64,000 nucleotides of DNA from an uncultured Gemmatimonadales bacterium (GTDB taxonomy: Bacteria > Gemmatimonadota > Gemmatimonadetes > Gemmatimonadales > JACORV01): assembly GCA_963806755.1 (NCBI GenBank), contig CAWDZR010000031.1, forward strand, positions 1,385 to 65,384, given 5' to 3'. A program made the translations under genes and the position numbers. Below the pieces are notes generated by a model. It did not search any database, was not told the DNA's origin, and saw only the letters and a program-made list of their open reading frames with translations. Positions within the stretch are counted from its first letter, which is position 1. The number at the start of each line of letters is the position of its first letter. Of the stretch, positions 1 through 64,000 are shown one piece after another.

Positions 1-638
1 TGCTGGGCGCCCTTGGGCTGGCCCGTGGTGCCCGAGGTGTAGTGGAGCACCGACGGCGTCTCGGCCGTGCTGGGGTACACGTCGAACTGCTCGACCGGCG
101 GCAGGTCGTCGAGCGCGAGCGCGATCTCGCACGACTTGAGCTGCGCCTCCGGCGCGTCCACCACGATGATGTGACGCAGCGACGGCAGCGTGCCGACCAG
201 CTTGCGGACCTTGAGGACGTGCTTCTTCTGGGTGAGGATCGCCGCCGTGCCCGCGTTCTGGAGCCGGGTGTGGAGCGACTCCTCCCCGAACGCCGAGAAC
301 AGGGGCTGGGCGATGCCGCCCATCTTGAGGATGGCCAGGAAGCCGAGGTACAGCTCCGGCACGCGGTCCATGAAGAGGCAGATGCGCTCGCCGGGCTTGA
401 GGCCGAGGCCCTGGAGCCAGGCCGCGAGCGTATTGGTCTTGACCCGCAGGTCGTCGTAGGTGTAGAGGCGCTCGTGGCCCTGGTGGTCTTCCCAGCGCAG
501 CGCGACCGTCCCGGAAAGCCCCAACTCGCACAGCCGGTCGCTGCAGTACCAGCCGATGTTGATGGGGTCGCCGGGGTGATAGCCGAGCTCGTGCTCGGCG
601 GCTTCCCAGCTACTGGGCGCTAGAGTCGGTGCGGCCAT
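1..638 (-). CDS. AMP-dependent synthetase/ligase (acyl-/acetyl-CoA synthetase-like), N-terminal part; 3' end lies beyond the window
   Basis: Hand translation of the minus strand from ATG (638-636) gives MAAPTLAPSSWEAAEHELGYHPGDPINIGWYCSDRLCELG...ETPSVLHYTSGTTGQPKGAQ. It ends in the AMP-binding signature TSGTTGxPKG. The ORF runs off the window edge, so it is missing from the ORF track. Confidence 0.8.
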   Translation of the reverse strand, partial: MAAPTLAPSSWEAAEHELGYHPGDPINIGWYCSDRLCELGLSGTVALRWEDHQGHERLYTYDDLRVKTNTLAAWLQGLGLKPGERICLFMDRVPELYLGFLAILKMGGIAQPLFSAFGEESLHTRLQNAGTAAILTQKKHVLKVRKLVGTLPSLRHIIVVDAPEAQLKSCEIALALDDLPPVEQFDVYPSTAETPSVLHYTSGTTGQPKGAQ

Positions 639-1017
639 CGGCGGCCTCCATCACCACGCTGGCGACGGCCCAGTCCCGGGTGTGGGACAGGGACACGAAG
701 ACGTTGGCGACGTGGAGCGCGTCGGCCGCCTCCCGGACCTTGCCGTGGAGGAGGACGTAGCTGCGGCCGTTGCGCTCGACCCGGACTTCGACGTCGCGCC
801 AGTACGAGCCACTGAGGCCGGAGGCGCCGAGCGCCTTGAACACGGCTTCCTTGGCGGCGAAGCGCGCCGCGAAGTGCTGGGCCGGATACCGCTTGGACTG
901 GCAGTAGGCGATCTCCTCCGGGGTGAAGATCGTGTCCCGGAGCCCCTGCTCGCCCTTGTCCAGGTCGTCTTCGACGCGTGGAACGGAGAAGAGATCGACG
1001 CCGATACCGACGATCAC
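610..1017 (-). CDS. acpS: holo-[acyl-carrier-protein] synthase (4'-phosphopantetheinyl transferase, AcpS type)
   Basis: 135-aa ORF with MIVGIGVDLFSV...FTPEEIAYC...FAAKEAVFKALG. The N-terminal motif and the length are typical of AcpS. Its 3' end overlaps the downstream ligase start by 29 nt. Confidence 0.85.
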   Translation of the reverse strand: MIVGIGVDLFSVPRVEDDLDKGEQGLRDTIFTPEEIAYCQSKRYPAQHFAARFAAKEAVFKALGASGLSGSYWRDVEVRVERNGRSYVLLHGKVREAADALHVANVFVSLSHTRDWAVASVVMEAADGRTDSSAQ

Positions 1018-1199
1018 GGGACGGCCCCCCTGGTGGCAATGACGCTATCCGATCAACTCACGCGCAATCTGCGTGCCCGCCGCTGGAGTGAAAACACCGA
1101 GACTGAGTCGGAGTTCGGCCAGCGACGGCGCCACCTGGCGGCGGAGCGCGGCCGGTGCCCGGTGGCCACCCACGGGCCGGGGCTAGCCGGGACGCCTCG

Positions 1200-1262
1200 C
1201 ACCCCTCACTTTCACCCCTCGCTTCTCACATGAGCCTCTCACACCTCACCCCTCACATCTCG
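1200..1262. repeat. One-armed CTCAC-type degenerate heptamer repeat in a divergent promoter/5' leader region
   Basis: cctcact ttcaccc ctcgctt ctcacat gagcctc tcacacc tcacccc tcacatc. The last units are in period 7 (TCACNNC). I found no complementary GTGAG arm nearby. It lies 12 nt upstream of the symporter ATG (1274). Confidence 0.6.
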
Positions 1263-1273
1263 CCCGGGCCCCC

Positions 1274-3049
1274 ATGCACCTGACCGGTCTCGACTGGACC
1301 ATCGTCGGCATCTCGATCGCCGTCTCGTTCCTGCCCGCCATCTTCTTCGTCCGGCGGGCCAGCTCGAGCACGGCCGAGTTCTTCACCTCGGGCCGGGCGG
1401 CGCCGTGGTGGCTGGTGGGCGTCTCGATGGTCGCCACCACCTTCAGCACCGACACCCCGAACCTCGTGACCAACATGGTCCGCGAGCAGGGCGTGTCGGA
1501 GAACTGGCTGTGGTGGGCGTTCCTGCTCACCGGGATGATGACCGTGTTCTTCTACGCCCGCATGTGGCGGCGCTCGCGGGTGCTCACGGACCTGGAGTTC
1601 TACGAGCTGCGCTACGCGGGCAAGGCGGCGACCTTCGTGCGCGGGTTCCGCGCCATCTACCTCGGGCTGTTCTTCAACTGCGTGATCATGGCGACGGTGA
1701 ACCTGGCCGCGGCCAAGATCGCCAACGTCCTGTTCGGCGTGCCGATGCTGGAGACGCTCGCCATCGCTTCCGTCATCACGATCTTCTTCGCCTCGGTGTC
1801 GGGGCTGTGGGGCGTGCTGGTCACCGACTCGATCCAGTTCACGATCACCATGACCGGCACCATCGCCGTGTCGTACTTCGCCGTGCAGCAGCCCGCCGTG
1901 GGCGGCCTCTCCGGCCTGCTGCACAAGATCGATCCCAGGGTGCTGAACCTGCTGCCGGACTTCGGCAACTGGGGCGTCGCGCTCTCGGTGCTGATCATCC
2001 CCATCACGATCCAGTGGTGGTCGGTCTGGTACCCGGGCGCGGAGCCGGGCGGCGGCAGCTACATCGCGCAGCGCATGCTCGCCGCGAAGAGCGAGAAGGA
2101 CGCGCTCACCGGCACGCTGTTCTTCAACGTGATGCACTACGCGCTGCGGCCGTGGCCGTGGATCATCACGGCCCTGGCCTCGACGCTGGTCTTCCCGCAC
2201 CTCTCGGACATCGCGCGCGCCTTCCCGTACGTGGAGACGCGCCTCATCGGCAACGACATGGCGTACCCCGCCATGTTCCGTTTCCTGCCGGCCGGCTTCC
2301 TCGGCCTCATCGTCGCGGGCACCCTGGCGGCGTACCGCTCGACGATCGAGACGCACCTCAACTGGGGCACGTCGTACCTGGTGCACGACTTCTACCGGCG
2401 GTTTCTCAACAGCGGGCGGGAGGAGAAGCACTACGTGCTGGTGGGCCGGCTCACGACGGCCGGGCTGATGGTGTGCGCCGCCGCCCTCACCTTCGCGCTC
2501 CAGACGGCGAAAGAGGCGTTCGATCTCATCCTTTCGGTCGGCGCCGGGACGGGGCTGATCTACCTGCTGCGCTGGTTCTGGTGGCGGGTCAACGCGTGGA
2601 GCGAGGTCGCGGCCATGGCCAGCTCGTTCCTCGTGGCCCTCGGCTTCTTCCTCGCGGCCAAGCTCGGCCACCCGTCCCCCGTGTACGTCACGCTGCCGGT
2701 GACCGTCGCGGCCACGACGGTGGTGTGGATCGCCGTCACCTACCTGACGCGTCCGACCGACCGCGCCACGCTGGTGAAGTTCTACGAGCTGGTGCGGCCC
2801 GCGGGCCCGGGCTGGGGCCCGGTGCGCGCCGAGGCCGGCCCCGGCGGCTCGCCCGACCGGTTGCCGCTCGCGATGCTGGGCTGGGTGCTGGGCTGCCTGT
2901 TCGTCTACGCGGGCCTGTTCGGCGTCGGGAGCTTCCTCTATGGCCGGACAGGCACCGCGCTCGCGTTCACGGCGCTGTTCGGCTTGAGCGCCCTGGGCCT
3001 GGTGCGCGTGCTGCCCCTGGTCTGGGGCAGCGGCGAGGGGACGTCGTAG
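1274..3049 (+). CDS. sodium:solute symporter family (SSF) transporter
   Basis: 591 aa, multi-TM. N-terminus MHLTGLDWTIVGISIAVSFLPAIFFVRRASSSTAEFFTSGRAAPWWLVGVSMVATTFSTDTP is typical of the SSF/SLC5 family. Confidence 0.85.
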   Translation: MHLTGLDWTIVGISIAVSFLPAIFFVRRASSSTAEFFTSGRAAPWWLVGVSMVATTFSTDTPNLVTNMVREQGVSENWLWWAFLLTGMMTVFFYARMWRRSRVLTDLEFYELRYAGKAATFVRGFRAIYLGLFFNCVIMATVNLAAAKIANVLFGVPMLETLAIASVITIFFASVSGLWGVLVTDSIQFTITMTGTIAVSYFAVQQPAVGGLSGLLHKIDPRVLNLLPDFGNWGVALSVLIIPITIQWWSVWYPGAEPGGGSYIAQRMLAAKSEKDALTGTLFFNVMHYALRPWPWIITALASTLVFPHLSDIARAFPYVETRLIGNDMAYPAMFRFLPAGFLGLIVAGTLAAYRSTIETHLNWGTSYLVHDFYRRFLNSGREEKHYVLVGRLTTAGLMVCAAALTFALQTAKEAFDLILSVGAGTGLIYLLRWFWWRVNAWSEVAAMASSFLVALGFFLAAKLGHPSPVYVTLPVTVAATTVVWIAVTYLTRPTDRATLVKFYELVRPAGPGWGPVRAEAGPGGSPDRLPLAMLGWVLGCLFVYAGLFGVGSFLYGRTGTALAFTALFGLSALGLVRVLPLVWGSGEGTS

Positions 3050-3075
3050 AGCGGCGTCACCGCCCGGCCAAGGCG

Positions 3076-4470
3076 TCAGCGCGGCCCGGGGTCGTTCCAG
3101 GTGGCGGGGGGCGTGGTCCCGGTGGCGAACGCCGCGAGACGCCGGATCCGCGGCGGCGCCGCGCTCTGCGTCACGACGATACGGACCGCACTCACGCGGG
3201 TCGGCGGCACGGGCTGGATGCGCCGGTGGCCCACCGAGATCCCGTCGCCCAGGTGCGTCCACACGCGGCCACTCCGACCTTCGAGGCGGTAGGCGCGCAC
3301 CCGCTCGCCGGCCGCGAGGTCCTCCTCCACGACGACGTGGTCCACGATCGTCGGCGCGCGGAGCCGCAGCTCCACCTCGCGGCCCTGGCCGGCCGTTTCG
3401 GCCACGCTCCGTCCGAAGCGACGCCGCACTTCGTCGCCGAGCTCCTTCGCCCGTGCCGCGTCGGCCGCGGGCATGTGGCCGCTCGGGTCCGGCGGGACGT
3501 TGAGCAGCAGCTGCGCGCCCCGGCCCACCGACCGGTAGTAGATCTCGAGCAGCGCGTCCAGCGTGAGCAGGCTCGCTTCGTCGGCCGGCTGCCAGAACCA
3601 ATGCGGGCGCCGGATCGAGACGTCGCACTCCAGCGGCAGCCAGGCGTCGCCGTCGGGCCTGCTCTCCCTGGCCGTGGCGACGCCCGTGGCGGCGTCCTTC
3701 GCGGCGAGCGTGTCCCACGACGGGTAGGGCGCGAACCCGTCCTCGTTCCCCACCCAGCGGATCGTGGCCTGTGGGCCCTGGAAGATCATCGTGTGCGGCG
3801 CATAGGCGGCGAGGATGTCGCCTACGGGCACCACGAGGCTGCCGTCGAACCACACTTCGGTCATGTCGCCGTAGCGGGTCAGCAGCTCGGTGAGCTGGCC
3901 GCGGTAGTAGATGTTGTACAGGGCCTGCTTCTGCGGAGTGTCGCACGCGCCCCCCACTCCGGCGCCGAAGTTGTCGTCGCGCGGGGAGAGGTACACACCC
4001 AGGCCGAGGCCGGCGCGGCGACACGAGGCGGCCAGGTCGGCCATCACGTCGCCGTGCCCGCCCTTCCACGGCGTACTGATGATGCCGTAGTCGGTGGTCT
4101 GCGTCTGCCACAGGCAGAAGCCTTCCTGGTGCTTCGCGACCAGCACCACGTAGCGGGCGCCGAGGTCCCGGGCCACGCGCGCCCACTCGTCGGTGTCGAT
4201 GTCCAGGTGGAGCGACGACAGCGGCACGGGCCGGTCCGGATGCGACCAGTCCCGCCACGTGGCGGGGCCGAAGTGGACGAACATGCCCACGCCCAGGTCC
4301 GCCCAGCGCAGCTGGTCGGGCGTGGGGAGCGCGGGATGAAGTTGGTCGAGAGTCGAGAGTCGAGGGTCGAGAGACACCGGGCCGCCCCACCCAACGGCGC
4401 GGAGCGCCGGGACGCGCGCGAGCGCTCCCGCGGCGACGAGCGACGAAACGAACCCGCGGCGATCGATCAT
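3076..4470 (-). CDS. alpha-L-fucosidase (GH29), Tat-signal
   Basis: 464 aa with Tat-like N-terminus MIDRRGFVSSLVAAGALA. GH29-like core: FGMFVHFGPATW...ARYVVLVAKHQEGFCLWQT...GGHGDVMADLAASCRRAGLGLGVYLSP. Confidence 0.85.
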   Translation of the reverse strand: MIDRRGFVSSLVAAGALARVPALRAVGWGGPVSLDPRLSTLDQLHPALPTPDQLRWADLGVGMFVHFGPATWRDWSHPDRPVPLSSLHLDIDTDEWARVARDLGARYVVLVAKHQEGFCLWQTQTTDYGIISTPWKGGHGDVMADLAASCRRAGLGLGVYLSPRDDNFGAGVGGACDTPQKQALYNIYYRGQLTELLTRYGDMTEVWFDGSLVVPVGDILAAYAPHTMIFQGPQATIRWVGNEDGFAPYPSWDTLAAKDAATGVATARESRPDGDAWLPLECDVSIRRPHWFWQPADEASLLTLDALLEIYYRSVGRGAQLLLNVPPDPSGHMPAADAARAKELGDEVRRRFGRSVAETAGQGREVELRLRAPTIVDHVVVEEDLAAGERVRAYRLEGRSGRVWTHLGDGISVGHRRIQPVPPTRVSAVRIVVTQSAAPPRIRRLAAFATGTTPPATWNDPGPR

Positions 4471-4535
4471 GGACGCGAATATACGGCCGACCGCGCGCGC
4501 GGCACTACCGCGGCGCTGCAGCCCGACGTTACTTC

Positions 4536-5357
4536 ATGCCCGTGAGCCAACCTGCCAGCAAGGCCGTGATCCTCGCCCGCGGACTCGGCACCCGCATGCG
4601 CCGGGCGGATCGCAACGCGGTGCTCGAAGGCCACCAGGCCGCCGTGGCCGCCGCCGGGCTCAAGGCCATGATGCCGCTCGGCGGGCGGCCGTTCCTCGAC
4701 TACGTGCTGAGCGCCATCGCCGACGCCGGCTACCAGGACGTATGCCTGGTCATCGGACCCGACCGGGAGGTGGTGCGCGACCATTTCGAGCGCGACCTGA
4801 CGCCGCAGCGCCTCCGCATCCATTACGCCATTCAGGACAAGCCCCTCGGGACCGCCGACGCCGTCCTGGCGGCCGAGAGCTTCGCGGGCCCCGATCCCTT
4901 CCTCGTCATCAACTCGGACAACTACTACCCGGTCGAGGCGTACGCCGGCCTGCGGGCGCTGGCCGCCTCCGGTATCGCCGCGTTCTGGAAGAGCGCGCTC
5001 GTGACCGAGGGCAACCTGTCGGCGGAGCGGATCGCGACCTTCCCGATCATCGAGGCGGACGCGCAGGGTTACGCCACGCGCCTCGTGGAGCCGGGCGACG
5101 CCCCGCCGGCGCCGGCCGACGTCCTGGTCAGCATGAACTGCTGGATGTTCACGCGATCCATCTTCGCCGCCTGCCGCGCCATCCCGGCCGCGCCCTCGGG
5201 CGAGCTGGAGATCCAGGCGGCCGTGCGTCACGCGATGGCCAAGCAGGGCGAACGCTTCCGCGTCCTCCCGATCCGCGCCCCGGTGCTCGACCTGACGAGC
5301 CGGGGCGACGTCGCCGTCGTGACGAAGCGGCTGGTGGGCACGCGCGTGATGGTGTAG
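4536..5357 (+). CDS. sugar-1-phosphate nucleotidyltransferase (NTP_transferase family)
   Basis: 273 aa. KAVILARGLGTRM...MMPLGGRPFLDYVLSAIADAGYQDVCLVIGP...QDKPLGTADAV matches the G-x-G-T-R nucleotidyltransferase fold. Confidence 0.75.
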   Translation: MPVSQPASKAVILARGLGTRMRRADRNAVLEGHQAAVAAAGLKAMMPLGGRPFLDYVLSAIADAGYQDVCLVIGPDREVVRDHFERDLTPQRLRIHYAIQDKPLGTADAVLAAESFAGPDPFLVINSDNYYPVEAYAGLRALAASGIAAFWKSALVTEGNLSAERIATFPIIEADAQGYATRLVEPGDAPPAPADVLVSMNCWMFTRSIFAACRAIPAAPSGELEIQAAVRHAMAKQGERFRVLPIRAPVLDLTSRGDVAVVTKRLVGTRVMV

Positions 5358-5361
5358 CCGC

Positions 5362-6627
5362 GTGGCCGCGCCCTCCCTGTTCGACCGCGCGCTCGCCGCG
5401 CTGGAAGGCCTCGGCCGTACCTCGGGCGAGGTGCGCCGCTACTTCGTGCCCGGCCGCATCGAAGTGCTCGGGAAGCACACCGACTACGCCGGCGGCCGCA
5501 GCCTGTTGTGCGCCGCGGAGCGCGGGATGTACTTCGCCGTGGCCCCGCGCGCCGACGCGCGGATGCGGGTCGCCGACGCGCGCCTGGGCGAGACCGCGGA
5601 GTTCGCGATCGAGCCCGGCCTCAAGGCGCGCGCCGGGCATTGGTCCAACTACCCGATGACCATGGCCCGGCGCCTGGCGCGCAACTTCCCCGGCCCCTGG
5701 AAGGGCGTGGACATCGGGCTGGTGGGCGACCTCCCCCTCGCGGCGGGCATGAGCAGCTCGAGCGCCGTGTCCATCGGCTACTACGTCGCCCTCGCCGACG
5801 CCAACGAGCTGGACCGCCGCAGCGAGTACCTCGCCAATATCCACGCCCCCGAGGACCTCGCCGGCTACCTCGGCACCGTCGAGAACGGGCGCACGTTCGG
5901 CACCCTGCGGGGCGACACCGGCGTCGGGCTGGCGGGGGGAAGCGAGGACCAGACCGCCATCCTGTGCTGCAAGGCGGGCGAGCTCAGCCAGTACTCGTTC
6001 TGCCCCGTGCGCCACGAGCGCCAGGTGCCGCTGCCCGCGGGGTGGATCTTCGCCGTGGCGGTGAGCGGCGTGGCGGCCGACAAGAACGCCGCCGCCCAGG
6101 AGAAGTACAACCGCGCCGCGCGGCTGGTGGACGACGTGCTGCGGGTGTGGCGCGAGACGATGGGCCGCGACGACCTGTGGCTCGCCGACGCCGTCGCTTC
6201 GGCGGCCGACGCGCCGGAGCGGATGCGGCGCCTGCTGGCCCGCACGCCCGAGCTGCTGGAGCGGTTCGATCAGTTCTTCGTGGAGAGCGAGGAGATCGTC
6301 CCCGCGGTGGGCGACTTCCTCGCTCGCGGCGAGGTGGAGGAGATCGGGCCGCTGGTGGACCGGTCCATGGAGCGGGCGGTGCGGCTCCTCAAGAACCAGA
6401 TTCCCGAGACCATCGCCCTCGCGGCCTCGGCCCGGAAGCTCGGGGCGGCGGCCGCGTCCGCCTTCGGCGGCGGCTTCGGCGGCGCGGTGTGGGCGCTGGT
6501 GCACGCGGACGCCGGCCCGGCGTTCCTCGAGCACTGGACGGAGGAGTACCGGCGCGCCTTCCCCGGCCCCGCCAAGCGGGCGGAGTTCTTCCTGACGCCG
6601 GCCGCGCCCGCGATGCGCCGGGTCTAG
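5362..6627 (+). CDS. GHMP-family sugar 1-kinase (galactokinase-like)
   Basis: 421 aa. GRIEVLGKHTDYAGG resembles the galactokinase signature GR(V/I)NLIGEHTDY. PLAAGMSSSSAV is the GHMP ATP-binding motif. Starts 4 nt after the nucleotidyltransferase stop. Confidence 0.75.
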   Translation: MAAPSLFDRALAALEGLGRTSGEVRRYFVPGRIEVLGKHTDYAGGRSLLCAAERGMYFAVAPRADARMRVADARLGETAEFAIEPGLKARAGHWSNYPMTMARRLARNFPGPWKGVDIGLVGDLPLAAGMSSSSAVSIGYYVALADANELDRRSEYLANIHAPEDLAGYLGTVENGRTFGTLRGDTGVGLAGGSEDQTAILCCKAGELSQYSFCPVRHERQVPLPAGWIFAVAVSGVAADKNAAAQEKYNRAARLVDDVLRVWRETMGRDDLWLADAVASAADAPERMRRLLARTPELLERFDQFFVESEEIVPAVGDFLARGEVEEIGPLVDRSMERAVRLLKNQIPETIALAASARKLGAAAASAFGGGFGGAVWALVHADAGPAFLEHWTEEYRRAFPGPAKRAEFFLTPAAPAMRRV

Positions 6628-6742
6628 ACGCCCGCCGCGCCGCGCGCGGCGACCCCCTCCGGAAAGGGCGGCGCTCCACTCCGTTATCCGGCCCGGCACG
6701 CGTTTCGCGGGCGTGACTCGGCGGATTCCTCAAGGAGATGGT

Positions 6743-9700
6743 GTGAGACGTGACCCACGCACGCCGGTCCGGCGAGCCATACGCCTGGCGGTGAGGCTCG
6801 TTCTGGTCGCCGCAGCGGCGCTCGCCCTCGTCGCGGCCGCTTCGCTGGCGCCGGATGCCACCCTCGCGGCGCAGACCAGGTTGCTCCGCTTCCCCGACAT
6901 CCACGGCGACAAGGTGGTATTCACGTACGCGGGCGACCTGTGGACGGCACCCGCGACGGGCGGCACCGCCGTGCGGCTCACCGCGCACCCGGGCCTGGAG
7001 CTGTTCGCCAAGTTCTCGCCCGACGGCCGGTGGATCGCGTTCACCGGCCAGTACGACGGCGACGAGCAGGTGTACGTCATCCCGGCGGCCGGGGGCGTGC
7101 CGCGCCAGCTGACGTTCTATCCCACGCGCGGGCCGCTGCCACCGCGCTGGGGGTACGACGACCAGGTGTACGGGTGGACACCCGACGGCACGGCGGTGGT
7201 GTTCCGCTCGCTCCGCGACGGCTGGGACCTGGGCGAGGGGCGCCTGTTCACGGTGCCGCTCACCGGCGGCCTTCCGGTCGCCCTGCCGATGCCGCAGTCC
7301 GGCGCGGGCGACCTCTCGCCGGACGCGCGGCAGATCGCCTACTCGCCCCTGTTCCGTGACTTCCGCGCCTGGAAGCGCTACCAGGGCGGCTGGGCCGAGG
7401 ACATCTGGACCTTCGACCTCGCGACCCACGCGGCCCGCAACCTCACCGACAACCCGTTCACCGATCGCGACCCCATGTGGGTCGGCGACCGGATCTACTT
7501 CGCGTCCGATCGCAGCGGAACGCTGAACCTCTACTCGGTTCGTCCCGACGGCAGCGACCTGGCGCAGCTCACCCACAGCACGACCTGGGACGTGCGCTGG
7601 CCCAGCACCGATCACGCGGGCCGCATCGTCTACGAGCTGGACGGCGAGCTGCACGTGTACGCCATCCAGGGCGGCGGCGACACGAAGCTCGACATCACGG
7701 TGCCCGACGACGGCCTGGCCGCGCGGCCGCACCACCAGTCCGTCGCCGCCTTCATCGAGGACTTCGCGCTGAGCCCCGACGGCGCACGCGCGCTGTTCGT
7801 CGCCCGCGGCGACGTGTTCACCGCGCCCGCCGAGCACGGTCCGACCCGCAACCTCACGCACAGCTCCAACGCCCACGACAAGGCGGCGCGCTGGTCGCCC
7901 GACGGGCGCAAGATCGCGTTCATCTCCGACATGAGCGGCGAGGAGGAGCTGTACCTCGTGGACCAGGACGGGAGCGGCGCGCCCGAGCGGCTCACCACCG
8001 ACGGCGCCATGATGCGCTACCCGCCGGTCTGGTCGCCGGACGACCGGCGCCTGGCCTTCGGCGACAAGGCGGGCCGGCTGTGGGTGCTCGAGATCGCCGA
8101 CCGCCGCCTGACCCAGGTGGCGCGCGACTCGGGCGGCTACGTGGGCGACCAGCACTGGTCGCCCGACGGGCGCTGGCTCGCCTTCAGCATGAGCCACGCC
8201 ACGGGGTTCAGCTCGATCTGGATCTGGGGCGTCGGCGACACCGCGCCGCGCCAGGTCACCGGCGCGCTGAACGGCGCCTACGACCCGGTGTTCGACCCGG
8301 AGGGCAAGTACCTCTTCTTCCTGAGCGACCGGGAGTACCACCCGCAGATCAGCACCATGGAATGGAACTTCGCGACCGACCGCAGCACGGGCATCTTCGC
8401 CCTCGCCCTGCGCCGGGACGTGCCGTCGCCGTTCCCGCCGCAGAGCGACGAGGTGAAGCCGGATACGACGGCCGCCGCGCCCGCGACGCCCGTCGCGGCC
8501 GCACCGTCACGCGGCAGGCACGCCGCGCCGGCCCCGCCGCCCGCGGACACCGGTCACGGCGCCAAGGCCGCGCCGGCACCCGTCCTGATCGACTTCGACG
8601 GCCTCGCCGACCGCGTCACGCCCGTCCCGGTGCCCGCCGACAACTACGGCGGCCTCGAGGCGGTGAAGGGCAACCTGGTGTACGCGCGCCGGCCGGCGAG
8701 CTACTACGGCCGCGAGGCGGCGACCGGCACCTCGCTCGTCGTCTTCAACCTCGCCGAGCGCAAGGCCACGACGCTGGCCGACAGCATCGACGGCTACGCC
8801 CTCTCGCCCGACGGATCGAAGGTGCTGGTGCACCAGGGCGGCGCGTACGTCCTGTACGACGCCACTCCCAAGGGCGCGTCGTCGAAGAAGACGGTCTCCA
8901 CCGCCGGGCTCCAGGCGGACGTGGTGCCGCAGCAGGAGTGGGCGCAGATCTTCGACGAGGTGTGGCGGCGGTTCCGCGACTTCTTCTACGTGCCGAACAT
9001 GAACGGCTACGACTGGCAGGCGCTGCACGACCGCTACCGCCCCCTGCTCCAGTACGTCGGGCACCGCTCCGACCTCGACTACGTGCTCCAGGAGATGATC
9101 GGCGAGCTGAGCAACTCGCACACCTACATCTCGGGCGGCGACTACGGCGCCGTGCCGGACCGGCCGCCCGTGGGGCTGCCCGGCGCGCGGTTCGCGCTCG
9201 ACTCCGCATCCGGCCGTTACCGGATCGCGAGCATCCTGCGGGGCGACAATGCCGAGGACCCGTACCGCTCGCCGCTGACCGACGTGGGCGTGGACGCCCG
9301 CGTGGGCGACTACGTCCTGGCCATCGACGGCGAGGACCTGAAGGCGAGCGACAACCCGTACCGGCTGCTGCGCTTCAAGGCCGACCGGCCGGTCACGCTC
9401 ACGCTCAACACGCGTCCCGTCGCCGAGGGCGCGCGGCACGTGACCTACCGCCCGATCACCGGCGAGACCAACCTGGTCTATTACGGGTGGGTCGCGCGCA
9501 ACCGCCGGATGGTGGATTCGATGACCGGCGGCCGGGTCGGGTACCTGCACCTGCCCGACATGGGCGCCGACGGCATCAACGAGTTCATCAAGTGGTACTA
9601 CCCGCAGGTCCGCAAGGAAGGGCTCGTCATCGACGTGCGGTCCAACGGCGGCGGCAACATCTCCGCCATGGTGATCGAGCGCCTGAGCCGGCGCCTGCTG

Positions 9701-10153
9701 GGGACCGACTTCTCGCGCAACAGCGACTACACGTCCACCTATCCCGACGGGCCGACCTTCTACGGCTCGCTGGTGGCGCTCCTCAACGAGACGTCGGCCT
9801 CGGACGGCGACATCTTCCCCTACATGTTCCGGCAGGCGGGCCTCGGCCCGCTGATCGGCAAGCGGTCGTGGGGCGGCGTGGTCGGCATCACCGACCACGG
9901 CCAGCTGATCGACGGCGGCCACGTCAACGTGCCGGAGTTCGGGCTGGCCGACACGACCGGCCGGTGGGTGGTCGAGGGCCACGGCGTGGACCCGGACATC
10001 GTCGTGGAGAACGATCCGGCGTCGCTGATCGCCGGCCGCGACCCGCAGCTCGAGCGCGGCGTGGCGGAGGTGCTGCGGCGGATGCAGGAGCACCCGCGCA
10101 CGCTGCCGGCGCGGCCCGCGCCGCCGGTGAAGGCGCCGGCCGGGATGCGGTAG
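6743..10153 (+). CDS. tricorn-type protease homolog (beta-propellers + PDZ + S41 peptidase domain)
   Basis: ORF track gives 6713..10153. [28 protein letters not shown]...[16 protein letters not shown] is the classic tricorn N-terminus, and the C-terminus has S41-like [13 protein letters not shown]. I prefer the in-frame GTG at 6743 because AAGGAG (6732-6737) sits 5 nt upstream. 6713 remains possible. Confidence 0.85.
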   Translation: [1136 protein letters not shown]

Positions 10154-10161
10154 CCGTGGAT

Positions 10162-10320
10162 GCGTGAGGAGTGAGACGTGAGAGGTGAGAAGGGTAAGTG
10201 AGAGGTGAGAGGTGGAAAGGCGTGAGAGGGTGGCACCCACCTCTCACGCCTTTCGACGTCTCACGTCTCACCCGTCCTTCTCACCTCTCACACCTCACCT
10301 GTCGTTCCCACCCCTCACGC
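10162..10320. repeat. Long inverted repeat built of GTGAG(A/G)N heptamer-like units (left arm) and CTCAC units (right arm); probable bidirectional terminator structure
   Basis: Fills the gap between the convergent stops at 10153 (+) and 10335 (-). A perfect 14-bp central stem pairs GAAAGGCGTGAGAG (10215-10228) with CTCTCACGCCTTTC (10241-10254). The outermost GCGTGAGG (10162-10169) is complementary to CCTCACGC (10313-10320). Confidence 0.85.
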
Positions 10321-10334
10321 CGGGCCCCGTGCAT

Positions 10335-11897
10335 TCACGGCGCGGCGTGGCTCGTCGAGCCGATGAACTGCGCGATGTTGGCCTTGAGCTGCGCCAACGC
10401 CGGCGGGTAGAGGTACATCATGTGGCCGGCGTCGTAGTACTTGAGGTCGATGTGGCCCCGGAGGTCCGGCCGCAGGCCCAGGTGGTCCATCGTGTACTCG
10501 GTCGCGAAGAACGGGGTGGCGAGATCGTCGTAGCCGTTCTCCGCCTGGATCCGCAGGTTCGGGTTGTAGCGCAGCGCCTGCGCGAGATCGCCGCCCACGT
10601 ACGGCGTCCCCCGCCAGCCGCCGTTGCGGCCGCCGCGGCTCCAGTCCCAGTGCACATCGCCGCCGGTGACGTAGCGCTGGTCGCCCCCGTACTTCAGGTC
10701 GTCGTGCGCGTACGCGTTCCAGGCCGCGGTGAAGGCGCCCGTGATGGCGTCCGACTGCGGGTCGCTGTACGCGTCCTCGGCCAGCAGGTCCGCCTCCGGG
10801 CCGCTGAACCGCGCGTCGAGGCGGCCGGTGATCAAGCCCCGCCGCCGCTGCAGCTCGGCCATGTACTGGCCGAGGTCGACCCGCAGGTCCGCCTTGCTCA
10901 GGTACGCGGTATCGAGGCCGGTGTACGCCGAGAGCCGGGTCAGCACGGCGGAGCGCTCGGCGGCGCCGAGCTGCGCGCCCTTTTCGAGCGCGAGGGTGTA
11001 CGGGCCGGCCGCGAACTGGCGCACCGTGTCGAGGAACGCCGGCAGGTTCGCGGGCTGCGGGATGACGTGGTGGTACGCCGCCACCGCCGCGTAGCTCGGC
11101 AGGTAGAGCACGTAGGAGATGTCGTGCCCCGGCGCGAAGTTCAGCGTCTCGAAGTCGAGCACCGTCGAGATCAGCACCACGCCGTTGAAGTCCATGCCCT
11201 CGTCGCCCTGCAGCCGGTTGACGAGCACCGCCGAGCGCGTGGTGCCGTAGCTCTCGCCGATCAGGTACTTGGGCGAGTTCCAGCGGCCGTTGCGGGTGAC
11301 GTACTGGCGGACGAATTGCGCCAGCGACTTCGCGTCCTCGTCGATGCCCCAGAAGTCCTTGCCCGTTCCCTTCCCCACCGGCTTGCTGAAGCCGGTGCCG
11401 ATGGGATCGATGAACACCATGTCGGTGACGTCGATCAGGCTGTTGGCGTTGTCCTCGACCTGGTAGGGCGGCGGGGGCGTGTGCTCGGCGTCGGTCGTGA
11501 CGACGCGCTTGGGGCCGAACGCGCCCATGTGCAGCCACAGCGACGCGGAGCCCGGGCCGCCGTTGTAGACGAACGACAGCGGGCGGGTGCTCGCGTCGTG
11601 CGTGTCGGTCCGGGTGTAGGCCGTGTAGTACAGCCGCCCGATCGGCGCGCCGGAGTCGCTCCGCAGAATCAGCGTGCCCGCGAGCGCGCGGTACGGGATC
11701 GTCTGCCCGTTGATGCGGATGGTGTGGAGCGTGACCGACGAATCCGGGACCGTGTCCGATGGCGACTCCGACTTCACGCTCGAGTCACCCGCCGCCTGCT
11801 CAGCCGCTTGCGGGGGACGCCGGGGCCGCTGGGCACGAGCCGACGGCGCCAGTGTGACCGCCGCGCACAGGATGGTAGCCAACGGAATCAGCCGCAT
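10335..11897 (-). CDS. serine carboxypeptidase (peptidase S10 family), secreted
   Basis: ORF track 10335..12095. I place the start at ATG 11897 (MRLIPLATILCAAVTLAPSARAQ signal peptide) because GAGGAGGAAGC lies just upstream. Motifs FVYNGGPGSASLW and IGESYGTTRSAVL (catalytic Ser) fit S10. Confidence 0.8.
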   Translation of the reverse strand: MRLIPLATILCAAVTLAPSARAQRPRRPPQAAEQAAGDSSVKSESPSDTVPDSSVTLHTIRINGQTIPYRALAGTLILRSDSGAPIGRLYYTAYTRTDTHDASTRPLSFVYNGGPGSASLWLHMGAFGPKRVVTTDAEHTPPPPYQVEDNANSLIDVTDMVFIDPIGTGFSKPVGKGTGKDFWGIDEDAKSLAQFVRQYVTRNGRWNSPKYLIGESYGTTRSAVLVNRLQGDEGMDFNGVVLISTVLDFETLNFAPGHDISYVLYLPSYAAVAAYHHVIPQPANLPAFLDTVRQFAAGPYTLALEKGAQLGAAERSAVLTRLSAYTGLDTAYLSKADLRVDLGQYMAELQRRRGLITGRLDARFSGPEADLLAEDAYSDPQSDAITGAFTAAWNAYAHDDLKYGGDQRYVTGGDVHWDWSRGGRNGGWRGTPYVGGDLAQALRYNPNLRIQAENGYDDLATPFFATEYTMDHLGLRPDLRGHIDLKYYDAGHMMYLYPPALAQLKANIAQFIGSTSHAAP

Positions 11898-12109
11898 GCT
11901 TCCTCCTCGGGAGGGCGCACGAAGCCGCTCGCGCGCCAATGACGTTGGATGAAGGCGAGCAATCTGCTCTGAATTGTCCGTTCCTGCCAGTTGACCTGTG
12001 CCCCGGCGCAGCCGACTGTTGCGGCAGGCAGGCTCCTCGCCCGCCGCCGACCCCGCACGCCAGCGCCGCCGAGCCGCCTCGCCCCGTCCCCCCAACAGGA
12101 GTGGCTAGG

Positions 12110-12625
12110 ATGAAGCTCAGCATCACCATCGCGGGCGTTGCCGCCCTGGCCGTGGCCGCCGCCTGCACGCAGCCGTCGCGCCCGCTCACCGAAGCGCAGC
12201 GCGCGGCCCTCGGCGACAGCCTGGACCAGGTCGCGAGCGGCATGTTCGCGACGATGGCCGCGCACCCCAACGTGGATACGGCGCTGACGTTTTACGTGAA
12301 GGGCGACGAGTTCGTCCACGCGGAATACGGCATGATCTATCCGTCGTACGACTCGTGGGTGAAGGCCATGCGCGCGGCCATGGGGTCGGTCAAGGCGGAT
12401 CAGTGCACGCTGAGCGGCAAGCGCCTCACGGTGCTCGACCGCGACGTCGTGGTGCTGACGGCGATGATCGGCTGCACGATGACCGATACCGCGAACAAGG
12501 TGACCCCGTTCCACGAAGCCTGGATGGCGGTGTACCACCGGACGAGCGACGGCTGGAAGATCGCGGCGGACCACGAGTCCACCGCGCCGCCGGCTCCGGC
12601 CCCGGCCCCGGCGCACAGGCGCTAG
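12110..12625 (+). CDS. SnoaL/NTF2-like (DUF4440-like) lipoprotein
   Basis: In-frame ATG 12110 gives MKLSITIAGVAALAVAAACTQ with a lipobox. The C-terminal ...FHEAWMAVYHRTSDGWKIAADHES resembles the NTF2-like fold. The call is tentative. Confidence 0.5.
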   Translation: MKLSITIAGVAALAVAAACTQPSRPLTEAQRAALGDSLDQVASGMFATMAAHPNVDTALTFYVKGDEFVHAEYGMIYPSYDSWVKAMRAAMGSVKADQCTLSGKRLTVLDRDVVVLTAMIGCTMTDTANKVTPFHEAWMAVYHRTSDGWKIAADHESTAPPAPAPAPAHRR

Positions 12626-15438
12626 GCGGTCACCGCCAGCACGCTCCCGGCGCCGAGCGCCAGGGGCGTGGAGAAGTCGAGGACCCGGTAGCCGTTGTCG
12701 TCCGACACGGTGCAGCCGACGTGTCGGCCGTCGAGGCGCGCCCCGAGCCGGCGGCCGGCGAGATTCAGCCGCAGGCGCCGGATCGCCATGGTACCCGTGC
12801 GGCACGACAGCTCGAAGCGGCGCGCGCTCTGGGTGAACTCGCCCCACGCCGTGGCCGAGACCCACGGCGCCCGCACCTCGGGGACGCGCATCACCGGCGC
12901 GACGGTCAGCTCGCCGCGCGGCGCGTCCACCTTGAAGCCGGTCGCCGCGAGCAGCGTCGTCCAGCTGCACATCGCCCGGTAGTAGTGGTCGCCGCACTCC
13001 TCGTGGTTCCAGATGCGGCCGGCCCGCGCGTACCGGTCCGCCACCGCGCGGACCACCGCCACGCCCTCCTCCACCAGCCCGAAGTCCATCAGCATCGAAG
13101 CGAAGGCGTACTCGATCCCCGTCCAGTTCCCCGACGCCTGCGGGTTCTCGAACGTGGGAAAGCGCGCCTGCGCACCGGCCGGGTACGACGCGTTGATCAG
13201 CCCCTGCTCCGGGGTGAAGTTGTGCGCCACCACGGCCCGGAGCGCGGCCACCACGCGCTCGCGCGGGAGGCTCTGCCCCAGCCCCATGAGCTGCGTGTAC
13301 CACTCCCCGCTCAGCTGGTCGCTCATGCAGCACTCGTCGCGCCGCGGACCGTCCACCCACAGGCTGTAGTACTCGCCGTTCCAGAGCTTCGCGTCGAAAG
13401 CGGCGGCGCCCTTGCGCAGCCACTCGCGCCACTGCGCCGCCGACGCCTGGTCGCCCATCTCGTCGGCCAGGCGGGCGCCGGCCTTGAGGCTCGCCAGCCA
13501 CAGGCTCGAGATGTAGGCCGGCGTGCCGAAGAAGTCCCAGTTGTCGTACGTGTTGAGCCGCGTGTCCTTGTCCGGCAGGCCGTCGCCGTCGGTGTCGAGG
13601 AGCGCGGTATTGGCGATCGCGCGCGAAACGTGCGGCCAGAGCGTCGTGAGGTAGTCGCGGTCGCCCCGCCACAACCAGTCGCGGCAGACCATGAGCACGA
13701 ACTGCGGGTTCATGTCCACCCGGTCGAACGAATTGTCCACGCGCGAGAAGTCGGGCGTGAAGAAGTGCGGCACGCGGCCGTCGGCGCGCTGGAACGCGGC
13801 GCTCATCTCGAGCTGCCGCTGCTGCAGCTCGGGGAACAGGGCGATGATGCTCCCGGAGCCCTGGTAGGACACGTCCATGGTCTGGAAGCCGCAGCAACCG
13901 AGCCCTTCCCACACCGCGAACTGCCCGTCGCGGTTCCACCAGGTGGACTTGACCAGGGTGGTGAGCTGCGCCGCCCACGCCTCGGCCAGCTCGGCGCCCA
14001 GGGTCGTGCCCGCGAGCGCCTGCGCGAAGGCGAACGTCGCCTCGCGGTGCTCGGCGTGGTTGGCGACGAGGAACCGGCTCACCGCCTCCGCGTCCGCGAA
14101 CCACTGCTCGTAGGCGTGGCCCAGGTCGGCGCCCGTGGGGCTCAGGTGATGGGGAAAGTGCCAGCCGAGGGTGAAGCGCACCTCGCGCTCCTCGCCGGGC
14201 GCCAGCTCCACGCTCGAGGCGAGCGCCGCGTCGCCCCAGCTCGCGCCCTTGCGACCGCGGCCGGCGAGCGCATCGAGCCAGCGGCGCGCGTGCACCAGGT
14301 AGCGGCCGAGGGCGGCGTCGCTCTCGACGCCCGCGCCCTCGACCCGCCGGTAGCGGTCGAACAGCGCCGCGAACGACGCGTAGCCGCGCAGCTGCCGCGC
14401 CGTCGCCTGCTTGTCGGCCGGCGGCAGCGCCGCGATCTGCTCGTCGGTGAGCTGCAGCAGTGCCGCAGGTGAGGGCTGCGGCGGCAGGCTCGGCAGCCGC
14501 CCGCCGTCGCGGAAGTCCTTGAGGAACGACGCGAAGATCCCGCCCCAGAAGCCGTTGCCCACGTACTGGCCGAAGTCGCCCGCGATCCAGCTCGCCTCGC
14601 CCCCGGTCACCGACAGGCCGAGGCTGCCGACGGTCGAGGGCTGCGGGAGGTCGGCGTCGGTGCGCATGGTGAGGTAGGTCGTCCCGCCGTCCTGCGCGAC
14701 GTCGAGCTTCAACTGCCGGTCCGCCGCGCCCCAGGCGAGCGGGTTCTGGAGCCTGGCCAGGAGCGCGACGCGCACCCGGCGCCGGGACGGGTTCTTCACG
14801 GTGAACACGGCGTTGAAGCCGGGTGTGCCGCTGGTGCGCGCGTCGTGCGGCACGACCGGCGAGAACAGCGTCGCGCTCACCGCGACCGGGAGCGTGCCGT
14901 CCACGTAGCGCAGGCGGACCGTGGGATACGCGGCGTCGTACTCGATGGCCTCGACGTTCTTGGCCCAGCTCAGCGAGTACAGGTCCTCCTGGTCGCCGCG
15001 GGTGCCGAGCCTCCGCACCCGGGGCGCGGCCCCTTCCTCCTCGGTGCGGACGAAGAACGCCAGCGCGCCCGGCCCCATGTCGGGCGGCGTGCCGAGCTGC
15101 ACGGGGCCGTCGGAGGCCCACGGCCCGAGGTTGAAGATCATCCACTCGTGGAAGTAGCCGTCGGCGCGCACCTCCACCGAGCCGGTGCCGATCCCGCCCA
15201 GCGGAACGCCGCTGATCGCGGTGGCAGGGTGGAGCGTCGGCCGGGCGGGGCTGGGCGTGACCGCGACGGGGCTCGGCGCCTGCGAGGCCGCGTCCACCGC
15301 CAGGCCGCCGTCCGCGGCGCCCGGCCTGCGGGCGCCCGCGCCCAGCACCACCGCCGCCGAGCCCAGCGCCACGTCCTGCACAAACCGGCGCCGGCTGGTC
15401 TGCCCGCGCCCCGTCTTGTCGTCCGCGTCGTCGCTCAT
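12622..15438 (-). CDS. GH116-family beta-glucosidase/glucosylceramidase-like glycoside hydrolase, Tat-signal
   Basis: ORF 12622..15450. ATG at 15438 is preceded by GGAGAC. Tat motif SRRRFVQDVALGSAAV. PLGGIGTGSVEVRADGYFHEWMIFN is typical of the GH116 N-domain. A large (alpha/alpha)6-like C-terminal part follows. Confidence 0.75.
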   Translation of the reverse strand: MSDDADDKTGRGQTSRRRFVQDVALGSAAVVLGAGARRPGAADGGLAVDAASQAPSPVAVTPSPARPTLHPATAISGVPLGGIGTGSVEVRADGYFHEWMIFNLGPWASDGPVQLGTPPDMGPGALAFFVRTEEEGAAPRVRRLGTRGDQEDLYSLSWAKNVEAIEYDAAYPTVRLRYVDGTLPVAVSATLFSPVVPHDARTSGTPGFNAVFTVKNPSRRRVRVALLARLQNPLAWGAADRQLKLDVAQDGGTTYLTMRTDADLPQPSTVGSLGLSVTGGEASWIAGDFGQYVGNGFWGGIFASFLKDFRDGGRLPSLPPQPSPAALLQLTDEQIAALPPADKQATARQLRGYASFAALFDRYRRVEGAGVESDAALGRYLVHARRWLDALAGRGRKGASWGDAALASSVELAPGEEREVRFTLGWHFPHHLSPTGADLGHAYEQWFADAEAVSRFLVANHAEHREATFAFAQALAGTTLGAELAEAWAAQLTTLVKSTWWNRDGQFAVWEGLGCCGFQTMDVSYQGSGSIIALFPELQQRQLEMSAAFQRADGRVPHFFTPDFSRVDNSFDRVDMNPQFVLMVCRDWLWRGDRDYLTTLWPHVSRAIANTALLDTDGDGLPDKDTRLNTYDNWDFFGTPAYISSLWLASLKAGARLADEMGDQASAAQWREWLRKGAAAFDAKLWNGEYYSLWVDGPRRDECCMSDQLSGEWYTQLMGLGQSLPRERVVAALRAVVAHNFTPEQGLINASYPAGAQARFPTFENPQASGNWTGIEYAFASMLMDFGLVEEGVAVVRAVADRYARAGRIWNHEECGDHYYRAMCSWTTLLAATGFKVDAPRGELTVAPVMRVPEVRAPWVSATAWGEFTQSARRFELSCRTGTMAIRRLRLNLAGRRLGARLDGRHVGCTVSDDNGYRVLDFSTPLALGAGSVLAVTA

Positions 15439-15465
15439 CGTCGTCTCCACGAGTCGTCCAACGGT

Positions 15466-16320
15466 CTACGTCGCGAAGGCCAGCACCAGAATACCCCCGA
15501 ACACCGCGATCGCGCCCGCCAGGCGCCGCGCGCCGAAGCGCTCGCCCAGCCACAGCCAGCCGGCCAGCGCCGCGATCACGACCCCGACCTCGCGCACCGC
15601 GCCCGCGTAGGCGAGCGGCGCCACGGCGTAGGCGCGCAGCACCAGCGTGTACGCCAGCAGCATCAGGGCGCCGGCCGCCACGATCCGCGCCGCCTGGCCC
15701 CCGAGCTCGGCGAGCACCGCCCGCGGGCCGTACCGGACCAGCATGGGCGGGCCCAGCAGCACCGCCCCCAGGAGCAGGACGGCGACCGTGTACGGCGCCG
15801 CCGGCGTGCGCCGCACGGCCACGCCGTCGATGAGCGAGTACACGGACGTGCACAGCGCCGCGCCGAAGCTGGCCGCGACGCCGCGGGCGCGGAACGCCGG
15901 TCCGCCCCACTTCCACCACGCGTCCCCGCCGCCGACCGGCACCAGGCCGCCGACCACGAGCGCCAGGCCGCCCACGCCGGCAAGCGATGGCACCTCGCCG
16001 AGCGCCAGCGCCGCCCACAGCGCCAGCAGGGCCGGCGCCGCGCCGCGCGCCAGCGGATACACCTGGGAGAAGTCCGCCTGCCCGTACGCGTAGGTCAGCA
16101 CGAGGTAGTAGAGACACTCGACCACGGCGCTCGCCGCCACGAACGGCCAGATCGCCCGCGGGACCGGCGCGCGGAGCAGCAGCGGCAGGAACAGCAGCGA
16201 GCCGGCGAGCAGCGCCAGCCAGGTGACGAGCAGCCGGTGCTCGGCGCGCTTGATCAGCAGGTTCCACGCGGCGTGCAGCGCGCCCGCCGCCAGCAGCAGG
16301 GCCAGGGCGGCGGCGCTCAC
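15466..16320 (-). CDS. DMT-superfamily (EamA-like) transporter
   Basis: About 10 TM segments with two EamA-like halves. The GTG start (16320-16318) overlaps the upstream TGA in GTGA. The upstream part of ORF 15466..18201 is out-of-frame read-through. Confidence 0.8.
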   Translation of the reverse strand: MSAAALALLLAAGALHAAWNLLIKRAEHRLLVTWLALLAGSLLFLPLLLRAPVPRAIWPFVAASAVVECLYYLVLTYAYGQADFSQVYPLARGAAPALLALWAALALGEVPSLAGVGGLALVVGGLVPVGGGDAWWKWGGPAFRARGVAASFGAALCTSVYSLIDGVAVRRTPAAPYTVAVLLLGAVLLGPPMLVRYGPRAVLAELGGQAARIVAAGALMLLAYTLVLRAYAVAPLAYAGAVREVGVVIAALAGWLWLGERFGARRLAGAIAVFGGILVLAFAT

Positions 16321-18380
16321 GGCGCCGCGTCGGCCTCCAGCGTCAGGACCTGGAACGGCTGCAGGTCGAAGGTCTGCGGCACGCCAGCCCGGAGCCGCAG
16401 CGGCATCTGCCCCCGGTCGGCGGCCCAGGGGCTCCGGGCGGCGTAGGTGCGCGGCGCCCCGTCGGGCAGCTCGAACGCGGTCGCGACGTCGAGCGTGAGC
16501 GACTGCGGCACCGCGGCGGGATTGCGGAGCGACAGGATACCGCGCCCGCCGCGCCAGGCCGCGTGCCCGTAGGCCGCGAGCGCCATCGGGTCGCCTCCCA
16601 CCCAGTGCGTGTCCACCAGCACGTCCGCGTTGCGGCGCGACCAGCTCGCGGCTTCCGCCAGCGTGTCCCAGTCGTGCGCGGCGAGCAGCGAGGGCGTGAC
16701 GTACATCTCCTGCAGCTGGGTGCCGGCCCCGAAGTACGCGTGCACCTCGTCCGCGAAATCGCCCTGCGGGTCGGTGTTCAGGTTGTGGGCGTGCTGCGCG
16801 TAGATGATTCCGTGCAGCATCAGCGAGTTGAGCGGGAACAGCGGGCCCGGCGCCACGATGCCGCGGTAGGTGTCGCCGTCGCGGTAGGTGATCCACCGCT
16901 GCCGGTCGGAGCCGACGCCGGCGAAGTCGTGGTCCTCGCCACCGCGCCAGATCGAATCCGCGTACCTCAGCCAGAACGGCGAAGGGAACGTGCCCGTGGT
17001 GAGGTTGACGAACAGGTCGGGCTTGACGGCCCTGAGCTCGCCGATGAGATGGATGGCGGCGTCGAAGTCGCTGTCGAACGCGCTGCCGGGAACGGCCTGG
17101 GCCGCGTTGCCCGTGCCGTCGAACTTGAACTGGTTGACGCCGTAGGTGCGGATCATGTCGAGGCACACGTCGCGGAAGCGCGCGTAGTACTTCGGGCCCG
17201 AGAGGGCGAAGCCGTCGGGGTTGGTCTCGAACCCCTGCGCGCGACCGTACTGCAGCCGCTCCTGCCGCGGCTGCCCGTACCCGCCCCACGGCGACATCCA
17301 CACCCCGGGCGCCGCACCGAACTTCGCCGTCTCGGTCCTGACCGGCGCGAAGCCGTCGGGAAACCCCGAGTTGAAGTGCCACAGCGTCTGGTGGTCGTCC
17401 CAGCCGTCGTCGAACAGGAACGAGTCGAGCGTCACGCCGCGCTTGACCTTCAGCTCGCCGCCGAACGCGTCGATCACCGCCAGGGCCGCCGCCTGGTCGT
17501 AGCTCGAGAAGTAGCCGATGTCGTACCACGAGTTGTAGTGCAGGAACGTGCGGTACGGGTGCGCCCGCTCGCGCTCGAGATAGGTGAGGAAGTCGCGCCG
17601 GAACTGGCCCGGCGTGGTCACCCCGACGACCGAGGAGTAGGCCGGCGCCGTGCCGGACCTCACCGGCAGCTCGCGGTCCAGCCAGGCCCGCGCGCGCCCG
17701 CCGTCGGAGGCGGCACCGGCGAGCGGATGCTCGAATCCGACGAACAGGTTGCCGGCCACCAGCGGCGAGCCGGTCACCGCGCCGTCCACGGTCGCGCCGG
17801 CGAGCGGCAGGTCCACCAGGGTGATGCGGCGCAGCGGCACGTCGGCGCCTGTGGTCTCGAGCGTGACCTCCTGCCTCACGTACGCCGAGCCGTCGCGCAG
17901 GATGCCGCGCCAGGTGACGCGTAGCGGCCCACCGGGGCCACCGTGGCCCCCGGGGCCGGCCGGGTCGGCCAGGACCACGCTGACCTGCCGCCCACCCATG
18001 CGCTCCACGAGGCGCGACGCGGAGGGATCCCCCGCCAGCAGCTCGACGCGTGGGGCGCCCGCCAGCCGCAGCTCGGAGGAGCGCAGCTCGCCGCCGCCGG
18101 CGAGCGCGAGCGTGAAGACGTCCGGTGACGGCGCGAGCGTCGAGCCGTTGCGGCGGTCCTCGAAGCGGACGGCGCGGAACGCGCCGCCGGCGGTGCTCCA
18201 CGCCGCGGCCACGTCGGCGTTGGCGAGCGACAGCTCGTCGCCCTGGATGGCGACGCGCGCCGCGCCGGGGCCGGCCTCCGCCGGCGGCGCACCGCGGCGC
18301 GGCGCGAAGACCCGGGGCAGCGTGACGGCGCCGGCGGACAGCAGCGCGGCGCGCTCGAGGAAATCGCGGCGGGTGATCAC
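16317..18380 (-). CDS. clan GH-D-like glycoside hydrolase (GH27/GH36 alpha-galactosidase superfamily), Tat-signal
   Basis: GTG 18380 gives VITRRDFLERAALLSAGAV (Tat). FLHYNSWYDIGYF...LDSFLFDDGWDD resembles the start of the GH-D (beta/alpha)8 barrel (NSW...DDGW). The family assignment is tentative. Confidence 0.5.
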   Translation of the reverse strand: MITRRDFLERAALLSAGAVTLPRVFAPRRGAPPAEAGPGAARVAIQGDELSLANADVAAAWSTAGGAFRAVRFEDRRNGSTLAPSPDVFTLALAGGGELRSSELRLAGAPRVELLAGDPSASRLVERMGGRQVSVVLADPAGPGGHGGPGGPLRVTWRGILRDGSAYVRQEVTLETTGADVPLRRITLVDLPLAGATVDGAVTGSPLVAGNLFVGFEHPLAGAASDGGRARAWLDRELPVRSGTAPAYSSVVGVTTPGQFRRDFLTYLERERAHPYRTFLHYNSWYDIGYFSSYDQAAALAVIDAFGGELKVKRGVTLDSFLFDDGWDDHQTLWHFNSGFPDGFAPVRTETAKFGAAPGVWMSPWGGYGQPRQERLQYGRAQGFETNPDGFALSGPKYYARFRDVCLDMIRTYGVNQFKFDGTGNAAQAVPGSAFDSDFDAAIHLIGELRAVKPDLFVNLTTGTFPSPFWLRYADSIWRGGEDHDFAGVGSDRQRWITYRDGDTYRGIVAPGPLFPLNSLMLHGIIYAQHAHNLNTDPQGDFADEVHAYFGAGTQLQEMYVTPSLLAAHDWDTLAEAASWSRRNADVLVDTHWVGGDPMALAAYGHAAWRGGRGILSLRNPAAVPQSLTLDVATAFELPDGAPRTYAARSPWAADRGQMPLRLRAGVPQTFDLQPFQVLTLEADAAP

Positions 18381-19675
18381 TGGCCGAGGGCGCGGAAGAC
18401 GACCCCGCCCTTCATTACGAACTTGACGTTCCGCAGCACGTGGATGTCGGCCGTCGGGTCGCCGTCCACGGCGATCAGGTCGGCCAGGAGGCCGGGCTTC
18501 ACGCTGCCGCGGTCCGGCAGCTTCAGGATCTGTGCGTTCCCGCTGGTGGCGGCGATCACGGCCTGCAGCGTCGGCATCCCGTACTCCACCATCGTCTCGA
18601 GCTCCCGCACGTTCTCGCCGTGCGGGAAGACGCCCACGTCGCCGCCGAAGCAGATCGGCACGCCGGCCGCGAGCGCCTCCCGGAACGATTCGCGGTCGCG
18701 CGCGACCAGCGGCGGCATCGAGTCCACGCCCTTGCGCCAGCCCGCGTACTCCGCGGTCGCCTGGTACGCGGCCACCGTCGGGCACAATCCCACGTGGTGC
18801 TCGGCCATCAGCCGGAACACGTCGGGCGTGCCCAGCACGCCGTGCTCGATCGTGGTGACGCCCGCCAGCACCGCGCGCCGCATCGCCTCGGCGGTGTAGG
18901 CGTGCTCCGAGACGGGATGCCCCGCGCTCGACGCCACCGCGACGATGGTGTTCCACTCCTCCTGCGTGAAGGTGGGCTCCACCTCGCCGTGCGCGCCCCA
19001 CCGTGCGTCGCCGTAGATCTTCACCCAGTCGGCGCCCCGCCCGATCTGATCGCGGATCACCCGGATCAGGTCGTCCACGCCGCCGGCCTCCTCGGCGCCG
19101 AAGGCGATGGAGCGCTCCGGCGCCCCCTTGGGCGCGTAGGCGCCCTGCGCCACGATGGCGCGGGTCGCGACCAGCAGGCGCGGCCCGGGGATGATGCCCT
19201 GGGCGATGGCGTCGCGCAGCCCGACGTCGGTGTAGCCCGCGCCCTCGGTGCCGAGGTCGCGCTCGGTGGTGATGCCCGCCATGAGCGTGGTGCGCGCGGC
19301 CACCGTCGCGCGGGCCACCCGCAGCCCCAGCGGCTCGTAGAGGACCTGGTTGTCCCAGCTGTTCTCGTTGTAGGGATGCAGCAGCAGGTGGGAATGGCCC
19401 TCGATCATCCCCGGCATCAGCGTGAGGCGGCCGAGGTCGATCACGCGCGCGCCCGCCGGGCGCTGGATCGAGCCGGCGGGACCGGCGGCGGCGATCCGGT
19501 CGCCGGTGACGACGACCTCCCAGCCGCTCTGGAGCTGCGCGCCGTCGAAGACGTGCGCCGCCTTCAGGACCACCGACGGCGGCGCGGCGGGGGCAGCCGG
19601 TGCCTGTGCCGCCGCCCGCGCGGGAAGCCCCACGCCAACCGCCATCGCCATCGCGACCCACCGCCACGTCGTCAT
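18377..19675 (-). CDS. metal-dependent amidohydrolase family protein, secreted
   Basis: 432 aa with signal peptide ...GLPARAAAQ. LMPGMIEGHSHLL is the HxH metal motif of the amidohydrolase superfamily. The stop overlaps the next start (GTGA). Confidence 0.8.
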   Translation of the reverse strand: MTTWRWVAMAMAVGVGLPARAAAQAPAAPAAPPSVVLKAAHVFDGAQLQSGWEVVVTGDRIAAAGPAGSIQRPAGARVIDLGRLTLMPGMIEGHSHLLLHPYNENSWDNQVLYEPLGLRVARATVAARTTLMAGITTERDLGTEGAGYTDVGLRDAIAQGIIPGPRLLVATRAIVAQGAYAPKGAPERSIAFGAEEAGGVDDLIRVIRDQIGRGADWVKIYGDARWGAHGEVEPTFTQEEWNTIVAVASSAGHPVSEHAYTAEAMRRAVLAGVTTIEHGVLGTPDVFRLMAEHHVGLCPTVAAYQATAEYAGWRKGVDSMPPLVARDRESFREALAAGVPICFGGDVGVFPHGENVRELETMVEYGMPTLQAVIAATSGNAQILKLPDRGSVKPGLLADLIAVDGDPTADIHVLRNVKFVMKGGVVFRALGQ

Positions 19676-19688
19676 CGTCGCCTCCTCG

Positions 19689-21059
19689 CTAGGAACACCC
19701 CAGCTTCGCCCGGATTTCCGCTTCGGTCAGCTTGACGCGCGGCCGACCGTTGGCCTTGCCGCGCGCGGTCTCGAGCGCCGCGATCTCGCTCCAGTCGTCG
19801 TAGGTGATGAGGCACGGCTGCCGCTCGCGGAGCAGCGCCTCGATGGCCGCCGGGTCGTCCACCGCCGGCGCAGGCGCCGCGCCCGACTTGAGGTCCTCGA
19901 CGATGGCGTCGGCCGTCTCCGCGGCGTCGGGCTTGTTGGTGCCGATCACGCCGGACGGACCGCGCTTGATCCAGCCGGCGACGTACAAACCAGGTAGTGG
20001 GTTGTGGGTTGTAGGGGACAGGACGCGACCCCGGTCATTGGGGATGACCCCCGTCTTCTCGTCGAAGGGCACGTCGGCCAGCGGGATGCCGCGGTAGCCG
20101 ACGGAGCGGAACACCATCTCGACCGGCAGATCCTCGAACGCGCCGCTCGGCACCGCCTGGAGCTGGCCGTCGGGCCCTGCCTCGAGCCGGTTGCGCACCA
20201 GGCGCATGCCGCGCACGCGGCCGCGGTCGTCGCCGCACAGCTCGACGGGCGAGACGAGGAAGCGCAGCGTCAGCCGCTTGGGCCGGCCGGTGCACGGGCG
20301 GGCACAGAAGCCCCGCAGCACCTCGACCTTCCTGCGCAGCGTCTGGTCGTCGGCACGCTCGAGCTGCGCGCGGCTCAGGGGGTCCAGCTCCACCTCTTCG
20401 CGCAGCACGCGGACGTCGCAGTCGGCGAGCTCGCCCATCTCCCGCGCCTCGGGTGTCGTGAACGACGCCTGAGCCGGTCCGCGCCGGCCCAGGAGGTACA
20501 CCTCCCGGACGCGGCTCTCCCGCAGCGCCTCGAGCGCGTAGTCCGCGATGTCGGTGGAAGCGAGCTCGGCGGGCGTGCGCAACAGGATGCGCGCCACGTC
20601 CACCGCCACGTTGCCCACGCCCACCACCGCGACCCGCTCGACCGACAGATCGAACGCGAGGTGGCGGAAGCGCGGGTGCCCGTTGTACCAGGCGACGAAG
20701 TCGGTGGCGCTGTGGCTGCGCACGAGGTCCTCGCCGGGAATGCCCATGCGCCGGTCGGTCTGCGCGCCGGTCGTGAAGCAGGCGGCGTGGTAGTGGCGGG
20801 TGAAGTCGGCGAGCGTGACCTCGCTCCCGAACTCGACGTTGCCGAAGTAGCGGAACCCGGTGCGGGAGGCGACGGCGTCGAAGGCGCGGGTGACGGAGCG
20901 GATCTTCTCGTGATCGGGGGCGACGCCGAAGCGCACCAGGCCGTACGGCGCCGGGAGGCGCTCGTAGAGGTCCACCTCCACGGCGACGTCGGTCCGCCCG
21001 AGGAGCCGCTCCGCCAGGAAGAAGCCGGCGGGGCCGGCTCCCACGATCGCGACGCGCAC
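19689..21059 (-). CDS. fprA: NADPH-ferredoxin/adrenodoxin reductase-like flavoprotein (FprA type)
   Basis: MRVAIVGAGPAGFFLAERLL...YERLPAPYGLVRFGVAPDHEKIR...VAVVGVGNVAVDVARIL...YVAGWIKRGPSGVIGTNK are characteristic FprA/AdR motifs. Confidence 0.8.
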   Translation of the reverse strand: MRVAIVGAGPAGFFLAERLLGRTDVAVEVDLYERLPAPYGLVRFGVAPDHEKIRSVTRAFDAVASRTGFRYFGNVEFGSEVTLADFTRHYHAACFTTGAQTDRRMGIPGEDLVRSHSATDFVAWYNGHPRFRHLAFDLSVERVAVVGVGNVAVDVARILLRTPAELASTDIADYALEALRESRVREVYLLGRRGPAQASFTTPEAREMGELADCDVRVLREEVELDPLSRAQLERADDQTLRRKVEVLRGFCARPCTGRPKRLTLRFLVSPVELCGDDRGRVRGMRLVRNRLEAGPDGQLQAVPSGAFEDLPVEMVFRSVGYRGIPLADVPFDEKTGVIPNDRGRVLSPTTHNPLPGLYVAGWIKRGPSGVIGTNKPDAAETADAIVEDLKSGAAPAPAVDDPAAIEALLRERQPCLITYDDWSEIAALETARGKANGRPRVKLTEAEIRAKLGCS

Positions 21060-21187
21060 GCCGCCAATCTAACCCCGGCCACGGCGGCCGACAGCGGGGT
21101 GCCGAACCCGCATCTCGCGCCCGCGGCCAGCGGATGATAACTTGCGCGGCCGTGACGCCCGAAACGCTCGCCGCCGCCCCGGGGACG

Positions 21188-22852
21188 ATGCACCTCGCCC
21201 CGCTCGACTACGCCATCATCGGCGTGTACTTCGTCTTCGTCCTCGCCATCGGCGCCGTGCTCCGGCGCCGCGTGAAGACCAGCAGCCACTTCCTGATGAG
21301 CGGCCGCGCGGTGGCGCTGTGGATCACCTCGCTCGCCTTCATCTCCGCCAACCTCGGCGCGCAGGAAGTGCTCGGGATGACGGCCTCGGGGGCCAAGTAC
21401 GGGATCATGACCGCCCACTTCTACTGGGTGGGCGCCATCCCGGCCATGGTCTTCCTCGGCCTGTTCATGATGCCGTTCTACTACGGCAGCCGGGCGCGCA
21501 GCGTCCCCGAATTCCTCAAGCTCAGGTTCGACGAGAAGACGCGGACGCTGAACGCGCTCTCCTTCGCCGTGATGACGATCTTCTCCTCCGGCATCTCCCT
21601 GTACGCGCTGGCCATCCTGTTCCAGGCGCTGCTGGGCTGGAACTTCGAGTTCTCCGTCTTCGTATCGGCCGGCATCGTGCTCGCCTACACCGTCCTCGGC
21701 GGGCTCACGAGCGCGATCTACAACGAAGTGCTCCAGTTCTTCCTGATCGTGTTCGGCATCGCGCCGCTGGTGTACGTGGGGCTGCATCACGTGGGCGGGT
21801 GGTCCGGCATCCAGGCCGTGCTCGCGCCGCAGATGACCCACGCGTGGCGGTACATGGGCTCGGCGGCCGAGAACCCGATGGGCATCGGGATCTTCGGGAT
21901 GGTGATGGGGCTGGGCTTCGTGCTCTCCTTCGGGTACTGGTGCACCGATTTCCTGGTGGTGCAGCGGGCAATGGTGGCGCACGACATGAGCGCGGCGCGC
22001 CGCACGCCGCTCCTGGCGGCGTTCCCCAAGATGCTGATCCCGTTCGTCGTCATCCTGCCGGGGCTGATCGCGATGGCGATGGCGGCGAAGGGCGGCGGCT
22101 ACCACCTGCCGCTCAAGGCCGACGGGACCGTGAATTACAACATGGCGCTCCCCTCGATGCTGGCGCAGCTCTACCCCTCGGGAATGCTCGGCGTGGGGCT
22201 CACCGCGCTGATGGCCTCCTTCATGTCAGGCATGGCCGGGAACGTCACGGCCTTCAACTCGGTCTGGACGTACGACGTCTACCAGAGCCACATCCGGAAA
22301 GACGCGTCGGACGCGCATTACCTCTGGGTCGGGCGGGCCACCACCGTGGTCGGCATCCTGCTCTCGGTGGCGACCGCGTACCTCGCCCGCACGTTCAACA
22401 ACATCATGGACCTGCTGCAGCTGGTCTTCGGGTTCGTGAACGCGCCGCTGTTCGCCACCTTCCTGCTGGGGATGTTCTGGAAGCGGAGCACCGGGCACGG
22501 CGCCTTCTGGGGGCTGGTGTCGGGGACGCTCGCGGCGGCCGTGATGCACGGCGTCACGATGGCCGAGGGCAAGGGCGGATGGCTGCTGGCCGGGCACGCG
22601 CCGGTGCACGTCTTCCGCGCGACCATGAGCCAGAACTTCGCGCTGGCGATCGCGGCCTTCACCACCTGTTTCGTGGTCACGATCGTCGTGAGCCTGGCGA
22701 CGCGCCCGCGCCCCGACGAGGAGATGCGCGGGCTGGTGTACAGCCTCACGGAGCGGCCCACGGTGACCGGGCTCCCGTGGTACAAGCGGCCCGCGGTGCT
22801 GGCGGTGATCGTGCTCGCCGCCACCGTCGCCCTCAACCTCGTCTTCGCCTAG
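21188..22852 (+). CDS. sodium:solute symporter (SGLT/SSF family)
   Basis: ORF 21134..22852. ATG 21188 gives MHLAPLDYAIIGVYFVFVLAIGAVLRRR...SGRAVALWITSLAFISANLGAQEVLG, typical of SSF. Confidence 0.85.
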   Translation: MHLAPLDYAIIGVYFVFVLAIGAVLRRRVKTSSHFLMSGRAVALWITSLAFISANLGAQEVLGMTASGAKYGIMTAHFYWVGAIPAMVFLGLFMMPFYYGSRARSVPEFLKLRFDEKTRTLNALSFAVMTIFSSGISLYALAILFQALLGWNFEFSVFVSAGIVLAYTVLGGLTSAIYNEVLQFFLIVFGIAPLVYVGLHHVGGWSGIQAVLAPQMTHAWRYMGSAAENPMGIGIFGMVMGLGFVLSFGYWCTDFLVVQRAMVAHDMSAARRTPLLAAFPKMLIPFVVILPGLIAMAMAAKGGGYHLPLKADGTVNYNMALPSMLAQLYPSGMLGVGLTALMASFMSGMAGNVTAFNSVWTYDVYQSHIRKDASDAHYLWVGRATTVVGILLSVATAYLARTFNNIMDLLQLVFGFVNAPLFATFLLGMFWKRSTGHGAFWGLVSGTLAAAVMHGVTMAEGKGGWLLAGHAPVHVFRATMSQNFALAIAAFTTCFVVTIVVSLATRPRPDEEMRGLVYSLTERPTVTGLPWYKRPAVLAVIVLAATVALNLVFA

Positions 22853-22861
22853 AGCGGCCCC

Positions 22862-23062
22862 GTGCGACGCCTCGAAGACCTCCGCTTCATCATCGGCCTC
22901 CTGTTCGCCATCCTGGGCGTGCTGGTGCTGATCGCGGCGCCGGGCGCCCGGCCCGCCGTCGGCGCCGGCGTGAACGCCGACCTGGTCGGGGGCGTCCTCA
23001 TGACGGCGTTCGCGGCCCTGATGATCCTCCTCGCCTTCCTCGCCCCGCCCAAGGACCGGTAG
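22862..23062 (+). CDS. small two-TM membrane protein (possible symporter-associated subunit)
   Basis: 66-aa ORF (GTG start) 9 nt after the symporter stop. It has two hydrophobic helices, FIIGLLFAILGVLVLIAA and VLMTAFAALMILLAFL. I recognise no family. Confidence 0.35.
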   Translation: MRRLEDLRFIIGLLFAILGVLVLIAAPGARPAVGAGVNADLVGGVLMTAFAALMILLAFLAPPKDR

Positions 23063-23095
23063 CCGCCCCCTCGAGGGCGGTTTGCAACCTTTTCC
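23063..23095 (+). terminator. candidate intrinsic terminator
   Basis: CCGCCC (23063-23068) pairs with GGGCGG (23075-23080), followed by TTTGCAACCTTTTCC. It lies immediately after the stop at 23062. Confidence 0.4.
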
Positions 23096-23169
23096 GCCCC
23101 ACCAACGTCCTACAGGTGTAGTCGCCGCTCCCGAAGCCGCCGGTCCACCGTCGTCACCGGAGGTCGTTC

Positions 23170-25872
23170 GTGCGCTCAGGCGTCCTGATCGGGGCCATCG
23201 GCCTCGCCCTCGGCACCTTCGCCGCGGCGCGCCCGGCGGCCGCGCAGGTCCACCCGACGCCCCCGCCCCGCGCGGAGGCCGCCCGCGCGACCGGCCACAT
23301 CACGATCGACGGGAAGCTCGACGAGCCGGACTGGCAGGCGGCGGTGCCCGCCACCGACTTCCGCCAGTCCCAGCCCAACGAGGGCCAGCCCGCGACCCAG
23401 CGCACCGAGGTGCGCTTTCTCTACGACGACGACGCGCTCTACATCGGCGCGCGGATGTACGACACCGAAGGCGCCAGGGGCATCCGCACGCGGCTGGCGC
23501 GGCGCGACAACATGCCCGCGGCGGACTACATCGAGATCATCTTCGACACCTTCCACGACCACCTCGGTCGCGTGGACTTCCAGGTCAACCCGTCGGGCGT
23601 GAAGGCCGACTCCTACGGCCCCAACGGCTCCAACCTCGACCTGTCGTGGGATGCGGTGTGGGACGTCGCCACGACCGTGGACTCGCTGGGCTGGACGGCC
23701 GAGTTCCGGATCCCGCTCGGCCAGCTGCGCTACCCGCGAGACTCCGTGCAGACGTGGGGCCTCCAGGTGTGGCGGATGGAGGCGCGGCTCAACGAGCTGT
23801 CGCAGTGGGCGTTCTGGCACCTGAACGAGACGGGCGGCCCGGCGCGGTTCGGGCACCTCGAGGGCCTGCACATCACCCGCGGGCCCGACCGCGGCGAGGT
23901 GCTCCCCTACGTGGTGGGCCGCACGACGATGGACCCGACCGTCTCGCCGGCCAATCCGTTCACCGAGCCGCACGCGTGGGACGAGCGCGTCGGCGGCGAT
24001 TTCAAGTACCTGGTGAATTCCTCGCTGACCCTGTCGGGCACGATCAATCCCGACTTCGGGCAGGTCGAGGTGGACCCGGCGGTCGTCAACCTCAGCGCCT
24101 TCGAGACCTACTTCCAGGAGAAGCGGCCGTTCTTCGTCGAGGGCAACGGCCTGTTCGACTTCGGGAGCTTCAGCTGCTTCAGCTGCAGCAACGTCAATGC
24201 GCCGGGCCTGTTCTACTCGCGCCGCATCGGCCGTTCGCCGCAGGGCGCCGGCAACGCGTTGACCGCGGCGGGCGACAGCGGCTTCGCCCAGGTGCCGGAC
24301 AACACCGCGATCCTCGGCGCCGCGAAGCTCACGGGCAGCGTGGCGAAGGGCTGGACGCTCGCGGCGCTCGACGCCACGACGGCGCGCGAGATGGCCCAGA
24401 TCCAGGACTCGACGGGCCGCCGGTACCAGATGGAGGTCGAGCCGTTCACCAACTACTTCGTCGCGCGCATGTCGCACGACCTGCCGGGCGGCAGCTACGT
24501 GCGCGGCATGGTCACCTCGGTCGTGCGGGACATTCGCGACTCGACGCTCGCCACGCAGCTCAACACGCACTCCGAGGCGGCGGGGCTCGAGACCGACCTG
24601 TGGTGGGGGAAGCGCACCTATCAGCTGATGGCCAACGCGATGATGACCCAGGCGGTGGGCAGCCCGGCCGACATCCTCGGGCTCGAGCAGTCGAGCGCGC
24701 GCTACTTCCAGCGGCCCGACCGGCGCAACGGCTCGGACGGCCTGTTCAGCAACCGCTACGACGACTCGCTCACGGCACTACGCGGCTACTCGTTCTACAC
24801 GCGGCTGGCCAAGGACGCCGGCGACTGGAACTGGGAGATGCAGACGAACGTCCTGAGCCCCGGCTTCGAGGCGAATGACGTCGCCTTCAACACCCAGTCC
24901 GACCGCATCTTCATGGGCGGGAACCTGATGCGGCAGTTCACCAAGCCCAACCGGTTCGCGCGCTTCATGATGTTCATGCTGGGCGCCCAGCAGATCTACA
25001 ACTTCAGCCACGAGCTCCAGAACCGGCAGGTCCAGGGGTACACCCAGTTCACGTTCCACAACTACTGGAACCTGGCCTTCTACGGGCAGGTCCGCGCGCA
25101 GACGCTGAACGACAACCTGGCGCGCGGCGGTCCCGCCCTGGGCCAGGCGCCGTCGTGGTACTCCTTCGTCCAGCTGACCACCGACTCGCGCAAGGCGCTG
25201 GTCATCTCGAGCACTCCGGACCTCGGCTGCTCCCAGGGCCACTGCTCGTGGGACCTGAGCGTGGACGCGGTCGTTCACGCGGCGCCGAACGTCTCGGTGG
25301 AGCTGATCCCGGCGTTCAGCTACGGCACGACCAACCACCAGTACGTCACCACCGTGGCGGATTCGACGGCGACCGCGTTCTACGGGCAGCGGTACGTGTT
25401 CGCCAACCTGCTCGAGAAGACCCTCTCGATGGTGACGCGGCTGGACTGGACCTACACGCCGAACCTGACGCTGCAGCTGTACGTGCAGCCGCTGATCGTG
25501 AGCGGGCGGTACGGCGCCTTCCACGAGTTCGCCGCGCCGCGCAGCCTGGCCACCACCGTGTACGGCGCGAACGCCGGCACGATCGGCTACGCGAACGGCA
25601 CGTACACCGTGGACCCCGACGGCGCCGGGCCCGCGGCGCCGTTCACGTTCTCCGACCCCAACTTCAACTTCCGCTCGCTCCGGGGCAGCGCGGTGCTGCG
25701 CTGGGAGTATCACCCCGGCTCCACCGTCTATTTCGTCTGGACGCAGGAGCGGAGCGGGACCGGCGCCACCGGCATCGGCGACCTCGCGCTCGGAAGCGAC
25801 CTGCGCGGGCTGGCGGACCTGCAGCCGACCAACGTCTTTCTGGTCAAGTTCAGCTACTGGGTGGGGCTCTGA
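23170..25872 (+). CDS. CBM9-like + DUF5916 outer-membrane beta-barrel-type protein (paralog 1 of 3)
   Basis: 900 aa with a signal peptide. ITIDGKLDEPDWQAAVPATDFRQSQPNEG...VRFLYDDDALYIGARMYD...WDAVWDVATTVDSLGWTAEFRIPL is the CBM9-like head. The C-terminus ends ...FLVKFSYWVGL, which is OMP-like. Confidence 0.75.
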   Translation: MRSGVLIGAIGLALGTFAAARPAAAQVHPTPPPRAEAARATGHITIDGKLDEPDWQAAVPATDFRQSQPNEGQPATQRTEVRFLYDDDALYIGARMYDTEGARGIRTRLARRDNMPAADYIEIIFDTFHDHLGRVDFQVNPSGVKADSYGPNGSNLDLSWDAVWDVATTVDSLGWTAEFRIPLGQLRYPRDSVQTWGLQVWRMEARLNELSQWAFWHLNETGGPARFGHLEGLHITRGPDRGEVLPYVVGRTTMDPTVSPANPFTEPHAWDERVGGDFKYLVNSSLTLSGTINPDFGQVEVDPAVVNLSAFETYFQEKRPFFVEGNGLFDFGSFSCFSCSNVNAPGLFYSRRIGRSPQGAGNALTAAGDSGFAQVPDNTAILGAAKLTGSVAKGWTLAALDATTAREMAQIQDSTGRRYQMEVEPFTNYFVARMSHDLPGGSYVRGMVTSVVRDIRDSTLATQLNTHSEAAGLETDLWWGKRTYQLMANAMMTQAVGSPADILGLEQSSARYFQRPDRRNGSDGLFSNRYDDSLTALRGYSFYTRLAKDAGDWNWEMQTNVLSPGFEANDVAFNTQSDRIFMGGNLMRQFTKPNRFARFMMFMLGAQQIYNFSHELQNRQVQGYTQFTFHNYWNLAFYGQVRAQTLNDNLARGGPALGQAPSWYSFVQLTTDSRKALVISSTPDLGCSQGHCSWDLSVDAVVHAAPNVSVELIPAFSYGTTNHQYVTTVADSTATAFYGQRYVFANLLEKTLSMVTRLDWTYTPNLTLQLYVQPLIVSGRYGAFHEFAAPRSLATTVYGANAGTIGYANGTYTVDPDGAGPAAPFTFSDPNFNFRSLRGSAVLRWEYHPGSTVYFVWTQERSGTGATGIGDLALGSDLRGLADLQPTNVFLVKFSYWVGL

Positions 25873-25904
25873 CGGCGTCGAGTGCCGAGAGTTCAGGGTT
25901 GCAG

Positions 25905-26062
25905 GCTAGTAGCGAGACGGCGAGTTGCGAGCGGTTGGCAGATATCGTTAGCCGGAGCGAGAAAGGCCGCGGCCGGCTCGTGGGAGCCTGAGGGCCCGTT
26001 CCGCTTCTGCCGTCTCACATCTCGCTACCGCTCGCCACTCGGCGTCTCGCAACTCTACTGGC
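25905..26062. repeat. Long imperfect inverted repeat with GCGAG-type short repeat units
   Basis: Left arm tagtagcgagacggcgagttgcgagcgg (25907-25933). Right arm taccgctcgccactcggcgtctcgcaactctact (about 26027-26059). The arms are largely reverse complements. The inner part contains a further GCCGG...CCGGC pairing. Confidence 0.6.
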
Positions 26063-26095
26063 GACCGCCTGCTCCGGCCTGTTAGTTACTCCCCC

Positions 26096-26500
26096 GTGCC
26101 CCCGTCCGTGCTCGCGCCCGTGCGCCCGGTGTTCCGAGCCCTCTGCGCCTCGTTCGTCCCCGAGTTCGCCGCGCTGGACGAGCGAGGCTGGGCCGAGGCG
26201 GAGGCCATCGTCGAACGCTTTCTCTCCACGCGACCGGCCGCCGTGCGGAGCCAGCTCACGCTGCTGATCCGGCTGCTCGACGCCCTGCCCCTGCTCCGCT
26301 ACGGCCGGCGCTTCACCGGCCTCGACGACGCGCGGCGCCGGCGCGTGCTGGAGGCGCTGCAGGACGCCCCGGTGCTGCTCCTGCGGCGCGGGATCTGGGG
26401 CGTGCGCACGCTCGCCTTCATGGGCTACTACGCGCGGCCCGAGGCCGCGGCGGCGATCGGCTACCGGGCGGACCCGCGGGGCTGGGAGGCGCGCCGGTGA
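26096..26500 (+). CDS. small subunit associated with GMC oxidoreductases (gluconate 2-dehydrogenase subunit 3-like)
   Basis: 134 aa (GTG start). The helical protein ...LLIRLLDALPLLRYGRRFTGLDDARRRRVLEALQDAPVLLLRRGIWGVRTLAFMGYY resembles the small partner proteins encoded upstream of GMC flavoenzymes. The stop overlaps the GMC start (GTGA). Confidence 0.55.
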   Translation: MPPSVLAPVRPVFRALCASFVPEFAALDERGWAEAEAIVERFLSTRPAAVRSQLTLLIRLLDALPLLRYGRRFTGLDDARRRRVLEALQDAPVLLLRRGIWGVRTLAFMGYYARPEAAAAIGYRADPRGWEARR

Positions 26501-28029
26501 GGGAGCGCGCATACGACGTCGTCATCGTCGGCTCCGGCGCCGGCGGCGGCACCGTGGCGCAGGAGCTGGCGCCGCTGGTCGCGCAGGGCGTGCGGGTGCT
26601 GGTGCTCGAGCAGGGCCCGCGCCTCGACGACGGCGAGTTCACCGGCCGCGAAGTCGAGATGGCCGACGCCCTCTACGAGGACGGCGGCGGCTTCCTCACC
26701 GCCGATGGGACGATGACCCTCGCCTTCGGCCGCGCGCTCGGCGGCTCGACCGTGGTGTACACGGGCACGTCGCTCGTCGTGCCGCCGCGCGTGATCGCCG
26801 GGTGGCGGGTGCCCGGCCTCGAGCACGGCGATCTCGCGCGCCGCTCCGCCAGGTACGCGGAGCAGAACGACGTCCACCTGCTCGAGCCCGAGCTGATCAA
26901 CGACAACAACCGCCTGTTCGTGGAGGGCTGCCGCCGGGCGGGGTTCCGCGCGGAGCAGTTCCCGCTCAACGTGCGCGGCTGCCGCGGCTCGAGCCTGTGC
27001 AACCTCGGCTGCCCCAACGCGGCCAAGATGGGCACCGCGCGGGTCCAGCTGCCGGCGGCCGAGCGCGCCGGCGTGCAGGTCGTGACGCGGGCGGAGGTTC
27101 GGCGCATCGGGGACCGCTCGCTGACCGTCGTGGTGCGGGACCGGAAGGCGGGCGAGAAGGGGCGAGTATCGGAGTGGGAACCCGGCGAGTACCTGGTGCG
27201 CGCGGGAGTGGTCGTCGTCGCCGGCGGATCGGTGGGCTCCTCCGCCCTGCTGCTGCGCTCCGGCTTCGGCCTGCGCCTGCCGGCGCTCGGCGCGGGATTC
27301 ACCTGCCATCCGGCGCACATCCTGGTGGCGGAGCACGAGCGCCCCATCACCAACGACGTGGGCCACCCCAAGAGCTACTACGTGGACCGCGCGGCCGAGG
27401 AGGAGTACGTGCTCGAGACGTGCATGTACTTCCCCTTCACCACCGCGAAGAACCTCACCGGCTTCGGCGCGTCGCACAGCGCGATGATGCGCGCCTTCCC
27501 GCGGCTCCAGATGATCCTGGTGCTCGCGTGCGACAAGGCGGCGAAGGACAACCGCGTCACGGTGGACCGCGACGGGAAGGCGGTGGTGCGCTACCGCTTC
27601 ACCCCGCGCACGATCGAGGCGATGGTGCGCGCCACCCGGGCGTCGGCGAAGATCTTCTTCGGCGCCGGCGCGCTGCGCGTGCACGCCCCATCGGCGGATC
27701 CGCCGCTGATCGAGCGTCGCGACGCGGCGCGCGTGGACGAGCTGATCGCGGCGCGCCACTTCCTCCCCGGCAAGGTGTCGGTCTCGGCGGCGCACCTGAT
27801 GGGCGGCTGCGCGATGGGCGCCGCCGGCGACCGCGCGGCCTCCGTGACCGACGCCTGGGGCCGGGTACACGGCGTGCCGTGGCTCCGCGTGGCCGACTCG
27901 AGCCTGTTCCCCGACTCGCTCGAGATCAACCCGTACCTCACCATCATGGCGCTGGCCGACCGCGTGGCGGAGGGCATCCGCACCGAGGCGCGCGACCTGC
28001 TCGGCGCCGCGGCACCCGAGGGAACGTGA
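26497..28029 (+). CDS. GMC-family FAD-dependent oxidoreductase
   Basis: 510 aa. YDVVIVGSGAGGGTVAQELA is the FAD-binding GxGxxG motif. The C-terminal ...HLMGGCAMG...VADSSLFP is typical of GMC enzymes. Confidence 0.85.
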   Translation: MRERAYDVVIVGSGAGGGTVAQELAPLVAQGVRVLVLEQGPRLDDGEFTGREVEMADALYEDGGGFLTADGTMTLAFGRALGGSTVVYTGTSLVVPPRVIAGWRVPGLEHGDLARRSARYAEQNDVHLLEPELINDNNRLFVEGCRRAGFRAEQFPLNVRGCRGSSLCNLGCPNAAKMGTARVQLPAAERAGVQVVTRAEVRRIGDRSLTVVVRDRKAGEKGRVSEWEPGEYLVRAGVVVVAGGSVGSSALLLRSGFGLRLPALGAGFTCHPAHILVAEHERPITNDVGHPKSYYVDRAAEEEYVLETCMYFPFTTAKNLTGFGASHSAMMRAFPRLQMILVLACDKAAKDNRVTVDRDGKAVVRYRFTPRTIEAMVRATRASAKIFFGAGALRVHAPSADPPLIERRDAARVDELIAARHFLPGKVSVSAAHLMGGCAMGAAGDRAASVTDAWGRVHGVPWLRVADSSLFPDSLEINPYLTIMALADRVAEGIRTEARDLLGAAAPEGT

Positions 28030-29768
28030 AGCTCACCGGCGGCCAGATCGTCGTTCGCGCGCTCGAGGACGAGGGCATCCCCTTCGCCTTCGGCATCCCG
28101 GGCACGCACAACATCGAGCTGTACGACGCGCTCGCGGCCTCCACGAAGGTCCGGCCGGTGCTCGTGACCGACGAGCAGAGCGCGAGCTTCATGGCCGACG
28201 CGGTGTGGCGGTCGTCGGGCCGGCTCGCGTGCGCCAACGTGGTGCCGGGCGCGGGGCTCACGCACGCCATGAGCGGCATCGCGGAGGCGTACCTCGACAC
28301 CGTGGCGCTGCTGGTGCTGGGATGCGGCATCCGTCGCGACACCGGCAAGGCCTACCAGCTGCACGACGTGGACCAGATCGCGATGGTCAGGCCCGTCACC
28401 AAGGCGCAGTTCCGGCCGCAGGCCGGGGAGGAGCTGTACGCCACCATCCGGGAGGCGTGCCGACTCGCGCGCGAGGCGCCGGCGGGCCCGGTGTTCGTGG
28501 AGGTACCCGCGAACCTGTACCTGTTCACCCACGACGCGAACGTGGATGCGGCGGCACACCCTACACCCCACACCCTACACCCAGCACAACAGCAAGCAGA
28601 GCTGCAGAGAGCGCAGGTGTTGCACGCCGCCGAGTTGCTGAACGCCGTCCCACACCCCCTGCTTTACCTCGGCCTCGGCGCCGCCCCCGCCCTGCCGCAT
28701 CTCGTGGAGCTCGCCGAGCGCCTCGAGGCGCCGGTGGCCACGACGTTCCAGGGCAAGGGCGTCTTCCCCGAGTCCCACCCGCTCGCGCTGTGGCCCGGCT
28801 TCGGCGCCGCGGCGCCGCCGTTCGCACGGGCGGTCGCCGACGGCTGCGACGCCACGCTGGCCATCGGCTGCCGCTTCGGCGAGGTGGCCACGGGGAGCTA
28901 CGGTCTCGCCGTACCCCGGCCGCTCATTCACGTGGACGTGGATGCGTCCGTTCCCGGGCGCAACTACCCCACGGACGTCGCGATCGCCGGCGACTCGGCG
29001 GCCGTCGTGCCGGCGCTGCTGGCGGCGCTGGCGCCGCATCCGCGCGACCCCGCACTCCGCGCGCGCATCGCGGAGGGGCACGCCGCCCTGGCGCGCGAGC
29101 GGGCGGCCGCACCGGACACCGGGCGCGTCTCGCCCGTCCGCCTTCTCGCCGCGCTCCAGGCAAGGCTCGGACCGCAGGCGATCTTCACCGCCGACAGCGG
29201 CAACGGGACGTTCCTCGCCGTCGAGCTGCTGCGGCTCGAGGCGCCGGGCAGGCTGCTCGCCCCGGTGGACTACTCGTGCATGGGCTACGCCGTGCCGGCG
29301 GCCGTCGGCGCGAAGCTGGCGCGGCCGGATTGCCCCGTCGTCGCGCTCGCCGGAGACGGCGCCTTCCTCATGACGGGGCTCGAGCTGCTGACGGCCGCGC
29401 AGCTCGGACTCGCCGTCGCGGTGTTCGTGCTGCGGGACGGCGAGCTGGCGCAGATCGCCCAGTTCCAGGAGACCGCCTTGGGCCGCAAGACGGCGAGCGA
29501 GGTCGCGGACTACGACCTCGGGGAAATCGGTCGGGCGTTGAGAGTCGAGAGTCTAGAGCTCAAGCGGGACGCCGACATCGGCCCCGTCCTGGAGCGCGTC
29601 GCCGCGGCCACCGCCGCCGGCCGGCCGGTGCTGGTGGACACGGCGATCGACTACTCGGAGAAGACGTTCTTCACGAGGGGGGTGGTGAAGACGACCTTCC
29701 TCCGCCTTCCCTGGCGCGACCGGCTGAGGTATGTGGGGAGGGCGTTGCTGAGACGCGTGATGCCTTAG
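28026..29768 (+). CDS. thiamine-diphosphate-dependent enzyme (acetolactate synthase-like family)
   Basis: GTG 28026 overlaps the GMC stop. VKLTGGQIVVRALEDEGIPFAFGIPGTHNIELYDAL...DEQSASFMADA fits the Pyr domain. ...LAGDGAFLMTGLELLTA carries the GDG ThDP-binding motif. The first 408 codons of ORF 26802..29768 are out-of-frame overlap with the GMC gene. Confidence 0.8.
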   Translation: MKLTGGQIVVRALEDEGIPFAFGIPGTHNIELYDALAASTKVRPVLVTDEQSASFMADAVWRSSGRLACANVVPGAGLTHAMSGIAEAYLDTVALLVLGCGIRRDTGKAYQLHDVDQIAMVRPVTKAQFRPQAGEELYATIREACRLAREAPAGPVFVEVPANLYLFTHDANVDAAAHPTPHTLHPAQQQAELQRAQVLHAAELLNAVPHPLLYLGLGAAPALPHLVELAERLEAPVATTFQGKGVFPESHPLALWPGFGAAAPPFARAVADGCDATLAIGCRFGEVATGSYGLAVPRPLIHVDVDASVPGRNYPTDVAIAGDSAAVVPALLAALAPHPRDPALRARIAEGHAALARERAAAPDTGRVSPVRLLAALQARLGPQAIFTADSGNGTFLAVELLRLEAPGRLLAPVDYSCMGYAVPAAVGAKLARPDCPVVALAGDGAFLMTGLELLTAAQLGLAVAVFVLRDGELAQIAQFQETALGRKTASEVADYDLGEIGRALRVESLELKRDADIGPVLERVAAATAAGRPVLVDTAIDYSEKTFFTRGVVKTTFLRLPWRDRLRYVGRALLRRVMP

Positions 29769-30604
29769 AACCACACCTTCATCCCCGCCGTCGGGCCGCT
29801 GAACGGCGCGCCCACGCCGACCCGCGTCCACCGCCACCCGAGCATGAGCTCCGCCCGGCCCACGAAGACGGAGCCGTGGCCCGCCAGGTCCACGAACCCC
29901 GTGCCGAACAGTGGGCCGCCCTCCCAGGTGAGCGGCGCCAGGCGGGCCGTGCCGCCGATGCCGAGCGGGCGGGCCGGGAAGAGCTGCATCCCCAGCTCCA
30001 GCTCCGGGCCGGCCGCGGCGTCGCCGTCGCCCAGCACCAGCGCCTGCAAGCCGAGCCCGATCCGGAAGTACCCGATGTCCCCGGCCGGCGGCAGGCCCGC
30101 GACACCCACGCGAAACAGGTGCAGGTAGTCGGTGCCGGACGGCGTGGGCTCGCGGTAGAACGTGTAGTCCAGCTCCCGCTGGAGCGCGCCGCCCACCCAC
30201 TCGATGCTGAAGTTCGCGCCGCGCAGCGTGGACGTGCCATCCCGGAAGTACGACCCCGAGAAGGTGCCGAAGCTGCGGCCGTGATAGACGTCCTGGAGCA
30301 CGAACGGCGAGGGCCCGTCGGAACGCGCGTACGGGTACTTCAGGTATCCCTGGCCCGTGTCCCGCGGGACGTAGAACAGCATCTGAAAGATGAAGCTCGA
30401 GAAGAAGCCGCCGCCATCGTCATCGCCCGAGTCGTCGTCGTGGCCGTGGCGATGGCGATCGCCCTTGGTCGCGTTGTCGGCGGAGCGCTCGACGTCGTGG
30501 ATCTTGCCCTTCGACGCGGTGTCGTTCTGCGCGTGGAGCGCGGCCGGAACGGACGCGGCGAGCAGCGCGAGGAGCGCGAATGGGACCAACCCGGAGGGTC
30601 TCAT
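29765..30604 (-). CDS. hypothetical outer-membrane beta-barrel protein with acidic His/Asp-rich N-terminal segment
   Basis: In-frame ATG 30604 gives MRPSGLVPFALLALLAASVPAALHAQ (signal). Then comes DRHRHGHDDDSGDDDGGG, followed by alternating beta-strand-like sequence ending ...GMKVWF, a C-terminal aromatic typical of OMPs. No family recognised. Confidence 0.5.
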   Translation of the reverse strand: MRPSGLVPFALLALLAASVPAALHAQNDTASKGKIHDVERSADNATKGDRHRHGHDDDSGDDDGGGFFSSFIFQMLFYVPRDTGQGYLKYPYARSDGPSPFVLQDVYHGRSFGTFSGSYFRDGTSTLRGANFSIEWVGGALQRELDYTFYREPTPSGTDYLHLFRVGVAGLPPAGDIGYFRIGLGLQALVLGDGDAAAGPELELGMQLFPARPLGIGGTARLAPLTWEGGPLFGTGFVDLAGHGSVFVGRAELMLGWRWTRVGVGAPFSGPTAGMKVWF

Positions 30605-30782
30605 GCTGCCAGGAAGGGGCATCACGCGTGCCAGCGCAGCAAGCGCGTGGTCTCGATGATCTTGACGACGGCTTGACGGCTCGCCGTCGGGACGCGCTGT
30701 CCAGTCCTGATGACGGCGCGCGCGTCGTCTTGACACCTCCCGCGGCGCGACCCAACGTTGGCGCCCCGGACCGGAGGCCCAC

Positions 30783-31295
30783 GTGGCGACGAAACAACCG
30801 ACCGCACCGCCCGACGCCGGCGAGGCGCTGCTCTCCGCCCTCGCCACCAGCGAGCGCATCACCCAGTTCCTGCTCGAGCGCCTGCCCGCGGCCGCGTGGC
30901 GGGCCGAGCCGCCGGGCGGCGAAGGCCGCACCATCGCCGCCATCGTGGCCCACGTGCACAACGTCCGGCTGATGTGGCTGAAAGCGGCCGGCACGGGAGG
31001 CAAGCTGCCCCCGCAGCTCGACAAGATGAAAGTCACCGTGACCCAGGCCCGGAAGGCGCTCGGGGCCAGCCACGAGGCCGTGGACGCGCTGGTGACCGAC
31101 GCCCTCGCCGGGAGCGGACGCGTGAAGAACTTCCCGCCCGACGTCACGGCCTTCGTGGCTTACCTGATCGCGCACGACGCCCACCATCGCGGCCAGATCT
31201 GCATGCTGAGCCGCCAGGCGGGTCACCGCCTGCCGAACGAGGTCACCTTCGGGATGTGGGAGTGGAACAAGCGGAGGCAGGAGGCCTCTACTTGA
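30783..31295 (+). CDS. DinB-family protein
   Basis: 170 aa. ...IAAIVAHVHNVRLMWL...FVAYLIAHDAHHRGQICML shows the His-triad pattern of the DinB/DinB_2 four-helix bundle. Confidence 0.75.
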   Translation: MATKQPTAPPDAGEALLSALATSERITQFLLERLPAAAWRAEPPGGEGRTIAAIVAHVHNVRLMWLKAAGTGGKLPPQLDKMKVTVTQARKALGASHEAVDALVTDALAGSGRVKNFPPDVTAFVAYLIAHDAHHRGQICMLSRQAGHRLPNEVTFGMWEWNKRRQEAST

Positions 31296-32121
31296 GCCGA
31301 TCCAATCTCGCCTTGAGCCGCTGATTCCCCGGATTCTCCGCCACCAGCTTCTCGAGCAGCGCCTTGGCGGAGTCCTTCATCCCCGCCGCGGTGAAGACGT
31401 CCATCTTCGCGAACGCGATCCGCACCTTCATGAACGGCTCGGAGTCGGGAACGGCGATGCGGCCCAGGGCGGCCAGCGCGGCCTGCGGATCCTTGCGGTC
31501 CTGCATCAGCGACTGCGCCGCGACCAGCTCGACGTTCGGGTCGCCCGGGTTGAGTCGCGCCAGCTGGGTGATCAGGGAGTCCGCTTCCGTGGCGCGGTGC
31601 TCGCGCCGCGCCAGCATCGCCTCCTCGAACAGTCCGGCATTGAGGAGCCGGTGCACGTCCACCGTGTCCCCGGTCCGGAGGCCCGGGCCGCCGGCGAAGG
31701 AGTACACCAGGTCGCCGCCGCGGTCGCCGGCCTTGTAAACGGCGCCCACGGCCGCGAGGCACGCGACCGACGAGGCGATCTCGGCGTAGCGGCGCCACTG
31801 GTCGCGCTTCACCAGGGCGAGCCCGACGAGCTCCAGCCCCGCCACCACGAGCAGGATGTCGCGCGCCCACTCGCCCGCGTCCTGGTGCGACTGCACCTGG
31901 GCCGCGACCCCGGGGATGCGCTCGACCCGCTCGTGCGCCTGGCTTCCCGACTCGGCGGCCACGACGGCGGCGCCCGCGCCCAGGATCAGCAGCGTCGCCG
32001 CGGCCGGCCGCGTGAACGGCAGCTTCCCGGTGAGGGCGAACCAGCGCAGGATCGCGCCGACGATGGCGAGCACGACGACGAAGTGGACGACCTGGGGGTG
32101 CAGCGAGGCGATGTCGGGCAT
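31288..32121 (-). CDS. membrane protein (DUF2231-like) with C-terminal TPR-like region
   Basis: In-frame ATG 32121 gives MPDIASLHPQVVHFVVVLAIVGAILRWF... with 4 TM helices, then a helical repeat tail ...QLARLNPGDPNVELVAAQSLMQDRKDPQAALAAL. The upstream part of ORF 31288..33330 is an artefact. Confidence 0.45.
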   Translation of the reverse strand: MPDIASLHPQVVHFVVVLAIVGAILRWFALTGKLPFTRPAAATLLILGAGAAVVAAESGSQAHERVERIPGVAAQVQSHQDAGEWARDILLVVAGLELVGLALVKRDQWRRYAEIASSVACLAAVGAVYKAGDRGGDLVYSFAGGPGLRTGDTVDVHRLLNAGLFEEAMLARREHRATEADSLITQLARLNPGDPNVELVAAQSLMQDRKDPQAALAALGRIAVPDSEPFMKVRIAFAKMDVFTAAGMKDSAKALLEKLVAENPGNQRLKARLDRLK

Positions 32122-32251
32122 GACCGGCTGGCCTGGGATGGAAAAGGGAATACATGATGATGGATTGGAGACTGTGCCGCAACTGGGCCGCCAATCGCGG
32201 CCCGCCGGCCGCGCGCTTGACACCCTGCACCACGAGTGGCGAAGCTTGCTC

Positions 32252-32437
32252 ATGGCAATGAACGCCGAGTGGCACCAAGCCCATCCCGAGCCGCGTAAAG
32301 CCACCCTCGCCCAGCGCGTGTCGTGGCACCGGCTGCACGCCGAGAACTGCAACTGCCGCCCCATCCCGCCGGACATCATGATCGAGATCGACCGGCTGGA
32401 GCGTTCGAAGAACAAGAAGACGTACCGACCCAGGTAG
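32252..32437 (+). CDS. small conserved-looking His/Cys protein (hypothetical, possible metal-binding)
   Basis: 61 aa: MAMNAEWHQAHPEPRKATLAQRVSWHRLHAENCNCRPIPPDIMIEIDRLERSKNKKTYRPR. The pattern WH..H...(17)...WH..H...C.CRPIP recalls small proteins I have seen in many bacterial genomes. Confidence 0.45.
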   Translation: MAMNAEWHQAHPEPRKATLAQRVSWHRLHAENCNCRPIPPDIMIEIDRLERSKNKKTYRPR

Positions 32438-32442
32438 AAGCC

Positions 32443-34006
32443 GTGAGTCCCGGCGAGGCCGCCCCGCCGCCCCCCGGGCGCCCCGCTTTCACCGGCCGGC
32501 TGGTGTGGTCCCTGGCGGCCGCGCTGCTCGCGCTCCACGTCGTCACCAATCTCGTCACGCCCTACGGCATCCAGCGGGACGAGTTCCTGTACTTCGCCAT
32601 GGGCGACCACCTGCGCCTGTGGCACATGGACTTCCCGCCGCTCATCGCCGTCCTGTCGTGGGTTTCGCGGTTCCTGCTCGGCGATTCGCTGGTGGCGCTG
32701 CGCGCCGTTCCGAACCTGGCCGCGAGCGCCATCGTCGTGCTCGCCGCGCTGCTGGCGCGCGAGCTGGGCGGCGGGCGGTTCGCGCAGGCGTTCGCGGCGC
32801 TGGCCGTCGTCGGCAGCGTCTTCTTCCAGCGCGCCGGCGCCCTGTACCAGCCCGTCATTCTCGACGCCCTGTGGTGGACCGTGGGGTTCTACGTGCTGGC
32901 GCGGCTCGTGCGCGGGGACGCGCCCGAGCGGCATTGGTGGCTGCTGCTGGGCCTCGCGGGCGGGATCGGGCTCCTGACCAAGTTCAGCATCCTGTTCTTC
33001 GGCTTCGGCGTGCTGATCGCGCTCCTCGCGACGCCCTGGCGCCGCGCGCTGCTCCAGCGAGGTCCGTGGGTCGCCCTGCTCGTGGCGCTGGTCGTGGGCA
33101 GCCCGACGCTCGTCGGGCAGGTCACGCTCGGCTGGCCGCTCGTCGGCCAGATGCAGGACCTGCGGCAGAGCCAGCTCGGCCACGTCTCCGTCGCCGGCTT
33201 CTTCCTCACCCAGCTCATGTTCGGACCGGCGATGCTGGCCGGCGCGTGGGGCGCGGGCGCGCTCCTGTTCTCGCCGACGGCTGCGGCCGTTCCGGGCGAT
33301 CGGCTGGACCGTGCTGGTCGTGTGGATCACGCTGGTGGTCCTGCACGGGAAGGCGTACTACGTCGGGGCGACATATCCCGTGCTGTTCGCGGCCGGCGCC
33401 GTCACGCTCGAAGCCGTGCGGCGACCGGCGCTCGGCGTCGGGCTGCGGCAGACCGCGGCGTGGGCCACGGCGGCGTACGGCGCGTTGGTCCTGCCGCTCG
33501 GCGTGCCGATCCTGGGGCCGGCCCCGCTCGAGCGCTACGTCCACGCCATCGGCGCCGTGGAGGCGCTGCGCGACAACCAGGGCCAGCTGGGGCGCCTGCC
33601 GCAGGACTACGCCGACATGCTCGGCTGGAAGGAGCGGACGGCGGCGGTCGCGGAGGCCTACCACGCGCTCCCGCCCCTCGAGCGGGCGGAGGCGGTGATC
33701 ATCGCCAACAACTGGGGCGAGGCGGGCGCGCTGGAGTTCTACGGGCCGCGCTACGGCCTGCCGCAGGTCGTGTGCGCGGCGGGCTCGTTCTACTACTGGG
33801 GGCCCGGCGAGAAGGCGGGGGCCGTGGCCGTCACGATCGGCGAGGGCCGCGAGGGCCTGCGGCGCTTCTACGATTCGGTCGAGGCGGGACCGCACCTCGT
33901 CAATCCGCTGACCGTCCGCGAGGAGCGCGATCTCACCGTGTACATCTGCCGCCGGCCCAGGACGACGCTGCAGGCGATATGGCCGGGAGAAGCGGGAAGG
34001 CACTGA
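32443..34006 (+). pseudogene. glycosyltransferase family 39 (ArnT/PMT-like) gene interrupted by a +1 frameshift near 33277
   Basis: Frame 1 from GTG 32443 (..LVWSLAAALLALHVVTNLVTPYGIQRDEFLYFAMGDHL..., many TM helices) is sensible up to ..GALLFSP. Frame 2 then continues RLRPFRAIGWTVLVVWITLVVLHGKAYYVGATYPVLF... to the stop at 34006. Omitting one base around 33277 joins the two. Confidence 0.7.
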
Positions 34007-34019
34007 CGACTGGAGGAGC

Positions 34020-34189
34020 GTGAGAGGTGACAGGTGAAGGTGAGAGGTGAGAGGTGAGAGGTGAGAGGTGAGACGTTCAAGTGAGAGGTGAGAGGCGAAA
34101 GGCGTGAGAAAGTGCGGGATGCCCTCTCACGCATTTCCACCTCTCACATCTCACTCAACCGTCTCACCTCTCACCTCTCACCTCTCACC
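34020..34189. repeat. Long hairpin of tandem heptamers (GTGAGAG)n / (CTCTCAC)n between convergent genes
   Basis: Five GTGAGAG/GTGAGAC units lie at 34040-34074 and four G/CTCTCAC units at 34161-34188. 34047-34074 is the exact reverse complement of 34161-34188 (28 bp). The interior arms (34081-34109 and 34125-34154) pair again with a few mismatches. Confidence 0.9.
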
Positions 34190-34192
34190 ATT

Positions 34193-35749
34193 TCATCGCA
34201 AATCCACCGCCTGCCTCACCACCACCGCCCAATGCCCTCCCGTGAAGCCGGCGCCGAAGCGGTTGGCCAGTGCGATCTCCGTCACCTCGCCTCTCGTCGA
34301 ACGCGTGGCGCCGAGCCGGAGCGCGAGGCCGACGTCGCCGCCCGCGCGCGGGCGCTCGCCCGCGAACCACGCCCCTCCCCACTCGGCGAACGGCGCGAGG
34401 CCCACCCCCACCAGGCCCAGCGCGTCGTTGGCCACCAGGAAGCGGTCCTCTCCCACCACCCAGTAGCGGCGGGTGCCGGTGAAGGCGTGGGCGCCGAAGG
34501 CCCGCGGCCCATTCTGGTACAGCCACAGGTCGAACTCCGTCCCCGGTGCCACGTCCCGCGCCGCGCCCCCCTCCGCGTGCAGCATCAGCGTCTGGCGGGG
34601 CAGCCGCTGGCTCGCGACGGTCATCGCCGCCTCGACCCGGCCGGAGTCGAGGCCCGCCCCGCTCACCACGCCGTCCGCGTTCATGCGCAGCCACATGAAC
34701 CCGTCCCGCCATCCCGTGCCCCACTGCGCCTGTACCTCGGGGCCCACGCCGCCGCGGCCGGCGCCGTAGCCGAACGCCCGCGGCGCGACCCACGCGCCCA
34801 GCCACAGGCGGCTCGAGATGTCCACGTCCTCGGGGCGGTCGTACTGGTCGAGGCTGCGCGCGACCCGGAACCGCGACCGCCCCAGCTCGATCCCCATCCC
34901 CCCGGTGAAACTCGTCGAGTCGGGCGCGGCCGCCGCGCCGTAGCGCCCGAACTCCTCCTGCCGCAGCTGACCGAAGAACTGCAGCCGCGTGTACGCCTCG
35001 GCGGTCGCGCGCAGCGCCACGCCCCCGTCCAGCCGGAACCGCAGCGCCCGGCGCTCGGCGGAGTCGGCGAGCGCGCCGTCCACGAAGGTCAGCACCCGCG
35101 TCGTGCCGGCCTCGCCGCTGGTGACGAGCGCGGCGGGCGCCGACGTCTCGTAGAACGGCACCCCGTACGACCACACCGCGGCCCGGCCGTCGGAGAGGTC
35201 GAGCAGCCAGAGGTCGAGGTTCGCCCGCCGCAGCACCAGGCCGGGGGAGTGCAGCAGCAGCGCCCACTCGCTGCGATCCGGGTCCTTCTGGTACAGCGCC
35301 TGCACCGAGTTGGCGGTGCCGACCAGGTTCTTCTCCACCAGCGCCAGGTTCCAGGTGATGGACCCGGCCGACGACGAGAACGAGCCCTGCGGCCGCGTGC
35401 TCCAGCCGTCGGCCGTGGTGACCCGGACGCCGAAGCGCCCGTCCACCCGGACGGTGTCCAGCTCGACGTCGCGGAAGACGCCCAGGCCGCGCAGGGCCCG
35501 GGCGCTCTCGACCACGCGCGCGGAGTCGTACGGGTCGCCCTGGTCGAAGAGCAGCGTGCGGCGGATGACCCAGGGGCGCGTGCGGACGTGCAGCGCGTCG
35601 GCCAGCCGCGCCAGGAAGCCGGGCGCGTCGCCGAGGGGCTCGAAGATGTTGTGATTGACGACGACGATCGTGTCGATCGTCTGAGCCGAGGCCGGCGTCG
35701 CGCGGATGGCCGCCGCGAGCGCGGCGGCGCAGACGAGCCGGCGGATCAA
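34193..35749 (-). CDS. Omp85-family (BamA/TamA-like) outer-membrane protein with POTRA-like N-domain
   Basis: 518 aa (TTG start) with signal ..AIRATPASAQ. The POTRA-like segment is IDTIVVVNHNIF...VIRRTLLFDQGDPYDSARVVESARALRGLGVFRDVELDTVRVDGRFGVRVTTAD. A long beta-barrel-like C-terminal part follows. Confidence 0.65.
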   Translation of the reverse strand: MIRRLVCAAALAAAIRATPASAQTIDTIVVVNHNIFEPLGDAPGFLARLADALHVRTRPWVIRRTLLFDQGDPYDSARVVESARALRGLGVFRDVELDTVRVDGRFGVRVTTADGWSTRPQGSFSSSAGSITWNLALVEKNLVGTANSVQALYQKDPDRSEWALLLHSPGLVLRRANLDLWLLDLSDGRAAVWSYGVPFYETSAPAALVTSGEAGTTRVLTFVDGALADSAERRALRFRLDGGVALRATAEAYTRLQFFGQLRQEEFGRYGAAAAPDSTSFTGGMGIELGRSRFRVARSLDQYDRPEDVDISSRLWLGAWVAPRAFGYGAGRGGVGPEVQAQWGTGWRDGFMWLRMNADGVVSGAGLDSGRVEAAMTVASQRLPRQTLMLHAEGGAARDVAPGTEFDLWLYQNGPRAFGAHAFTGTRRYWVVGEDRFLVANDALGLVGVGLAPFAEWGGAWFAGERPRAGGDVGLALRLGATRSTRGEVTEIALANRFGAGFTGGHWAVVVRQAVDLR

Positions 35750-35792
35750 CGCCCGGGGCCGGGGGTCGGCCCGGGGCCGACGGTCGGCCCGG

Positions 35793-36230
35793 CTACTGCC
35801 GGGCCCAGGAGCTGACGATCACGTGCAGCGAATCGTTCCCGTCCATCCTGAGGATCGTGTCGCTCGGCGACTCCGTCAGCCGGAACGTGCCGCTGAAGTT
35901 GCGCTTGCCCGCCGCCGACATCAGCAGGATGCACTCCGAGCCGACCAGCTGGTACGACCCGCTGTCGGCGGTCAGCGTGTCGCCCACGCTGGCGGGGATG
36001 TACAGCGAATCCGCGTACTTCCCCGTCGTGAAGTACAGCACGCCGCTGGCCGGCGGCACCGTGTAGGTCCTGGTCCCGAACTGGTAGCTCGACAGCGTAT
36101 ACGAACCCACCAGGACCGGCGCCACACCGCTGCCGCAGTTGTTGCCGTTCGTCGGGGTGCTGTTGCACGACGCCGAGCCCAGGCCCGCTACCGCGAGCGC
36201 CATCAGGGCCAACGACCGTGTCGGAACCAT
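35793..36230 (-). CDS. small lipoprotein (paralog of 38545..38967)
   Basis: ATG 36230 is preceded by GAGGAGG. MVPTRSLALMALAVAGLGSASC carries a lipobox. It shares NxCGSG..P.LVG(S/T)Y(T/S)L.SY, DSG(S/T)Y...GS.CI and F.GTF.L blocks with the other copy. Confidence 0.6.
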   Translation of the reverse strand: MVPTRSLALMALAVAGLGSASCNSTPTNGNNCGSGVAPVLVGSYTLSSYQFGTRTYTVPPASGVLYFTTGKYADSLYIPASVGDTLTADSGSYQLVGSECILLMSAAGKRNFSGTFRLTESPSDTILRMDGNDSLHVIVSSWARQ

Positions 36231-36374
36231 CGAGCCTCCTCGGGCGAGCCGGCCGTGCCGAACCGACGGCCTCGGCTCCAACGATACGCGTTCCGGCGCC
36301 GCCTTGCCATCCCGCGCGCCGGAATCCGGGTGCATCGCCTGGCGCCGCAGCGTCCGTCGCGGGCGCCGGCGTCC

Positions 36375-38540
36375 TCACAGCCCGGTCTGGGCGGTGACCA
36401 TCACGCTGCGCGGCGCGCCCTGGTTGCGCTCCATCACGTCCACGTACCGGGCCTGCAGCAGGTTCGAGACCTTGGCGTAGAGCGTCACGCCGCGCACCCG
36501 GGCGCCGAGGCGCACGTCCACCGTCGTGATGTCGCCGCGCGGATCGAGCGGGTACTCCAGCACCTGCTCGATGCGGCTGCGGTACTGCACGTCCAGGCCC
36601 GCCAGTCCGCCCAGCACGTCCATCGAAGCCGTCACGGTGTGCCGCGAGCGGTACGGCAGCGGCAGGCCGGTCGAATCGTCGCGGGTGTCGAGGTAGAGGT
36701 AGTTGCAGCTCAGGTCCACGCGGCGGTCCGCCACGCTCACCTTGGCGGTGGCGTCCACGCCCCGCACCTGGGCGCGCTGCACGTTCTGGAAGCTGAAGGT
36801 CAGCGGCTGGCCCGGCACGCCCGCCGGGCCGATCAGCCCGCGATACCAGGACTGGAACAGCGCGCCGTCGAGCCACACGTTCCCGAGCGAGGCGGAACCG
36901 CCGACCTCCCCCGACCAGGCCGTCTCGCCGTGCAGCGAGGGGTTGGGAACCACGCGCGCCCCCTGCTGCGTCGTCGCGACGAACTGCTCGATCACGCTCG
37001 GCGCCCGGTACCCGCGGCCGAACGAGGCGCGCAGCGCGAACGGGCCGTCGGGCGTGTAGGCCGCGCTCAGCTTGGGGTTGACGGTCTCCTCGGCGCGCCC
37101 GCCGTCCGCGTGGTGGTAGTCGAGCCGCACCCCGGCCGTGACCTTCAGCACCGGCGTGACCTCCAGCTCCTCCTGGCCGTAGGGCGCGGCGTCGGTGAGC
37201 CACTTATAGCCGTAGTACGACGAGTTGACCGCGGTGCCGGCGACGTCCACGCCGGTCGTGACCGCGTGCTCCGAGCCCGGGTTGAAGGCGAGCTGCGTAT
37301 TGAGCTCGCTGCGCAGCGCCTCGTGCCAGTTGCGGCTGTCGTGCATGTGGTCCCGCACGCCGACGTACGACAGGGAGGGCTCGAGCTTGAGCAGCGCCCG
37401 GCTCCCCGCCACCGCCGCGTAGCTCGCCCCCGCCAGCAGGTGATTGACGCGGTTCCAGTCGCCGAGCGCGACCGGCGGGACCTCGTAGGGCTCGCTGTCC
37501 GAGAGCCAGCTGTAGAACTGGCCGGAGCGGATCGTGGCCCAGATCACGTAGGCGTCCCAGGGGTGGGTGGCCCCCGGCAGCGACGTCAGCTTCAGCCGCG
37601 CCAGGTAGCGCGAGAACTCGCCGTTCTGCTGGTAGCCGTCCGAGGCCTCCCGCCCGAGCGCGAGCCGGATCCCCACCGGGCCGGCCACCAGCGAGTGCTG
37701 CAGGTCGAGGCCCCAGTAGTCCGGGCGGGGCCCTCCGAAGCGGAACTCGCCCGGCACGTCATAGACCCCATAGACGAGCCGCATCTCGGTCGCGGGTCGC
37801 GGGGCCACCGGCGCCGTGATCAGGTTCACGACCCCGCCCATGGCCGAGCTGCCGTACAGCGCCGACTGGCTGCCCTTCACCACCTCGACCCGCTCGACGT
37901 CCATGATCGGCAGGTCCTCGTAGTCGATCTCCCCGCCGTCGCCGGTGAGGACCGGGTGGCCGTCGAGCAGCATCAGCACCCGGCTCCCGATGCCTTCGGA
38001 GACGCCGGACGCGCCGCGGATGTCCACCTCCCCGTGCTCCATGTCCACGCCGGGCACGAAGGACAGCGCGTCCTGGACCTCGACCGCGCCGTGGCGCAGG
38101 AGGTCCGCCTTCTGCAGCACGGCGACGCTCACCGACGACTCGCCCACCCGCTGGGCGCTGCCGGTCGCCGTGACGTCGATGCCCGCCAGCTCGAGGGGCT
38201 CGCGCGTCATGACGATCCGGACCTGGAGCGTGTCGCCCGCGGTCACGGCCAGGCCCCGGAGGACGACGGGCGTGAACCCGATGGCGAGCGCGCGCACCGC
38301 GTACGACCCGGGGCCGAGCCCGGCGAACGTGAACGCGCCCTGCTCGTCGCTGGCGGCGGTGAGCTGTGTGCCGGGGAGGAGGACGTGGGCGCCGACGACC
38401 GCGCTGTCGGTCGCGCTGTCCACGACGACGCCGTGAATGGTCCCTTCGGTCGGCGGGTTCTGCGAAACCAGGCGGCCCGCCGCCATCGTCGCGGCCAGGA
38501 GGCCGAGCCCTGCCGTCAGCGCGACGCGTCGCGCGGTCAT
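36375..38540 (-). CDS. TonB-dependent receptor with N-terminal carboxypeptidase-regulatory-like domain
   Basis: 721 aa. GTIHGVVVDSATDSAVVGAHVLLPGTQLTAASDEQGAFTFAGLGPGSY is CarboxypepD_reg-like. The plug is ...LSFVPGVDMEHGEVDIRGASG...VERVEVVKGSQSALYGSSAMGGVVNLIT. The C-terminal beta-barrel ends ...SVMVTAQTGL. Confidence 0.85.
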   Translation of the reverse strand: MTARRVALTAGLGLLAATMAAGRLVSQNPPTEGTIHGVVVDSATDSAVVGAHVLLPGTQLTAASDEQGAFTFAGLGPGSYAVRALAIGFTPVVLRGLAVTAGDTLQVRIVMTREPLELAGIDVTATGSAQRVGESSVSVAVLQKADLLRHGAVEVQDALSFVPGVDMEHGEVDIRGASGVSEGIGSRVLMLLDGHPVLTGDGGEIDYEDLPIMDVERVEVVKGSQSALYGSSAMGGVVNLITAPVAPRPATEMRLVYGVYDVPGEFRFGGPRPDYWGLDLQHSLVAGPVGIRLALGREASDGYQQNGEFSRYLARLKLTSLPGATHPWDAYVIWATIRSGQFYSWLSDSEPYEVPPVALGDWNRVNHLLAGASYAAVAGSRALLKLEPSLSYVGVRDHMHDSRNWHEALRSELNTQLAFNPGSEHAVTTGVDVAGTAVNSSYYGYKWLTDAAPYGQEELEVTPVLKVTAGVRLDYHHADGGRAEETVNPKLSAAYTPDGPFALRASFGRGYRAPSVIEQFVATTQQGARVVPNPSLHGETAWSGEVGGSASLGNVWLDGALFQSWYRGLIGPAGVPGQPLTFSFQNVQRAQVRGVDATAKVSVADRRVDLSCNYLYLDTRDDSTGLPLPYRSRHTVTASMDVLGGLAGLDVQYRSRIEQVLEYPLDPRGDITTVDVRLGARVRGVTLYAKVSNLLQARYVDVMERNQGAPRSVMVTAQTGL

Positions 38541-38544
38541 GGGG

Positions 38545-38967
38545 TCAGGACGTCTTCGTCCAGGCGCTCGTCACTGCCAGTCCGCCGGCGGTGCCGCTGA
38601 CGGTCAGCACGCCGTTACGGAGAATGAACGTGCCGACGAACTGCGGCTGCCCCAGCACCGAGTTCTGGCTGATGCATGCGGAGCCCTGGATCCGGTACGT
38701 CCCGCTGTCGGGGATCGTCCCCGCCCCCGGGACGTTGATGTCCGCCCCGTAGGTGCTGTCGGCGTTGAGGCGCAATTCGCCGGTAGCCCCTGCCTGAGCG
38801 CCCCCGCTGACGACATACGAATCCAGGCTGTAGGTGCCGACGAGGGCCGGAGGCGTGCCGCTGCCGCAGGAATTCGTGCCGGTGCTGGATTTGCACGCCG
38901 CGGCGAAGGCCAGCGCGCCTGCGACCGCGAGCGCGGCGAGGGCGAACGAGAGACGCGAACCGCTCAC
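38545..38967 (-). CDS. small lipoprotein (paralog of 35793..36230)
   Basis: GTG 38967 is preceded by GGAGGTCCT. VSGSRLSFALAALAVAGALAFAAAC carries a lipobox. The stop is 4 nt before the TonB-receptor start. Remaining upstream part of ORF 38545..39597 is an artefact. Confidence 0.6.
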   Translation of the reverse strand: MSGSRLSFALAALAVAGALAFAAACKSSTGTNSCGSGTPPALVGTYSLDSYVVSGGAQAGATGELRLNADSTYGADINVPGAGTIPDSGTYRIQGSACISQNSVLGQPQFVGTFILRNGVLTVSGTAGGLAVTSAWTKTS

Positions 38968-39130
38968 AGGACCTCCGCGCGATGGATGATCGGGTGCCCC
39001 GACCGGGCCACGCCATACGATATGCGAGCAGCCGTGCCCGCGCCAAGCCCCAGTCCACCGGACGCCCTGGCCGGGCGCCGCGGCCCCGTTTAGTGTACAC
39101 CGTTGATCCCCCTGCATTCCGGAGTCCCGC

Positions 39131-39637
39131 ATGGCGTTCACCGATCTGCTCCTACCCGAATTCGACGAGGAAATGGCGGCCACCCGCCGGATGCTCGAGC
39201 GCGTACCCGACGGCAAAGGGTCGTGGCAGCCCCACGCCCGGAGCATGACCCTGGGCCGGCTGGCTACCCACGTGGCCGAGGTCCCGGGCTGGACCGCCCG
39301 GTCGCTCACGCTGAGCGAGTTCGACATCGCGCCGCCCGGCGGGCCGCCGCTGCAGCCGCGCACCCTGAACACCACGGCCGAGATCCTGGCCGTGTTCGAC
39401 GAGAACGTCGCCGCCGGGCGCCGGGCGCTCGCCGCGGCCAGCGACGCCGAGTTCTCCAAGCCGTGGACGTTCAAGCGCGGCGGGCAGGTGATCTGGACCA
39501 AGCCGCGGCACGAGGTCTTCCGGCGCATGGGCATCAACCACATGGTGCACCACCGGGCGCAGCTCGGCGTGTACCTTCGGCTCCAGGAGGTCCCCATTCC
39601 GGGGATGTACGGGCCGTCGGCCGACGAGAAGCGGTGA
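39131..39637 (+). CDS. DinB-family protein
   Basis: 168 aa. ...[17 protein letters not shown]...[22 protein letters not shown] is typical of the DinB superfamily. Confidence 0.8.
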
Positions 39638-39644
39638 GGGAGCG

Positions 39645-40631
39645 ATGCGCACCCGCACGCTGGGCAGCCAGGGGCTGACGGTCACGGCCCTCGGCCTGGG
39701 CTGCATGGGGATGTCGGACTTCTACGCCGGGCGCGACGACGCCGAGTCGGTCGCGACCGTGCATCGCGCCCTCGACCTGGGCTGCACCTTCCTCGACACG
39801 GCCGACGTTTACGGCCCGTACACCAACGAGGAGCTGGTGGGCCGCGCCATCAAGGGGCGGCGGCACGAGATCGTGCTGGCGACCAAGTTCGGCAACGTCC
39901 GCACGCCGGACGGCAAGTGGGCCGGCGTGAACGGCCGCCCGGAGTACGTGAAGCAGGCGTGCGATGCCTCGCTCCAGCGCCTCGGCGTGGACCACGTGGA
40001 CCTCTACCAGCAACACCGGGTGGACCGCTCCGTGCCCATCGAGGAGACCGTGGGCGCGATGGCGGACCTGGTGCACGCGGGCAAGGTACGCTTCCTCGGC
40101 CTCTCCGAGGCCTCGGCCGCGACGATCCGCCGCGCGCACCGCGCCCACCCGATCTCCTCAGTGCAGACCGAGTACTCGCTGTGGACGCGCGACCCCGAGG
40201 ACGAGGTCCTGCCCACCTGCCGCGAGCTGGGGATCGGCTTCATCGCCTACAGCCCGCTGGGCCGCGGGTTCCTCACCGGCCGGTTCCGGACGCTCGAGGA
40301 CCTGCCCGCGGACGACTACCGCCGGTTCCACCCGCGGTTCCAGGGCGAGAACTTCCAGAAGAACCTCGACCTCCTGGCGCGGGTGCGCGAGATCGCCGCG
40401 GAGAAGCAGTGCACGCCCGGCCAGCTGGCGCTCGCGTGGCTGCTGGCGCGGGGCGAGGACGTCGTGCCCATCCCCGGAACGAAGCGGCGGGCGTATCTGG
40501 AGGAGAACCTGAAGGCGGAGGACGTGAAGCTGAGCGCGGCCGACCTGGCGCGCATCGAAGCGGCGTTCCCGCCGGGCCTCGCCGCGGGGCCGCGCTACGC
40601 GGCGCAGGCGATGGTGAGCATCAACGGGTGA
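39645..40631 (+). CDS. aldo/keto reductase
   Basis: 328 aa. [23 protein letters not shown]..., [18 protein letters not shown] and LATKFG are canonical AKR motifs. Confidence 0.9.
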
Positions 40632-40637
40632 ACGACA

Positions 40638-40723
40638 GGTTGTAGGTAATGGGTGGTAGGTGGTAGGTGGTAGGTGGTGGGTGGTGGGGCGCCCCTACGA
40701 CCCACAACCCATCACCCACCACC
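40638..40723. repeat. Hairpin of (GGTGGTA)n heptamers with complementary C-rich arm, between convergent genes
   Basis: The left arm is ggttgta ggtaatg ggtggta ggtggta ggtggta ggtggtg ggtggtg, mostly in period 7. The central perfect palindrome is GGGGCGCCCC (40686-40695). The right arm is cctacga cccacaa cccatca cccacca cc. Confidence 0.85.
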
Positions 40724-40732
40724 TTCTTTCGT

Positions 40733-41851
40733 TCATTCCGTCACGCGGTACCTCACCTGCATCCCCGCCGCGAGGTGCAGGGACACGTGGCAGTGGTAGA
40801 GCCACGTGCCCGGGTTGTCCGGCACCATGTCGGCCACGATCATCTGCATCGGCCCTATCTCCGCCACGTCGGTCCGCATGTTCCCGATCAGCACCGTGTT
40901 GCCGTGCCAGTGCGGCGCGTGCCCGTCGAAGTCGTTCGTCGAGGCGAAGAGATACCAGCGCACCCGCTCGCCCTTCTTCATCGTCAGGTCCTCGAGCGGC
41001 AGCGAGCCGTGGTCGTAGCCGTTGATCGCGAAGCGCACGAAGTAGGGATAGATGTTCTGCAGCTGGCCGGGGTTCGGCACGGTGCTCGTGTCCCAGCCCC
41101 TGGGGATGTTGGCGCCCGCCAGCCAGCTGTTCTCCTCGTGCACCTGTACGTAGGCGGTGACGAACTCGCGGTCCACGTCCACCGGGGAGCCGTCGGCCCG
41201 CGCCTTGCCGCGCGCCGTGATGATGATCGGGCCGATCAGCCCCGAGTTCACGTCGCGGATCTCGTCCACGTGCGAGTGGTACATCCATACGACCGAGCTG
41301 CCGTCCATCGGCCCGGGGCCGGCCCGCTCGGGCACCGGCCACACGTACACGTGCGTGCCGCCGGGCGGGACGGCGTCGTCGGCCTTGTCGGCGCCCGAGG
41401 TGCCGTCGGCGTACGGCGCTCCCTCGGAGTTCTTCGCGTAGAACACCCCGTGCGGATGCACGCTGAAGGGGTGGCTCGCGTTGTTGCGGAACACCACCCG
41501 GATCGTATCGCCCACGACCGCGCGGATCAGCGGTCCCAGGAAGCCGAGGTGCTGCCACTCCGGCGGCCGCGGCTTCAGCGTCCGGAACGTGCTGTCCGTG
41601 TACTCGCGGTAGAGGATCTTCCAGTAGCGTGTGCCGACCGGCTTCGGCCGGCCCTGCTTGAAGAAGGCGCTGTCCTGGTACGGCTGGCCCGTGATGCCGT
41701 TCACCGCGCCGGGCACGTAGTCCCACGCCACGCTGTCCGCGGCGATGTAGTACGTGCGGGTCACGCTCTTCGGGCCTGCGGTGCAGCCGGCCAGCATCGC
41801 GGCGAGCGCCAGCAGCGCTGCCGCGGACCGCGTCAGGACGCGGTGCGACAT
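40733..41851 (-). CDS. two-domain multicopper oxidase, ceruloplasmin-like, lipoprotein
   Basis: ATG 41851 is preceded by GGAGG. Lipobox LAAMLAGC. RTYYIAADSVAWDYVP resembles the ceruloplasmin/FV-FVIII A-domain hallmark. The Cu ligand motifs are HPFSVHPHG, WMYHSHVD, HAPHWHGN and LYHCHVSLHLAAGM. Confidence 0.8.
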   Translation of the reverse strand: MSHRVLTRSAAALLALAAMLAGCTAGPKSVTRTYYIAADSVAWDYVPGAVNGITGQPYQDSAFFKQGRPKPVGTRYWKILYREYTDSTFRTLKPRPPEWQHLGFLGPLIRAVVGDTIRVVFRNNASHPFSVHPHGVFYAKNSEGAPYADGTSGADKADDAVPPGGTHVYVWPVPERAGPGPMDGSSVVWMYHSHVDEIRDVNSGLIGPIIITARGKARADGSPVDVDREFVTAYVQVHEENSWLAGANIPRGWDTSTVPNPGQLQNIYPYFVRFAINGYDHGSLPLEDLTMKKGERVRWYLFASTNDFDGHAPHWHGNTVLIGNMRTDVAEIGPMQMIVADMVPDNPGTWLYHCHVSLHLAAGMQVRYRVTE

Positions 41852-41916
41852 GGTGCCTCCGAGCTTCGAGATGCGTGTTGCGGGAACGACGGAAAGTGCG
41901 TGCGGAAAGTCGCCTG

Positions 41917-42387
41917 TCAAGACCCGCGGCCGGCGGCCGGCGGCAGCCGCCGCTCCACCTCCCGCTCCATCGCCTCGAGCCCCTGCTTCGCGAGCACGCG
42001 GCTCACGGAGTCGAGGAGGCGCTGGCCCAGCGCGGCGACTCTCCCGCCCACCTCGAGATTGCCGCGGAAGCGAAGCAGCGTGCCGGCGGCCTCCGCCTCC
42101 AACCGCACCAGGGTGCTGCCGCTGATTCGGCCGAGCCGGCCGAGGCCCTCGATCCGCATGGTGTAGCGCTCGGGCTCCACCACGTCGGCGAGAGTGACGG
42201 TCACGTCGAATTCGGCCGCGACGAGCGGGCCGAGGCCGACCCGCATCTTTCCCTCGTAGCGCCCGGGAGCGACGAGCGCCATGGCCCGCGTGCCGGGCAC
42301 CGTCTTGGTGATGACCGCGGGATCCAGCAGGAGTTGCCAGACGGCTTCGCGCGACCCCGCAAAGCGGTGCTCGCCCTCGACGATCAC
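41917..42387 (-). CDS. SRPBCC-superfamily protein (CoxG-like)
   Basis: 156 aa. MIVEGEHRFAGSREAVWQLLLDPAVITKTVPG...MRVGLGPLVAAEFDVTVTL...GGRVAALGQRLLDSVSRVLAKQGLEAM resembles carbon-monoxide dehydrogenase subunit G-like proteins. Confidence 0.65.
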   Translation of the reverse strand: MIVEGEHRFAGSREAVWQLLLDPAVITKTVPGTRAMALVAPGRYEGKMRVGLGPLVAAEFDVTVTLADVVEPERYTMRIEGLGRLGRISGSTLVRLEAEAAGTLLRFRGNLEVGGRVAALGQRLLDSVSRVLAKQGLEAMEREVERRLPPAAGRGS

Positions 42388-42508
42388 GCTCGCCCTCCCC
42401 TGCCCGTACCCCGTTGCCTGGCGCCGAGTTGCCGCCTGCCGGCAGACCCGGCATCCCAGGCCGGAGCGGAGTTATCCACGTCCCGACGTGGGGATGTGGG
42501 AATTCCTA

Positions 42509-42536
42509 ACTATATGGTCGCCCTTGTGTTACGCAA
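42509..42536 (-). promoter_or_regulatory. candidate sigma70-type promoter for the CoxG-like/MCO genes
   Basis: On the minus strand, TTGCGT (complement of 42531-42536), a 16-nt spacer and TATAGT (complement of 42509-42514). It sits in a locally AT-rich patch about 120 nt upstream of the ATG at 42387. Confidence 0.3.
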
Positions 42537-42596
42537 CGCGCCCGGGGACGTAGGCACTACCCCGGGCGCGCCCCTCCTGTGGATAGTCCGTCGCGG

Positions 42597-44515
42597 CTAC
42601 GGCAACACCGGCAGCACCAGGTGCGACGGGTGCGCCGCCGAGCGGTATATCCGCTGCGTCGTCTTCCGGAAGTCCCCGTCCTTCGCCGTGTAGATGTCCT
42701 CGAACCGCCCCGGGTTCCGGTCCACCATCGGGAACCAGGTGCTCTGCACCTGCACCATCACCCGGTGGCCCGGCAGGAACGTGTGGTACACGTCGTTCAT
42801 GACGAAGTGGACCCGGGTCACCACGCCGGGGCGGAACGGCACCGGGTGCGCCGTGCCGTTCCGGAACTTGCCTCGCATCACGTCGCCGCGGAGCAGCATC
42901 TCGTAGCCGCCCATCCGCGCGGCGCGCGCCGGCCGCCCGTAGGAAAACTCCTGGTCGCGCCCGTAGTCGTCGGGGAAGACGTCGATCACCTTGACGATAT
43001 AGTCCTGGTCCGTGCCCGTGGTCGAGACGTCGAAGTCCACCGTGATGGGCCCGGCGACGGTGAGCGCGGAGTCGAGCGCCGGCGTCTGGTACACCAGGAC
43101 GTCGGGGCGGCGCGCCGCGAAGCGCTGGTCCCCCACCATGAACGCCGGATCGTACCACTGCGTGATCTCGTCCGTGTAGGGCACCGGCTTCATCGGGTCG
43201 CTCACGTACTCGTCGAACGCCGTCGCCCCGCGGGCCCCGCCGGCCCCGCGCTCTTGCGGCGCGCCGAAGGCCAGGGCGCCGCCGGCGCGCAGGTACAGGT
43301 CGCGCGGCTTCGCCTCCGGCGGGGGCCACGCGCCCACGAAGTGCCACCGGTCGCGCCCCGTCTCGAACACCGCGGCCGCGAACGGGCGCGGCGTGGGCTG
43401 CGAGTCGAGCAGGTAGTAGTTGAAGAACGGGATCTCGATGCTGTCGGCGTAGAACTCGGTCGTCGGCGAGCCCCACGCGATCATCCCCAGCGAGTCGCCG
43501 GGCAGGCCGTTCCACTGCCCGTGATGCCAGGGGCCCATCACCAGGCGCATCTCGCCGCCCGGGCTGTGCGCTCCGGGCGGCGGCCTAGCCGTGCAGCGCG
43601 CCCCACAGGTTCTCGGTGTCGAACCAGCCGCCCACGTACAGCATCGCGGGCTTGAGGTCCTTGAGGTGCGGGATCGCGCTGCGGGCCGCCCAGAACGCGT
43701 CCCACTGCGGGTGCGCGACGATCGAGTCCCAGAAGGCCACGCTGTCGTGATAGACGCGCGCGTTCAGGTTCGAGAGCGCCCCGAGCCGCATCGCGTACGC
43801 GTACCCGTCCGGCGTGCCGAAGTCGGGGAACGGCGGCATCACGCTCGTCGGCTGCGGGCGCGGCCGGCCGAAGAAGTTGAAGAAGAACGAGTGCGCCTCG
43901 AGCAGCGCGCCGTTGTGGAAGAAGTCGTCGCCGCCCATCCACTCGGTCACCGGCGCCTGCGGCGAGACGACCTTCACCGCCGGGTGCGCGTCGATGGCGC
44001 CGCCATCTCGGCGTAGAAGCCCGGGTACGACGTGCCGCGCACGCCCACCCGCCCGTTGTTGAACGGGATGTTCTTGATCAGCCAGTCGATCGTGTCGTAG
44101 GTGTCGGTGGTCTCGTCCACGTCCTTGTTCGGTCCGGTGCGCCGACGACCGGCCGCACGTCCTCGAACTCGCCCTCGCTCATCCAGCGCCCGCGCACGTC
44201 CTCGCCGACGATGATGAAGTGCTCGCGGGCGTACGCCGCGGTGATGTGGTCGAGGCCGCGCGGAAACGCGTCCGGCCCGTACGGCAGGTTGCCGTACGGC
44301 GTGCGGATCATGACGATCGGGTGCCGCGCGGTCGTGTCCTTCGGCACGAAGACGCGGGCGTACAGGCGCACGCCGTCCCGCATCGGGATCATCACTTCGC
44401 GCTTCGTGTAGTTGGCGCGGAACCAGCCGGTGTCAGCCTGGGGCGACTGCGCGGTCACGGCCGCGGGCGCGAGGGCGAGGGCGAGCAGGGACAACAGGAC
44501 GGCGAGGCGACGCAT
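42597..44515 (-). pseudogene. CocE/NonD-family hydrolase (X-Pro dipeptidyl-peptidase S15-like) broken by at least three frame disruptions
   Basis: The pieces lie in different frames. The N-terminal piece is 44515..44078 (signal peptide, ...IVGEDVRGRWMSEGEFEDVRP). An unlisted frame reads TGPNKDVDETTDTYDTIDWLIKNIPFNNGRVGVRGTSYPGFYAEMAA. The middle piece is 43977..43585 (IDAHPAVKVVSPQAPVTEWMGGDDFFHNGA...GGWFDTENLWGALHG*). The C-terminal piece is 43550..42597 (RLVMGPWHHGQW...). The breaks are near 44135-44160, 43995-44000 and 43551-43587. Confidence 0.8.
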
Positions 44516-44537
44516 GGAGCCTCCGAAGGCGCGGTGA

Positions 44538-44609
44538 CCTACACCCTACACCCTACACCCTAAACCCGGGGGGGGAAGGGTGTGGGGTGTAGGGTGTGGG
44601 GTGTGGGGG
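44538..44609. repeat. Hairpin of (CCTACAC)n heptamers with complementary G-rich (GTGTRGG)n arm
   Basis: cctacac cctacac cctacac cctaaac cc gggggggg aa ggg tgt gggg tgta ggg tgt gggg tgt ggggg. It lies between the co-directional genes at 44617 (stop) and 44515 (start). Confidence 0.85.
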
Positions 44610-44616
44610 TCCCGCC

Positions 44617-47184
<2,568 letters not shown>

Positions 47185-47200
47185 GCCGACCTCGCACGCA

Positions 47201-47234
47201 AGGAAAATGCCCAGCGACCCGTGGATCGCTGGGC
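47201..47234 (-). terminator. candidate intrinsic terminator/attenuator between the two DUF5916 paralogs
   Basis: GCCCAGCGA (47209-47217) and TCGCTGGGC (47226-47234) form a perfect 9-bp stem with an 8-nt loop. On the minus strand the stem is followed by ATTTTCCT. It lies 35 nt after the upstream stop and only 17 nt before the next ATG (47184). Confidence 0.55.
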
Positions 47235-47268
47235 ACCCTTACGGCCGAACTCTACGCGGAGATTCGAC

Positions 47269-49860
47269 TTACCAGTTCAACCAATACGACCACTTCACTA
47301 GGAAAGTGTTCGCCGGATGGAGGCGGAACAGGTCGCGGACGTCCGTCTGGTAGCTCCCGTCACCCGCGTAGTTCGCCGAGCCCTGCCGCCCCTCGTTCCA
47401 CACCACGAACAGCGTCGAGCCGGGCCGGTACTCCCAGCGCAGCACCACGTTCGACTGGAACGCCTTGTAGTCGAACCCGCCGGGGTTGTCGGTGACCGAC
47501 GTGTCGCCGTACGCGGCGAAGCGGTCGGCGTAGTTCGCCGCGCGCGGCGTGGCCGACAGCTGGCGGACGTTGGCGTACGTCCCCTTCGAGATGAACGGCT
47601 GCGCGTACACCTGCAGCGACACGTTGGGCGTGAAGGTGAAGTTGAGGCGCAGCGTCGCCGCCACCGTGGTCTGGTCGAGGTGCGCGAACGTGTAGTGCGT
47701 CGCGCCGACGGAATCGGTGTAATTGTCGTACCACTGGTTGTCGGAGATGTTGCGCGTCCAGTTCACGTTCAGCGACGAGCTGAAGCGGTGCGCGAGCTTG
47801 AGGTCGAGCTCGGGCTGGAGGCTCAGCATCGAGTTGTGGCCCGCGTCGCCGCGGAAGTAGTTGACCCAGAAGTACGGCACGAGCGCCTGGCGGTCGTCGC
47901 CGTTGAGCCCGGCCCACGGGGCGAAGTACGGGTCCTGGCGGATGGCCGGCCCGCCGCGCGCGCTGCGGTCGTCGTACGTGGTGCCCAGCTGCCCCCACGT
48001 CGCGCCCATGTTCCAGTTCATGTTGTTGTGGAACGTGATGTGGACGTTGCTGTTGACCGCGGCCTCCTGCGGCAGCCCCGCCGTGGTCCAGTACTGCCAC
48101 CAGTTGACGTTCCACTGCAGCCGGTTGTACCAGCTGCGCTGGTGGCGGTCGAAGAACCCGGCCCAGGTGGCCCAGCTCTGCTGGTCGGCCCGCTGCAGGT
48201 AGCCGAGGTCGTTGATCTCGAAGCCCGGCGAGCGGCGCATGTAGGCGGTCTCGAACAGGAGGTGCTGGCCGCCCACCTTGCTGACGTGCAGCTCCTCCGC
48301 GTCGCCCGACAGCGACGTGCGCGCCGAATCGAGCGGCAGGCCCGCGTCGGGCCGCTGGTAGAAGTGCACCGCGTCGGTCTGGAGCGCCGCGATGGCGGTG
48401 TCGCTGCCGGCCACGCGGCTCGAGGACAGCCCGCCCGACACCTCGTAGCTGTTGGCGAGGAAGCGGTGCCGGAAGTCCACGGCCCCGACGACGGCGTCGC
48501 GCGCCAGGTAGGGCGCCGTGAACGCGTCCATGCCGCGGTTGACGGCCGTGACCATCGCGCCGACGGTGCTCGCGCCCTGGCGCAGGTCCTGCGTCACCCG
48601 CACCACCGCGAAGTTGGTGGCCGGCTCCACGGTCTTGAGCGTGTCGCCGAACCGGGCCTGGTCGCGCTGCGTCACCGCGTCGAGCACGCCGAGGGTGAGC
48701 CCGCCCGGGAACCGCCCGATCAGCTTGGCCGCGCCGAGGATCGTCGTCGGCTGCGCCGACGTGGTGTCGCCGAACGTGCCCCACAGCTGCGGCGTGCGCC
48801 CGATGCGGCGGCTGTAGAACAGCCCCTCGTTGGAGCAGTTGACCGAGCTGCAGTTGACGTTGACCTGGAACAGGCCCCGCCCCGCCACGAAGAACGGGCG
48901 GCGCTCGTCGAAGAAGGTCTCGAACGCCGACAGGTTCAGGACCGAGGGATCCGACTCGACCTCGCCGAAGTCCGGGTTCACCGTCGCGTTGAGCGTCAGG
49001 TTCGACGCCACGCGGTACTTGAGGTCGCCGCCGACCGTCGCGTAGGAGGCGCGGCTGAAGGCGTCGTTCGCGATCGTGGACGCGTTCTTCGTCACCAGGT
49101 ACGGCGCCGCCTCGATCCGCTTCGGGGCGTCGAGCCCGTCGAGCCCGCTCAGCGTGCCGAACTGCGACGTCATGTCCGGCTTCGACTGGCTGAACACCGG
49201 CCAGCTGACCCGCTCGCTGTACCGGTACACGTCGCGGTCGATCGTGATCCCGAACGTGTGGTCGCGCGCCGTGGAATAGCGCAGCTGCGACATCGGGATC
49301 CGGAACTCCGCGGTCCAGCCCAGCGAGTCGATCCGCGTGGCCACGTCCCACACCGCGTCCCAGGCGTTGTCCTCGTTGTTCCCGTTGTAGATGGCCTGGT
49401 CGATCTTCACGCCCGCCGCGTTGACGCCGAACTCGTAGCCGGTGCGCCGGTCGTGGTAGGAGTCCACGAACACCCACACCATGTCCGAGGGCGTGAAGGT
49501 GTCGCGCCGCTCCAGGATGCGGATGATGCTGTCGGGGTGCGGATCGTAGCAGCGCACGAACACGTACAGGTTCGCCGCGTCGTAGGCGATCTTCGCCTCC
49601 GTCCGGAATCGCGGCGCCTTGCCCTCCGTGGGCTGCCACTCGAGGAACTGGGTGATCGGCGGCGCGGCCTGCCACACCGCGTCGTCGTCCCGGCCGTCGA
49701 TCACCGGCGCGCGCAGGGCGCGCACGGCCGTCGCCGCGCTCGCGGTGGGCAGCGCGACCCGCCGCGCGACGGCCGCCGGCGGCGGATCGTCCTGCGCCAC
49801 GGCCCTCTCGGGGCCCTGCAGGCTGGCCTGCACCATCAGGATCGCGACGAGCGGGAGCAT
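47269..49860 (-). CDS. CBM9-like + DUF5916 outer-membrane-type protein (paralog 3)
   Basis: ORF track 47269..49890. I prefer ATG 49860 (MLPLVAILMVQASLQGPERAVAQ signal) by analogy with the paralog N-terminus. 49890 would place the start inside the palindromic element. Confidence 0.75.
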   Translation of the reverse strand: MLPLVAILMVQASLQGPERAVAQDDPPPAAVARRVALPTASAATAVRALRAPVIDGRDDDAVWQAAPPITQFLEWQPTEGKAPRFRTEAKIAYDAANLYVFVRCYDPHPDSIIRILERRDTFTPSDMVWVFVDSYHDRRTGYEFGVNAAGVKIDQAIYNGNNEDNAWDAVWDVATRIDSLGWTAEFRIPMSQLRYSTARDHTFGITIDRDVYRYSERVSWPVFSQSKPDMTSQFGTLSGLDGLDAPKRIEAAPYLVTKNASTIANDAFSRASYATVGGDLKYRVASNLTLNATVNPDFGEVESDPSVLNLSAFETFFDERRPFFVAGRGLFQVNVNCSSVNCSNEGLFYSRRIGRTPQLWGTFGDTTSAQPTTILGAAKLIGRFPGGLTLGVLDAVTQRDQARFGDTLKTVEPATNFAVVRVTQDLRQGASTVGAMVTAVNRGMDAFTAPYLARDAVVGAVDFRHRFLANSYEVSGGLSSSRVAGSDTAIAALQTDAVHFYQRPDAGLPLDSARTSLSGDAEELHVSKVGGQHLLFETAYMRRSPGFEINDLGYLQRADQQSWATWAGFFDRHQRSWYNRLQWNVNWWQYWTTAGLPQEAAVNSNVHITFHNNMNWNMGATWGQLGTTYDDRSARGGPAIRQDPYFAPWAGLNGDDRQALVPYFWVNYFRGDAGHNSMLSLQPELDLKLAHRFSSSLNVNWTRNISDNQWYDNYTDSVGATHYTFAHLDQTTVAATLRLNFTFTPNVSLQVYAQPFISKGTYANVRQLSATPRAANYADRFAAYGDTSVTDNPGGFDYKAFQSNVVLRWEYRPGSTLFVVWNEGRQGSANYAGDGSYQTDVRDLFRLHPANTFLVKWSYWLNW

Positions 49861-49873
49861 GCGGTGTCCTGTC

Positions 49874-49908
49874 TGCTGAATTTTCAGCATAGTGCTGAAT
49901 CTTCAGCA
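49874..49908. promoter_or_regulatory. Two tandem 16-bp perfect palindromes TGCTGAA-NN-TTCAGCA (candidate operator pair)
   Basis: TGCTGAATTTTCAGCA (49874-49889) and TGCTGAATCTTCAGCA (49893-49908) have centres 19 bp apart. They sit in the only clearly AT-rich patch of this intergenic region, 14-48 nt upstream of ATG 49860. Confidence 0.5.
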
Positions 49909-50072
49909 TTGCCGGTCCGTTGTCAAGCGCCCGGTGGGGGCGCGGGGCCGGCGGCCTCGGGGCGCCGGCAGGGCCCTGGTCCTGCGACTACATCCGTAGG
50001 ACACCGTACGGGACGAAAGGGTTGGCTGGTTTCAGCGGAATCGACTGCAGGCGGCAGGGCGCCGCGCTCCCG

Positions 50073-51449
50073 TCAGGGGGACGCCGTCTCTCCGGAGGAA
50101 CGGGCGAGACTCTTTGCCCCATACAGCATCCGGTCGGCGGCATTGAGCAGCGCCTCGGCCGTCTCGCCGTCCTTGGGGTAGGCGGCGATCCCGGTGCTGA
50201 CCATGACCGCCGGCAGCTCGGAGTCGGCGGCGAGCAGCTCCTTGATGCGGCGCTCGAGCCGCCGCGCGGCCTCCTCGTCGCTCTCGGGCAGCACCAGCGC
50301 GAACTCGTCGCCGCCGTAGCGCGCGGCGGTGTCGATCGCCCGGCAGCTCTTGCGGATGGCCTCGGAGATGCGCCACAGCGCGCGGCTGCCCACCAGGTGG
50401 CCGTAGGCGTCGTTGACGCGCTTGAGCTGGTCCATGTCGAGGAACAGGACGGCGAACGGGCGCTCGGTGCGCCGCGACCGCTGCACCTCGCCCTCGAGCA
50501 CGTCCACGAGGTGGCCGTAGTTGGCGAGGCCGGTGAGGGGGTCGCTCACCGCCAGCGTCCGGAGCTGGTCCTCGACCCGGCGCCGCTCCAGCACCACCGC
50601 CGCCAGGACCAGCGCGGTCACCGCCGAGATGCAGATGAAGACCTGGAGGAAGACGAGGGCGTCGCTGCGCGAGAACTGCGCGAACGGCCCGAAGCCCTCC
50701 AGCGTCCCGACCACGGCCATGGCATAGACCAGCGCCACGGAGCCGGCGGCGGCGCGGCGCCCGAAGCGGAAGGCGGCCCAGATGAACACCGGCATCGGCA
50801 GGAAGGACAGCGGGTAGTCCACGGTGCTGGTCGGGAACAGGCGTCCGAACACCACCTCGGCGGACAGGAAGGTGACGACCACGAGCGTGCCGGCCTCGAG
50901 CCAGCGGCGCACGTCCCAGACCACCCCGTCGTTCGCGTTCCACAGCAGGATCAGGGGGGCGACCACGAACAGGCCGCCGGCGTCGCCCAGCCACCAGGTG
51001 ATCCACGTCCGGCCGTAGTCCGACCAGTGCGCCTGCCCCCCGACCGCGAGCGTCGTGGCGCCGAAGGTGGCGGCGACCATCGGACTGAGGAGCGCGGCGA
51101 GCACGGTGTAGCGCAGCACGTCGCGCGGGTGGTCGAACGCCTGGCGGCCGTGGGCGAAGCGGTGGACGAACAGCGCGGCGAGCAGCCCCTCCCAGGTGTC
51201 GCCGGTCGCGATCACCAGGGACCCGACGACGCCCCCCTTGGTCGTGAGGTTCACGAGGAAGGCGCCGACGTACACGGCCGGCCAGGTCCACTCCCCCAGC
51301 ATCAGGAACGCCGCCAGCGCGATGCCGGCGGCGGGCCACACGGGGCTCACGCTCGGATTCGCGAAGGCCAGGCGCAGCCCGAGCTTCCCGGCCACGAAGT
51401 AAACGGCCGCGAGGGCCACGATCGTGGCCGTGCGCTGGGTTCGGGTCAT
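50073..51449 (-). CDS. MASE1-domain diguanylate cyclase (GGDEF)
   Basis: 458 aa. The N-terminal membrane sensor AAVYFVAGKLGLRLAFANPSVSPVWPAAGIALAAFLMLG is MASE1-like. The C-terminal part DPLTGLANYGHL...FLDMDQLKRVNDAYGHLVGSRAL...ARYGGDEFALVL is GGDEF. Confidence 0.85.
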   Translation of the reverse strand: MTRTQRTATIVALAAVYFVAGKLGLRLAFANPSVSPVWPAAGIALAAFLMLGEWTWPAVYVGAFLVNLTTKGGVVGSLVIATGDTWEGLLAALFVHRFAHGRQAFDHPRDVLRYTVLAALLSPMVAATFGATTLAVGGQAHWSDYGRTWITWWLGDAGGLFVVAPLILLWNANDGVVWDVRRWLEAGTLVVVTFLSAEVVFGRLFPTSTVDYPLSFLPMPVFIWAAFRFGRRAAAGSVALVYAMAVVGTLEGFGPFAQFSRSDALVFLQVFICISAVTALVLAAVVLERRRVEDQLRTLAVSDPLTGLANYGHLVDVLEGEVQRSRRTERPFAVLFLDMDQLKRVNDAYGHLVGSRALWRISEAIRKSCRAIDTAARYGGDEFALVLPESDEEAARRLERRIKELLAADSELPAVMVSTGIAAYPKDGETAEALLNAADRMLYGAKSLARSSGETASP

Positions 51450-51562
51450 CTCTTTCAGGTCTGGCTCTCGGACGGCAAACGGTCATATTCTAGACGGGCG
51501 GGGCGCATTTGGCGAACCGTCGCCCCCCCGCCCGACCCGCTTGCCGAGATGGGACACCCGCC

Positions 51563-52996
51563 ATGTCGATGGACCGCCGCAGCTTCGTGCAGGGCGCCGC
51601 CGCCGGATTGGGCGCGGCGGCCGCCGGTCGCTTCCCCCGCCTGATGCCGCCGCCCGGCGGCGCGACGCCTCCCGCGGCCCTCTGGGCCACGAGCCTGGTG
51701 CCGGGGGCGGGCGCGACGCCGGCCGACGACGCGCGGATGGCGTGGTGGCGGGAGGCCCGGTTCGGGATGTTCATCCACTGGGGCCTGTACTCGATCCTCG
51801 CCGGCGACTGGATGGGCCGCACCGACTACGCCGAGTGGATCCGCAACTCCGCCCACATCCCGCTCGCCACCTACGACAAGCTCGTCCGCCTGTTCAACCC
51901 GGTGAAGTTCGACGCCGACCAGTGGGTGGGCATGGCGAAGAGCGCCGGCATGAAGTACGTGACCATCACCAGCAAGCACCACGACGGCTTCTGCCTGTTC
52001 GACAACCGGCTCACCAGCTTCTGCATCCGCGCGACGCCGTACCGGCACGACATCATGCGCCTGATGGCCGACGCGAGCCGCCGCGCGGGCCTGCACCAGT
52101 GCTGGTACCACTCCATCATGGACTGGCACCATCCCGACTACCTGCCGCGCCGCGACTGGGAGGCGGCGACCCGGCCCGTGGACGGGGCGCGCTACAGCCG
52201 CTACGTGCGCTACCTGCACGGCTCGGTCGAGCAGCTGCTCAAGAACTACGGCGACGTCGGCGTGATGTGGTTCGACGGGCAGTGGGAGGAGACCTGGACG
52301 CACGAGATGGGGCGCGCGCTGTACCAGGAATGCCGGCGGCTGCAGCCGGGCGTGATCGTGAACAACCGCTGCGAGGGCTGGTCGCAGGCGCCGATCACCG
52401 ACCCGCTGGGCGACTTCCGGACCCCCGAGCAGGAGATCCCGGCCACGGGCCTCAAGGGCGTGGACTGGGAATCGTGCATCACCATGAACGACCACTGGGG
52501 CTTCTGCGCCGCCGACCACGACTTCAAGTCGGTGCCGGACCTGATCGGCCTGCTGGTGGAGACGGCGTCGAAGGGCGGGAACCTGCTGCTCAACATCGGG
52601 CCGAAGGCCGAGGGGACCTTCCCCGAGGAGAGCATCGAGCGGCTGGCGGCGATCGGGCGGTGGATGGACGTCAACGGCGGGGCGATCCACGGCACCACGG
52701 CCTCGCTGTTCGCCACGGCGCCGTTCCGCTCGACAACCCAAGGCAACCGGATCTACCTGTTCCTGACCGACTGGCCCGAGGCCGACACCCTGCCGCTCCC
52801 GGGACTCAAGACGCCGGTCGCGAAGGCGTACGCGCTGGCCGACCCGTCCAAGACCGCGATCGTGGTGAACGCGGTGGGCGGCGGCGCCTCCGACGCGGGC
52901 ACGCCGGCGCAGAGCCTGATCCTGCCCCGCAACGCGCCGGATGCGGTGTGCTCGGTGGTGGTGCTGGAGTTCGATACGGCGCCGCAGGTAGGGTAA
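51563..52996 (+). CDS. alpha-L-fucosidase (GH29), Tat-signal
   Basis: ORF 51509..52996. ATG 51563 gives MSMDRRSFVQGAAAGLGAAAAG (Tat). ARFGMFIHWGLYSILAGDW...AGMKYVTITSKHHDGFCLFDN...WYHSIMDWHHPDY fits the GH29 core. Confidence 0.85.
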   Translation: MSMDRRSFVQGAAAGLGAAAAGRFPRLMPPPGGATPPAALWATSLVPGAGATPADDARMAWWREARFGMFIHWGLYSILAGDWMGRTDYAEWIRNSAHIPLATYDKLVRLFNPVKFDADQWVGMAKSAGMKYVTITSKHHDGFCLFDNRLTSFCIRATPYRHDIMRLMADASRRAGLHQCWYHSIMDWHHPDYLPRRDWEAATRPVDGARYSRYVRYLHGSVEQLLKNYGDVGVMWFDGQWEETWTHEMGRALYQECRRLQPGVIVNNRCEGWSQAPITDPLGDFRTPEQEIPATGLKGVDWESCITMNDHWGFCAADHDFKSVPDLIGLLVETASKGGNLLLNIGPKAEGTFPEESIERLAAIGRWMDVNGGAIHGTTASLFATAPFRSTTQGNRIYLFLTDWPEADTLPLPGLKTPVAKAYALADPSKTAIVVNAVGGGASDAGTPAQSLILPRNAPDAVCSVVVLEFDTAPQVG

Positions 52997-53000
52997 AGAG

Positions 53001-53108
53001 AGGGGTTAGGGACTAGGGGTTAGGGACCAGGGGTGGAAACGAAGGGGCCCCGTCGCGACGCGCGGCGGGGCTCCAGTGCTTTTCCCTAGTCCCTAACCCC
53101 TAACCCCT
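53001..53108. repeat. Hairpin of 7/14-nt units GGGGTTA/GGGACTA (contains TTAGGG-like tracts) between convergent genes
   Basis: The left arm is a gggg tta ggg acta gggg tta ggg acca gggg. The right arm is ccc tagt ccc taa cccc taa cccc t. 53001-53011 is the exact reverse complement of 53098-53108. An inner GC hairpin lies around 53045-53072. Confidence 0.85.
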
Positions 53109-53116
53109 GCTTCTCG

Positions 53117-54592
53117 TCACGGGAGTCTCCAGATATCCACCACCCCGCTGGTGCTGTGGCGGTTGGCGTTGCCCTCCGGCAGCGCGATGCGCCCGTCCAC
53201 CACGATCGGGCTGTTCCAGTGGCCGCGGCCGCACTTCAGGACGGTGACCTGGCGGCCCGACGTGGCGTCGTAGACCCTGAGATCCCCGCCCGGGTCGTAC
53301 ACGAACAGGAGCCCGTCGGCGACGACGGGGCTGGTGCCGCCGTTTCCGTTCTTCCACGCCTGCACGAGCCGCCCGCCGCTGAGCGTCCACGCCGCCGTCC
53401 CGCCGTTGTCGGCGGCGAACAGCCACGTCGTGCCGCTCGACTGGAGCACCGCGGGCGCGGTGAACAGGTCCGTGCCGCTCGGCGTCGAGACCGTCTGCGC
53501 TTCCCCGCCCTTGTGCGGCGCCGTGCCTTGCATCGCAGGCCAGCTCAGCAGCCGGATGATCCCGTCCTTCCCGCCCTGCGCCACGAGCCCGCCGCCGAGG
53601 AGCACGGGCGACGTCGAGCCGAGGTCGGCGTCGGTGGCCTCGAGCTGCGCGGTGTTGGCGGGCGTGTAGTTGCCGAGCAGCCGGGTCGCCATGGAATCCA
53701 GCTCGAGCGTGGCGTCGCCCCAGTTCTGCGAGCCGTCCCAGGGACCGTTCCCGGTCGCGATGAACAGGTCGCCGGTCGTCGTGTCGATGACGGCGCCGGC
53801 GCGGCCCCAGACGGCGGCGTCGCTCGCGGGGCAGGTCGAGGGGTCGAGGAGCCAGCCCCGGCCGCTGCACAGCGCGTTCCACACCTTGTCGAGGCGCCCG
53901 GTGGCGGCGTCGAGCACGGCCACGTGGCCCTGGTAGGGAGGCGCGTCGCCGATGTAGCCGCCCGTGGTCGCGATCACGCGGCCGTGCCAGTAGTTGAGCG
54001 ACGACGCGATCTTCTCGAACGCGGGCAGGTTCGTGACCGGCATGCTCCACTGCATGCTGCCGTCCGCGACCGCCAGCGCCCGGATCGCCCCGTCCGGCGC
54101 CGCCGCATAGATGCGCGCGCGGCCGGGATCGGCGACCGGCGTGGCCGTCGTGATCTGCGCGGTGCCCATGACGTCCGGGTAGCTCGGCGGGGTGAACTCC
54201 CACAGGACGGAGCCGTCGCCGGCGTCGATGGCGATCGTCTTGCCGTAGGTCGTGGTGACGAAGAAGGCGTCGTGCACGGCGCCCTTGATCGTGACGCCGT
54301 GGAGGTAGATGGCCGACCCGTCCACCGTGCCGCCGATGTGCACCTGCTGGCGCACCATCGAGTCCACGTTGGCGGCGGTGATCAGCATGTCGGGGGCGGG
54401 GGCGCTCGAGCGGGCGGCGTCCCACCCGAACCGCGTCCAGTCGTGCGGATCGGCGACGGGCCGGCGGCCGATGGTCCGGGCGGCGGCGTTCGACGACTGG
54501 CAGCCGGGCAGCAGGGCCGCGGCGACGAAGGCGAGCACCACCAGCAGCGTGCCGGAGTCGAAACGCGCGCGGATTCCCGCCTGGGACGTCAT
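53117..54592 (-). CDS. PQQ-like/BamB-like beta-propeller repeat lipoprotein (copy B)
   Basis: ORF 53117..54649. ATG 54592 gives MTSQAGIRARFDSGTLLVVLAFVAAALLPGC (lipobox). It shows repeated propeller-like blades (..TTYGKTIAIDAGDGSVLWEF.., ..IYAAAPDGAIRALAVADGSMQW..) and ends ..GVVDIWRLP. Confidence 0.65.
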   Translation of the reverse strand: MTSQAGIRARFDSGTLLVVLAFVAAALLPGCQSSNAAARTIGRRPVADPHDWTRFGWDAARSSAPAPDMLITAANVDSMVRQQVHIGGTVDGSAIYLHGVTIKGAVHDAFFVTTTYGKTIAIDAGDGSVLWEFTPPSYPDVMGTAQITTATPVADPGRARIYAAAPDGAIRALAVADGSMQWSMPVTNLPAFEKIASSLNYWHGRVIATTGGYIGDAPPYQGHVAVLDAATGRLDKVWNALCSGRGWLLDPSTCPASDAAVWGRAGAVIDTTTGDLFIATGNGPWDGSQNWGDATLELDSMATRLLGNYTPANTAQLEATDADLGSTSPVLLGGGLVAQGGKDGIIRLLSWPAMQGTAPHKGGEAQTVSTPSGTDLFTAPAVLQSSGTTWLFAADNGGTAAWTLSGGRLVQAWKNGNGGTSPVVADGLLFVYDPGGDLRVYDATSGRQVTVLKCGRGHWNSPIVVDGRIALPEGNANRHSTSGVVDIWRLP

Positions 54593-54638
54593 GGCCAGTG
54601 CCCTGATGGAGGTGGAGTGAGGATAGCCACCCCTCGCC

Positions 54639-56114
54639 CTACCCGGCAATCGCCTTGAGCGCCTCCAGCAGCTTCACCATCGCGAACGTGTCCTGCTTGC
54701 AGTACTCGAGCAGCTGCTCCCGCAGGTCGGCCCGCTGCGCGGGCGTCAGCGCGCCGGCGTAGAACAGCAGCCGCGCGAGCTTGGCGCTCGCCTCCGAGCC
54801 GTCGTGAATCCGCACCTTGTCCTGGTAGTCCATCCCGGGCACGAGCACCGGCAGCACCTCCTTGATGGAGAGGCTGCCGCCGAAGTCGCGGTGATACACC
54901 GTGTGCCGGACCACCTGCGCCACGTCGAGGAGCTTCGCCTCGAGCGCGCCCAGCTCCCCGGCCAGGCGCGGATTGAAGCGCTGCATGCTGCGGATCTGCG
55001 TCTTCTCGAACGGCGTGTACATCAGCACCCGGTCCGCGCGCTTCGTCACCTCGATCAGCCGGCTCGCGATCGCCTCGCGCGGGTCCGTGTCGGGCTCGGC
55101 GATGAACTCCTCGTGCGTGTACGGCCCGCCTACCGGCCCCTCGTGGTAGCTGAACTGCACGCCGATCTGCTCCCACGGCTTCGTGCCGCTCCACACCGGC
55201 ACCGCGCGCCCCACGCTCTCGAAGTCGAGGAACCCGAGCCGGCCCTGGTAGGGCTCCAGCTCCGCCGCGAGGCTGCGCTCGACCACGAGCTTGCCGGTCT
55301 CGCAGGCGCGGCGCTGGCGGGCCTGGACGTCGTTGAGCCTGTAGGTGCCCGGCAGCTCGGCGATCGTGCGCGTGCCGGCGTGGTAGAGCGCGAACCGCTT
55401 CTCGTACAGCAGGCCCTGGATCTTCATCACGCTGTCCGGCTCCCACGGCCAGCAGCGCGTGCCGCCCTTGAACGGGCACTCGTCGGGCTCGCGGCAGTGC
55501 TTGCCGATGGCCACCGCCGGCAGCGGTCCCGCCAGCGCGGCGAGCTGCGCCTCGACCTGTGCGTGCATCAGGGGCAGCAGGCCGCTCACCACGAACGTCA
55601 CGTCGTCGCGCACGAACAGGTCGGCGGCGGGCGCGGCGCCCGGCTCCGGGGCGACGAACGCCTTGTTGACGTGCATGATCTCGACGCGCTGCACGTCCAC
55701 GCCGGCGGCCTTCGCGACGTGGGCCTGGATGGCCGCGTCGAGGACGTACTTGTCCTTCACCTCGGTGCCCGACTTCACCTCGATCAGGGCCCAGCCGTCG
55801 CCCTCGCGCAACAGCACGTCCACGGCGGCGTAGGTGCGGTCGGCGACGAACGTGGCCTCGAAGATGGCCGGCGTGCCGGCCGCGATCAGCTTCCGGGTGA
55901 GCGGCAGGCGCTCGGGGTCGTCGTGCGCCAGCTCGACCAGCACGCCGCCCGGGAACCGCGCGCGGGCCAGCCGGCCGACCTCGTTGCCCTGGTCGATGAT
56001 GTCCTTGATGGCGGGGCTGATCTTCAGCTCTTCCGCGCCGGGCTCGTACGTCTTGAGCCACAGCAGCTTGTGGCACTGCGCGCCCGCGACGAAGCGGGAC
56101 TTGGAGAGCGTCGA
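54639..56114 (-). CDS. DUF2779-type protein: Cas4-like PD-(D/E)XK nuclease with Cys cluster fused to a DEDD/RNase-H-like exonuclease-like domain; start codon unresolved
   Basis: The C-terminal part of ORF 54639..57491 reads TLSKSRFVAGAQCHKLLWLK...AAVDVLLREGDGWALIEVKSGTEVK (D...EVK). It then has HCREPDECPFKGGTRCWPW (Cys cluster), GFLDFESVG (DxE) and YCKQDTFAMVKL. There is no in-frame ATG/GTG/TTG between the upstream stop (56168) and the conserved N-terminal LSKSRF. The listed 5' coordinate is the first conserved residues, not a start codon. Confidence 0.7.
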   Translation of the reverse strand, partial: STLSKSRFVAGAQCHKLLWLKTYEPGAEELKISPAIKDIIDQGNEVGRLARARFPGGVLVELAHDDPERLPLTRKLIAAGTPAIFEATFVADRTYAAVDVLLREGDGWALIEVKSGTEVKDKYVLDAAIQAHVAKAAGVDVQRVEIMHVNKAFVAPEPGAAPAADLFVRDDVTFVVSGLLPLMHAQVEAQLAALAGPLPAVAIGKHCREPDECPFKGGTRCWPWEPDSVMKIQGLLYEKRFALYHAGTRTIAELPGTYRLNDVQARQRRACETGKLVVERSLAAELEPYQGRLGFLDFESVGRAVPVWSGTKPWEQIGVQFSYHEGPVGGPYTHEEFIAEPDTDPREAIASRLIEVTKRADRVLMYTPFEKTQIRSMQRFNPRLAGELGALEAKLLDVAQVVRHTVYHRDFGGSLSIKEVLPVLVPGMDYQDKVRIHDGSEASAKLARLLFYAGALTPAQRADLREQLLEYCKQDTFAMVKLLEALKAIAG

Positions 56115-56167
56115 GGCGCGGTCGCGCGCGCCGGTCGCGGGTCGAGCCGTATCGGGCTCCCCGGCGC

Positions 56168-57613
56168 CTACGGCAGCCGCCAGATGTCGAGCACGCCGCT
56201 GGTCTGGTGGTCGTTGGCGTTGCCCGTGGGCAGCGCGATCCGGCCGTCGGCCACGATCGGGCTGTTCCAGTGGCCGCTGCCGCACGACAGCGTGGTGATC
56301 GCGTGGCCCGCGACCGCGTCGTACACCCGCAGGCCGCCGCCCGGATCGAACACGAACGCCATGCCGTCCACGACGACGGGGCTCGTGCCGCCGTTGCCGC
56401 TCTGCCACGCCGACGCGAGCTGTCCGCCGCTCAGCGTCCACGTCTGCGTGGCGCCGTTGTCGGTGGCGACGAGGTAGGTCGTGCCGCCGCTCCGGAACAC
56501 GGCAGGGGCGGTGAACATCTCGCCGCCCGAGGGCGTGGACACGACCTGCGTCTCGCCCCCCTGGTGCGGCGCCGTGCCGGCGAACGAGGCCCAGGTGAGC
56601 GTGCGGATGTCGCCGTCCTTGCCGCCCTGGGCGACGAGCCCGCCGCCGAGCAGCACGGGCGAGGTCGAGCCGAGGTCCGCGTCGCTCGCGTCGAGCTGCG
56701 CGGTGTTGGTCGGTGTGTAGTTGCCGGTCATCGTCGTCGCGAGCGAGTCCAGCGAGATGTCGGCGTCGCCCCAGTTCCTGACGCCGTCCCACAGCGCATT
56801 GCCGGTGGCGACGTAGAGCTGGCCGGTCGTCGTGTCGATCACGGCGCCGGCGCGGCCCCAGATGGCCGCGTCGCTCTGCGCGCAGCCCGCCGGCACGAGG
56901 AGCCGCAGCGTGTCGCTGCACAGCGAGTTCCACACGTGCAGCAGCGCGCCGGTCGCTGCGTCGAGGATGGCGACGTGGCCCTGGTAGGGCGGCGCGTCGC
57001 CGATGTAGCCGCCGGTCGTGGCGATGACGCGGCCGTGCCAGTAGTTGAGGGCCGACGCGATCTTCTCGTATGTCGGCAGGTTGGTGATGGGCGTGACCCA
57101 GCCCACCGACCCGTCGGCGACGGCGAGCTTCCGGATCTGCCCGTCGGGCGCCGCGGCGTAGATGTGCGCGCGGTCGGGATCGGCGACGGGGGTCGCGGTG
57201 GTGATCTGCGCCGTGCCGGCGTAGCCCGCGTACCCGCCCGGCGTGTACTCCCACAGCACGGTGCCGCTGTCGGCGTCGATCGCGATGGTCTTGCCGTAGG
57301 TCGTGGTGACGAAGAAGGCGTCGCGCGTCGCGCCCTTCACGGTAACGCCGTGCAGATAGATGGCCGAGGCGTCCACGGTGCCGTCGAGGGTGACCTGCTG
57401 GCGGACGAGCGAGTCCACGTTGGCCGCGGTGATCGCCATGTCCACCGGGGGCGCGCTCGAACGCCCGGCGTCCCAGCCGAAGCGCGTCCAATCGTGCGGG
57501 TTCGCGACGGGCCGCCCGCCGAGGCCGCCGGTGGCCGTCGTGGACCGGCAGCCGGGCTGGGCCGCGGCGAGGAGCGCGCAGAGGGCGAACGGCACGGCCA
57601 ACAGCTTCTTCAT
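56168..57613 (-). CDS. PQQ-like/BamB-like beta-propeller repeat lipoprotein (copy A)
   Basis: ORF 56168..57676. ATG 57613 is preceded by GAGGAGGG. MKKLLAVPFALCALLAAAQPGC carries a lipobox. It is collinear with copy B along the whole length and ends ..GVLDIWRLP. Confidence 0.65.
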   Translation of the reverse strand: MKKLLAVPFALCALLAAAQPGCRSTTATGGLGGRPVANPHDWTRFGWDAGRSSAPPVDMAITAANVDSLVRQQVTLDGTVDASAIYLHGVTVKGATRDAFFVTTTYGKTIAIDADSGTVLWEYTPGGYAGYAGTAQITTATPVADPDRAHIYAAAPDGQIRKLAVADGSVGWVTPITNLPTYEKIASALNYWHGRVIATTGGYIGDAPPYQGHVAILDAATGALLHVWNSLCSDTLRLLVPAGCAQSDAAIWGRAGAVIDTTTGQLYVATGNALWDGVRNWGDADISLDSLATTMTGNYTPTNTAQLDASDADLGSTSPVLLGGGLVAQGGKDGDIRTLTWASFAGTAPHQGGETQVVSTPSGGEMFTAPAVFRSGGTTYLVATDNGATQTWTLSGGQLASAWQSGNGGTSPVVVDGMAFVFDPGGGLRVYDAVAGHAITTLSCGSGHWNSPIVADGRIALPTGNANDHQTSGVLDIWRLP

Positions 57614-57649
57614 GTCGCCCTCCTCATCTTGCGCGGCGCCTGGTGCCGG

Positions 57650-57685
57650 CCACCACCCACGACCCACCACCCGCAACCTACCAAC
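57650..57685. repeat. One-armed C-rich heptamer repeat (CCACSAC)n
   Basis: ccaccac ccacgac ccaccac ccgcaac ctaccaa, in period 7. It lies between the Smr stop (57720) and the copy-A start (57613). No complementary arm is nearby. The unit type matches the right arm of the 40638-40723 element. Confidence 0.6.
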
Positions 57686-57719
57686 GCCCGGTCCACCTGT
57701 CGCACGCTCGGCCGCTCCC

Positions 57720-58034
57720 TCAGCGCAGCCGCACCTTGAAGCCGCCGTCGTCCGCGTCGCGGGCCCAGTCGGCGACGAGCGGCGCGCAGGCCGGGCCCTT
57801 GAGCTCCGCCGCCACGGCGGGCCGCAGCACCGGGCCGTGCGCCGACCCCCTGCCCTTGCCCGTGATGACGTGGAGCACCGAGCCGGGCGCGCGCCTGGCC
57901 TGGGCCGCGACGAACGCGCGCACGGCCGCCCTGGCCTCGGCCGCGCCGGCGCCGTGCAGGTCGAGCGTCGCGCCGGCCCCGTCGAGCAGGTCGTCGCGGC
58001 TGTCGAAGCGCGGCTGGCGGCTGCCCCGGCTCAC
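57720..58034 (-). CDS. Smr-domain protein (small MutS-related nuclease domain)
   Basis: GTG 58034 overlaps the upstream TGA (GTGA). ...ATLDLHGAGAAEARAAVRAFVAAQARRAPGSVLHVITGKGRGS... shows the LDLHG and (T/H)GKG motifs of Smr. Confidence 0.75.
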   Translation of the reverse strand: MSRGSRQPRFDSRDDLLDGAGATLDLHGAGAAEARAAVRAFVAAQARRAPGSVLHVITGKGRGSAHGPVLRPAVAAELKGPACAPLVADWARDADDGGFKVRLR

Positions 58035-59329
58035 GGGACCGCGCTGAAGATCGCGCCGTGGGGCAACGCGGGGCCGAAGTCCCCGTGCGGCCACGAGCGC
58101 CGGGCGAAATCCACGCCGAGGCGCCTGCCGCCCGGGTCGCGGAAGGTCGAGTCCCACGACAGGGCGCCGGCCACCGAGTCGAAGCGCGCGATGAGCACGC
58201 GGTGATCGTTCTCGTCGGAGGTCAGCACGATCCGGTTGGAGTGCGGCTCCCGCGCCATCCAGTGCGGCATGTACGTCGTGTCGGTGGCGAGCGCGCTCAC
58301 CTGTCGCGGGTGGCGGGGGTCCGCGATGTCGAACACGAGGTACTGGTGCGCCTTCCCCACCGGCATGATCCAGAAGTGGCCGAACAGCAGCGGAACGCCG
58401 CACGCGTGGTTGCCCGGCTGCGGCAGCGAGAGGACGTGTTCGATGCGCGGCGCGGCGGTCCGCAGCCCCGACAGCAGGAAGAAGCCGCAGTTCCAGGTGT
58501 TGAGGAACGCGAGGCTGTCGCCCGGAAGGAACCGCACTTCGAAGGGATAGCGCGACGTCGAATCGCCGGGGATGGCCGGCACGACGAGCGTGCGAAGCCG
58601 CGTGAGATCCGAGAGGCGCCACACCTGCACCACGTCGGCGCTGGGCACGTCGTCCATCGGGGAGCTGGTCGTGACGATCCGGTCCGCCGTGGGCGCGACG
58701 TCGAGCGAGTACGTGCGGATCGGGGCGGCCGGGAACGCCGGATCCGCGGAGCTGGCGCTCTTGAGCAGCCGCCCGCGCGGCGAGAAGAGCACCAGCCCGC
58801 CGGGATTGCCTGGCTGCGTGCCGTCGCCGTACTGCACCGTCGCCACCACGTCGCCGTCCGCGAGGCGGGTGAAGCTGTGCGGCTTCACGAACCCGTGGAT
58901 GCTGTCGATCGTGGCGGCGAGCCGCGGCGCGAGCGGGTTCGCGAGGTCGAACAGGAAGGTGCGGCCCGACATGAAGCCGTTCGCGAACAGCCACTCCCCG
59001 TTCGGCGGCAGGGTCATCTCCATGTGGTGCGGCATCGTCCCGACCGCATGGATGGGCACCGTGGCCACCACGAGCGCGTACGTGGGGCTGAGCGTGTCCG
59101 CGTCGATGACGGCGAGGAAGTCGCTGCCCCCGCCCTTCACGTCGTCGCTGCCCGCCCAGGCGAAGATGTAGGACCGCGCGGGCGCCGGCGCGGCCGGATG
59201 GCGTGCGCACCCGAACGCGGTCGCACTCAGCAACGCCGCGGCGATCCCGACCTGCCGCACGGTGGACACGGACACTTGGCTGCTCCCGGTTGAACGGTTG
59301 CGGATCGTCACTGCCGGAGGTCCGAACAT
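58031..59329 (-). CDS. beta-propeller protein, selenium-binding-protein (SBP56)/methanethiol-oxidase-like (tentative), probable lipoprotein
   Basis: 432-aa ORF. ..YIFAWAGSDDVKGGGSDFLAVIDADTLSPTYALVVATVPIHAVGTMPHHME.. resembles the SBP56 N-terminal block (DFLATVDVDP.SP.Y..V......G.ELHH). The in-frame GTG at 59275 would give VSVSTVRQVGIAAALLSATAFGC (lipobox) and may be the real start. Confidence 0.4.
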   Translation of the reverse strand: MFGPPAVTIRNRSTGSSQVSVSTVRQVGIAAALLSATAFGCARHPAAPAPARSYIFAWAGSDDVKGGGSDFLAVIDADTLSPTYALVVATVPIHAVGTMPHHMEMTLPPNGEWLFANGFMSGRTFLFDLANPLAPRLAATIDSIHGFVKPHSFTRLADGDVVATVQYGDGTQPGNPGGLVLFSPRGRLLKSASSADPAFPAAPIRTYSLDVAPTADRIVTTSSPMDDVPSADVVQVWRLSDLTRLRTLVVPAIPGDSTSRYPFEVRFLPGDSLAFLNTWNCGFFLLSGLRTAAPRIEHVLSLPQPGNHACGVPLLFGHFWIMPVGKAHQYLVFDIADPRHPRQVSALATDTTYMPHWMAREPHSNRIVLTSDENDHRVLIARFDSVAGALSWDSTFRDPGGRRLGVDFARRSWPHGDFGPALPHGAIFSAVP

Positions 59330-59485
59330 CTTAGCGCACCGGGCGCCCTTCCGTTACGGTCGGCCGCCGGCCGGGACTCGCCCCGTCGCGCTTGACGGAA
59401 GCGCGTCCGGTTGCGATTCATTCCCGGTCCACCAACCAGTCACACCTTTGTCTCTGGACCTTCCCGCTCGCGGATTGGGGGCTGG

Positions 59486-60484
59486 ATGTCGGGCGCGCTT
59501 TACCACAGTGACGCGGCTCGAGGGCACGACGAGCGCGCGGCCCGCATGGCGGAGGAGATCCGCGAGGGGCTGACGGCCCGGCCGCGCCGCCTGCCCAGCA
59601 AGTACTTCTACGACGACCGCGGCAGCCGCCTGTTCGAGGAGATCACGGCGCTGCCGGAGTACTACCTCACGCGCACCGAAGAGCGGCTCCTGGCCGCCGT
59701 CGCGGCCGAGGTGGTCGCCCGCGTGCGGCCCACCGAGCTGGTCGAGCTGGGCTCGGGAGCGGGCCGCAAGATCCGGCTGCTGCTCGCGGCCCTGGCGCGG
59801 GCCGGCCTGCTCGAGCGGTGCCTGCTGCTGGACATCAACGAGCACGTCGTGGCGGACTCCGCGCGCGCGCTCGCCGCGGACTTCCCGGGCCTCGAGGTGC
59901 GCGGGGTCGTGGGCGACTTCACGGGCGACCTCGACCTGCCGGGCCGGGGCGGCGGCCGCCTCGCCGCCTTCTTCGCGAGCACCATCGGGAACCTCCACCC
60001 CGACGAGGTGCCGCCCTTCCTCTCGCGCGTGGCGGAGCACCTCGCGCCCGGCGACGCCTTCCTCGTGGGCGTGGACCTGGTGAAGGACGTGGCCCGGCTC
60101 GAGGCGGCCTACGATGACGCCGCCGGCGTGACGGCCGAGTTCAACCGCAACATCCTGCGGGTCCTGAACGACCGGCTCGGCGCCGACTTCGATCCCGAGG
60201 CGTTCGAGCACGTGGCCCGCTACGATCGTGACCACGCCTGGATCGAGATGCGCCTCCGGTCCTCGAAGCTGCAGCGCGTGCGCATCCCGGCCGCCCGCCT
60301 CGACCTCGCGTTCGAGGCCGGCGAGGAGATCCGCACCGAGATCAGCTGCAAGTACACCCGCGCGTCGTTCGAGGCGCTCCTGCCCGGGACCGGCCTGGCG
60401 CTCGACCGCTGGTACACGGACCCCGAGAACCTCTTCGCGCTCGCGCTGCTGGGACGGCGCCCGGACGAGGGCCGGAGCCGTTGA
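59486..60484 (+). CDS. egtD: L-histidine N(alpha)-methyltransferase (ergothioneine biosynthesis EgtD)
   Basis: ORF 59411..60484 with ATG at 59486. ..LPSKYFYDDRGSRLFEEITALPEYYLTRTEERLL...ELGSGAGRKIRLLL...STIGNLHPDE...DAAGVTAEFNRNILRVLN.. are classic EgtD blocks. Confidence 0.85.
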   Translation: MSGALYHSDAARGHDERAARMAEEIREGLTARPRRLPSKYFYDDRGSRLFEEITALPEYYLTRTEERLLAAVAAEVVARVRPTELVELGSGAGRKIRLLLAALARAGLLERCLLLDINEHVVADSARALAADFPGLEVRGVVGDFTGDLDLPGRGGGRLAAFFASTIGNLHPDEVPPFLSRVAEHLAPGDAFLVGVDLVKDVARLEAAYDDAAGVTAEFNRNILRVLNDRLGADFDPEAFEHVARYDRDHAWIEMRLRSSKLQRVRIPAARLDLAFEAGEEIRTEISCKYTRASFEALLPGTGLALDRWYTDPENLFALALLGRRPDEGRSR

Positions 60485-61809
60485 GCGGAACCCCCGCCGG
60501 TCTCGCGGAGCGCCTCGAGGCGGCGTGGGAGCGGTCCGACCTGATCCTCGGCCTGCTCACGCGGGAGGCGTGGCTCCAGCGCCCGATCGGCCTCAGGCAG
60601 CCCTTCATCTTCTACGTTGGCCACCTGCCCGCGTTCGCGTGGAACCAGGTGTGGCGCGGCGTGCTGGGGCGGCCGCCGTTCAACGCCGAGTACGACCGCC
60701 TGTTCGAGCGCGGCATCGATCCCGTGGGCGACGACTTCCGGCCGGTCGGCGTCGCGTGGCCGTCGGAGCGCGACGTGCTCGCCTACCGGGACCGCGTGCG
60801 CGAGGCGCTGCGCGGGAGCTTCGACGACGTCCGCGCCCTCGAGGGCAGGGACCCGCTGGCCGACCGCGGCCGCATCTGGCAGATCGCGATCGAGCACGAG
60901 CTGATGCACCACGAGACGCTGCTCTACATGGTCGCGCAGCTCGATGGGCAGTACAAGCAGAGGCCGGCGTGGCTGCCCTCGTTCGCGACCGGCGGCGCGG
61001 CGGCGCCGGGCCGGGTGGGCGTGCCCGGGGGCCGCGTCACGCTGGGCGCGTCGTTCGACGCGCTCCCCTTCGGCTGGGACAACGAGTTCCCGGAGCAGGC
61101 GCTCGAGGTGGCGCCGTTCGCCATCGACGCGACGCCCGTGCGCAACCGCGAGTTCCTGGAATTCCTGGCGGCTGACGGCTACGACCGGCGCGACGCCTGG
61201 ACGGCGGAGGGCTGGGCGTGGAAGGAGCGCGCCGGCGTGCAGCATCCCAACAACTGGGAGCCGGACGGCGGCGGCTGGCTGGTGCGCACGCTCTTTGGCG
61301 CCGTGCCGCTGGCCGACGCCGCCGACTGGCCGGTGCAGGTGAGCTGGGCCGAAGCGCACGCGTACGCCCGGTGGAAGGGTCTCGACCTGCCGACCGAGGC
61401 GGAGTTCCACCGCGCGGCGTTCGGCGCGCCGGACGGAACGGTGCGCGCGCATCCGTGGGGTGACGGCGACCCCTGCCCCGCGCACGGCAGCTTCGACTTC
61501 CGCGACTGGGCGCCGACGCCGGCGGGCTCGCATCCGCAGGGCGCGAGCGCGTGGGGCGTGCACGAGCTGGTCGGCAACGGGTGGGAGTGGACGTCGAGCG
61601 TGTTCGCGCCGTATCCCGGCTTCACGGCCTGGGCGCGCACCTATCCCGGCTATTCGGCCGACTTCTTCGACGGCACCCACTACGCGATGCTCGGCGCGTC
61701 GTGGGCCACCGGCGCGGCGCTGGTGCGGCGCAGCTTCCGCAACTGGTTCCAGCCGCACTATCCGTACGTCTTCGCCAAGTTCCGCTGCGTCGCGAGGGAA
61801 GCGCGATGA
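60481..61809 (+). CDS. egtB: EgtB-type sulfoxide synthase (DinB_2 + FGE-sulfatase domains)
   Basis: 442 aa with a TTG start overlapping the egtD stop (TTGA). FIFYVGHLPAF...EHELMHHETLLYM is the DinB-like iron site. ...WSWAEAHAYARWKGLDLPTEAEF...VGNGWEWTSS...RSFRNWF is the FGE-like domain. Confidence 0.85.
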   Translation: MSGTPAGLAERLEAAWERSDLILGLLTREAWLQRPIGLRQPFIFYVGHLPAFAWNQVWRGVLGRPPFNAEYDRLFERGIDPVGDDFRPVGVAWPSERDVLAYRDRVREALRGSFDDVRALEGRDPLADRGRIWQIAIEHELMHHETLLYMVAQLDGQYKQRPAWLPSFATGGAAAPGRVGVPGGRVTLGASFDALPFGWDNEFPEQALEVAPFAIDATPVRNREFLEFLAADGYDRRDAWTAEGWAWKERAGVQHPNNWEPDGGGWLVRTLFGAVPLADAADWPVQVSWAEAHAYARWKGLDLPTEAEFHRAAFGAPDGTVRAHPWGDGDPCPAHGSFDFRDWAPTPAGSHPQGASAWGVHELVGNGWEWTSSVFAPYPGFTAWARTYPGYSADFFDGTHYAMLGASWATGAALVRRSFRNWFQPHYPYVFAKFRCVAREAR

Positions 61810-63467
61810 TCAAGCCCGTCATCATGACGGTGGACGACGAGATGGAGGTCGTGAATGCCGTCGAGCGCGACCTCCGGAAGAAGTACGCCGCCGACTACCG
61901 CATCGTGAAGGCGACGTCGGGCGCGCAGGCGCTCGACGCGGTGCGGCAGCTCAAGCAGCGCAACGCGCCCATCGCGCTGTTCCTCGTGGACGCGCGCATG
62001 CCGCAGATGAGCGGCACCGAGTTCCTGGTCCTTGCGCGCGAGATCTATCCGGGCGCCCGCAAGGTGCTGCTCACGGCGTACGCCGACACCGACGTGGCGA
62101 TCGCGGGCATCAACCAGGTCCAGCTCGACCACTACCTCATGAAGCCGTGGGACCCGCCGGCCGAGCGGCTCTACCCGGTCCTCGACGATCTGCTGAGCGA
62201 TTGGGCGGCGTCGTTCCGGCCGCCGTTCGATGGGCTGCGCGTGGCGGGCTCGCCGTGGTCGCCGAAGAGCCACGAGGTGAAGGACTTCCTGTCGCGGAAC
62301 CTCACGCCTTACCAGTGGATCGACGTCGAGCAGGACGCGGCGGTGCGCGCCGAGGCGGAAGCCGCGAGCCCGGGCCTCGTGAAGCTGCCGGTGGTGTTCT
62401 TCCCCGACGGCACCACCCTGCTCGAGCCCAGCGGCCGCGCCCTGGCCGAGAAGCTCGGCCTCCAGACCAAAGCGACCAAGCCGTTCTACGACCTCGTGAT
62501 CGTGGGCGGCGGGCCGACGGGCCTCGCGGCCGCGGTGTACGCCGGCTCGGAGGGCCTGAGGACGGTGATCATCGAGGCGGAGACCACCGGCGGGCAGGCG
62601 GGCACGAGCGCCGCGATCGAGAACTACCTCGGCTTCCCGAGCGGCGTGTCGGGCGCGGACCTGGCGCGGCGGGCCACGGCGCAGGCCAAGCGCTTCGGCG
62701 CGGAGGTGCTGACGGCGCGCGAGGTGACAGGCATCCGCGTCGCGGCCCCCTACCGCATGGCGACGCTCGACGACGGCAGCGAGCTGGCGTGCTACGCGCT
62801 GCTGCTCTCCTGCGGCATGCGGGTGCGGCGCCTCGAGGTGCCGGGCGTCGAGCAGCTGACCGGCGCGGGCGTCTTCTACGGCGCGGCGCTCACGGAGGCG
62901 GCGGCCTGCCGCGGCAAGGACGTGCTGATCGTGGGCGGCGCGAACTCGGCGGGCCAGGCCACGCTGAGCTTCGCGCGCTACGCCCGCAAGGTCACGATGC
63001 TCGTGCGCGGCCCTTCGCTCGCCGAGAGCATGTCCGCGTACCTGGTGGACCGCATCAAGGACACACCCAACATCGAGGTGCTGACGGGGGCGCAGGTCGC
63101 CGCGGTGCACGGCGAGAGCCGGCTGGAGGGCGCCGACGTGGCGGTGGGCAAGGCGGGCGACGTCCGTCGCATCGAGGCGGTGGCGATGTTCATCTTCATC
63201 GGCTCCACCCCCCGGTCCGACATGGCGGCGGGCCTGGTGGAGCGCGACCCCGGCGGCTTCATCCTCACCGGGCCGGACCTCAGGACCGACGGCAAGCTGC
63301 CCAGGACCTGGCCGCTGGAGCGCGATCCGTTCCTGCTCGAGACCAGCGTGCCCGGCATCTTCGCCGCGGGCGACGTGCGCCACGGCTCGAGCAAGCGCGT
63401 GGCGAGCGCCGTGGGCGAGGGCTCCTCGGCCGTCGGCATGGTGCACAAATACCTGGAGACGGTATGA
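61806..63467 (+). CDS. response-regulator receiver domain fused to Grx/Trx-like linker domain and thioredoxin-reductase-like flavoprotein
   Basis: ATG 61806 overlaps the egtB stop (ATGA). The REC domain is IMTVDDEMEVV...FLVDARMPQMSGTEFL...KVLLTAYAD. The TrxR-like part has DLVIVGGGPTGLAAAVYA, GGQAGTSAAIENYLGFP, VLIVGGANSAGQA and GIFAAGDVRHGS. The canonical CxxC of TrxR is not visible (..VFYGAALTEAAACRGKD..). Confidence 0.85.
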   Translation: MIKPVIMTVDDEMEVVNAVERDLRKKYAADYRIVKATSGAQALDAVRQLKQRNAPIALFLVDARMPQMSGTEFLVLAREIYPGARKVLLTAYADTDVAIAGINQVQLDHYLMKPWDPPAERLYPVLDDLLSDWAASFRPPFDGLRVAGSPWSPKSHEVKDFLSRNLTPYQWIDVEQDAAVRAEAEAASPGLVKLPVVFFPDGTTLLEPSGRALAEKLGLQTKATKPFYDLVIVGGGPTGLAAAVYAGSEGLRTVIIEAETTGGQAGTSAAIENYLGFPSGVSGADLARRATAQAKRFGAEVLTAREVTGIRVAAPYRMATLDDGSELACYALLLSCGMRVRRLEVPGVEQLTGAGVFYGAALTEAAACRGKDVLIVGGANSAGQATLSFARYARKVTMLVRGPSLAESMSAYLVDRIKDTPNIEVLTGAQVAAVHGESRLEGADVAVGKAGDVRRIEAVAMFIFIGSTPRSDMAAGLVERDPGGFILTGPDLRTDGKLPRTWPLERDPFLLETSVPGIFAAGDVRHGSSKRVASAVGEGSSAVGMVHKYLETV

Positions 63468-64000
63468 GCGAGCCGGTCGTCGCGCGCGGCACGAGGCTCG
63501 ACGTCCCGCACGGGGAGATCGTCGCCCGGCTCGGGCGGCACCGGACGCTGGGCGCCGCGCCGGCCGCGGAGCTGGAGTGGCTGGCGGCGCACGGCATCGT
63601 GCGGCGGTTCGAGGCGGGCGAGCTGCTCGGGGCGCGCGATGCGTCCGTCGAGGGTCTGCACGTCGTGTTCTCCGGGCACTTCGCCATCTACGTGGACCGG
63701 GGGGCGGGCCGCCAAAAGGTGTTGGAGTGGCGCGGCGGCGACGTGTCGGGCGCGCTGCCGTACTCCCGCATGAAGGGCAGTCCCGGCGAGACCTGCGCCG
63801 AGGAGCCGACCGAGATCCTCACGGTGCCCAAGGAGCATTTCGCCGAGCTGATCGTCCGTTGCCCCCAGGTCACGGCGGCTCTGGTGCACGTGATGCTGGA
63901 TCGCGCGCGCCACTTCACCTCGACCGACCTGCACGACGAGAAGATGCGCTCCTTGGGGCGGCTCGCGGCGGGCCTGGCGCACGAGCTGAACAATCCGGCG
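63464..64000 (+). CDS. cyclic-nucleotide-binding-like domain histidine kinase, N-terminal part (runs off window)
   Basis: Hand translation from ATG 63464 (ATGA overlap with the upstream stop) gives MSEPVVARGTRLDVPHGEIVARLG...FEAGELLGARDASVEGLHVVFSGHFAIYVDRGAGRQKV...EILTVPKEHFAELI... This is cNMP-binding-like. RSLGRLAAGLAHELNNPA is a HisKA H-box. It is absent from the ORF track because it is open at the window end. Confidence 0.7.
   Translation, partial: MSEPVVARGTRLDVPHGEIVARLGRHRTLGAAPAAELEWLAAHGIVRRFEAGELLGARDASVEGLHVVFSGHFAIYVDRGAGRQKVLEWRGGDVSGALPYSRMKGSPGETCAEEPTEILTVPKEHFAELIVRCPQVTAALVHVMLDRARHFTSTDLHDEKMRSLGRLAAGLAHELNNPA

Follow-up and report, generated by a model that had tools for sequence, protein, structure and literature searches.

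The window, i.e. the whole 64-kb stretch of Gemmatimonadales DNA analysed here, contains a tricorn protease gene and an S10 peptidase gene in convergent orientation, and nearly all of the 181-nt spacer between them is taken up by an imperfect palindrome of ca. 160 nt (Table 1). The initial annotation had placed an element between these two stops, a location that was borne out. The minimum-energy hairpin corresponds to 10156-10311, with a predicted energy of -116.6 kcal/mol for the + strand and -117.7 for the - strand (z = -11.2 / -11.6; none of 200 shuffles folded equally well), while the outermost inverted repeat is formed by 10162-10176 and 10306-10320. An 11-nt weak repeat overlaps the S10 stop; otherwise the element is the sole hairpin spanning the filled spacer. 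A 7-of-8 direct repeat (CCGTGGAT / CCGTGCAT), found by eye, flanks the element; it has no match at the 34-kb copy described below and, considering the freedom of position, can be explained by chance.

Table 1. Coordinates and composition of the hairpin element, its neighbouring genes and its other copies in the window
Feature	Position	Strand	Description
Tricorn protease gene	stop 10153	+	Pfam PF14684, PF14685, PF03572
Peptidase_S10 gene	stop 10335	-	Pfam
Composite palindrome, 10-kb copy	10156..10320		Inverted doublet of the family unit
G-rich left arm, 10-kb copy	10162..10229	+	Read off the sequence
Left arm, first part			GCGTGAGG A, GTGAGAC (10171), GTGAGAG (10178), GTGAGAA (10185)
Left arm, second part			Interrupter GGGTAA (10192-10197), GTGAGAG (10198), GTGAGAG (10205)
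Left arm, third part			GTGGAAAGGC (10212-10221), GTGAGAG G (10222-10229)
Core stem-loop	10215..10254		15-bp stem GAAAGGCGTGAGAGG / CCTCTCACGCCTTTC, 10-nt tip GTGGCACCCA (10230-10239)
C-rich right arm, 10-kb copy	10240..10320	+	Read off the sequence
Right arm, first part			C CTCTCAC, GCCTTTCGAC, GTCTCAC x2, interrupter CCGTCC (10272-10277)
Right arm, second part			TTCTCAC, CTCTCAC, ACCTCAC, CTGTCGTTCCCAC, CCCTCAC GC
Second full copy	34019..34189		Between convergent stops 34006 and 34193; GTTCAA-type interrupter
Core of the 34-kb copy	34097-34109		GAAAGGCGTGAGA; partner TCTCACGCATTTC at 34125-34137
Third copy, half (singlet)	~1190..1272	+	C-rich arm alone, core remnant ACGCC..TCG

Both arms of this element are built from tandem heptamers, and double GTGAGA units give 19 matches where 0.44 would be expected. 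The left arm (profile match with E = 2.5e-25) contains a 27-nt direct repeat and the right arm (E = 1.1e-21) a period-27 array at 10259-10321. The 59-nt arms located around the 15-bp stem are 85% complementary, with 10 nt between them. The central stem, initially described as GAAAGGCGTGAGAG (10215-10228) paired with CTCTCACGCCTTTC (10241-10254), is indeed perfect and its real length is 15 bp (10215-10229 / 10240-10254). In form, the core stem-loop, with its A-tract, GC stem and T-tract, resembles a small bidirectional terminator hairpin.

Overall, the element is represented in the window by two full copies and a half copy. The second full copy, which folds with -113.1 kcal/mol, shares with the first the identical 13-nt core that had been reported beforehand, and the core partner is also conserved there with one mismatch. 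Exact matches to the core GAAAGGCGTGAGA occur at three window sites (10215+, 10242- and 34097+) as opposed to none in 100 dinucleotide-preserving shuffles. The half copy is the only one in the window without a hairpin and lies in a divergent promoter region, directly upstream of a symporter gene starting at 1274; its local alignment with the right arm of the 10-kb copy scored 46 when compared to 18.7 +/- 3 (maximum 33) for shuffles, and nhmmer matched it at 1205-1288 with E = 3.6e-10. A profile built from relatives only matches all four arms of the full window copies with E = 1e-21 to 4e-26, in agreement with the initial proposal that the two loci are homologous and belong to one dispersed family.

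The element at 10156-10320 thus belongs to a lineage-specific family of dispersed palindromic repeats found in the Gemmatimonadales. A scan of a genome collection detected at least 115 loci and, among the matches listed (115 loci), ca. 71 are from Gemmatimonadota metagenome-assembled genomes (MAGs). One MAG, MFD01299.bin.2.175, carries no fewer than 10 loci, and two others, MFD00008.bin.2.66 and SMAG_U12260, carry at least 6 each; GTGAGAG arrays were also found in Bacteroidota. Every copy consists of one modular, non-palindromic unit of ca. 70-85 nt present twice, head to head, as an inverted doublet; in this unit, GTGAGAN heptamers are followed by a 6-nt interrupter (of the GTTCAAG or the GGATAG/GGGTAA type), two GTGAGAG heptamers, GyGAAAGGC and GTGAGAGG. 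A short GC tip, which changes fast, connects the two units, and either strand folds into a hairpin of ca. 150 nt. Modular arms are alike in more than 25 elements, with both arms fitting one modular consensus, and the interrupters and the GyGAAAGGC core are conserved and keep the same order from one locus or genome to another, which indicates an array with conserved non-repeat parts and not a pure simple sequence. The G-rich arm came first in 73 elements and the C-rich arm in none, a count for which the search pattern itself required the G-first order. Neither GTAG nor CGTC was found at the core or at the arm ends, and the unit is not the short palindrome with such a head that defines a REP unit.

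As for the core, it was found exactly in 10 of the 195 fetched loci and, with at most one mismatch, in 24 of the 40 elements from loci having a GC content of at least 0.69 (scrambled controls, 0-4 of 119 elements), and it is therefore conserved in the high-GC clade. Copies from one genome are more alike than copies from different genomes (58.8 vs 46.5), a difference reached by none of 2,000 permutations. The complementarity between the two arms of an element does not exceed that between arms of different elements in the same genome (30.0 vs 30.0, p = 0.41), so that the per-locus compensatory evolution expected of a selected RNA structure is not seen. Regarding arm length, the initial annotation had invoked slippage; heptamer number does differ among orthologous copies, as single-heptamer slippage would have it, but duplications of 27-41-nt modules also act.

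Besides GTGAGAG, the source genome contains other heptamer families. Under a stringent threshold the window contains five period-7 arrays and none of periods 5, 6 or 8-11; under a looser one, the counts are six for period 7, one apiece for periods 5 and 6, and zero for periods 8-12. Two of the window families, GGGTGTG and GGGGTTA, contain G-runs. The heptamer families form a small discrete set that recurs across related genomes, and 126 kb of high-GC tricorn loci, closest relatives included, contain none of them. In relatives, (GGGTGTA)n and (GGTTGTA)n hairpins are built around GAAAGGCGCC...GGCGCCTTTG, while the plain orthologous hairpins read CGAAGGCC...GGCCTTCG. Judging from these sequences, GAAAGGCG looks like a generic foot composed of an A-tract, a GC stem and a T-tract, and it is not specific to the family since it is shared by the hairpins of other heptamer families and by the plain orthologous ones. 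The idea of a conserved core holds in that the core recurs across the family, with the reservation that its GAAAGGCG half is this common foot. The possibility that the window is rich in plain AAGGC...GCCTT hairpins was ruled out; the 10-kb element is the sole match, and because the window has no other, the argument for a generic foot rests on the loci of relatives.

The elements are essentially all intergenic and biased towards gene 3' ends. Among 62 elements with a resolved context, 24 lie between convergent, 33 between tandem and 5 between divergent genes, compared to 61, 167 and 55, respectively, for background intergenic regions of the same loci, which corresponds to a convergent excess (Fisher p = 0.009) and a divergent deficit (p = 0.04). 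In 20 convergent spacers, the hairpin occupies a median of 94% of the spacer with an overhang of 1-2 nt. A core confined to two sites, or scattered at random inside genes, had been named beforehand as speaking against a family; the elements proved instead to be multi-copy, intergenic and 3'-end-biased. Some are internal to operons, as with the one located between secY and adk, whose hairpin is common to at least five species, or the one in a tRNA cluster in Pelotomaculum.

The window is syntenic with two Gemmatimonadales MAGs at 77-79% nucleotide identity, on which its taxonomic placement is based, and orthologous sites could be compared. Exact look-ups of window proteins gave no match, and the sequencing runs detected were environmental metagenomes only, with at most 18% of words in common. 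The tricorn-S10 pair is kept in four relatives, in three of which (L118, L120 and L127) the spacer is ca. 80 nt while S10 is more distant in the fourth (L116); all four have CGAAGGCCGGGG-loop-CCCCGGCCTTCG, or a near variant, right behind the tricorn stop, and heptamers are absent. A hairpin of some kind is in fact kept at this position by every close relative examined. On a metagenome contig whose flanks are ca. 84-91% identical to the window, the 10-kb position consists of 90 nt in the plain state, and on another, ca. 92% identical, the element is present. The site is thus polymorphic for filled and plain states, as in the presence/absence pattern of MITEs, though it offers no clean empty site since relatives have a different spacer over its entire length. 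The 34-kb copy occurs at the orthologous site in three species, with flanks ca. 77% identical. Orthologous elements are 80-84% identical when compared to 65-80% for third codon positions, the former value being inflated by repeat-on-repeat alignment, and for this reason purifying selection is not claimed. In a peat metagenome, sequencing depth reached up to 380 over the element and ca. 15-130 in the flanking genes.

No gene that might mobilise the family was detected in the regions searched. Pfam analysis of all window genes revealed no transposase, RAYT, integrase or reverse transcriptase, and the clustering of 403 ORFs from the 8-kb flanks of the 115 listed loci, followed by Pfam on the ten largest clusters, returned housekeeping families only. 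Family copies were also absent from 2.9 million viral contigs. Direct repeats in the flanks were not longer than in random pairs (mean 2.8 vs 2.5); element ends fade into degenerate heptamers and boundary-walking stopped inside most elements, so that, with ends that cannot be defined, no target-site duplication is readable. Nor could terminal inverted repeats of the MITE type, distinct from the body, be defined. The REP/MITE-like label given by the initial annotation is therefore supported in part: the family is multi-copy and dispersed, but it has no GTAG/CGTC tag and no readable target-site duplication, and no transposase was found nearby.

Given the architecture of the family, its position bias and the plain and filled states of the 10-kb site, we favour, with a probability of roughly 0.6, a dispersed palindrome of a REPIN-like type acting as a hairpin at transcript 3' ends. 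The element would have taken over the role of the plain hairpin and would provide a two-way structure at transcript 3' ends, which may terminate or attenuate transcription and block 3' exonucleases as REP/BIME elements do. Its arrival at the 10-kb site may be due to a copy-and-paste process or to recombination between family copies of the lineage, a non-autonomous behaviour comparable to that of REPINs and MITEs. Heptamers and modules of 27-41 nt would since have been added to and removed from its arms, as far as the neighbouring coding sequences allowed.

Several observations bear on what such a hairpin may do. A GC-rich stem-loop directly follows the stop codon, as in intrinsic terminators, while the U-rich tract of the latter is missing; a consensus promoter/terminator scan of 9500-11000 gave no canonical terminator site and only TTTC follows the core stem. 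Because some elements are internal to operons, full termination cannot be their universal effect. In 33 elements between co-directional genes no bias towards a sense fold was observed (17 sense vs 15 antisense, p = 0.86). No RNA sequencing run containing the element sequence was found, and Rfam gave no match at gathering thresholds; its permissive miRNA-precursor matches (58 bits vs a cut-off of 137) were discarded as generic long-hairpin noise.

The most serious alternative, which we hold to be possible if rather improbable, is that of a selfish or neutral REPIN/MITE-like palindrome with no host function, found after genes because insertions elsewhere were purged by selection, and which displaced the plain hairpin without assuming its role. 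Such a palindrome would account for the copy number, the closer resemblance of copies within a genome and the existence of the 10-kb site in both states, as well as for the lack of per-locus compensatory change and of sense-strand bias, and conservation is not clearly above neutral. The singlet in the promoter region also fits a decayed doublet, REPIN singlets having been described as such (PMC3116915). What it explains less well is that elements are kept at orthologous sites across species having flanks only ca. 77% identical, as at 34 kb (L107 and L017 included), and that at least five species share the secY-adk hairpin. Since all close relatives examined keep a hairpin at the tricorn-S10 site, the role of that hairpin must be met by something, and the element is the only gap-spanning hairpin of the filled spacer. 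The mobilising gene that selfish spread calls for was likewise not found in the window or in the flanks of the 115 listed loci.

A broader and more doubtful proposal starts from the several heptamer families. A dedicated mechanism, present in one Gemmatimonadales lineage, might build and maintain several families of 7-nt arrays (GTGAGAG, GGGTGTA, GGTGGTA/GGTTGTA, GTCGAGA and GGGGTTA/GGGACTA) symmetrically around post-gene hairpins until stop-to-stop spacers are filled, the cause being a heptamer-reading enzyme or binding protein that array-free relatives lack. Candidates would be a transposase acting on single-strand DNA, whether RAYT-like or other, and a factor measuring 7 nt. If true, this would represent a new system of genome punctuation rather than one more MITE.

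It is less probable still that the heptamers primarily serve as arrayed binding sites, with the hairpin being secondary. They would be read in steps of 7 nt by a lineage-specific factor, either a protein that binds single- or double-stranded nucleic acid or the ribosome. The periodicity is strictly 7, and the occurrence of discrete families in related genomes together with their absence from the 126 kb of high-GC tricorn loci suggests a lineage-specific cause; moreover, binding of cold-shock proteins, one heptamer per protein, has been discussed for TAACTGA repeats (PMC4679880). No candidate factor was found, however, and the heptamer families have no single motif in common. In favour of the ribosome, GAGGTGA in the G-rich arm would be a Shine-Dalgarno core and TCACCTC in the C-rich arm would match the 3' end of 16S rRNA. 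GTGAGAG arrays occur in Bacteroidota as well, however, a group that makes little use of Shine-Dalgarno sites.

An independent local origin, in which a terminator grew in place by heptamer slippage with correction of one arm by the other through template switching, the likeness of the 10-kb and 34-kb copies being convergence, is very improbable and largely refuted. The core stem itself includes the heptamer unit (GGC-GTGAGAG-G), arrays extend up to stop codons as if expanded to the limit, hairpins with similar feet carry several different heptamer families and only period 7 has expanded, all of which could be expected of growth in place. Such growth does not account for non-repetitive punctuation (the GTTCAAG/GGATAG interrupters and GyGAAAGGC) that many loci and genomes share in the same order, nor for the recovery of the window copies by the relatives-only profile, and arms that match their own partner no better than those of other elements are the opposite of what arm-to-arm correction would leave. 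Finally, G-quadruplex formation, as proposed for the Xanthomonas GGGAATC heptamers, which behave similarly in the genome (intergenic, in inverted pairs and beside stop codons) and to which the G-runs of other window families might point, is excluded by sequence for the GTGAGAG family, whose heptamer has no run of at least two G and cannot form G-tetrads.

Returning to the preferred reading of a dispersed 3'-end hairpin, the family can be set against systems already described. With a bidirectional intrinsic terminator it shares the arrangement GAAA-GGCGTGAGAGG...CCTCTCACGCC-TTTC, between convergent stops where relatives have a plain hairpin; it differs in its T-tract of 3 nt, in a stem stretched to ca. 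70 bp by the heptamer arms and in the members located in operons. Bacterial MITEs, of which Correia/NEMIS, ERIC and RUP are examples, resemble it in size (100-200 bp), inverted arms, intergenic location, presence or absence at one site and a plausible effect on transcripts, whereas the Gemmatimonadales element has no defined terminal inverted repeats and no readable target-site duplication, and neither the window nor the fetched flanks contain a related autonomous IS. REPINs are likewise extragenic and multi-copy, arranged as inverted doublets with a short spacer that form hairpins in single-stranded DNA or mRNA, accompanied by singlets, persisting vertically in a lineage and diversifying within genomes. 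The REP unit, however, is characterised in PMC3733652 as a short (20-40 nt) imperfect palindrome with a GTAG or CGTC head, while the Gemmatimonadales unit consists of ca. 70-85 nt of tandem heptamers with fixed punctuation, is non-palindromic and has neither head; the element varies in length by gain and loss of heptamers and modules, and no RAYT occurs in the window or in the 8-kb flanks.

The closest parallels among heptamer arrays are found in Xanthomonas campestris and X. axonopodis, in which paired inverted GGGAATC arrays have been reported (Rehm et al. 2015, PMC4692102) as 70-75 convergent, stem-loop-capable pairs per genome, mostly transcribed and close to stops, with 16% located between convergent and 7-8% between divergent genes. 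The Gemmatimonadales arrays are also tandem 7-nt repeats, intergenic, near stops and in inverted pairs. They differ in that GGGAATC can form G-quadruplexes and GTGAGAG cannot, in the non-heptamer core and interrupters, which are not reported for Xanthomonas, and in that the two Xanthomonas species do not have their arrays at conserved positions while some Gemmatimonadales sites are orthologous across species. Heptamer arrays are further represented, as covered in PMC4679880 (see also Mazel 1990, Mrazek 2007), by the cyanobacterial STRRs and the TAACTGA repeats of Beggiatoaceae, Cyanobacteria and Bacteroidetes. There too, several families coexist in a genome, are intergenic and patchy, and are lineage-specific yet cross-phylum; these arrays are mostly direct and located just 5' of starts, with one inverted case in 170 sets, whereas an inverted post-stop hairpin is the rule in Gemmatimonadales.

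Gemmatimonadota are abundant in soil, but few of them have been cultured and hardly any non-coding feature of their genomes has been described. The unusually legible modular architecture of the family, and the plain and decorated states found at the same orthologous site, make it tractable for studying how a hairpin in terminator position is replaced in evolution, whether such repeats are beneficial to the host or selfish, and why period 7 is special, a question open since the cyanobacterial STRRs, Xanthomonas and Beggiatoaceae. Hairpins made of heptamers are also likely to break short-read assemblies and could mark lineages in soil metagenomes. No mention of a GTGAGAG hairpin repeat in bacteria was found in the literature searched, and this heptamer-built hairpin repeat family is apparently undescribed. 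It represents a new variant that links REPIN- or MITE-like palindromes to heptamer simple-sequence arrays, two types of repeats which are usually treated apart.

The sequence initially described at 10162-10320 was borne out on re-reading. Its two arms of 59 nt, which are 85% complementary and separated by 10 nt, enclose a central stem formed by GAAAGGCGTGAGAG (10215-10228) and CTCTCACGCCTTTC (10241-10254), where pairing is perfect as annotated and extends to 15 bp in full. The 181-nt spacer between the tricorn protease and S10 peptidase genes is predicted to fold at -116.6 kcal/mol on the plus strand and -117.7 kcal/mol on the minus strand (z ca. -11). The 13-mer GAAAGGCGTGAGA, proposed as a core common to this 10-kb copy and to a second palindrome at 34019-34189 (the 34-kb copy), has three exact occurrences in the window, in both 10-kb arms and at 34097-34109, and is absent from 100 dinucleotide-preserving shuffles. 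The partner arm of the 34-kb copy, also said to be conserved, is so, yet it lies one base off the 10-kb sequence. Double GTGAGA units number 19 in the window (0.44 expected), all but one of them within these two elements.

A nucleotide profile trained solely on elements of relatives and then run on the window matched the 34-kb copy in both arms (E ca. 1e-25) and likewise the 10-kb copy (E = 2.5e-25 and 1.1e-21), in agreement with the initial annotation that the two are homologous, here as members of a dispersed family. Its only other match in the window was a lone C-rich arm at 1205-1288 (E = 3.6e-10), a half copy whose direct alignment to the 10-kb right arm scores 46 versus 18.7 +/- 3 for shuffles. 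The family is larger than could be seen from the window: a scan of one genome per species, with a pattern that did not demand the GAAAGGC core, returned at least 115 loci matching the hairpin, and among the matches listed at least ca. 71, counted from record titles, belong to Gemmatimonadota MAGs, with at least 10 loci in MFD01299.bin.2.175 and at least 6 each in MFD00008.bin.2.66 and SMAG_U12260. The other listed matches, from Bacteroidota, Verrucomicrobiota, Acidobacteriota, Bacillota and further phyla, consist of simple (GTGAGAG)n-loop-(CTCTCAC)n hairpins; the genome of the window itself is not among the matches listed. Carriers of GTGAGAG heptamer hairpins include Prevotellaceae, Saprospiraceae, Verrucomicrobiota and Acidobacteriota, a spread across phyla that may or may not exceed that of arbitrary heptamers. 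The exact Gemmatimonadales core, together with a GTTCAGG interrupter, is found in a composite element on a 5-kb contig of an Acidobacteriota bin labelled Thermoanaerobaculaceae (L023, DATKMD010000192.1), a finding that reflects either mis-binning or horizontal transfer.

When each left arm was stacked over the right arm of its element in reverse complement, both proved to be instances of one modular unit (see table), beyond whose GTGAGAGG lie a short GC tip and a loop that vary among copies. The interrupter, a 6-nt non-heptamer break, is either of the GTTCAAG type or of the GGATAG/GGGTAA type, and the higher-order periods of 27, 34 and 41 nt result from these modules. Allowing up to one mismatch, 24 of the 40 elements whose loci have a GC content of at least 0.69 carry the core, compared with 3 of 45 in the 0.60-0.69 range and none of the 34 below 0.60; scrambled 13-mers used as controls gave 0-4 matches over the 119 elements. 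The composite form is therefore specific to a high-GC Gemmatimonadales clade. The arms of one element match each other no better than they match arms of other elements in the same genome (mean score 30.0 vs 30.0, p = 0.41), and some elements combine two interrupter subtypes (e.g. L055), so that the hairpin arises from two head-to-head family units and does not depend on compensatory changes at individual loci for its upkeep. The G-arm units of every GTGAGAG array (e.g. 10171-10229) contain GAGGTGA, a Shine-Dalgarno core, and C-arm units (e.g. 10240-10298) contain TCACCTC, which is identical to the 16S rRNA 3' end. The hairpin may pair a Shine-Dalgarno-like array with its anti-Shine-Dalgarno-like counterpart, possibly by coincidence.

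Independent local origin by slippage is ruled out by the non-repetitive punctuation, which is common to loci and genomes and fixed in order. Copies within a genome resemble each other more than copies from different genomes (58.8 vs 46.5; none of 2,000 permutations gave as large a difference), and the nearest relatives of the 34-kb ortholog in L017 are paralogs of its own genome. A copying process of some kind is needed, either transposition or recombination and conversion among copies. Element ends are not definable and target duplications not readable. The genes beside the elements include no recurrent family, since the largest cluster of them spans 7 loci and the ten largest are all housekeeping families. 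The window lacks genes for a transposase, a Y1/RAYT enzyme, an integrase and a reverse transcriptase; in the window and next to the fetched loci, the search for a RAYT or other mobilising gene was negative. No copy was found on 2.9 million viral contigs. Of the REP/MITE-like family first proposed, the dispersed homologous family with its position bias stands; the corresponding mechanism is putative.

Two loci syntenic with window positions 32.5-38.4 kb at 77-79% identity (L107 and L017) carry the 34-kb copy at the orthologous site with its architecture intact, changes being limited to the tip and to the number of units and modules; the variation in unit number first noted in the flanking arrays is also seen among orthologs. 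This synteny probably places the window in or near the same Gemmatimonadales clade as the two loci. At least five Gemmatimonadota species (L025, L029, L061, L062, L080 and L115) also have a simple GTGAGAG hairpin between secY and adk, within the conserved ribosomal-protein/secY operon. For the 10-kb site, 80 loci with genes for relatives of the tricorn C-terminus were drawn from metagenomes, and four of them retain the tricorn and S10 gene pair, with a spacer of ca. 80 nt in L118, L120 and L127 and a more distant S10 gene in L116. Directly 3' of the tricorn stop these four have an ordinary, heptamer-free hairpin that reads CGAAGGCCGGGG-loop-CCCCGGCCTTCG or closely resembles it, and other close relatives have a plain GC hairpin there. 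A relative from metagenome run X3 (flanks ca. 84-91% identical) has 90 nt where the window carries 193, and one from run X2 (ca. 92% identical) has the element, 19 nt shorter. The family is therefore long-lived at some sites and variably present at others. In X2 contig record 13 (window 9700-10800) the element aligned best in the orientation opposite to its flanks, over 129 nt with 18 mismatches and without gaps, which suggests that the whole palindrome has flipped between lineages. Metagenome depth reaches 380 over the 10-kb element versus ca. 15-130 in flanking genes and 21 X3 contigs pass into unrelated sequence at 10164, indicating many further copies in peat and wetland communities.

Other heptamer features accompany the family (see table). 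At a stringent threshold the window contains five period-7 arrays, whereas periods 5, 6 and 8-11 give none, and four of its six convergent gaps contain a heptamer hairpin. All unit types are represented at two or more loci of the window except the 53-kb double unit, which is similar to a telomere repeat (GGGTTAG). The hairpin at 40637 takes up the spacer that separates the convergent stops of aldo/keto reductase (40631) and multicopper oxidase (40733) genes, the 53-kb arrays lie between the convergent stops of fucosidase and PQQ-like beta-propeller genes, and the 44538 hairpin sits between co-directional genes in a 101-nt spacer that folds at -72 kcal/mol. The degenerate hairpin at 25873 could belong to the same class as an old or diverged member, and the single-arm arrays are mostly directly upstream of gene starts. 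Relatives bearing GTGAGAG also carry other units in the same hairpin design, the ACACCCT/GGGTGTG family recurring with a GAAAGGCGCC centre at L054:5176 and L083:5265, and none of these families was found in 126 kb of high-GC tricorn loci, closest relatives included; the heptamer families therefore travel together as a lineage-specific trait. As for the 13-mer as family core, it does recur in the high-GC clade, but its GAAAGGCG half is common to other heptamer families, has an echo in the plain orthologous hairpins and appears to be a generic hairpin foot of A-tract, GC stem and T-tract.

Features of the window and of related loci (L-numbers)
Feature	Position	Details
Tricorn protease	stop 10153	PF14684, PF14685, PF03572
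Peptidase_S10 protein	stop 10335	minus strand
GTGAGAG unit, outside to inside		GTGAGAN heptamer run; 6-nt interrupter; two GTGAGAG; GyGAAAGGC; GTGAGAGG
AGGTGGT/ACCCACC hairpin	40637-40723	(AGGTGGT)n - GGGGCGCCCC - (ACCCACC)n
CCTACAC/GGGTGTG hairpin (ACACCCT/GGGTGTG family)	44538-44608	C-rich arm first
Single array, ACACCCT/GGGTGTG family	28556-28582	
GGGGTTAGGGAC arrays around GC hairpin, then TTTT	53001-53108	14-nt double unit AGGGGTT AGGGACC
Degenerate hairpin	25873-26095	-112 kcal/mol; GCGAG-type units of ca. 7 nt around GAGAAAGGCC centre
Single-arm arrays	4345-4373, 29540-29558, 19993-20012, 57650-57683	GTCGAGA (two loci), GGTTGTG, CCACCAC
Hairpin in relative	L054:5176	(GGGTGTA)n-GAAAGGCGCC...GGCGCCTTTGC-(TACACCC)n
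Hairpin in relative	L024:6929	(GGTTGTA)n-...AAAGGCGCC...GGCGCCTTTG-(TACAACC)n
S15 gene, N-terminal piece	44078-44515	minus strand
S15 gene, middle piece	43585-43977	minus strand
S15 gene, PepX_C piece	42597-43550	minus strand

Elsewhere in the window, the X-Pro dipeptidyl-peptidase (S15) gene at 42597-44515 appears split into three ORFs, with a perfect 34-nt GC palindrome in the gap at 43551-43584, and could be a pseudogene, or else its state could stem from a frameshift or from insertion of a small hairpin. The window also encodes three paralogs of CBM9 + DUF5916 type, at 23170-25872, 44617-47184 and 47269-49890, and a pair of EgtD-like (Methyltransf_33) and EgtB-like (DinB_2 + FGE-sulfatase) genes at 59411-61809 suggests ergothioneine synthesis.

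According to approximate gene calls from a simple GC3-based caller, the 62 elements with resolvable context comprise 24 convergent, 33 co-directional and 5 divergent cases, versus 61, 167 and 55 background intergenic regions of the same loci (Fisher, convergent excess p = 0.009, divergent deficit p = 0.04). In 20 convergent spacers the hairpin spans a median 94% of the stop-to-stop distance, leaving 1-2 unpaired bases per side, and the one window copy in a divergent promoter region is a singlet (one arm) without hairpin. The most probable role is that of a 3'-end hairpin, which would act in termination or attenuation and in protection from 3' exonucleases as REP/BIME do; its position after stops, the plain-hairpin substitution at the orthologous site and the terminator-like core all point this way. 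Against a simple reading of this role, no U-run follows the hairpin and a consensus terminator scan calls nothing. Simple GTGAGAG hairpins were also observed between tRNA-Met and tRNA-Glu, inside a four-tRNA cluster, in two Pelotomaculum MAGs (L007:5193-5245 and L077:6469-6522); with members thus inside operons there and at secY-adk, complete termination is not general. Further results weigh against the simple reading and agree with a serious rival, a purely selfish or neutral element restricted to 3' spacers by selection: among the 33 elements in co-directional spacers, folding is better on the sense strand in 17 and on the antisense in 15 (p = 0.86), compensatory evolution between the arms of a locus was not seen in the comparison of own and cross-element arms, and conservation among orthologs (80-84%), inflated by repeat-on-repeat alignment, is not clearly higher than at third codon positions (65-80%).

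No Rfam family matches the element, and the searched literature yielded no paper on this GTGAGAG hairpin repeat in bacteria. We class it as a REPIN/MITE-like palindrome that is composed of heptamer arrays and specific to a Gemmatimonadales lineage; a dedicated factor building or reading the heptamers, if it existed, would make the family of greater interest. The REPIN comes closest in layout and population behaviour, being an extragenic doublet of inverted repeat units that forms a hairpin, coexists with singlets and persists vertically (PMC3116915; bioRxiv 10.1101/2021.07.10.451892), although REP units are palindromes of 20-40 nt with a GTAG/CGTC head, features that the GTGAGAG unit lacks. 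The TAACTGA and STRR heptamers form direct arrays upstream of start codons and share with the family a patchy, multi-family distribution across phyla (PMC4679880). Composition and genomic habit are most like those of the paired GGGAATC heptamer arrays of Xanthomonas, which occur as 70-75 intergenic inverted pairs per genome, more often convergent than divergent, adjoin stop codons and are transcribed, their function being unknown (PMC4692102); these arrays are G-quadruplex-capable and without conserved punctuation, whereas the GTGAGAG family has it.

Follow-up and report, generated by a model that had tools for sequence, protein, structure and literature searches.

Tandem arrays of heptanucleotide units have been described in several bacterial lineages and heptamers were noted in 2007 as the commonest long simple repeat (Mrazek et al. 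2007, cited in PMC4679880). The only proposal that we found for the 7-nt period, a polymerase footprint, is likewise cited there (PMC4679880). The STRR sequences of heterocystous cyanobacteria consist of tandem 7-nt units, occur as several families per genome, are intergenic and can form hairpins, one of which lies between hupS and hupL; these hairpins were proposed to stabilise transcripts or to terminate them, and their function is not established (PMC2670836). The first-pass annotation of the locus studied here named STRR as the only analogue known to it. The comparison itself is fair, both being intergenic tandem heptamers capable of hairpin formation (PMC2670836), but it is not the only one, since the heptamer arrays of Xanthomonas have the same arrangement (PMC4692102).

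The Xanthomonas (GGGAATC) and Nostoc (GGGGAYT) heptamers are mostly intergenic (Rehm et al. 2015, PMC4692102). Their arrays overlap a stop codon or lie ≤50 nt from one with the G-rich strand as the coding strand, are seldom found between divergent genes and form 70-75 convergent inverted pairs per genome, the repeat type being kept between species and the length variable (PMC4692102). TAACTGA repeats, known from Beggiatoaceae, cyanobacteria and some Bacteroidetes, mostly precede start codons at a short distance (PMC4679880). REP elements, also known in the BIME and REPIN arrangements of Enterobacteria and Pseudomonas, lie 3' of genes, in spacers between ORFs that run in one direction or converge; in many cases their ends provide the stop codon, and they serve as targets of insertion sequences (IS); gene conversion is thought to drive their evolution, and mRNA stabilisation or transcription attenuation have been proposed as their roles (PMC3733652).

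The element at 34020-34189 of the window (the whole 64-kb stretch of DNA analysed, with a G+C content of 71.6%) differs from the STRR of heterocystous cyanobacteria in phylum, G+C content and unit sequences, and further in being a long palindrome throughout, with conserved irregular landmarks, present at several loci and tied to convergent junctions. The STRR1-3 units are presumably unlike those of the window (GTGAGAG, AGGTGGT, GGGTGTR and TAGGGGT), and, in an organism that its named homologues mark as Gemmatimonadales-like, the element does not qualify as an STRR proper. Being both heptanucleotide tandem repeats and intergenic, the window sequences do belong, at the scope of the window, to the broader class of STRR-like repeats or long SSRs in the sense of Mrazek 2007. 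With the Xanthomonas and Nostoc arrays they share a G-rich sense strand at stop codons (68:16 here) and convergent inverted pairs (23:2 G-first here). The difference is that one dominant unit prevails there and has been interpreted through G-quadruplexes, whereas several unit families and much longer stems are found here. When at least four G-tracts of at least three G are taken as the mark of a G-quadruplex, GTGAGAG does not qualify and the window units TAGGGGT and GGGTGTG would; because GTGAGAG has no G-tract, the G-quadruplex is not the common principle, and the idea proposed for Xanthomonas cannot be general. The TAACTGA repeats resemble the element as intergenic tandem heptamers of patchy distribution across phyla and differ from it as one specific unit that is almost never inverted (1 case; PMC4679880).

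A likeness to REP, BIME and REPIN sequences is seen in the dispersed extragenic palindromes, in the inverted pairs that form larger hairpins, and in their use as IS targets (a relative of our locus, L001, has an HTH, transposase-like, gene within the outer arm). In fact, the element is an extragenic imperfect palindrome with its sequence conserved at four distinct loci as well as in orthologues, as expected for a REP or REPIN. On the other hand, REPs measure 20-40 bp, are not tandem heptamers, have GTAG or CGTC as a conserved tag at one end and are associated with a RAYT transposase; neither tag occurs at the ends of the element, and no RAYT was seen among the eleven window ORFs scanned. With intrinsic bidirectional terminators the element has in common a G+C-rich hairpin directly after convergent stop codons. 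Such terminators combine a stem of 5-15 bp with a U-tract, whereas the element has a stem of ~70 bp without U or A tracts and is a member of a repeat family. Our literature search found no description of such repeats for Gemmatimonadota, nor of heptamer-armed palindromes in Bacteroidota. Tandem heptamers as such are already known (STRR, Xanthomonas), and the addition is the heptamer-armed copied palindrome with conserved landmarks.

Table 1. The element, its flanking stop codons and the other heptamer elements of the window (positions within the window)
Feature	Position	Strand	Basis
Stop codon TGA of PMT_2/GT39 glycosyltransferase gene	34004..34006	+	tblastn and Pfam PMT_2 match
G-rich arm, ~12 units	34020..34108		sequence, TRF period 7, autocorrelation 0.75
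28-nt perfect stem half (partner 34161-34188)	34047..34074		exact reverse complement
Landmark GTGAGAC-GTTCAA-GTGAGAG (mirror copy 34148-34167)	34068..34087		paralogue and orthologue alignments
Left half of family core, GCGAAAGGCGTGAG	34095..34108		core-pattern matches
Variable apex/loop, AAAGTGCGGGATGCC	34109..34123		fold and copy alignments
C-rich arm	34124..34189		sequence, TRF, inverted-repeat search
Stop codon of 518-aa hypothetical gene	34193..34195	-	ORF 34193..35749, GC3 0.96, homologues
Paralogous copy, tricorn-like protease gene (+) / S10-like peptidase gene (-)	10160..10325		shared core and landmarks
Degenerate long hairpin after stop of gene 23170..25872	25875..26090		MFE, autocorrelation
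Hairpin AGGTGGT / ACCCACC, aldo-keto reductase (+) / multicopper oxidase (-)	40637..40725		TRF
Hairpin CCTACAC / GGGTGTG, two minus-strand genes (DUF5916 stop, peptidase S15 start)	44535..44610		TRF
Hairpin TAGGGGT / CCCTAAC, fucosidase (+) / PQQ/BamB-like (-) genes	53000..53112		TRF
Single heptamer arrays	1200-1265, 4345-4373, 28555-28582, 57650-57683		TRF

The element is a near-perfect palindrome of ~170 bp that occupies the spacer between two convergent stop codons (Table 1), at a distance of 13 nt on the GT39 side and 3 nt on the side of the 518-aa gene. The tblastn alignments of the GT39 orthologues from L001 and L002 end at 34003, which places the stop codon at 34004-34006, exactly where the first-pass annotation had it. 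An apparent frame change is observed in the GT39 gene near 33273-33290; the peptidase S15 gene, split over 42597-44515, shows a second apparent frame break in the window. The convergent neighbour had been labelled Omp85. The position of its stop is right, and the label is weakly supported: the 518-aa product has no Pfam family, its similarity to BamA is weak (E 0.025), and its named relatives are hypothetical proteins of Gemmatimonadales. A coding repeat was considered and rejected, as the ORFs that run across the spacer (e.g. 34088..35815) are passed over by the GC3-based gene call. Both flanking genes end at conserved C-termini, in line with the earlier view of the repeat as non-coding.

The internal structure of the spacer is also much as originally described. 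Period-7 arrays were detected by TRF in both arms, namely GTGAGAG at 34020-34095 (11.1 copies, score 103) and its complement, CACCTCT, at 34138-34189 (7.6 copies), which confirms that the spacer is built of 7-nt units. The period-7 autocorrelation of the two arms is 0.75 and 0.63, as compared with 0.21-0.53 at other lags (maxima at 5 and 9). The G-rich arm reads GTGAGAG GTGACAG GTGAAG (GTGAGAG)x4 GTGAGAC GTTCAA GTGAGAG GTGAGAG GCGAAAG GCGTGAG, and the C-rich arm CTCTCAC GCATTTC CAC CTCTCAC ATCTCAC TCAACC GTCTCAC (CTCTCAC)x3 C. An inverted-repeat search returned 55-nt arms (34046-34100 and 34135-34189) with 89% complementarity; the 28-bp stem reported earlier is indeed perfect, and the near-continuous stem of ~70 bp is much longer than that of an intrinsic terminator. 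The RNA folds with an MFE of -120.1 kcal/mol (z -12.0) when read from the plus strand and -121.5 kcal/mol (z -13.9) from the minus strand, none of 200 dinucleotide shuffles being as stable, and with DNA parameters either strand folds at about -68 kcal/mol. No Rfam covariance model matched at the gathering score anywhere in the 64-kb window.

The first-pass annotation had reported the same architecture at six or more loci of the window with different units, and had concluded that it was not a single mobile sequence. The count stands (five clear hairpins and a degenerate one), while the statement that all units differ does not, as the hairpin at 10160-10325 is of the same family. This copy and our element share the GTGAGAC-GTTCAA/GGTTGA-GTGAGAG landmarks, which fall outside the heptamer pattern, and also GGAAAGGC-GTGAGAGGG-loop-CCTCTCAC-GCCTTTC. 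The landmark at 34068-34087, with its irregular 6-nt unit, is common to L125, L126, L001, L266 and L267. The core GAAAGGCGTGAGAGGG, with ≤2 substitutions allowed, is present in L001 and L126 as well as in the two elements of the window; a further match, in L103, does not belong to an element. When metagenomes were scanned with a core pattern of 26 nt, four contigs were obtained (L266, L267, L268 and L269). Of these, L268 is orthologous to the 10160 locus, with 88.7% identity over 1.7 kb; L266 and L269 come from two samples and represent a single further locus, and L267 is another locus. Because the landmarks are common to the element, its window paralogue and these two further loci, all belong to one dispersed family. 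The element is therefore a copy of a dispersed palindromic repeat and not a one-off slippage product, and the exclusion of a mobile sequence fails for it. Convergent genes flank each of the four distinct loci known for the family (4/4, binomial p 0.002).

In an alignment of seven family members the stems are conserved in sequence and the loop is different in each copy (in L126 it is reversed relative to the flanking genes). None of 26 base pairs showed compensatory double changes among the seven members, so structural support is absent beyond sequence conservation. No terminal tags were found, the ends of the element being degenerate heptamers. As regards the marks of a MITE, a target-site duplication was seen neither in the 13-nt and 3-nt flanks nor by comparison with the empty sites of L127 and L002, the element being an inverted repeat in its entirety. 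No transposase family was detected among the eleven window ORFs scanned against Pfam, nor did we find a terminal repeat or target duplication.

The history of the locus could be followed through its orthologous junctions. In L125, L126 and L001 (~80% protein identity) the element is kept after the orthologous stop codon, with 3 to 5 units (counts of 3, 4 and 5) outside the GTTCAA landmark as compared with 4 and 8 in the window. The elements of L126 and L125 match the window better on the opposite strand (138 v 103 and 78 v 62) and that of L001 better on the same strand (173 v 134), which indicates that the element has flipped between its own arms. The HTH-bearing gene of L001, together with its inverted flanking repeats, is inserted in the outer C-rich arm. 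At the same junction L004 (68% identity) has a small hairpin with another unit, GTGATGA; L127 and L128 have no heptamers, and in L002 the orthologous genes overlap by 4 nt and the hairpin is absent. In the relatives without the element the flanking genes are overlapping or 28-178 nt apart, and these hairpin-free junctions show that the element is dispensable. Unit families also differ between genomes at a given junction: the window and L001 are unlike each other at the 3' end of the aldo-keto reductase (AKR) gene (AGGTGGT and TAGGGGY, respectively) and at the DUF5916-to-S15 junction (CACACCC and TAGGGGY, respectively).

Between closer relatives the changes are slight. The element of L268 is 91% identical to the copy at 10160-10325, as compared with 88.7% in the flank, with an unchanged number of units, and it folds 22 kcal/mol worse because its substitutions are uncompensated. 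A hypervariable contingency locus is ruled out by the equal unit number at 89% flank identity. Over the stretch compared, the element is identical in L266 and L269, the single difference being located in the flank. The comparison of unit numbers between orthologues, proposed in the first-pass annotation, thus revealed variation in distant relatives and none between the window and L268. Overall, the junctions carry a repeat that is inherited, dispensable and slow to change, and heptamer arrays can form the arms of a copied palindrome whose inheritance, flipping and loss resemble those of REPINs.

The family is part of a broader phenomenon. Within the 64 kb we counted ~11 heptamer arrays of at least four unit families, mainly intergenic, and period 7 alone among periods 4-12 gave a strong 28-nt autocorrelation; the degenerate hairpin at 25875-26090 still has an MFE of -111 kcal/mol and a residual period-7 autocorrelation of 0.42 in each arm. 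In 839 kb of fetched loci from many phyla, the arrays other than the query comprise 110 of period 7, 21 of period 8 and ≤13 of any other period, as anticipated by the suggestion of a genome-wide period-7 process. Many of the fetched arrays form inverted pairs around a unique palindromic interior. One heptamer array was found in a protein linker. In the species-representative genome set, more than 120 stretches of (GTGAGAG)3 are present among the matches listed. Carriers among these matches include Bacteroidota, Gemmatimonadales, Verrucomicrobiota, Planctomycetota, Chloroflexota, Acidobacteriota, Armatimonadota, cyanobacteria and others, and Streptomyces, Pseudomonas and Bacillota are represented, among the matches listed, by single cases; a phenomenon specific to Gemmatimonadota is not borne out. 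The same architecture is found at convergent junctions in many phyla, and a cultured isolate that carries it, Hymenobacter piscis NST-14 (-203 kcal/mol), is usable experimentally.

In viral contigs GTGAGAG gave 12 matches and two permuted units 8 and 9, so that GTGAGAG does not appear to be special. The matches of other unit lengths (octamer 2, pentamer 13, hexamer 93) make the viral set a poor one for testing period specificity, as hexamers change length in frame. The tetramer GTGA occurs in 24 of 112 non-query units, an approximately three-fold excess over the ~8 given by a rough composition estimate, this count being confounded by degenerate relatives of the query.

In the window, convergent-gene spacers hold four of the five clear hairpins, which corresponds to 4 of ~6 convergent junctions vs 1 of ~33 other junctions (Fisher p 0.0009). 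Across all phyla, 34 hairpins had both neighbours called, and 20 of these are flanked by convergent genes vs 18% of junctions (p 1e-7), these values being approximate because the gene calls in the fetched loci are crude (GC3-based or longest ORF). Hairpins occur in same-direction junctions too, and in a few divergent ones. Among 25 classifiable hairpins the G-rich arm comes first in 23 and the C-rich arm in 2 (p 2e-5; one further pair is mixed), the hairpin at 44535-44610 being one of the two exceptions; the order holds on either strand. Arrays that touch a stop codon are G-rich on the sense strand in a ratio of 68:16, a bias limited to arrays that overlap the stop or lie within ~15 nt of it, and no G-strand bias was detected for arrays near start codons (16:22). 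Units containing a stop codon make up 66 of 79 sense-G arrays vs 6 of 31 sense-C arrays, and with the G-first order both genes are faced with stop codons in every frame. On the simplest reading, a coding end tolerates the stop-rich orientation alone; the arm order then follows one rule, namely that the strand rich in stop codons is turned towards the genes. This reading may be incomplete, since GGGAATC of Xanthomonas, a unit without a stop codon, shows the same bias.

As for a role at the RNA level, hairpins in same-direction junctions have no sense-strand excess of stability or of G-U pairs (6/10, p 0.75), and there is therefore no sign of strand-specific selection on the RNA. We nevertheless favour, with a probability of roughly 0.55, the reading that the element is a dispersed palindromic repeat with arms of tandem, in part degenerate, GTGAGAG units, a heptamer counterpart of STRR hairpins and REP/REPIN elements, whose dispensable RNA hairpin protects or insulates the 3' ends of both genes. 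By analogy with REP and STRR elements, such a hairpin may protect transcript 3' ends and limit read-through, a role that we infer to be helpful and dispensable. The arrays would lengthen or shorten in 7-nt steps through slipped-strand events, and recombination or template switching between the arms would keep these alike and occasionally flip the element. Copies would persist where they are harmless, i.e. at gene 3' ends and above all at convergent junctions, and with the orientation by which either gene meets stop codons in all three frames. Each of the convergent transcripts would then enter the element and fold a ~70-bp hairpin directly after its own stop codon, which may stop 3' exonucleases and impede transcription into the gene opposite, with no U-tract mechanism involved, an effect that would be useful at best and non-essential. 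Should convergent transcripts indeed be ended or insulated by such hairpins, with no U-tract, the hairpins would constitute a widespread, unrecognised class of transcript-end signal, belonging to genomes where classical terminators are scarce.

A nearly as good reading is that of a neutral or selfish repeat, which arises by heptamer slippage and palindrome formation and survives at the sites where it does least harm (convergent spacers, gene 3' ends and domain linkers); we hold it as a tentative alternative to 3'-end protection. It readily accommodates the junctions from which the element is missing, the different unit families at the same junction across genomes (AKR 3' end, DUF5916-to-S15), the old degenerate copy at 25875-26090 and the array in a protein linker, and the orientation rule is accounted for by stop-codon content alone. 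The lack of covariation (0/26 pairs) and the uncompensated decay of the L268 copy point in the same direction, yet the same copy has diverged no more than the flanking coding DNA (91% v 88.7%), and the stems of the paralogues are conserved in sequence while their loops are free to vary. Strong convergent-junction enrichment across phyla also argues for a role, albeit tolerance could yield the same pattern.

An alternative that we consider unlikely is that a single conserved, length-specific machine has left the heptamer palindromes and arrays, with their many unit sequences, as its footprint across phyla (Bacteroidota, Gemmatimonadota, Verrucomicrobiota, Planctomycetota, Chloroflexota, cyanobacteria and Xanthomonas), the hairpins at convergent junctions being its functional product. 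One candidate would be a protein reading single-stranded nucleic acid seven nucleotides at a time, another an enzyme that adds 7-nt units at gene ends; the hairpins at convergent junctions might represent, for example, a U-tract-independent, factor-assisted two-way transcript end instead of a by-product of slippage.

The possibility of a factor-independent bidirectional intrinsic terminator, in which the hairpin by itself would release RNA polymerase, aided by the weak RNA-DNA hybrid of the pyrimidine-rich 3' arm, is a poor one. The position of the element directly after both convergent stops, the high stability of the hairpin on either strand and the G-first order, which leaves a C/U-rich arm last in both transcripts, would all suit a terminator. 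What it lacks is the U-tract, as the first-pass annotation had stated: after 58 stem ends of 29 hairpins the T content is 20% vs 15% background, and just 4 of the 58 tails have at least 4 T in 10 nt. Its stem is 5-10 times the length of known terminators, and the hairpin is absent where the orthologous genes overlap. A consensus terminator and promoter scan of 30000-48000 returned nothing at the element. Terminator-like sites in this region are at the level of shuffles (3 found vs 4.7 expected), a count of canonical hairpin-plus-T sites that speaks for this reading, but an ordinary hairpin-plus-UUUU terminator does exist at about 47205-47240 on the minus strand. In vitro, hairpins alone have been suggested to terminate poorly in other high-GC bacteria. 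Overall, the heptamer hairpins are not classical terminators.

Little credence can be given to an action at the DNA level, either through a cruciform or slipped structure or 7-nt-spaced protein sites (for a nucleoid, gyrase-like or single-strand-binding protein), or through enzymatic addition of G-rich heptamers at 3' ends, followed by the head-to-head joining that makes the palindrome. The strict period of 7 with many units in many phyla calls for a length-specific cause, permuted units approach the frequency of GTGAGAG in viral contigs (12 v 8 and 9), the DNA hairpin reaches -68 kcal/mol on each strand, and REPs of E. coli bind gyrase (PMC3733652). The G-first order is also that of head-to-head joined, 3'-added G-rich repeats, but stop-codon content already covers this rule; the genes on both flanks are intact, and no gene for a candidate protein or enzyme was found.

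An artefact of assembly or of sequencing, be it a chimeric fold-back or a collapsed repeat, is refuted for practical purposes, since, even with apparent frame breaks in at least two window genes (GT39 near 33280 and peptidase S15), which make indel errors possible, and with several contigs elsewhere terminating within such arrays, homologous elements with the same landmarks recur at this junction in three assemblies made independently from other samples (L001, L125 and L126), the 10160 copy is found again in L268, L266 and L269 from two samples agree through the element in the stretch compared, and the cultured Hymenobacter isolate shows the same architecture.

Among the other hairpins of the window, the one between the fucosidase and PQQ/BamB-like genes holds an inner G+C-rich hairpin of its own.

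Two orthologous junctions of the window and the related locus L001 carry hairpins of different heptamer families: CACACCC in the window versus TAGGGGY in L001 between the DUF5916 and peptidase S15 genes, and AGGTGGT versus TAGGGGY between the aldo-keto reductase and multicopper oxidase genes. This difference at the same junctions implies that the hairpin families were either replaced or independently established by separate colonisation.

The L001 hairpin orthologous to the window hairpin at 34020-34189 has itself received an insertion, located in its outer C-rich arm. The inserted gene encodes a transposase-like protein of 384 aa with N-terminal HTH domains. A ~20-nt motif (GTGACAGCACAAAGTAGTCA) recurs around this gene in several inverted copies, and a CTCTCACCTCTCA remnant is found past the insertion. 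In another related locus, L128, the spacer of the two orthologous genes is occupied by a called 29-aa ORF and is free of the heptamer hairpin. The putative product of this ORF appears, from the look of the DNA, to be Lys/Arg-rich.

A cultured carrier of a heptamer hairpin, and a possible experimental model, is Hymenobacter piscis NST-14 (RefSeq contig NZ_JAHHZN010000012.1). Its (GTGAGAG/GTGAGAA)n hairpin measures 270 nt, encloses a unique palindromic interior, is placed immediately past a stop codon with convergent genes on either side, and folds at -203 kcal/mol (over L018 5890-6215). Among the other retrieved loci, a heptamer array extends to one of the two ends of the retrieved DNA in L012, L013, L014, L063, L106, L107, L110, L113, L120, L122, L125 and L126, and in several of these (L013, L063, L106, L107, L110, L125 and L126) the array end is also the contig end. 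Such arrays probably break short-read assemblies, and their abundance is therefore likely to be underestimated.

One heptamer array, (ACACCCT)4, lies within a coding sequence, that of a TPP-dependent enzyme, where it encodes the peptide HPTPHTLHP in the linker following the N-terminal domain. The same array occurs in the orthologue from the related locus L004, and the linker peptide is roughly conserved across five genomes. Three heptamer-like arrays of the window are single arms that lack an inverted partner (Table). The organism also possesses classical-looking terminators, as illustrated by a short hairpin of the ordinary kind, rich in G+C, that leads into UUUU.

Table. Positions of arrays, hairpins and associated genes (window coordinates unless a locus is named)
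Feature	Position	Context
CACACCC hairpin	44535-44610	L001 counterpart 2325-2400
AGGTGGT hairpin	40637-40725	L001 counterpart 5060-5131
Inserted HTH gene	L001 11690-13035	
29-aa ORF spacer	L128 7347-7436	
H. piscis hairpin	L018 5920-6191	
(ACACCCT)4 array	28555-28582	gene 28026..29768 (+)
(ACACCCT)4 array	L004 17818-17848	
C-rich CTCAC-type single array	1200-1265	upstream of gene starting at 1274
(GTCGAGA)4 single array	4345-4373	near or inside 5' end of ORF 3076..4470
CCACCAC-type single array	57650-57683	
Hairpin + UUUU	~47205-47240, minus strand	past stop of gene 47269..49890
GT39/PMT_2 frame change	33273-33290	
Peptidase S15 gene	42597-44515, minus strand	apparently split

The GT39/PMT_2 gene changes its reading frame, the alignment to its orthologues following frame 1 as far as 33276 and frame 2 from 33287 onward, which reflects either a real frameshift or pseudogene, or an assembly indel error. 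The peptidase S15 gene, a single gene of 632-647 aa in L001, L002 and L004, may be a second frame-broken gene of the window: ORF 44078..44515 covers only the N-terminal 71 profile positions, and the neighbouring ORFs 43585..43977 and 42597..43550, situated where the remainder is expected, are candidate pieces by position.
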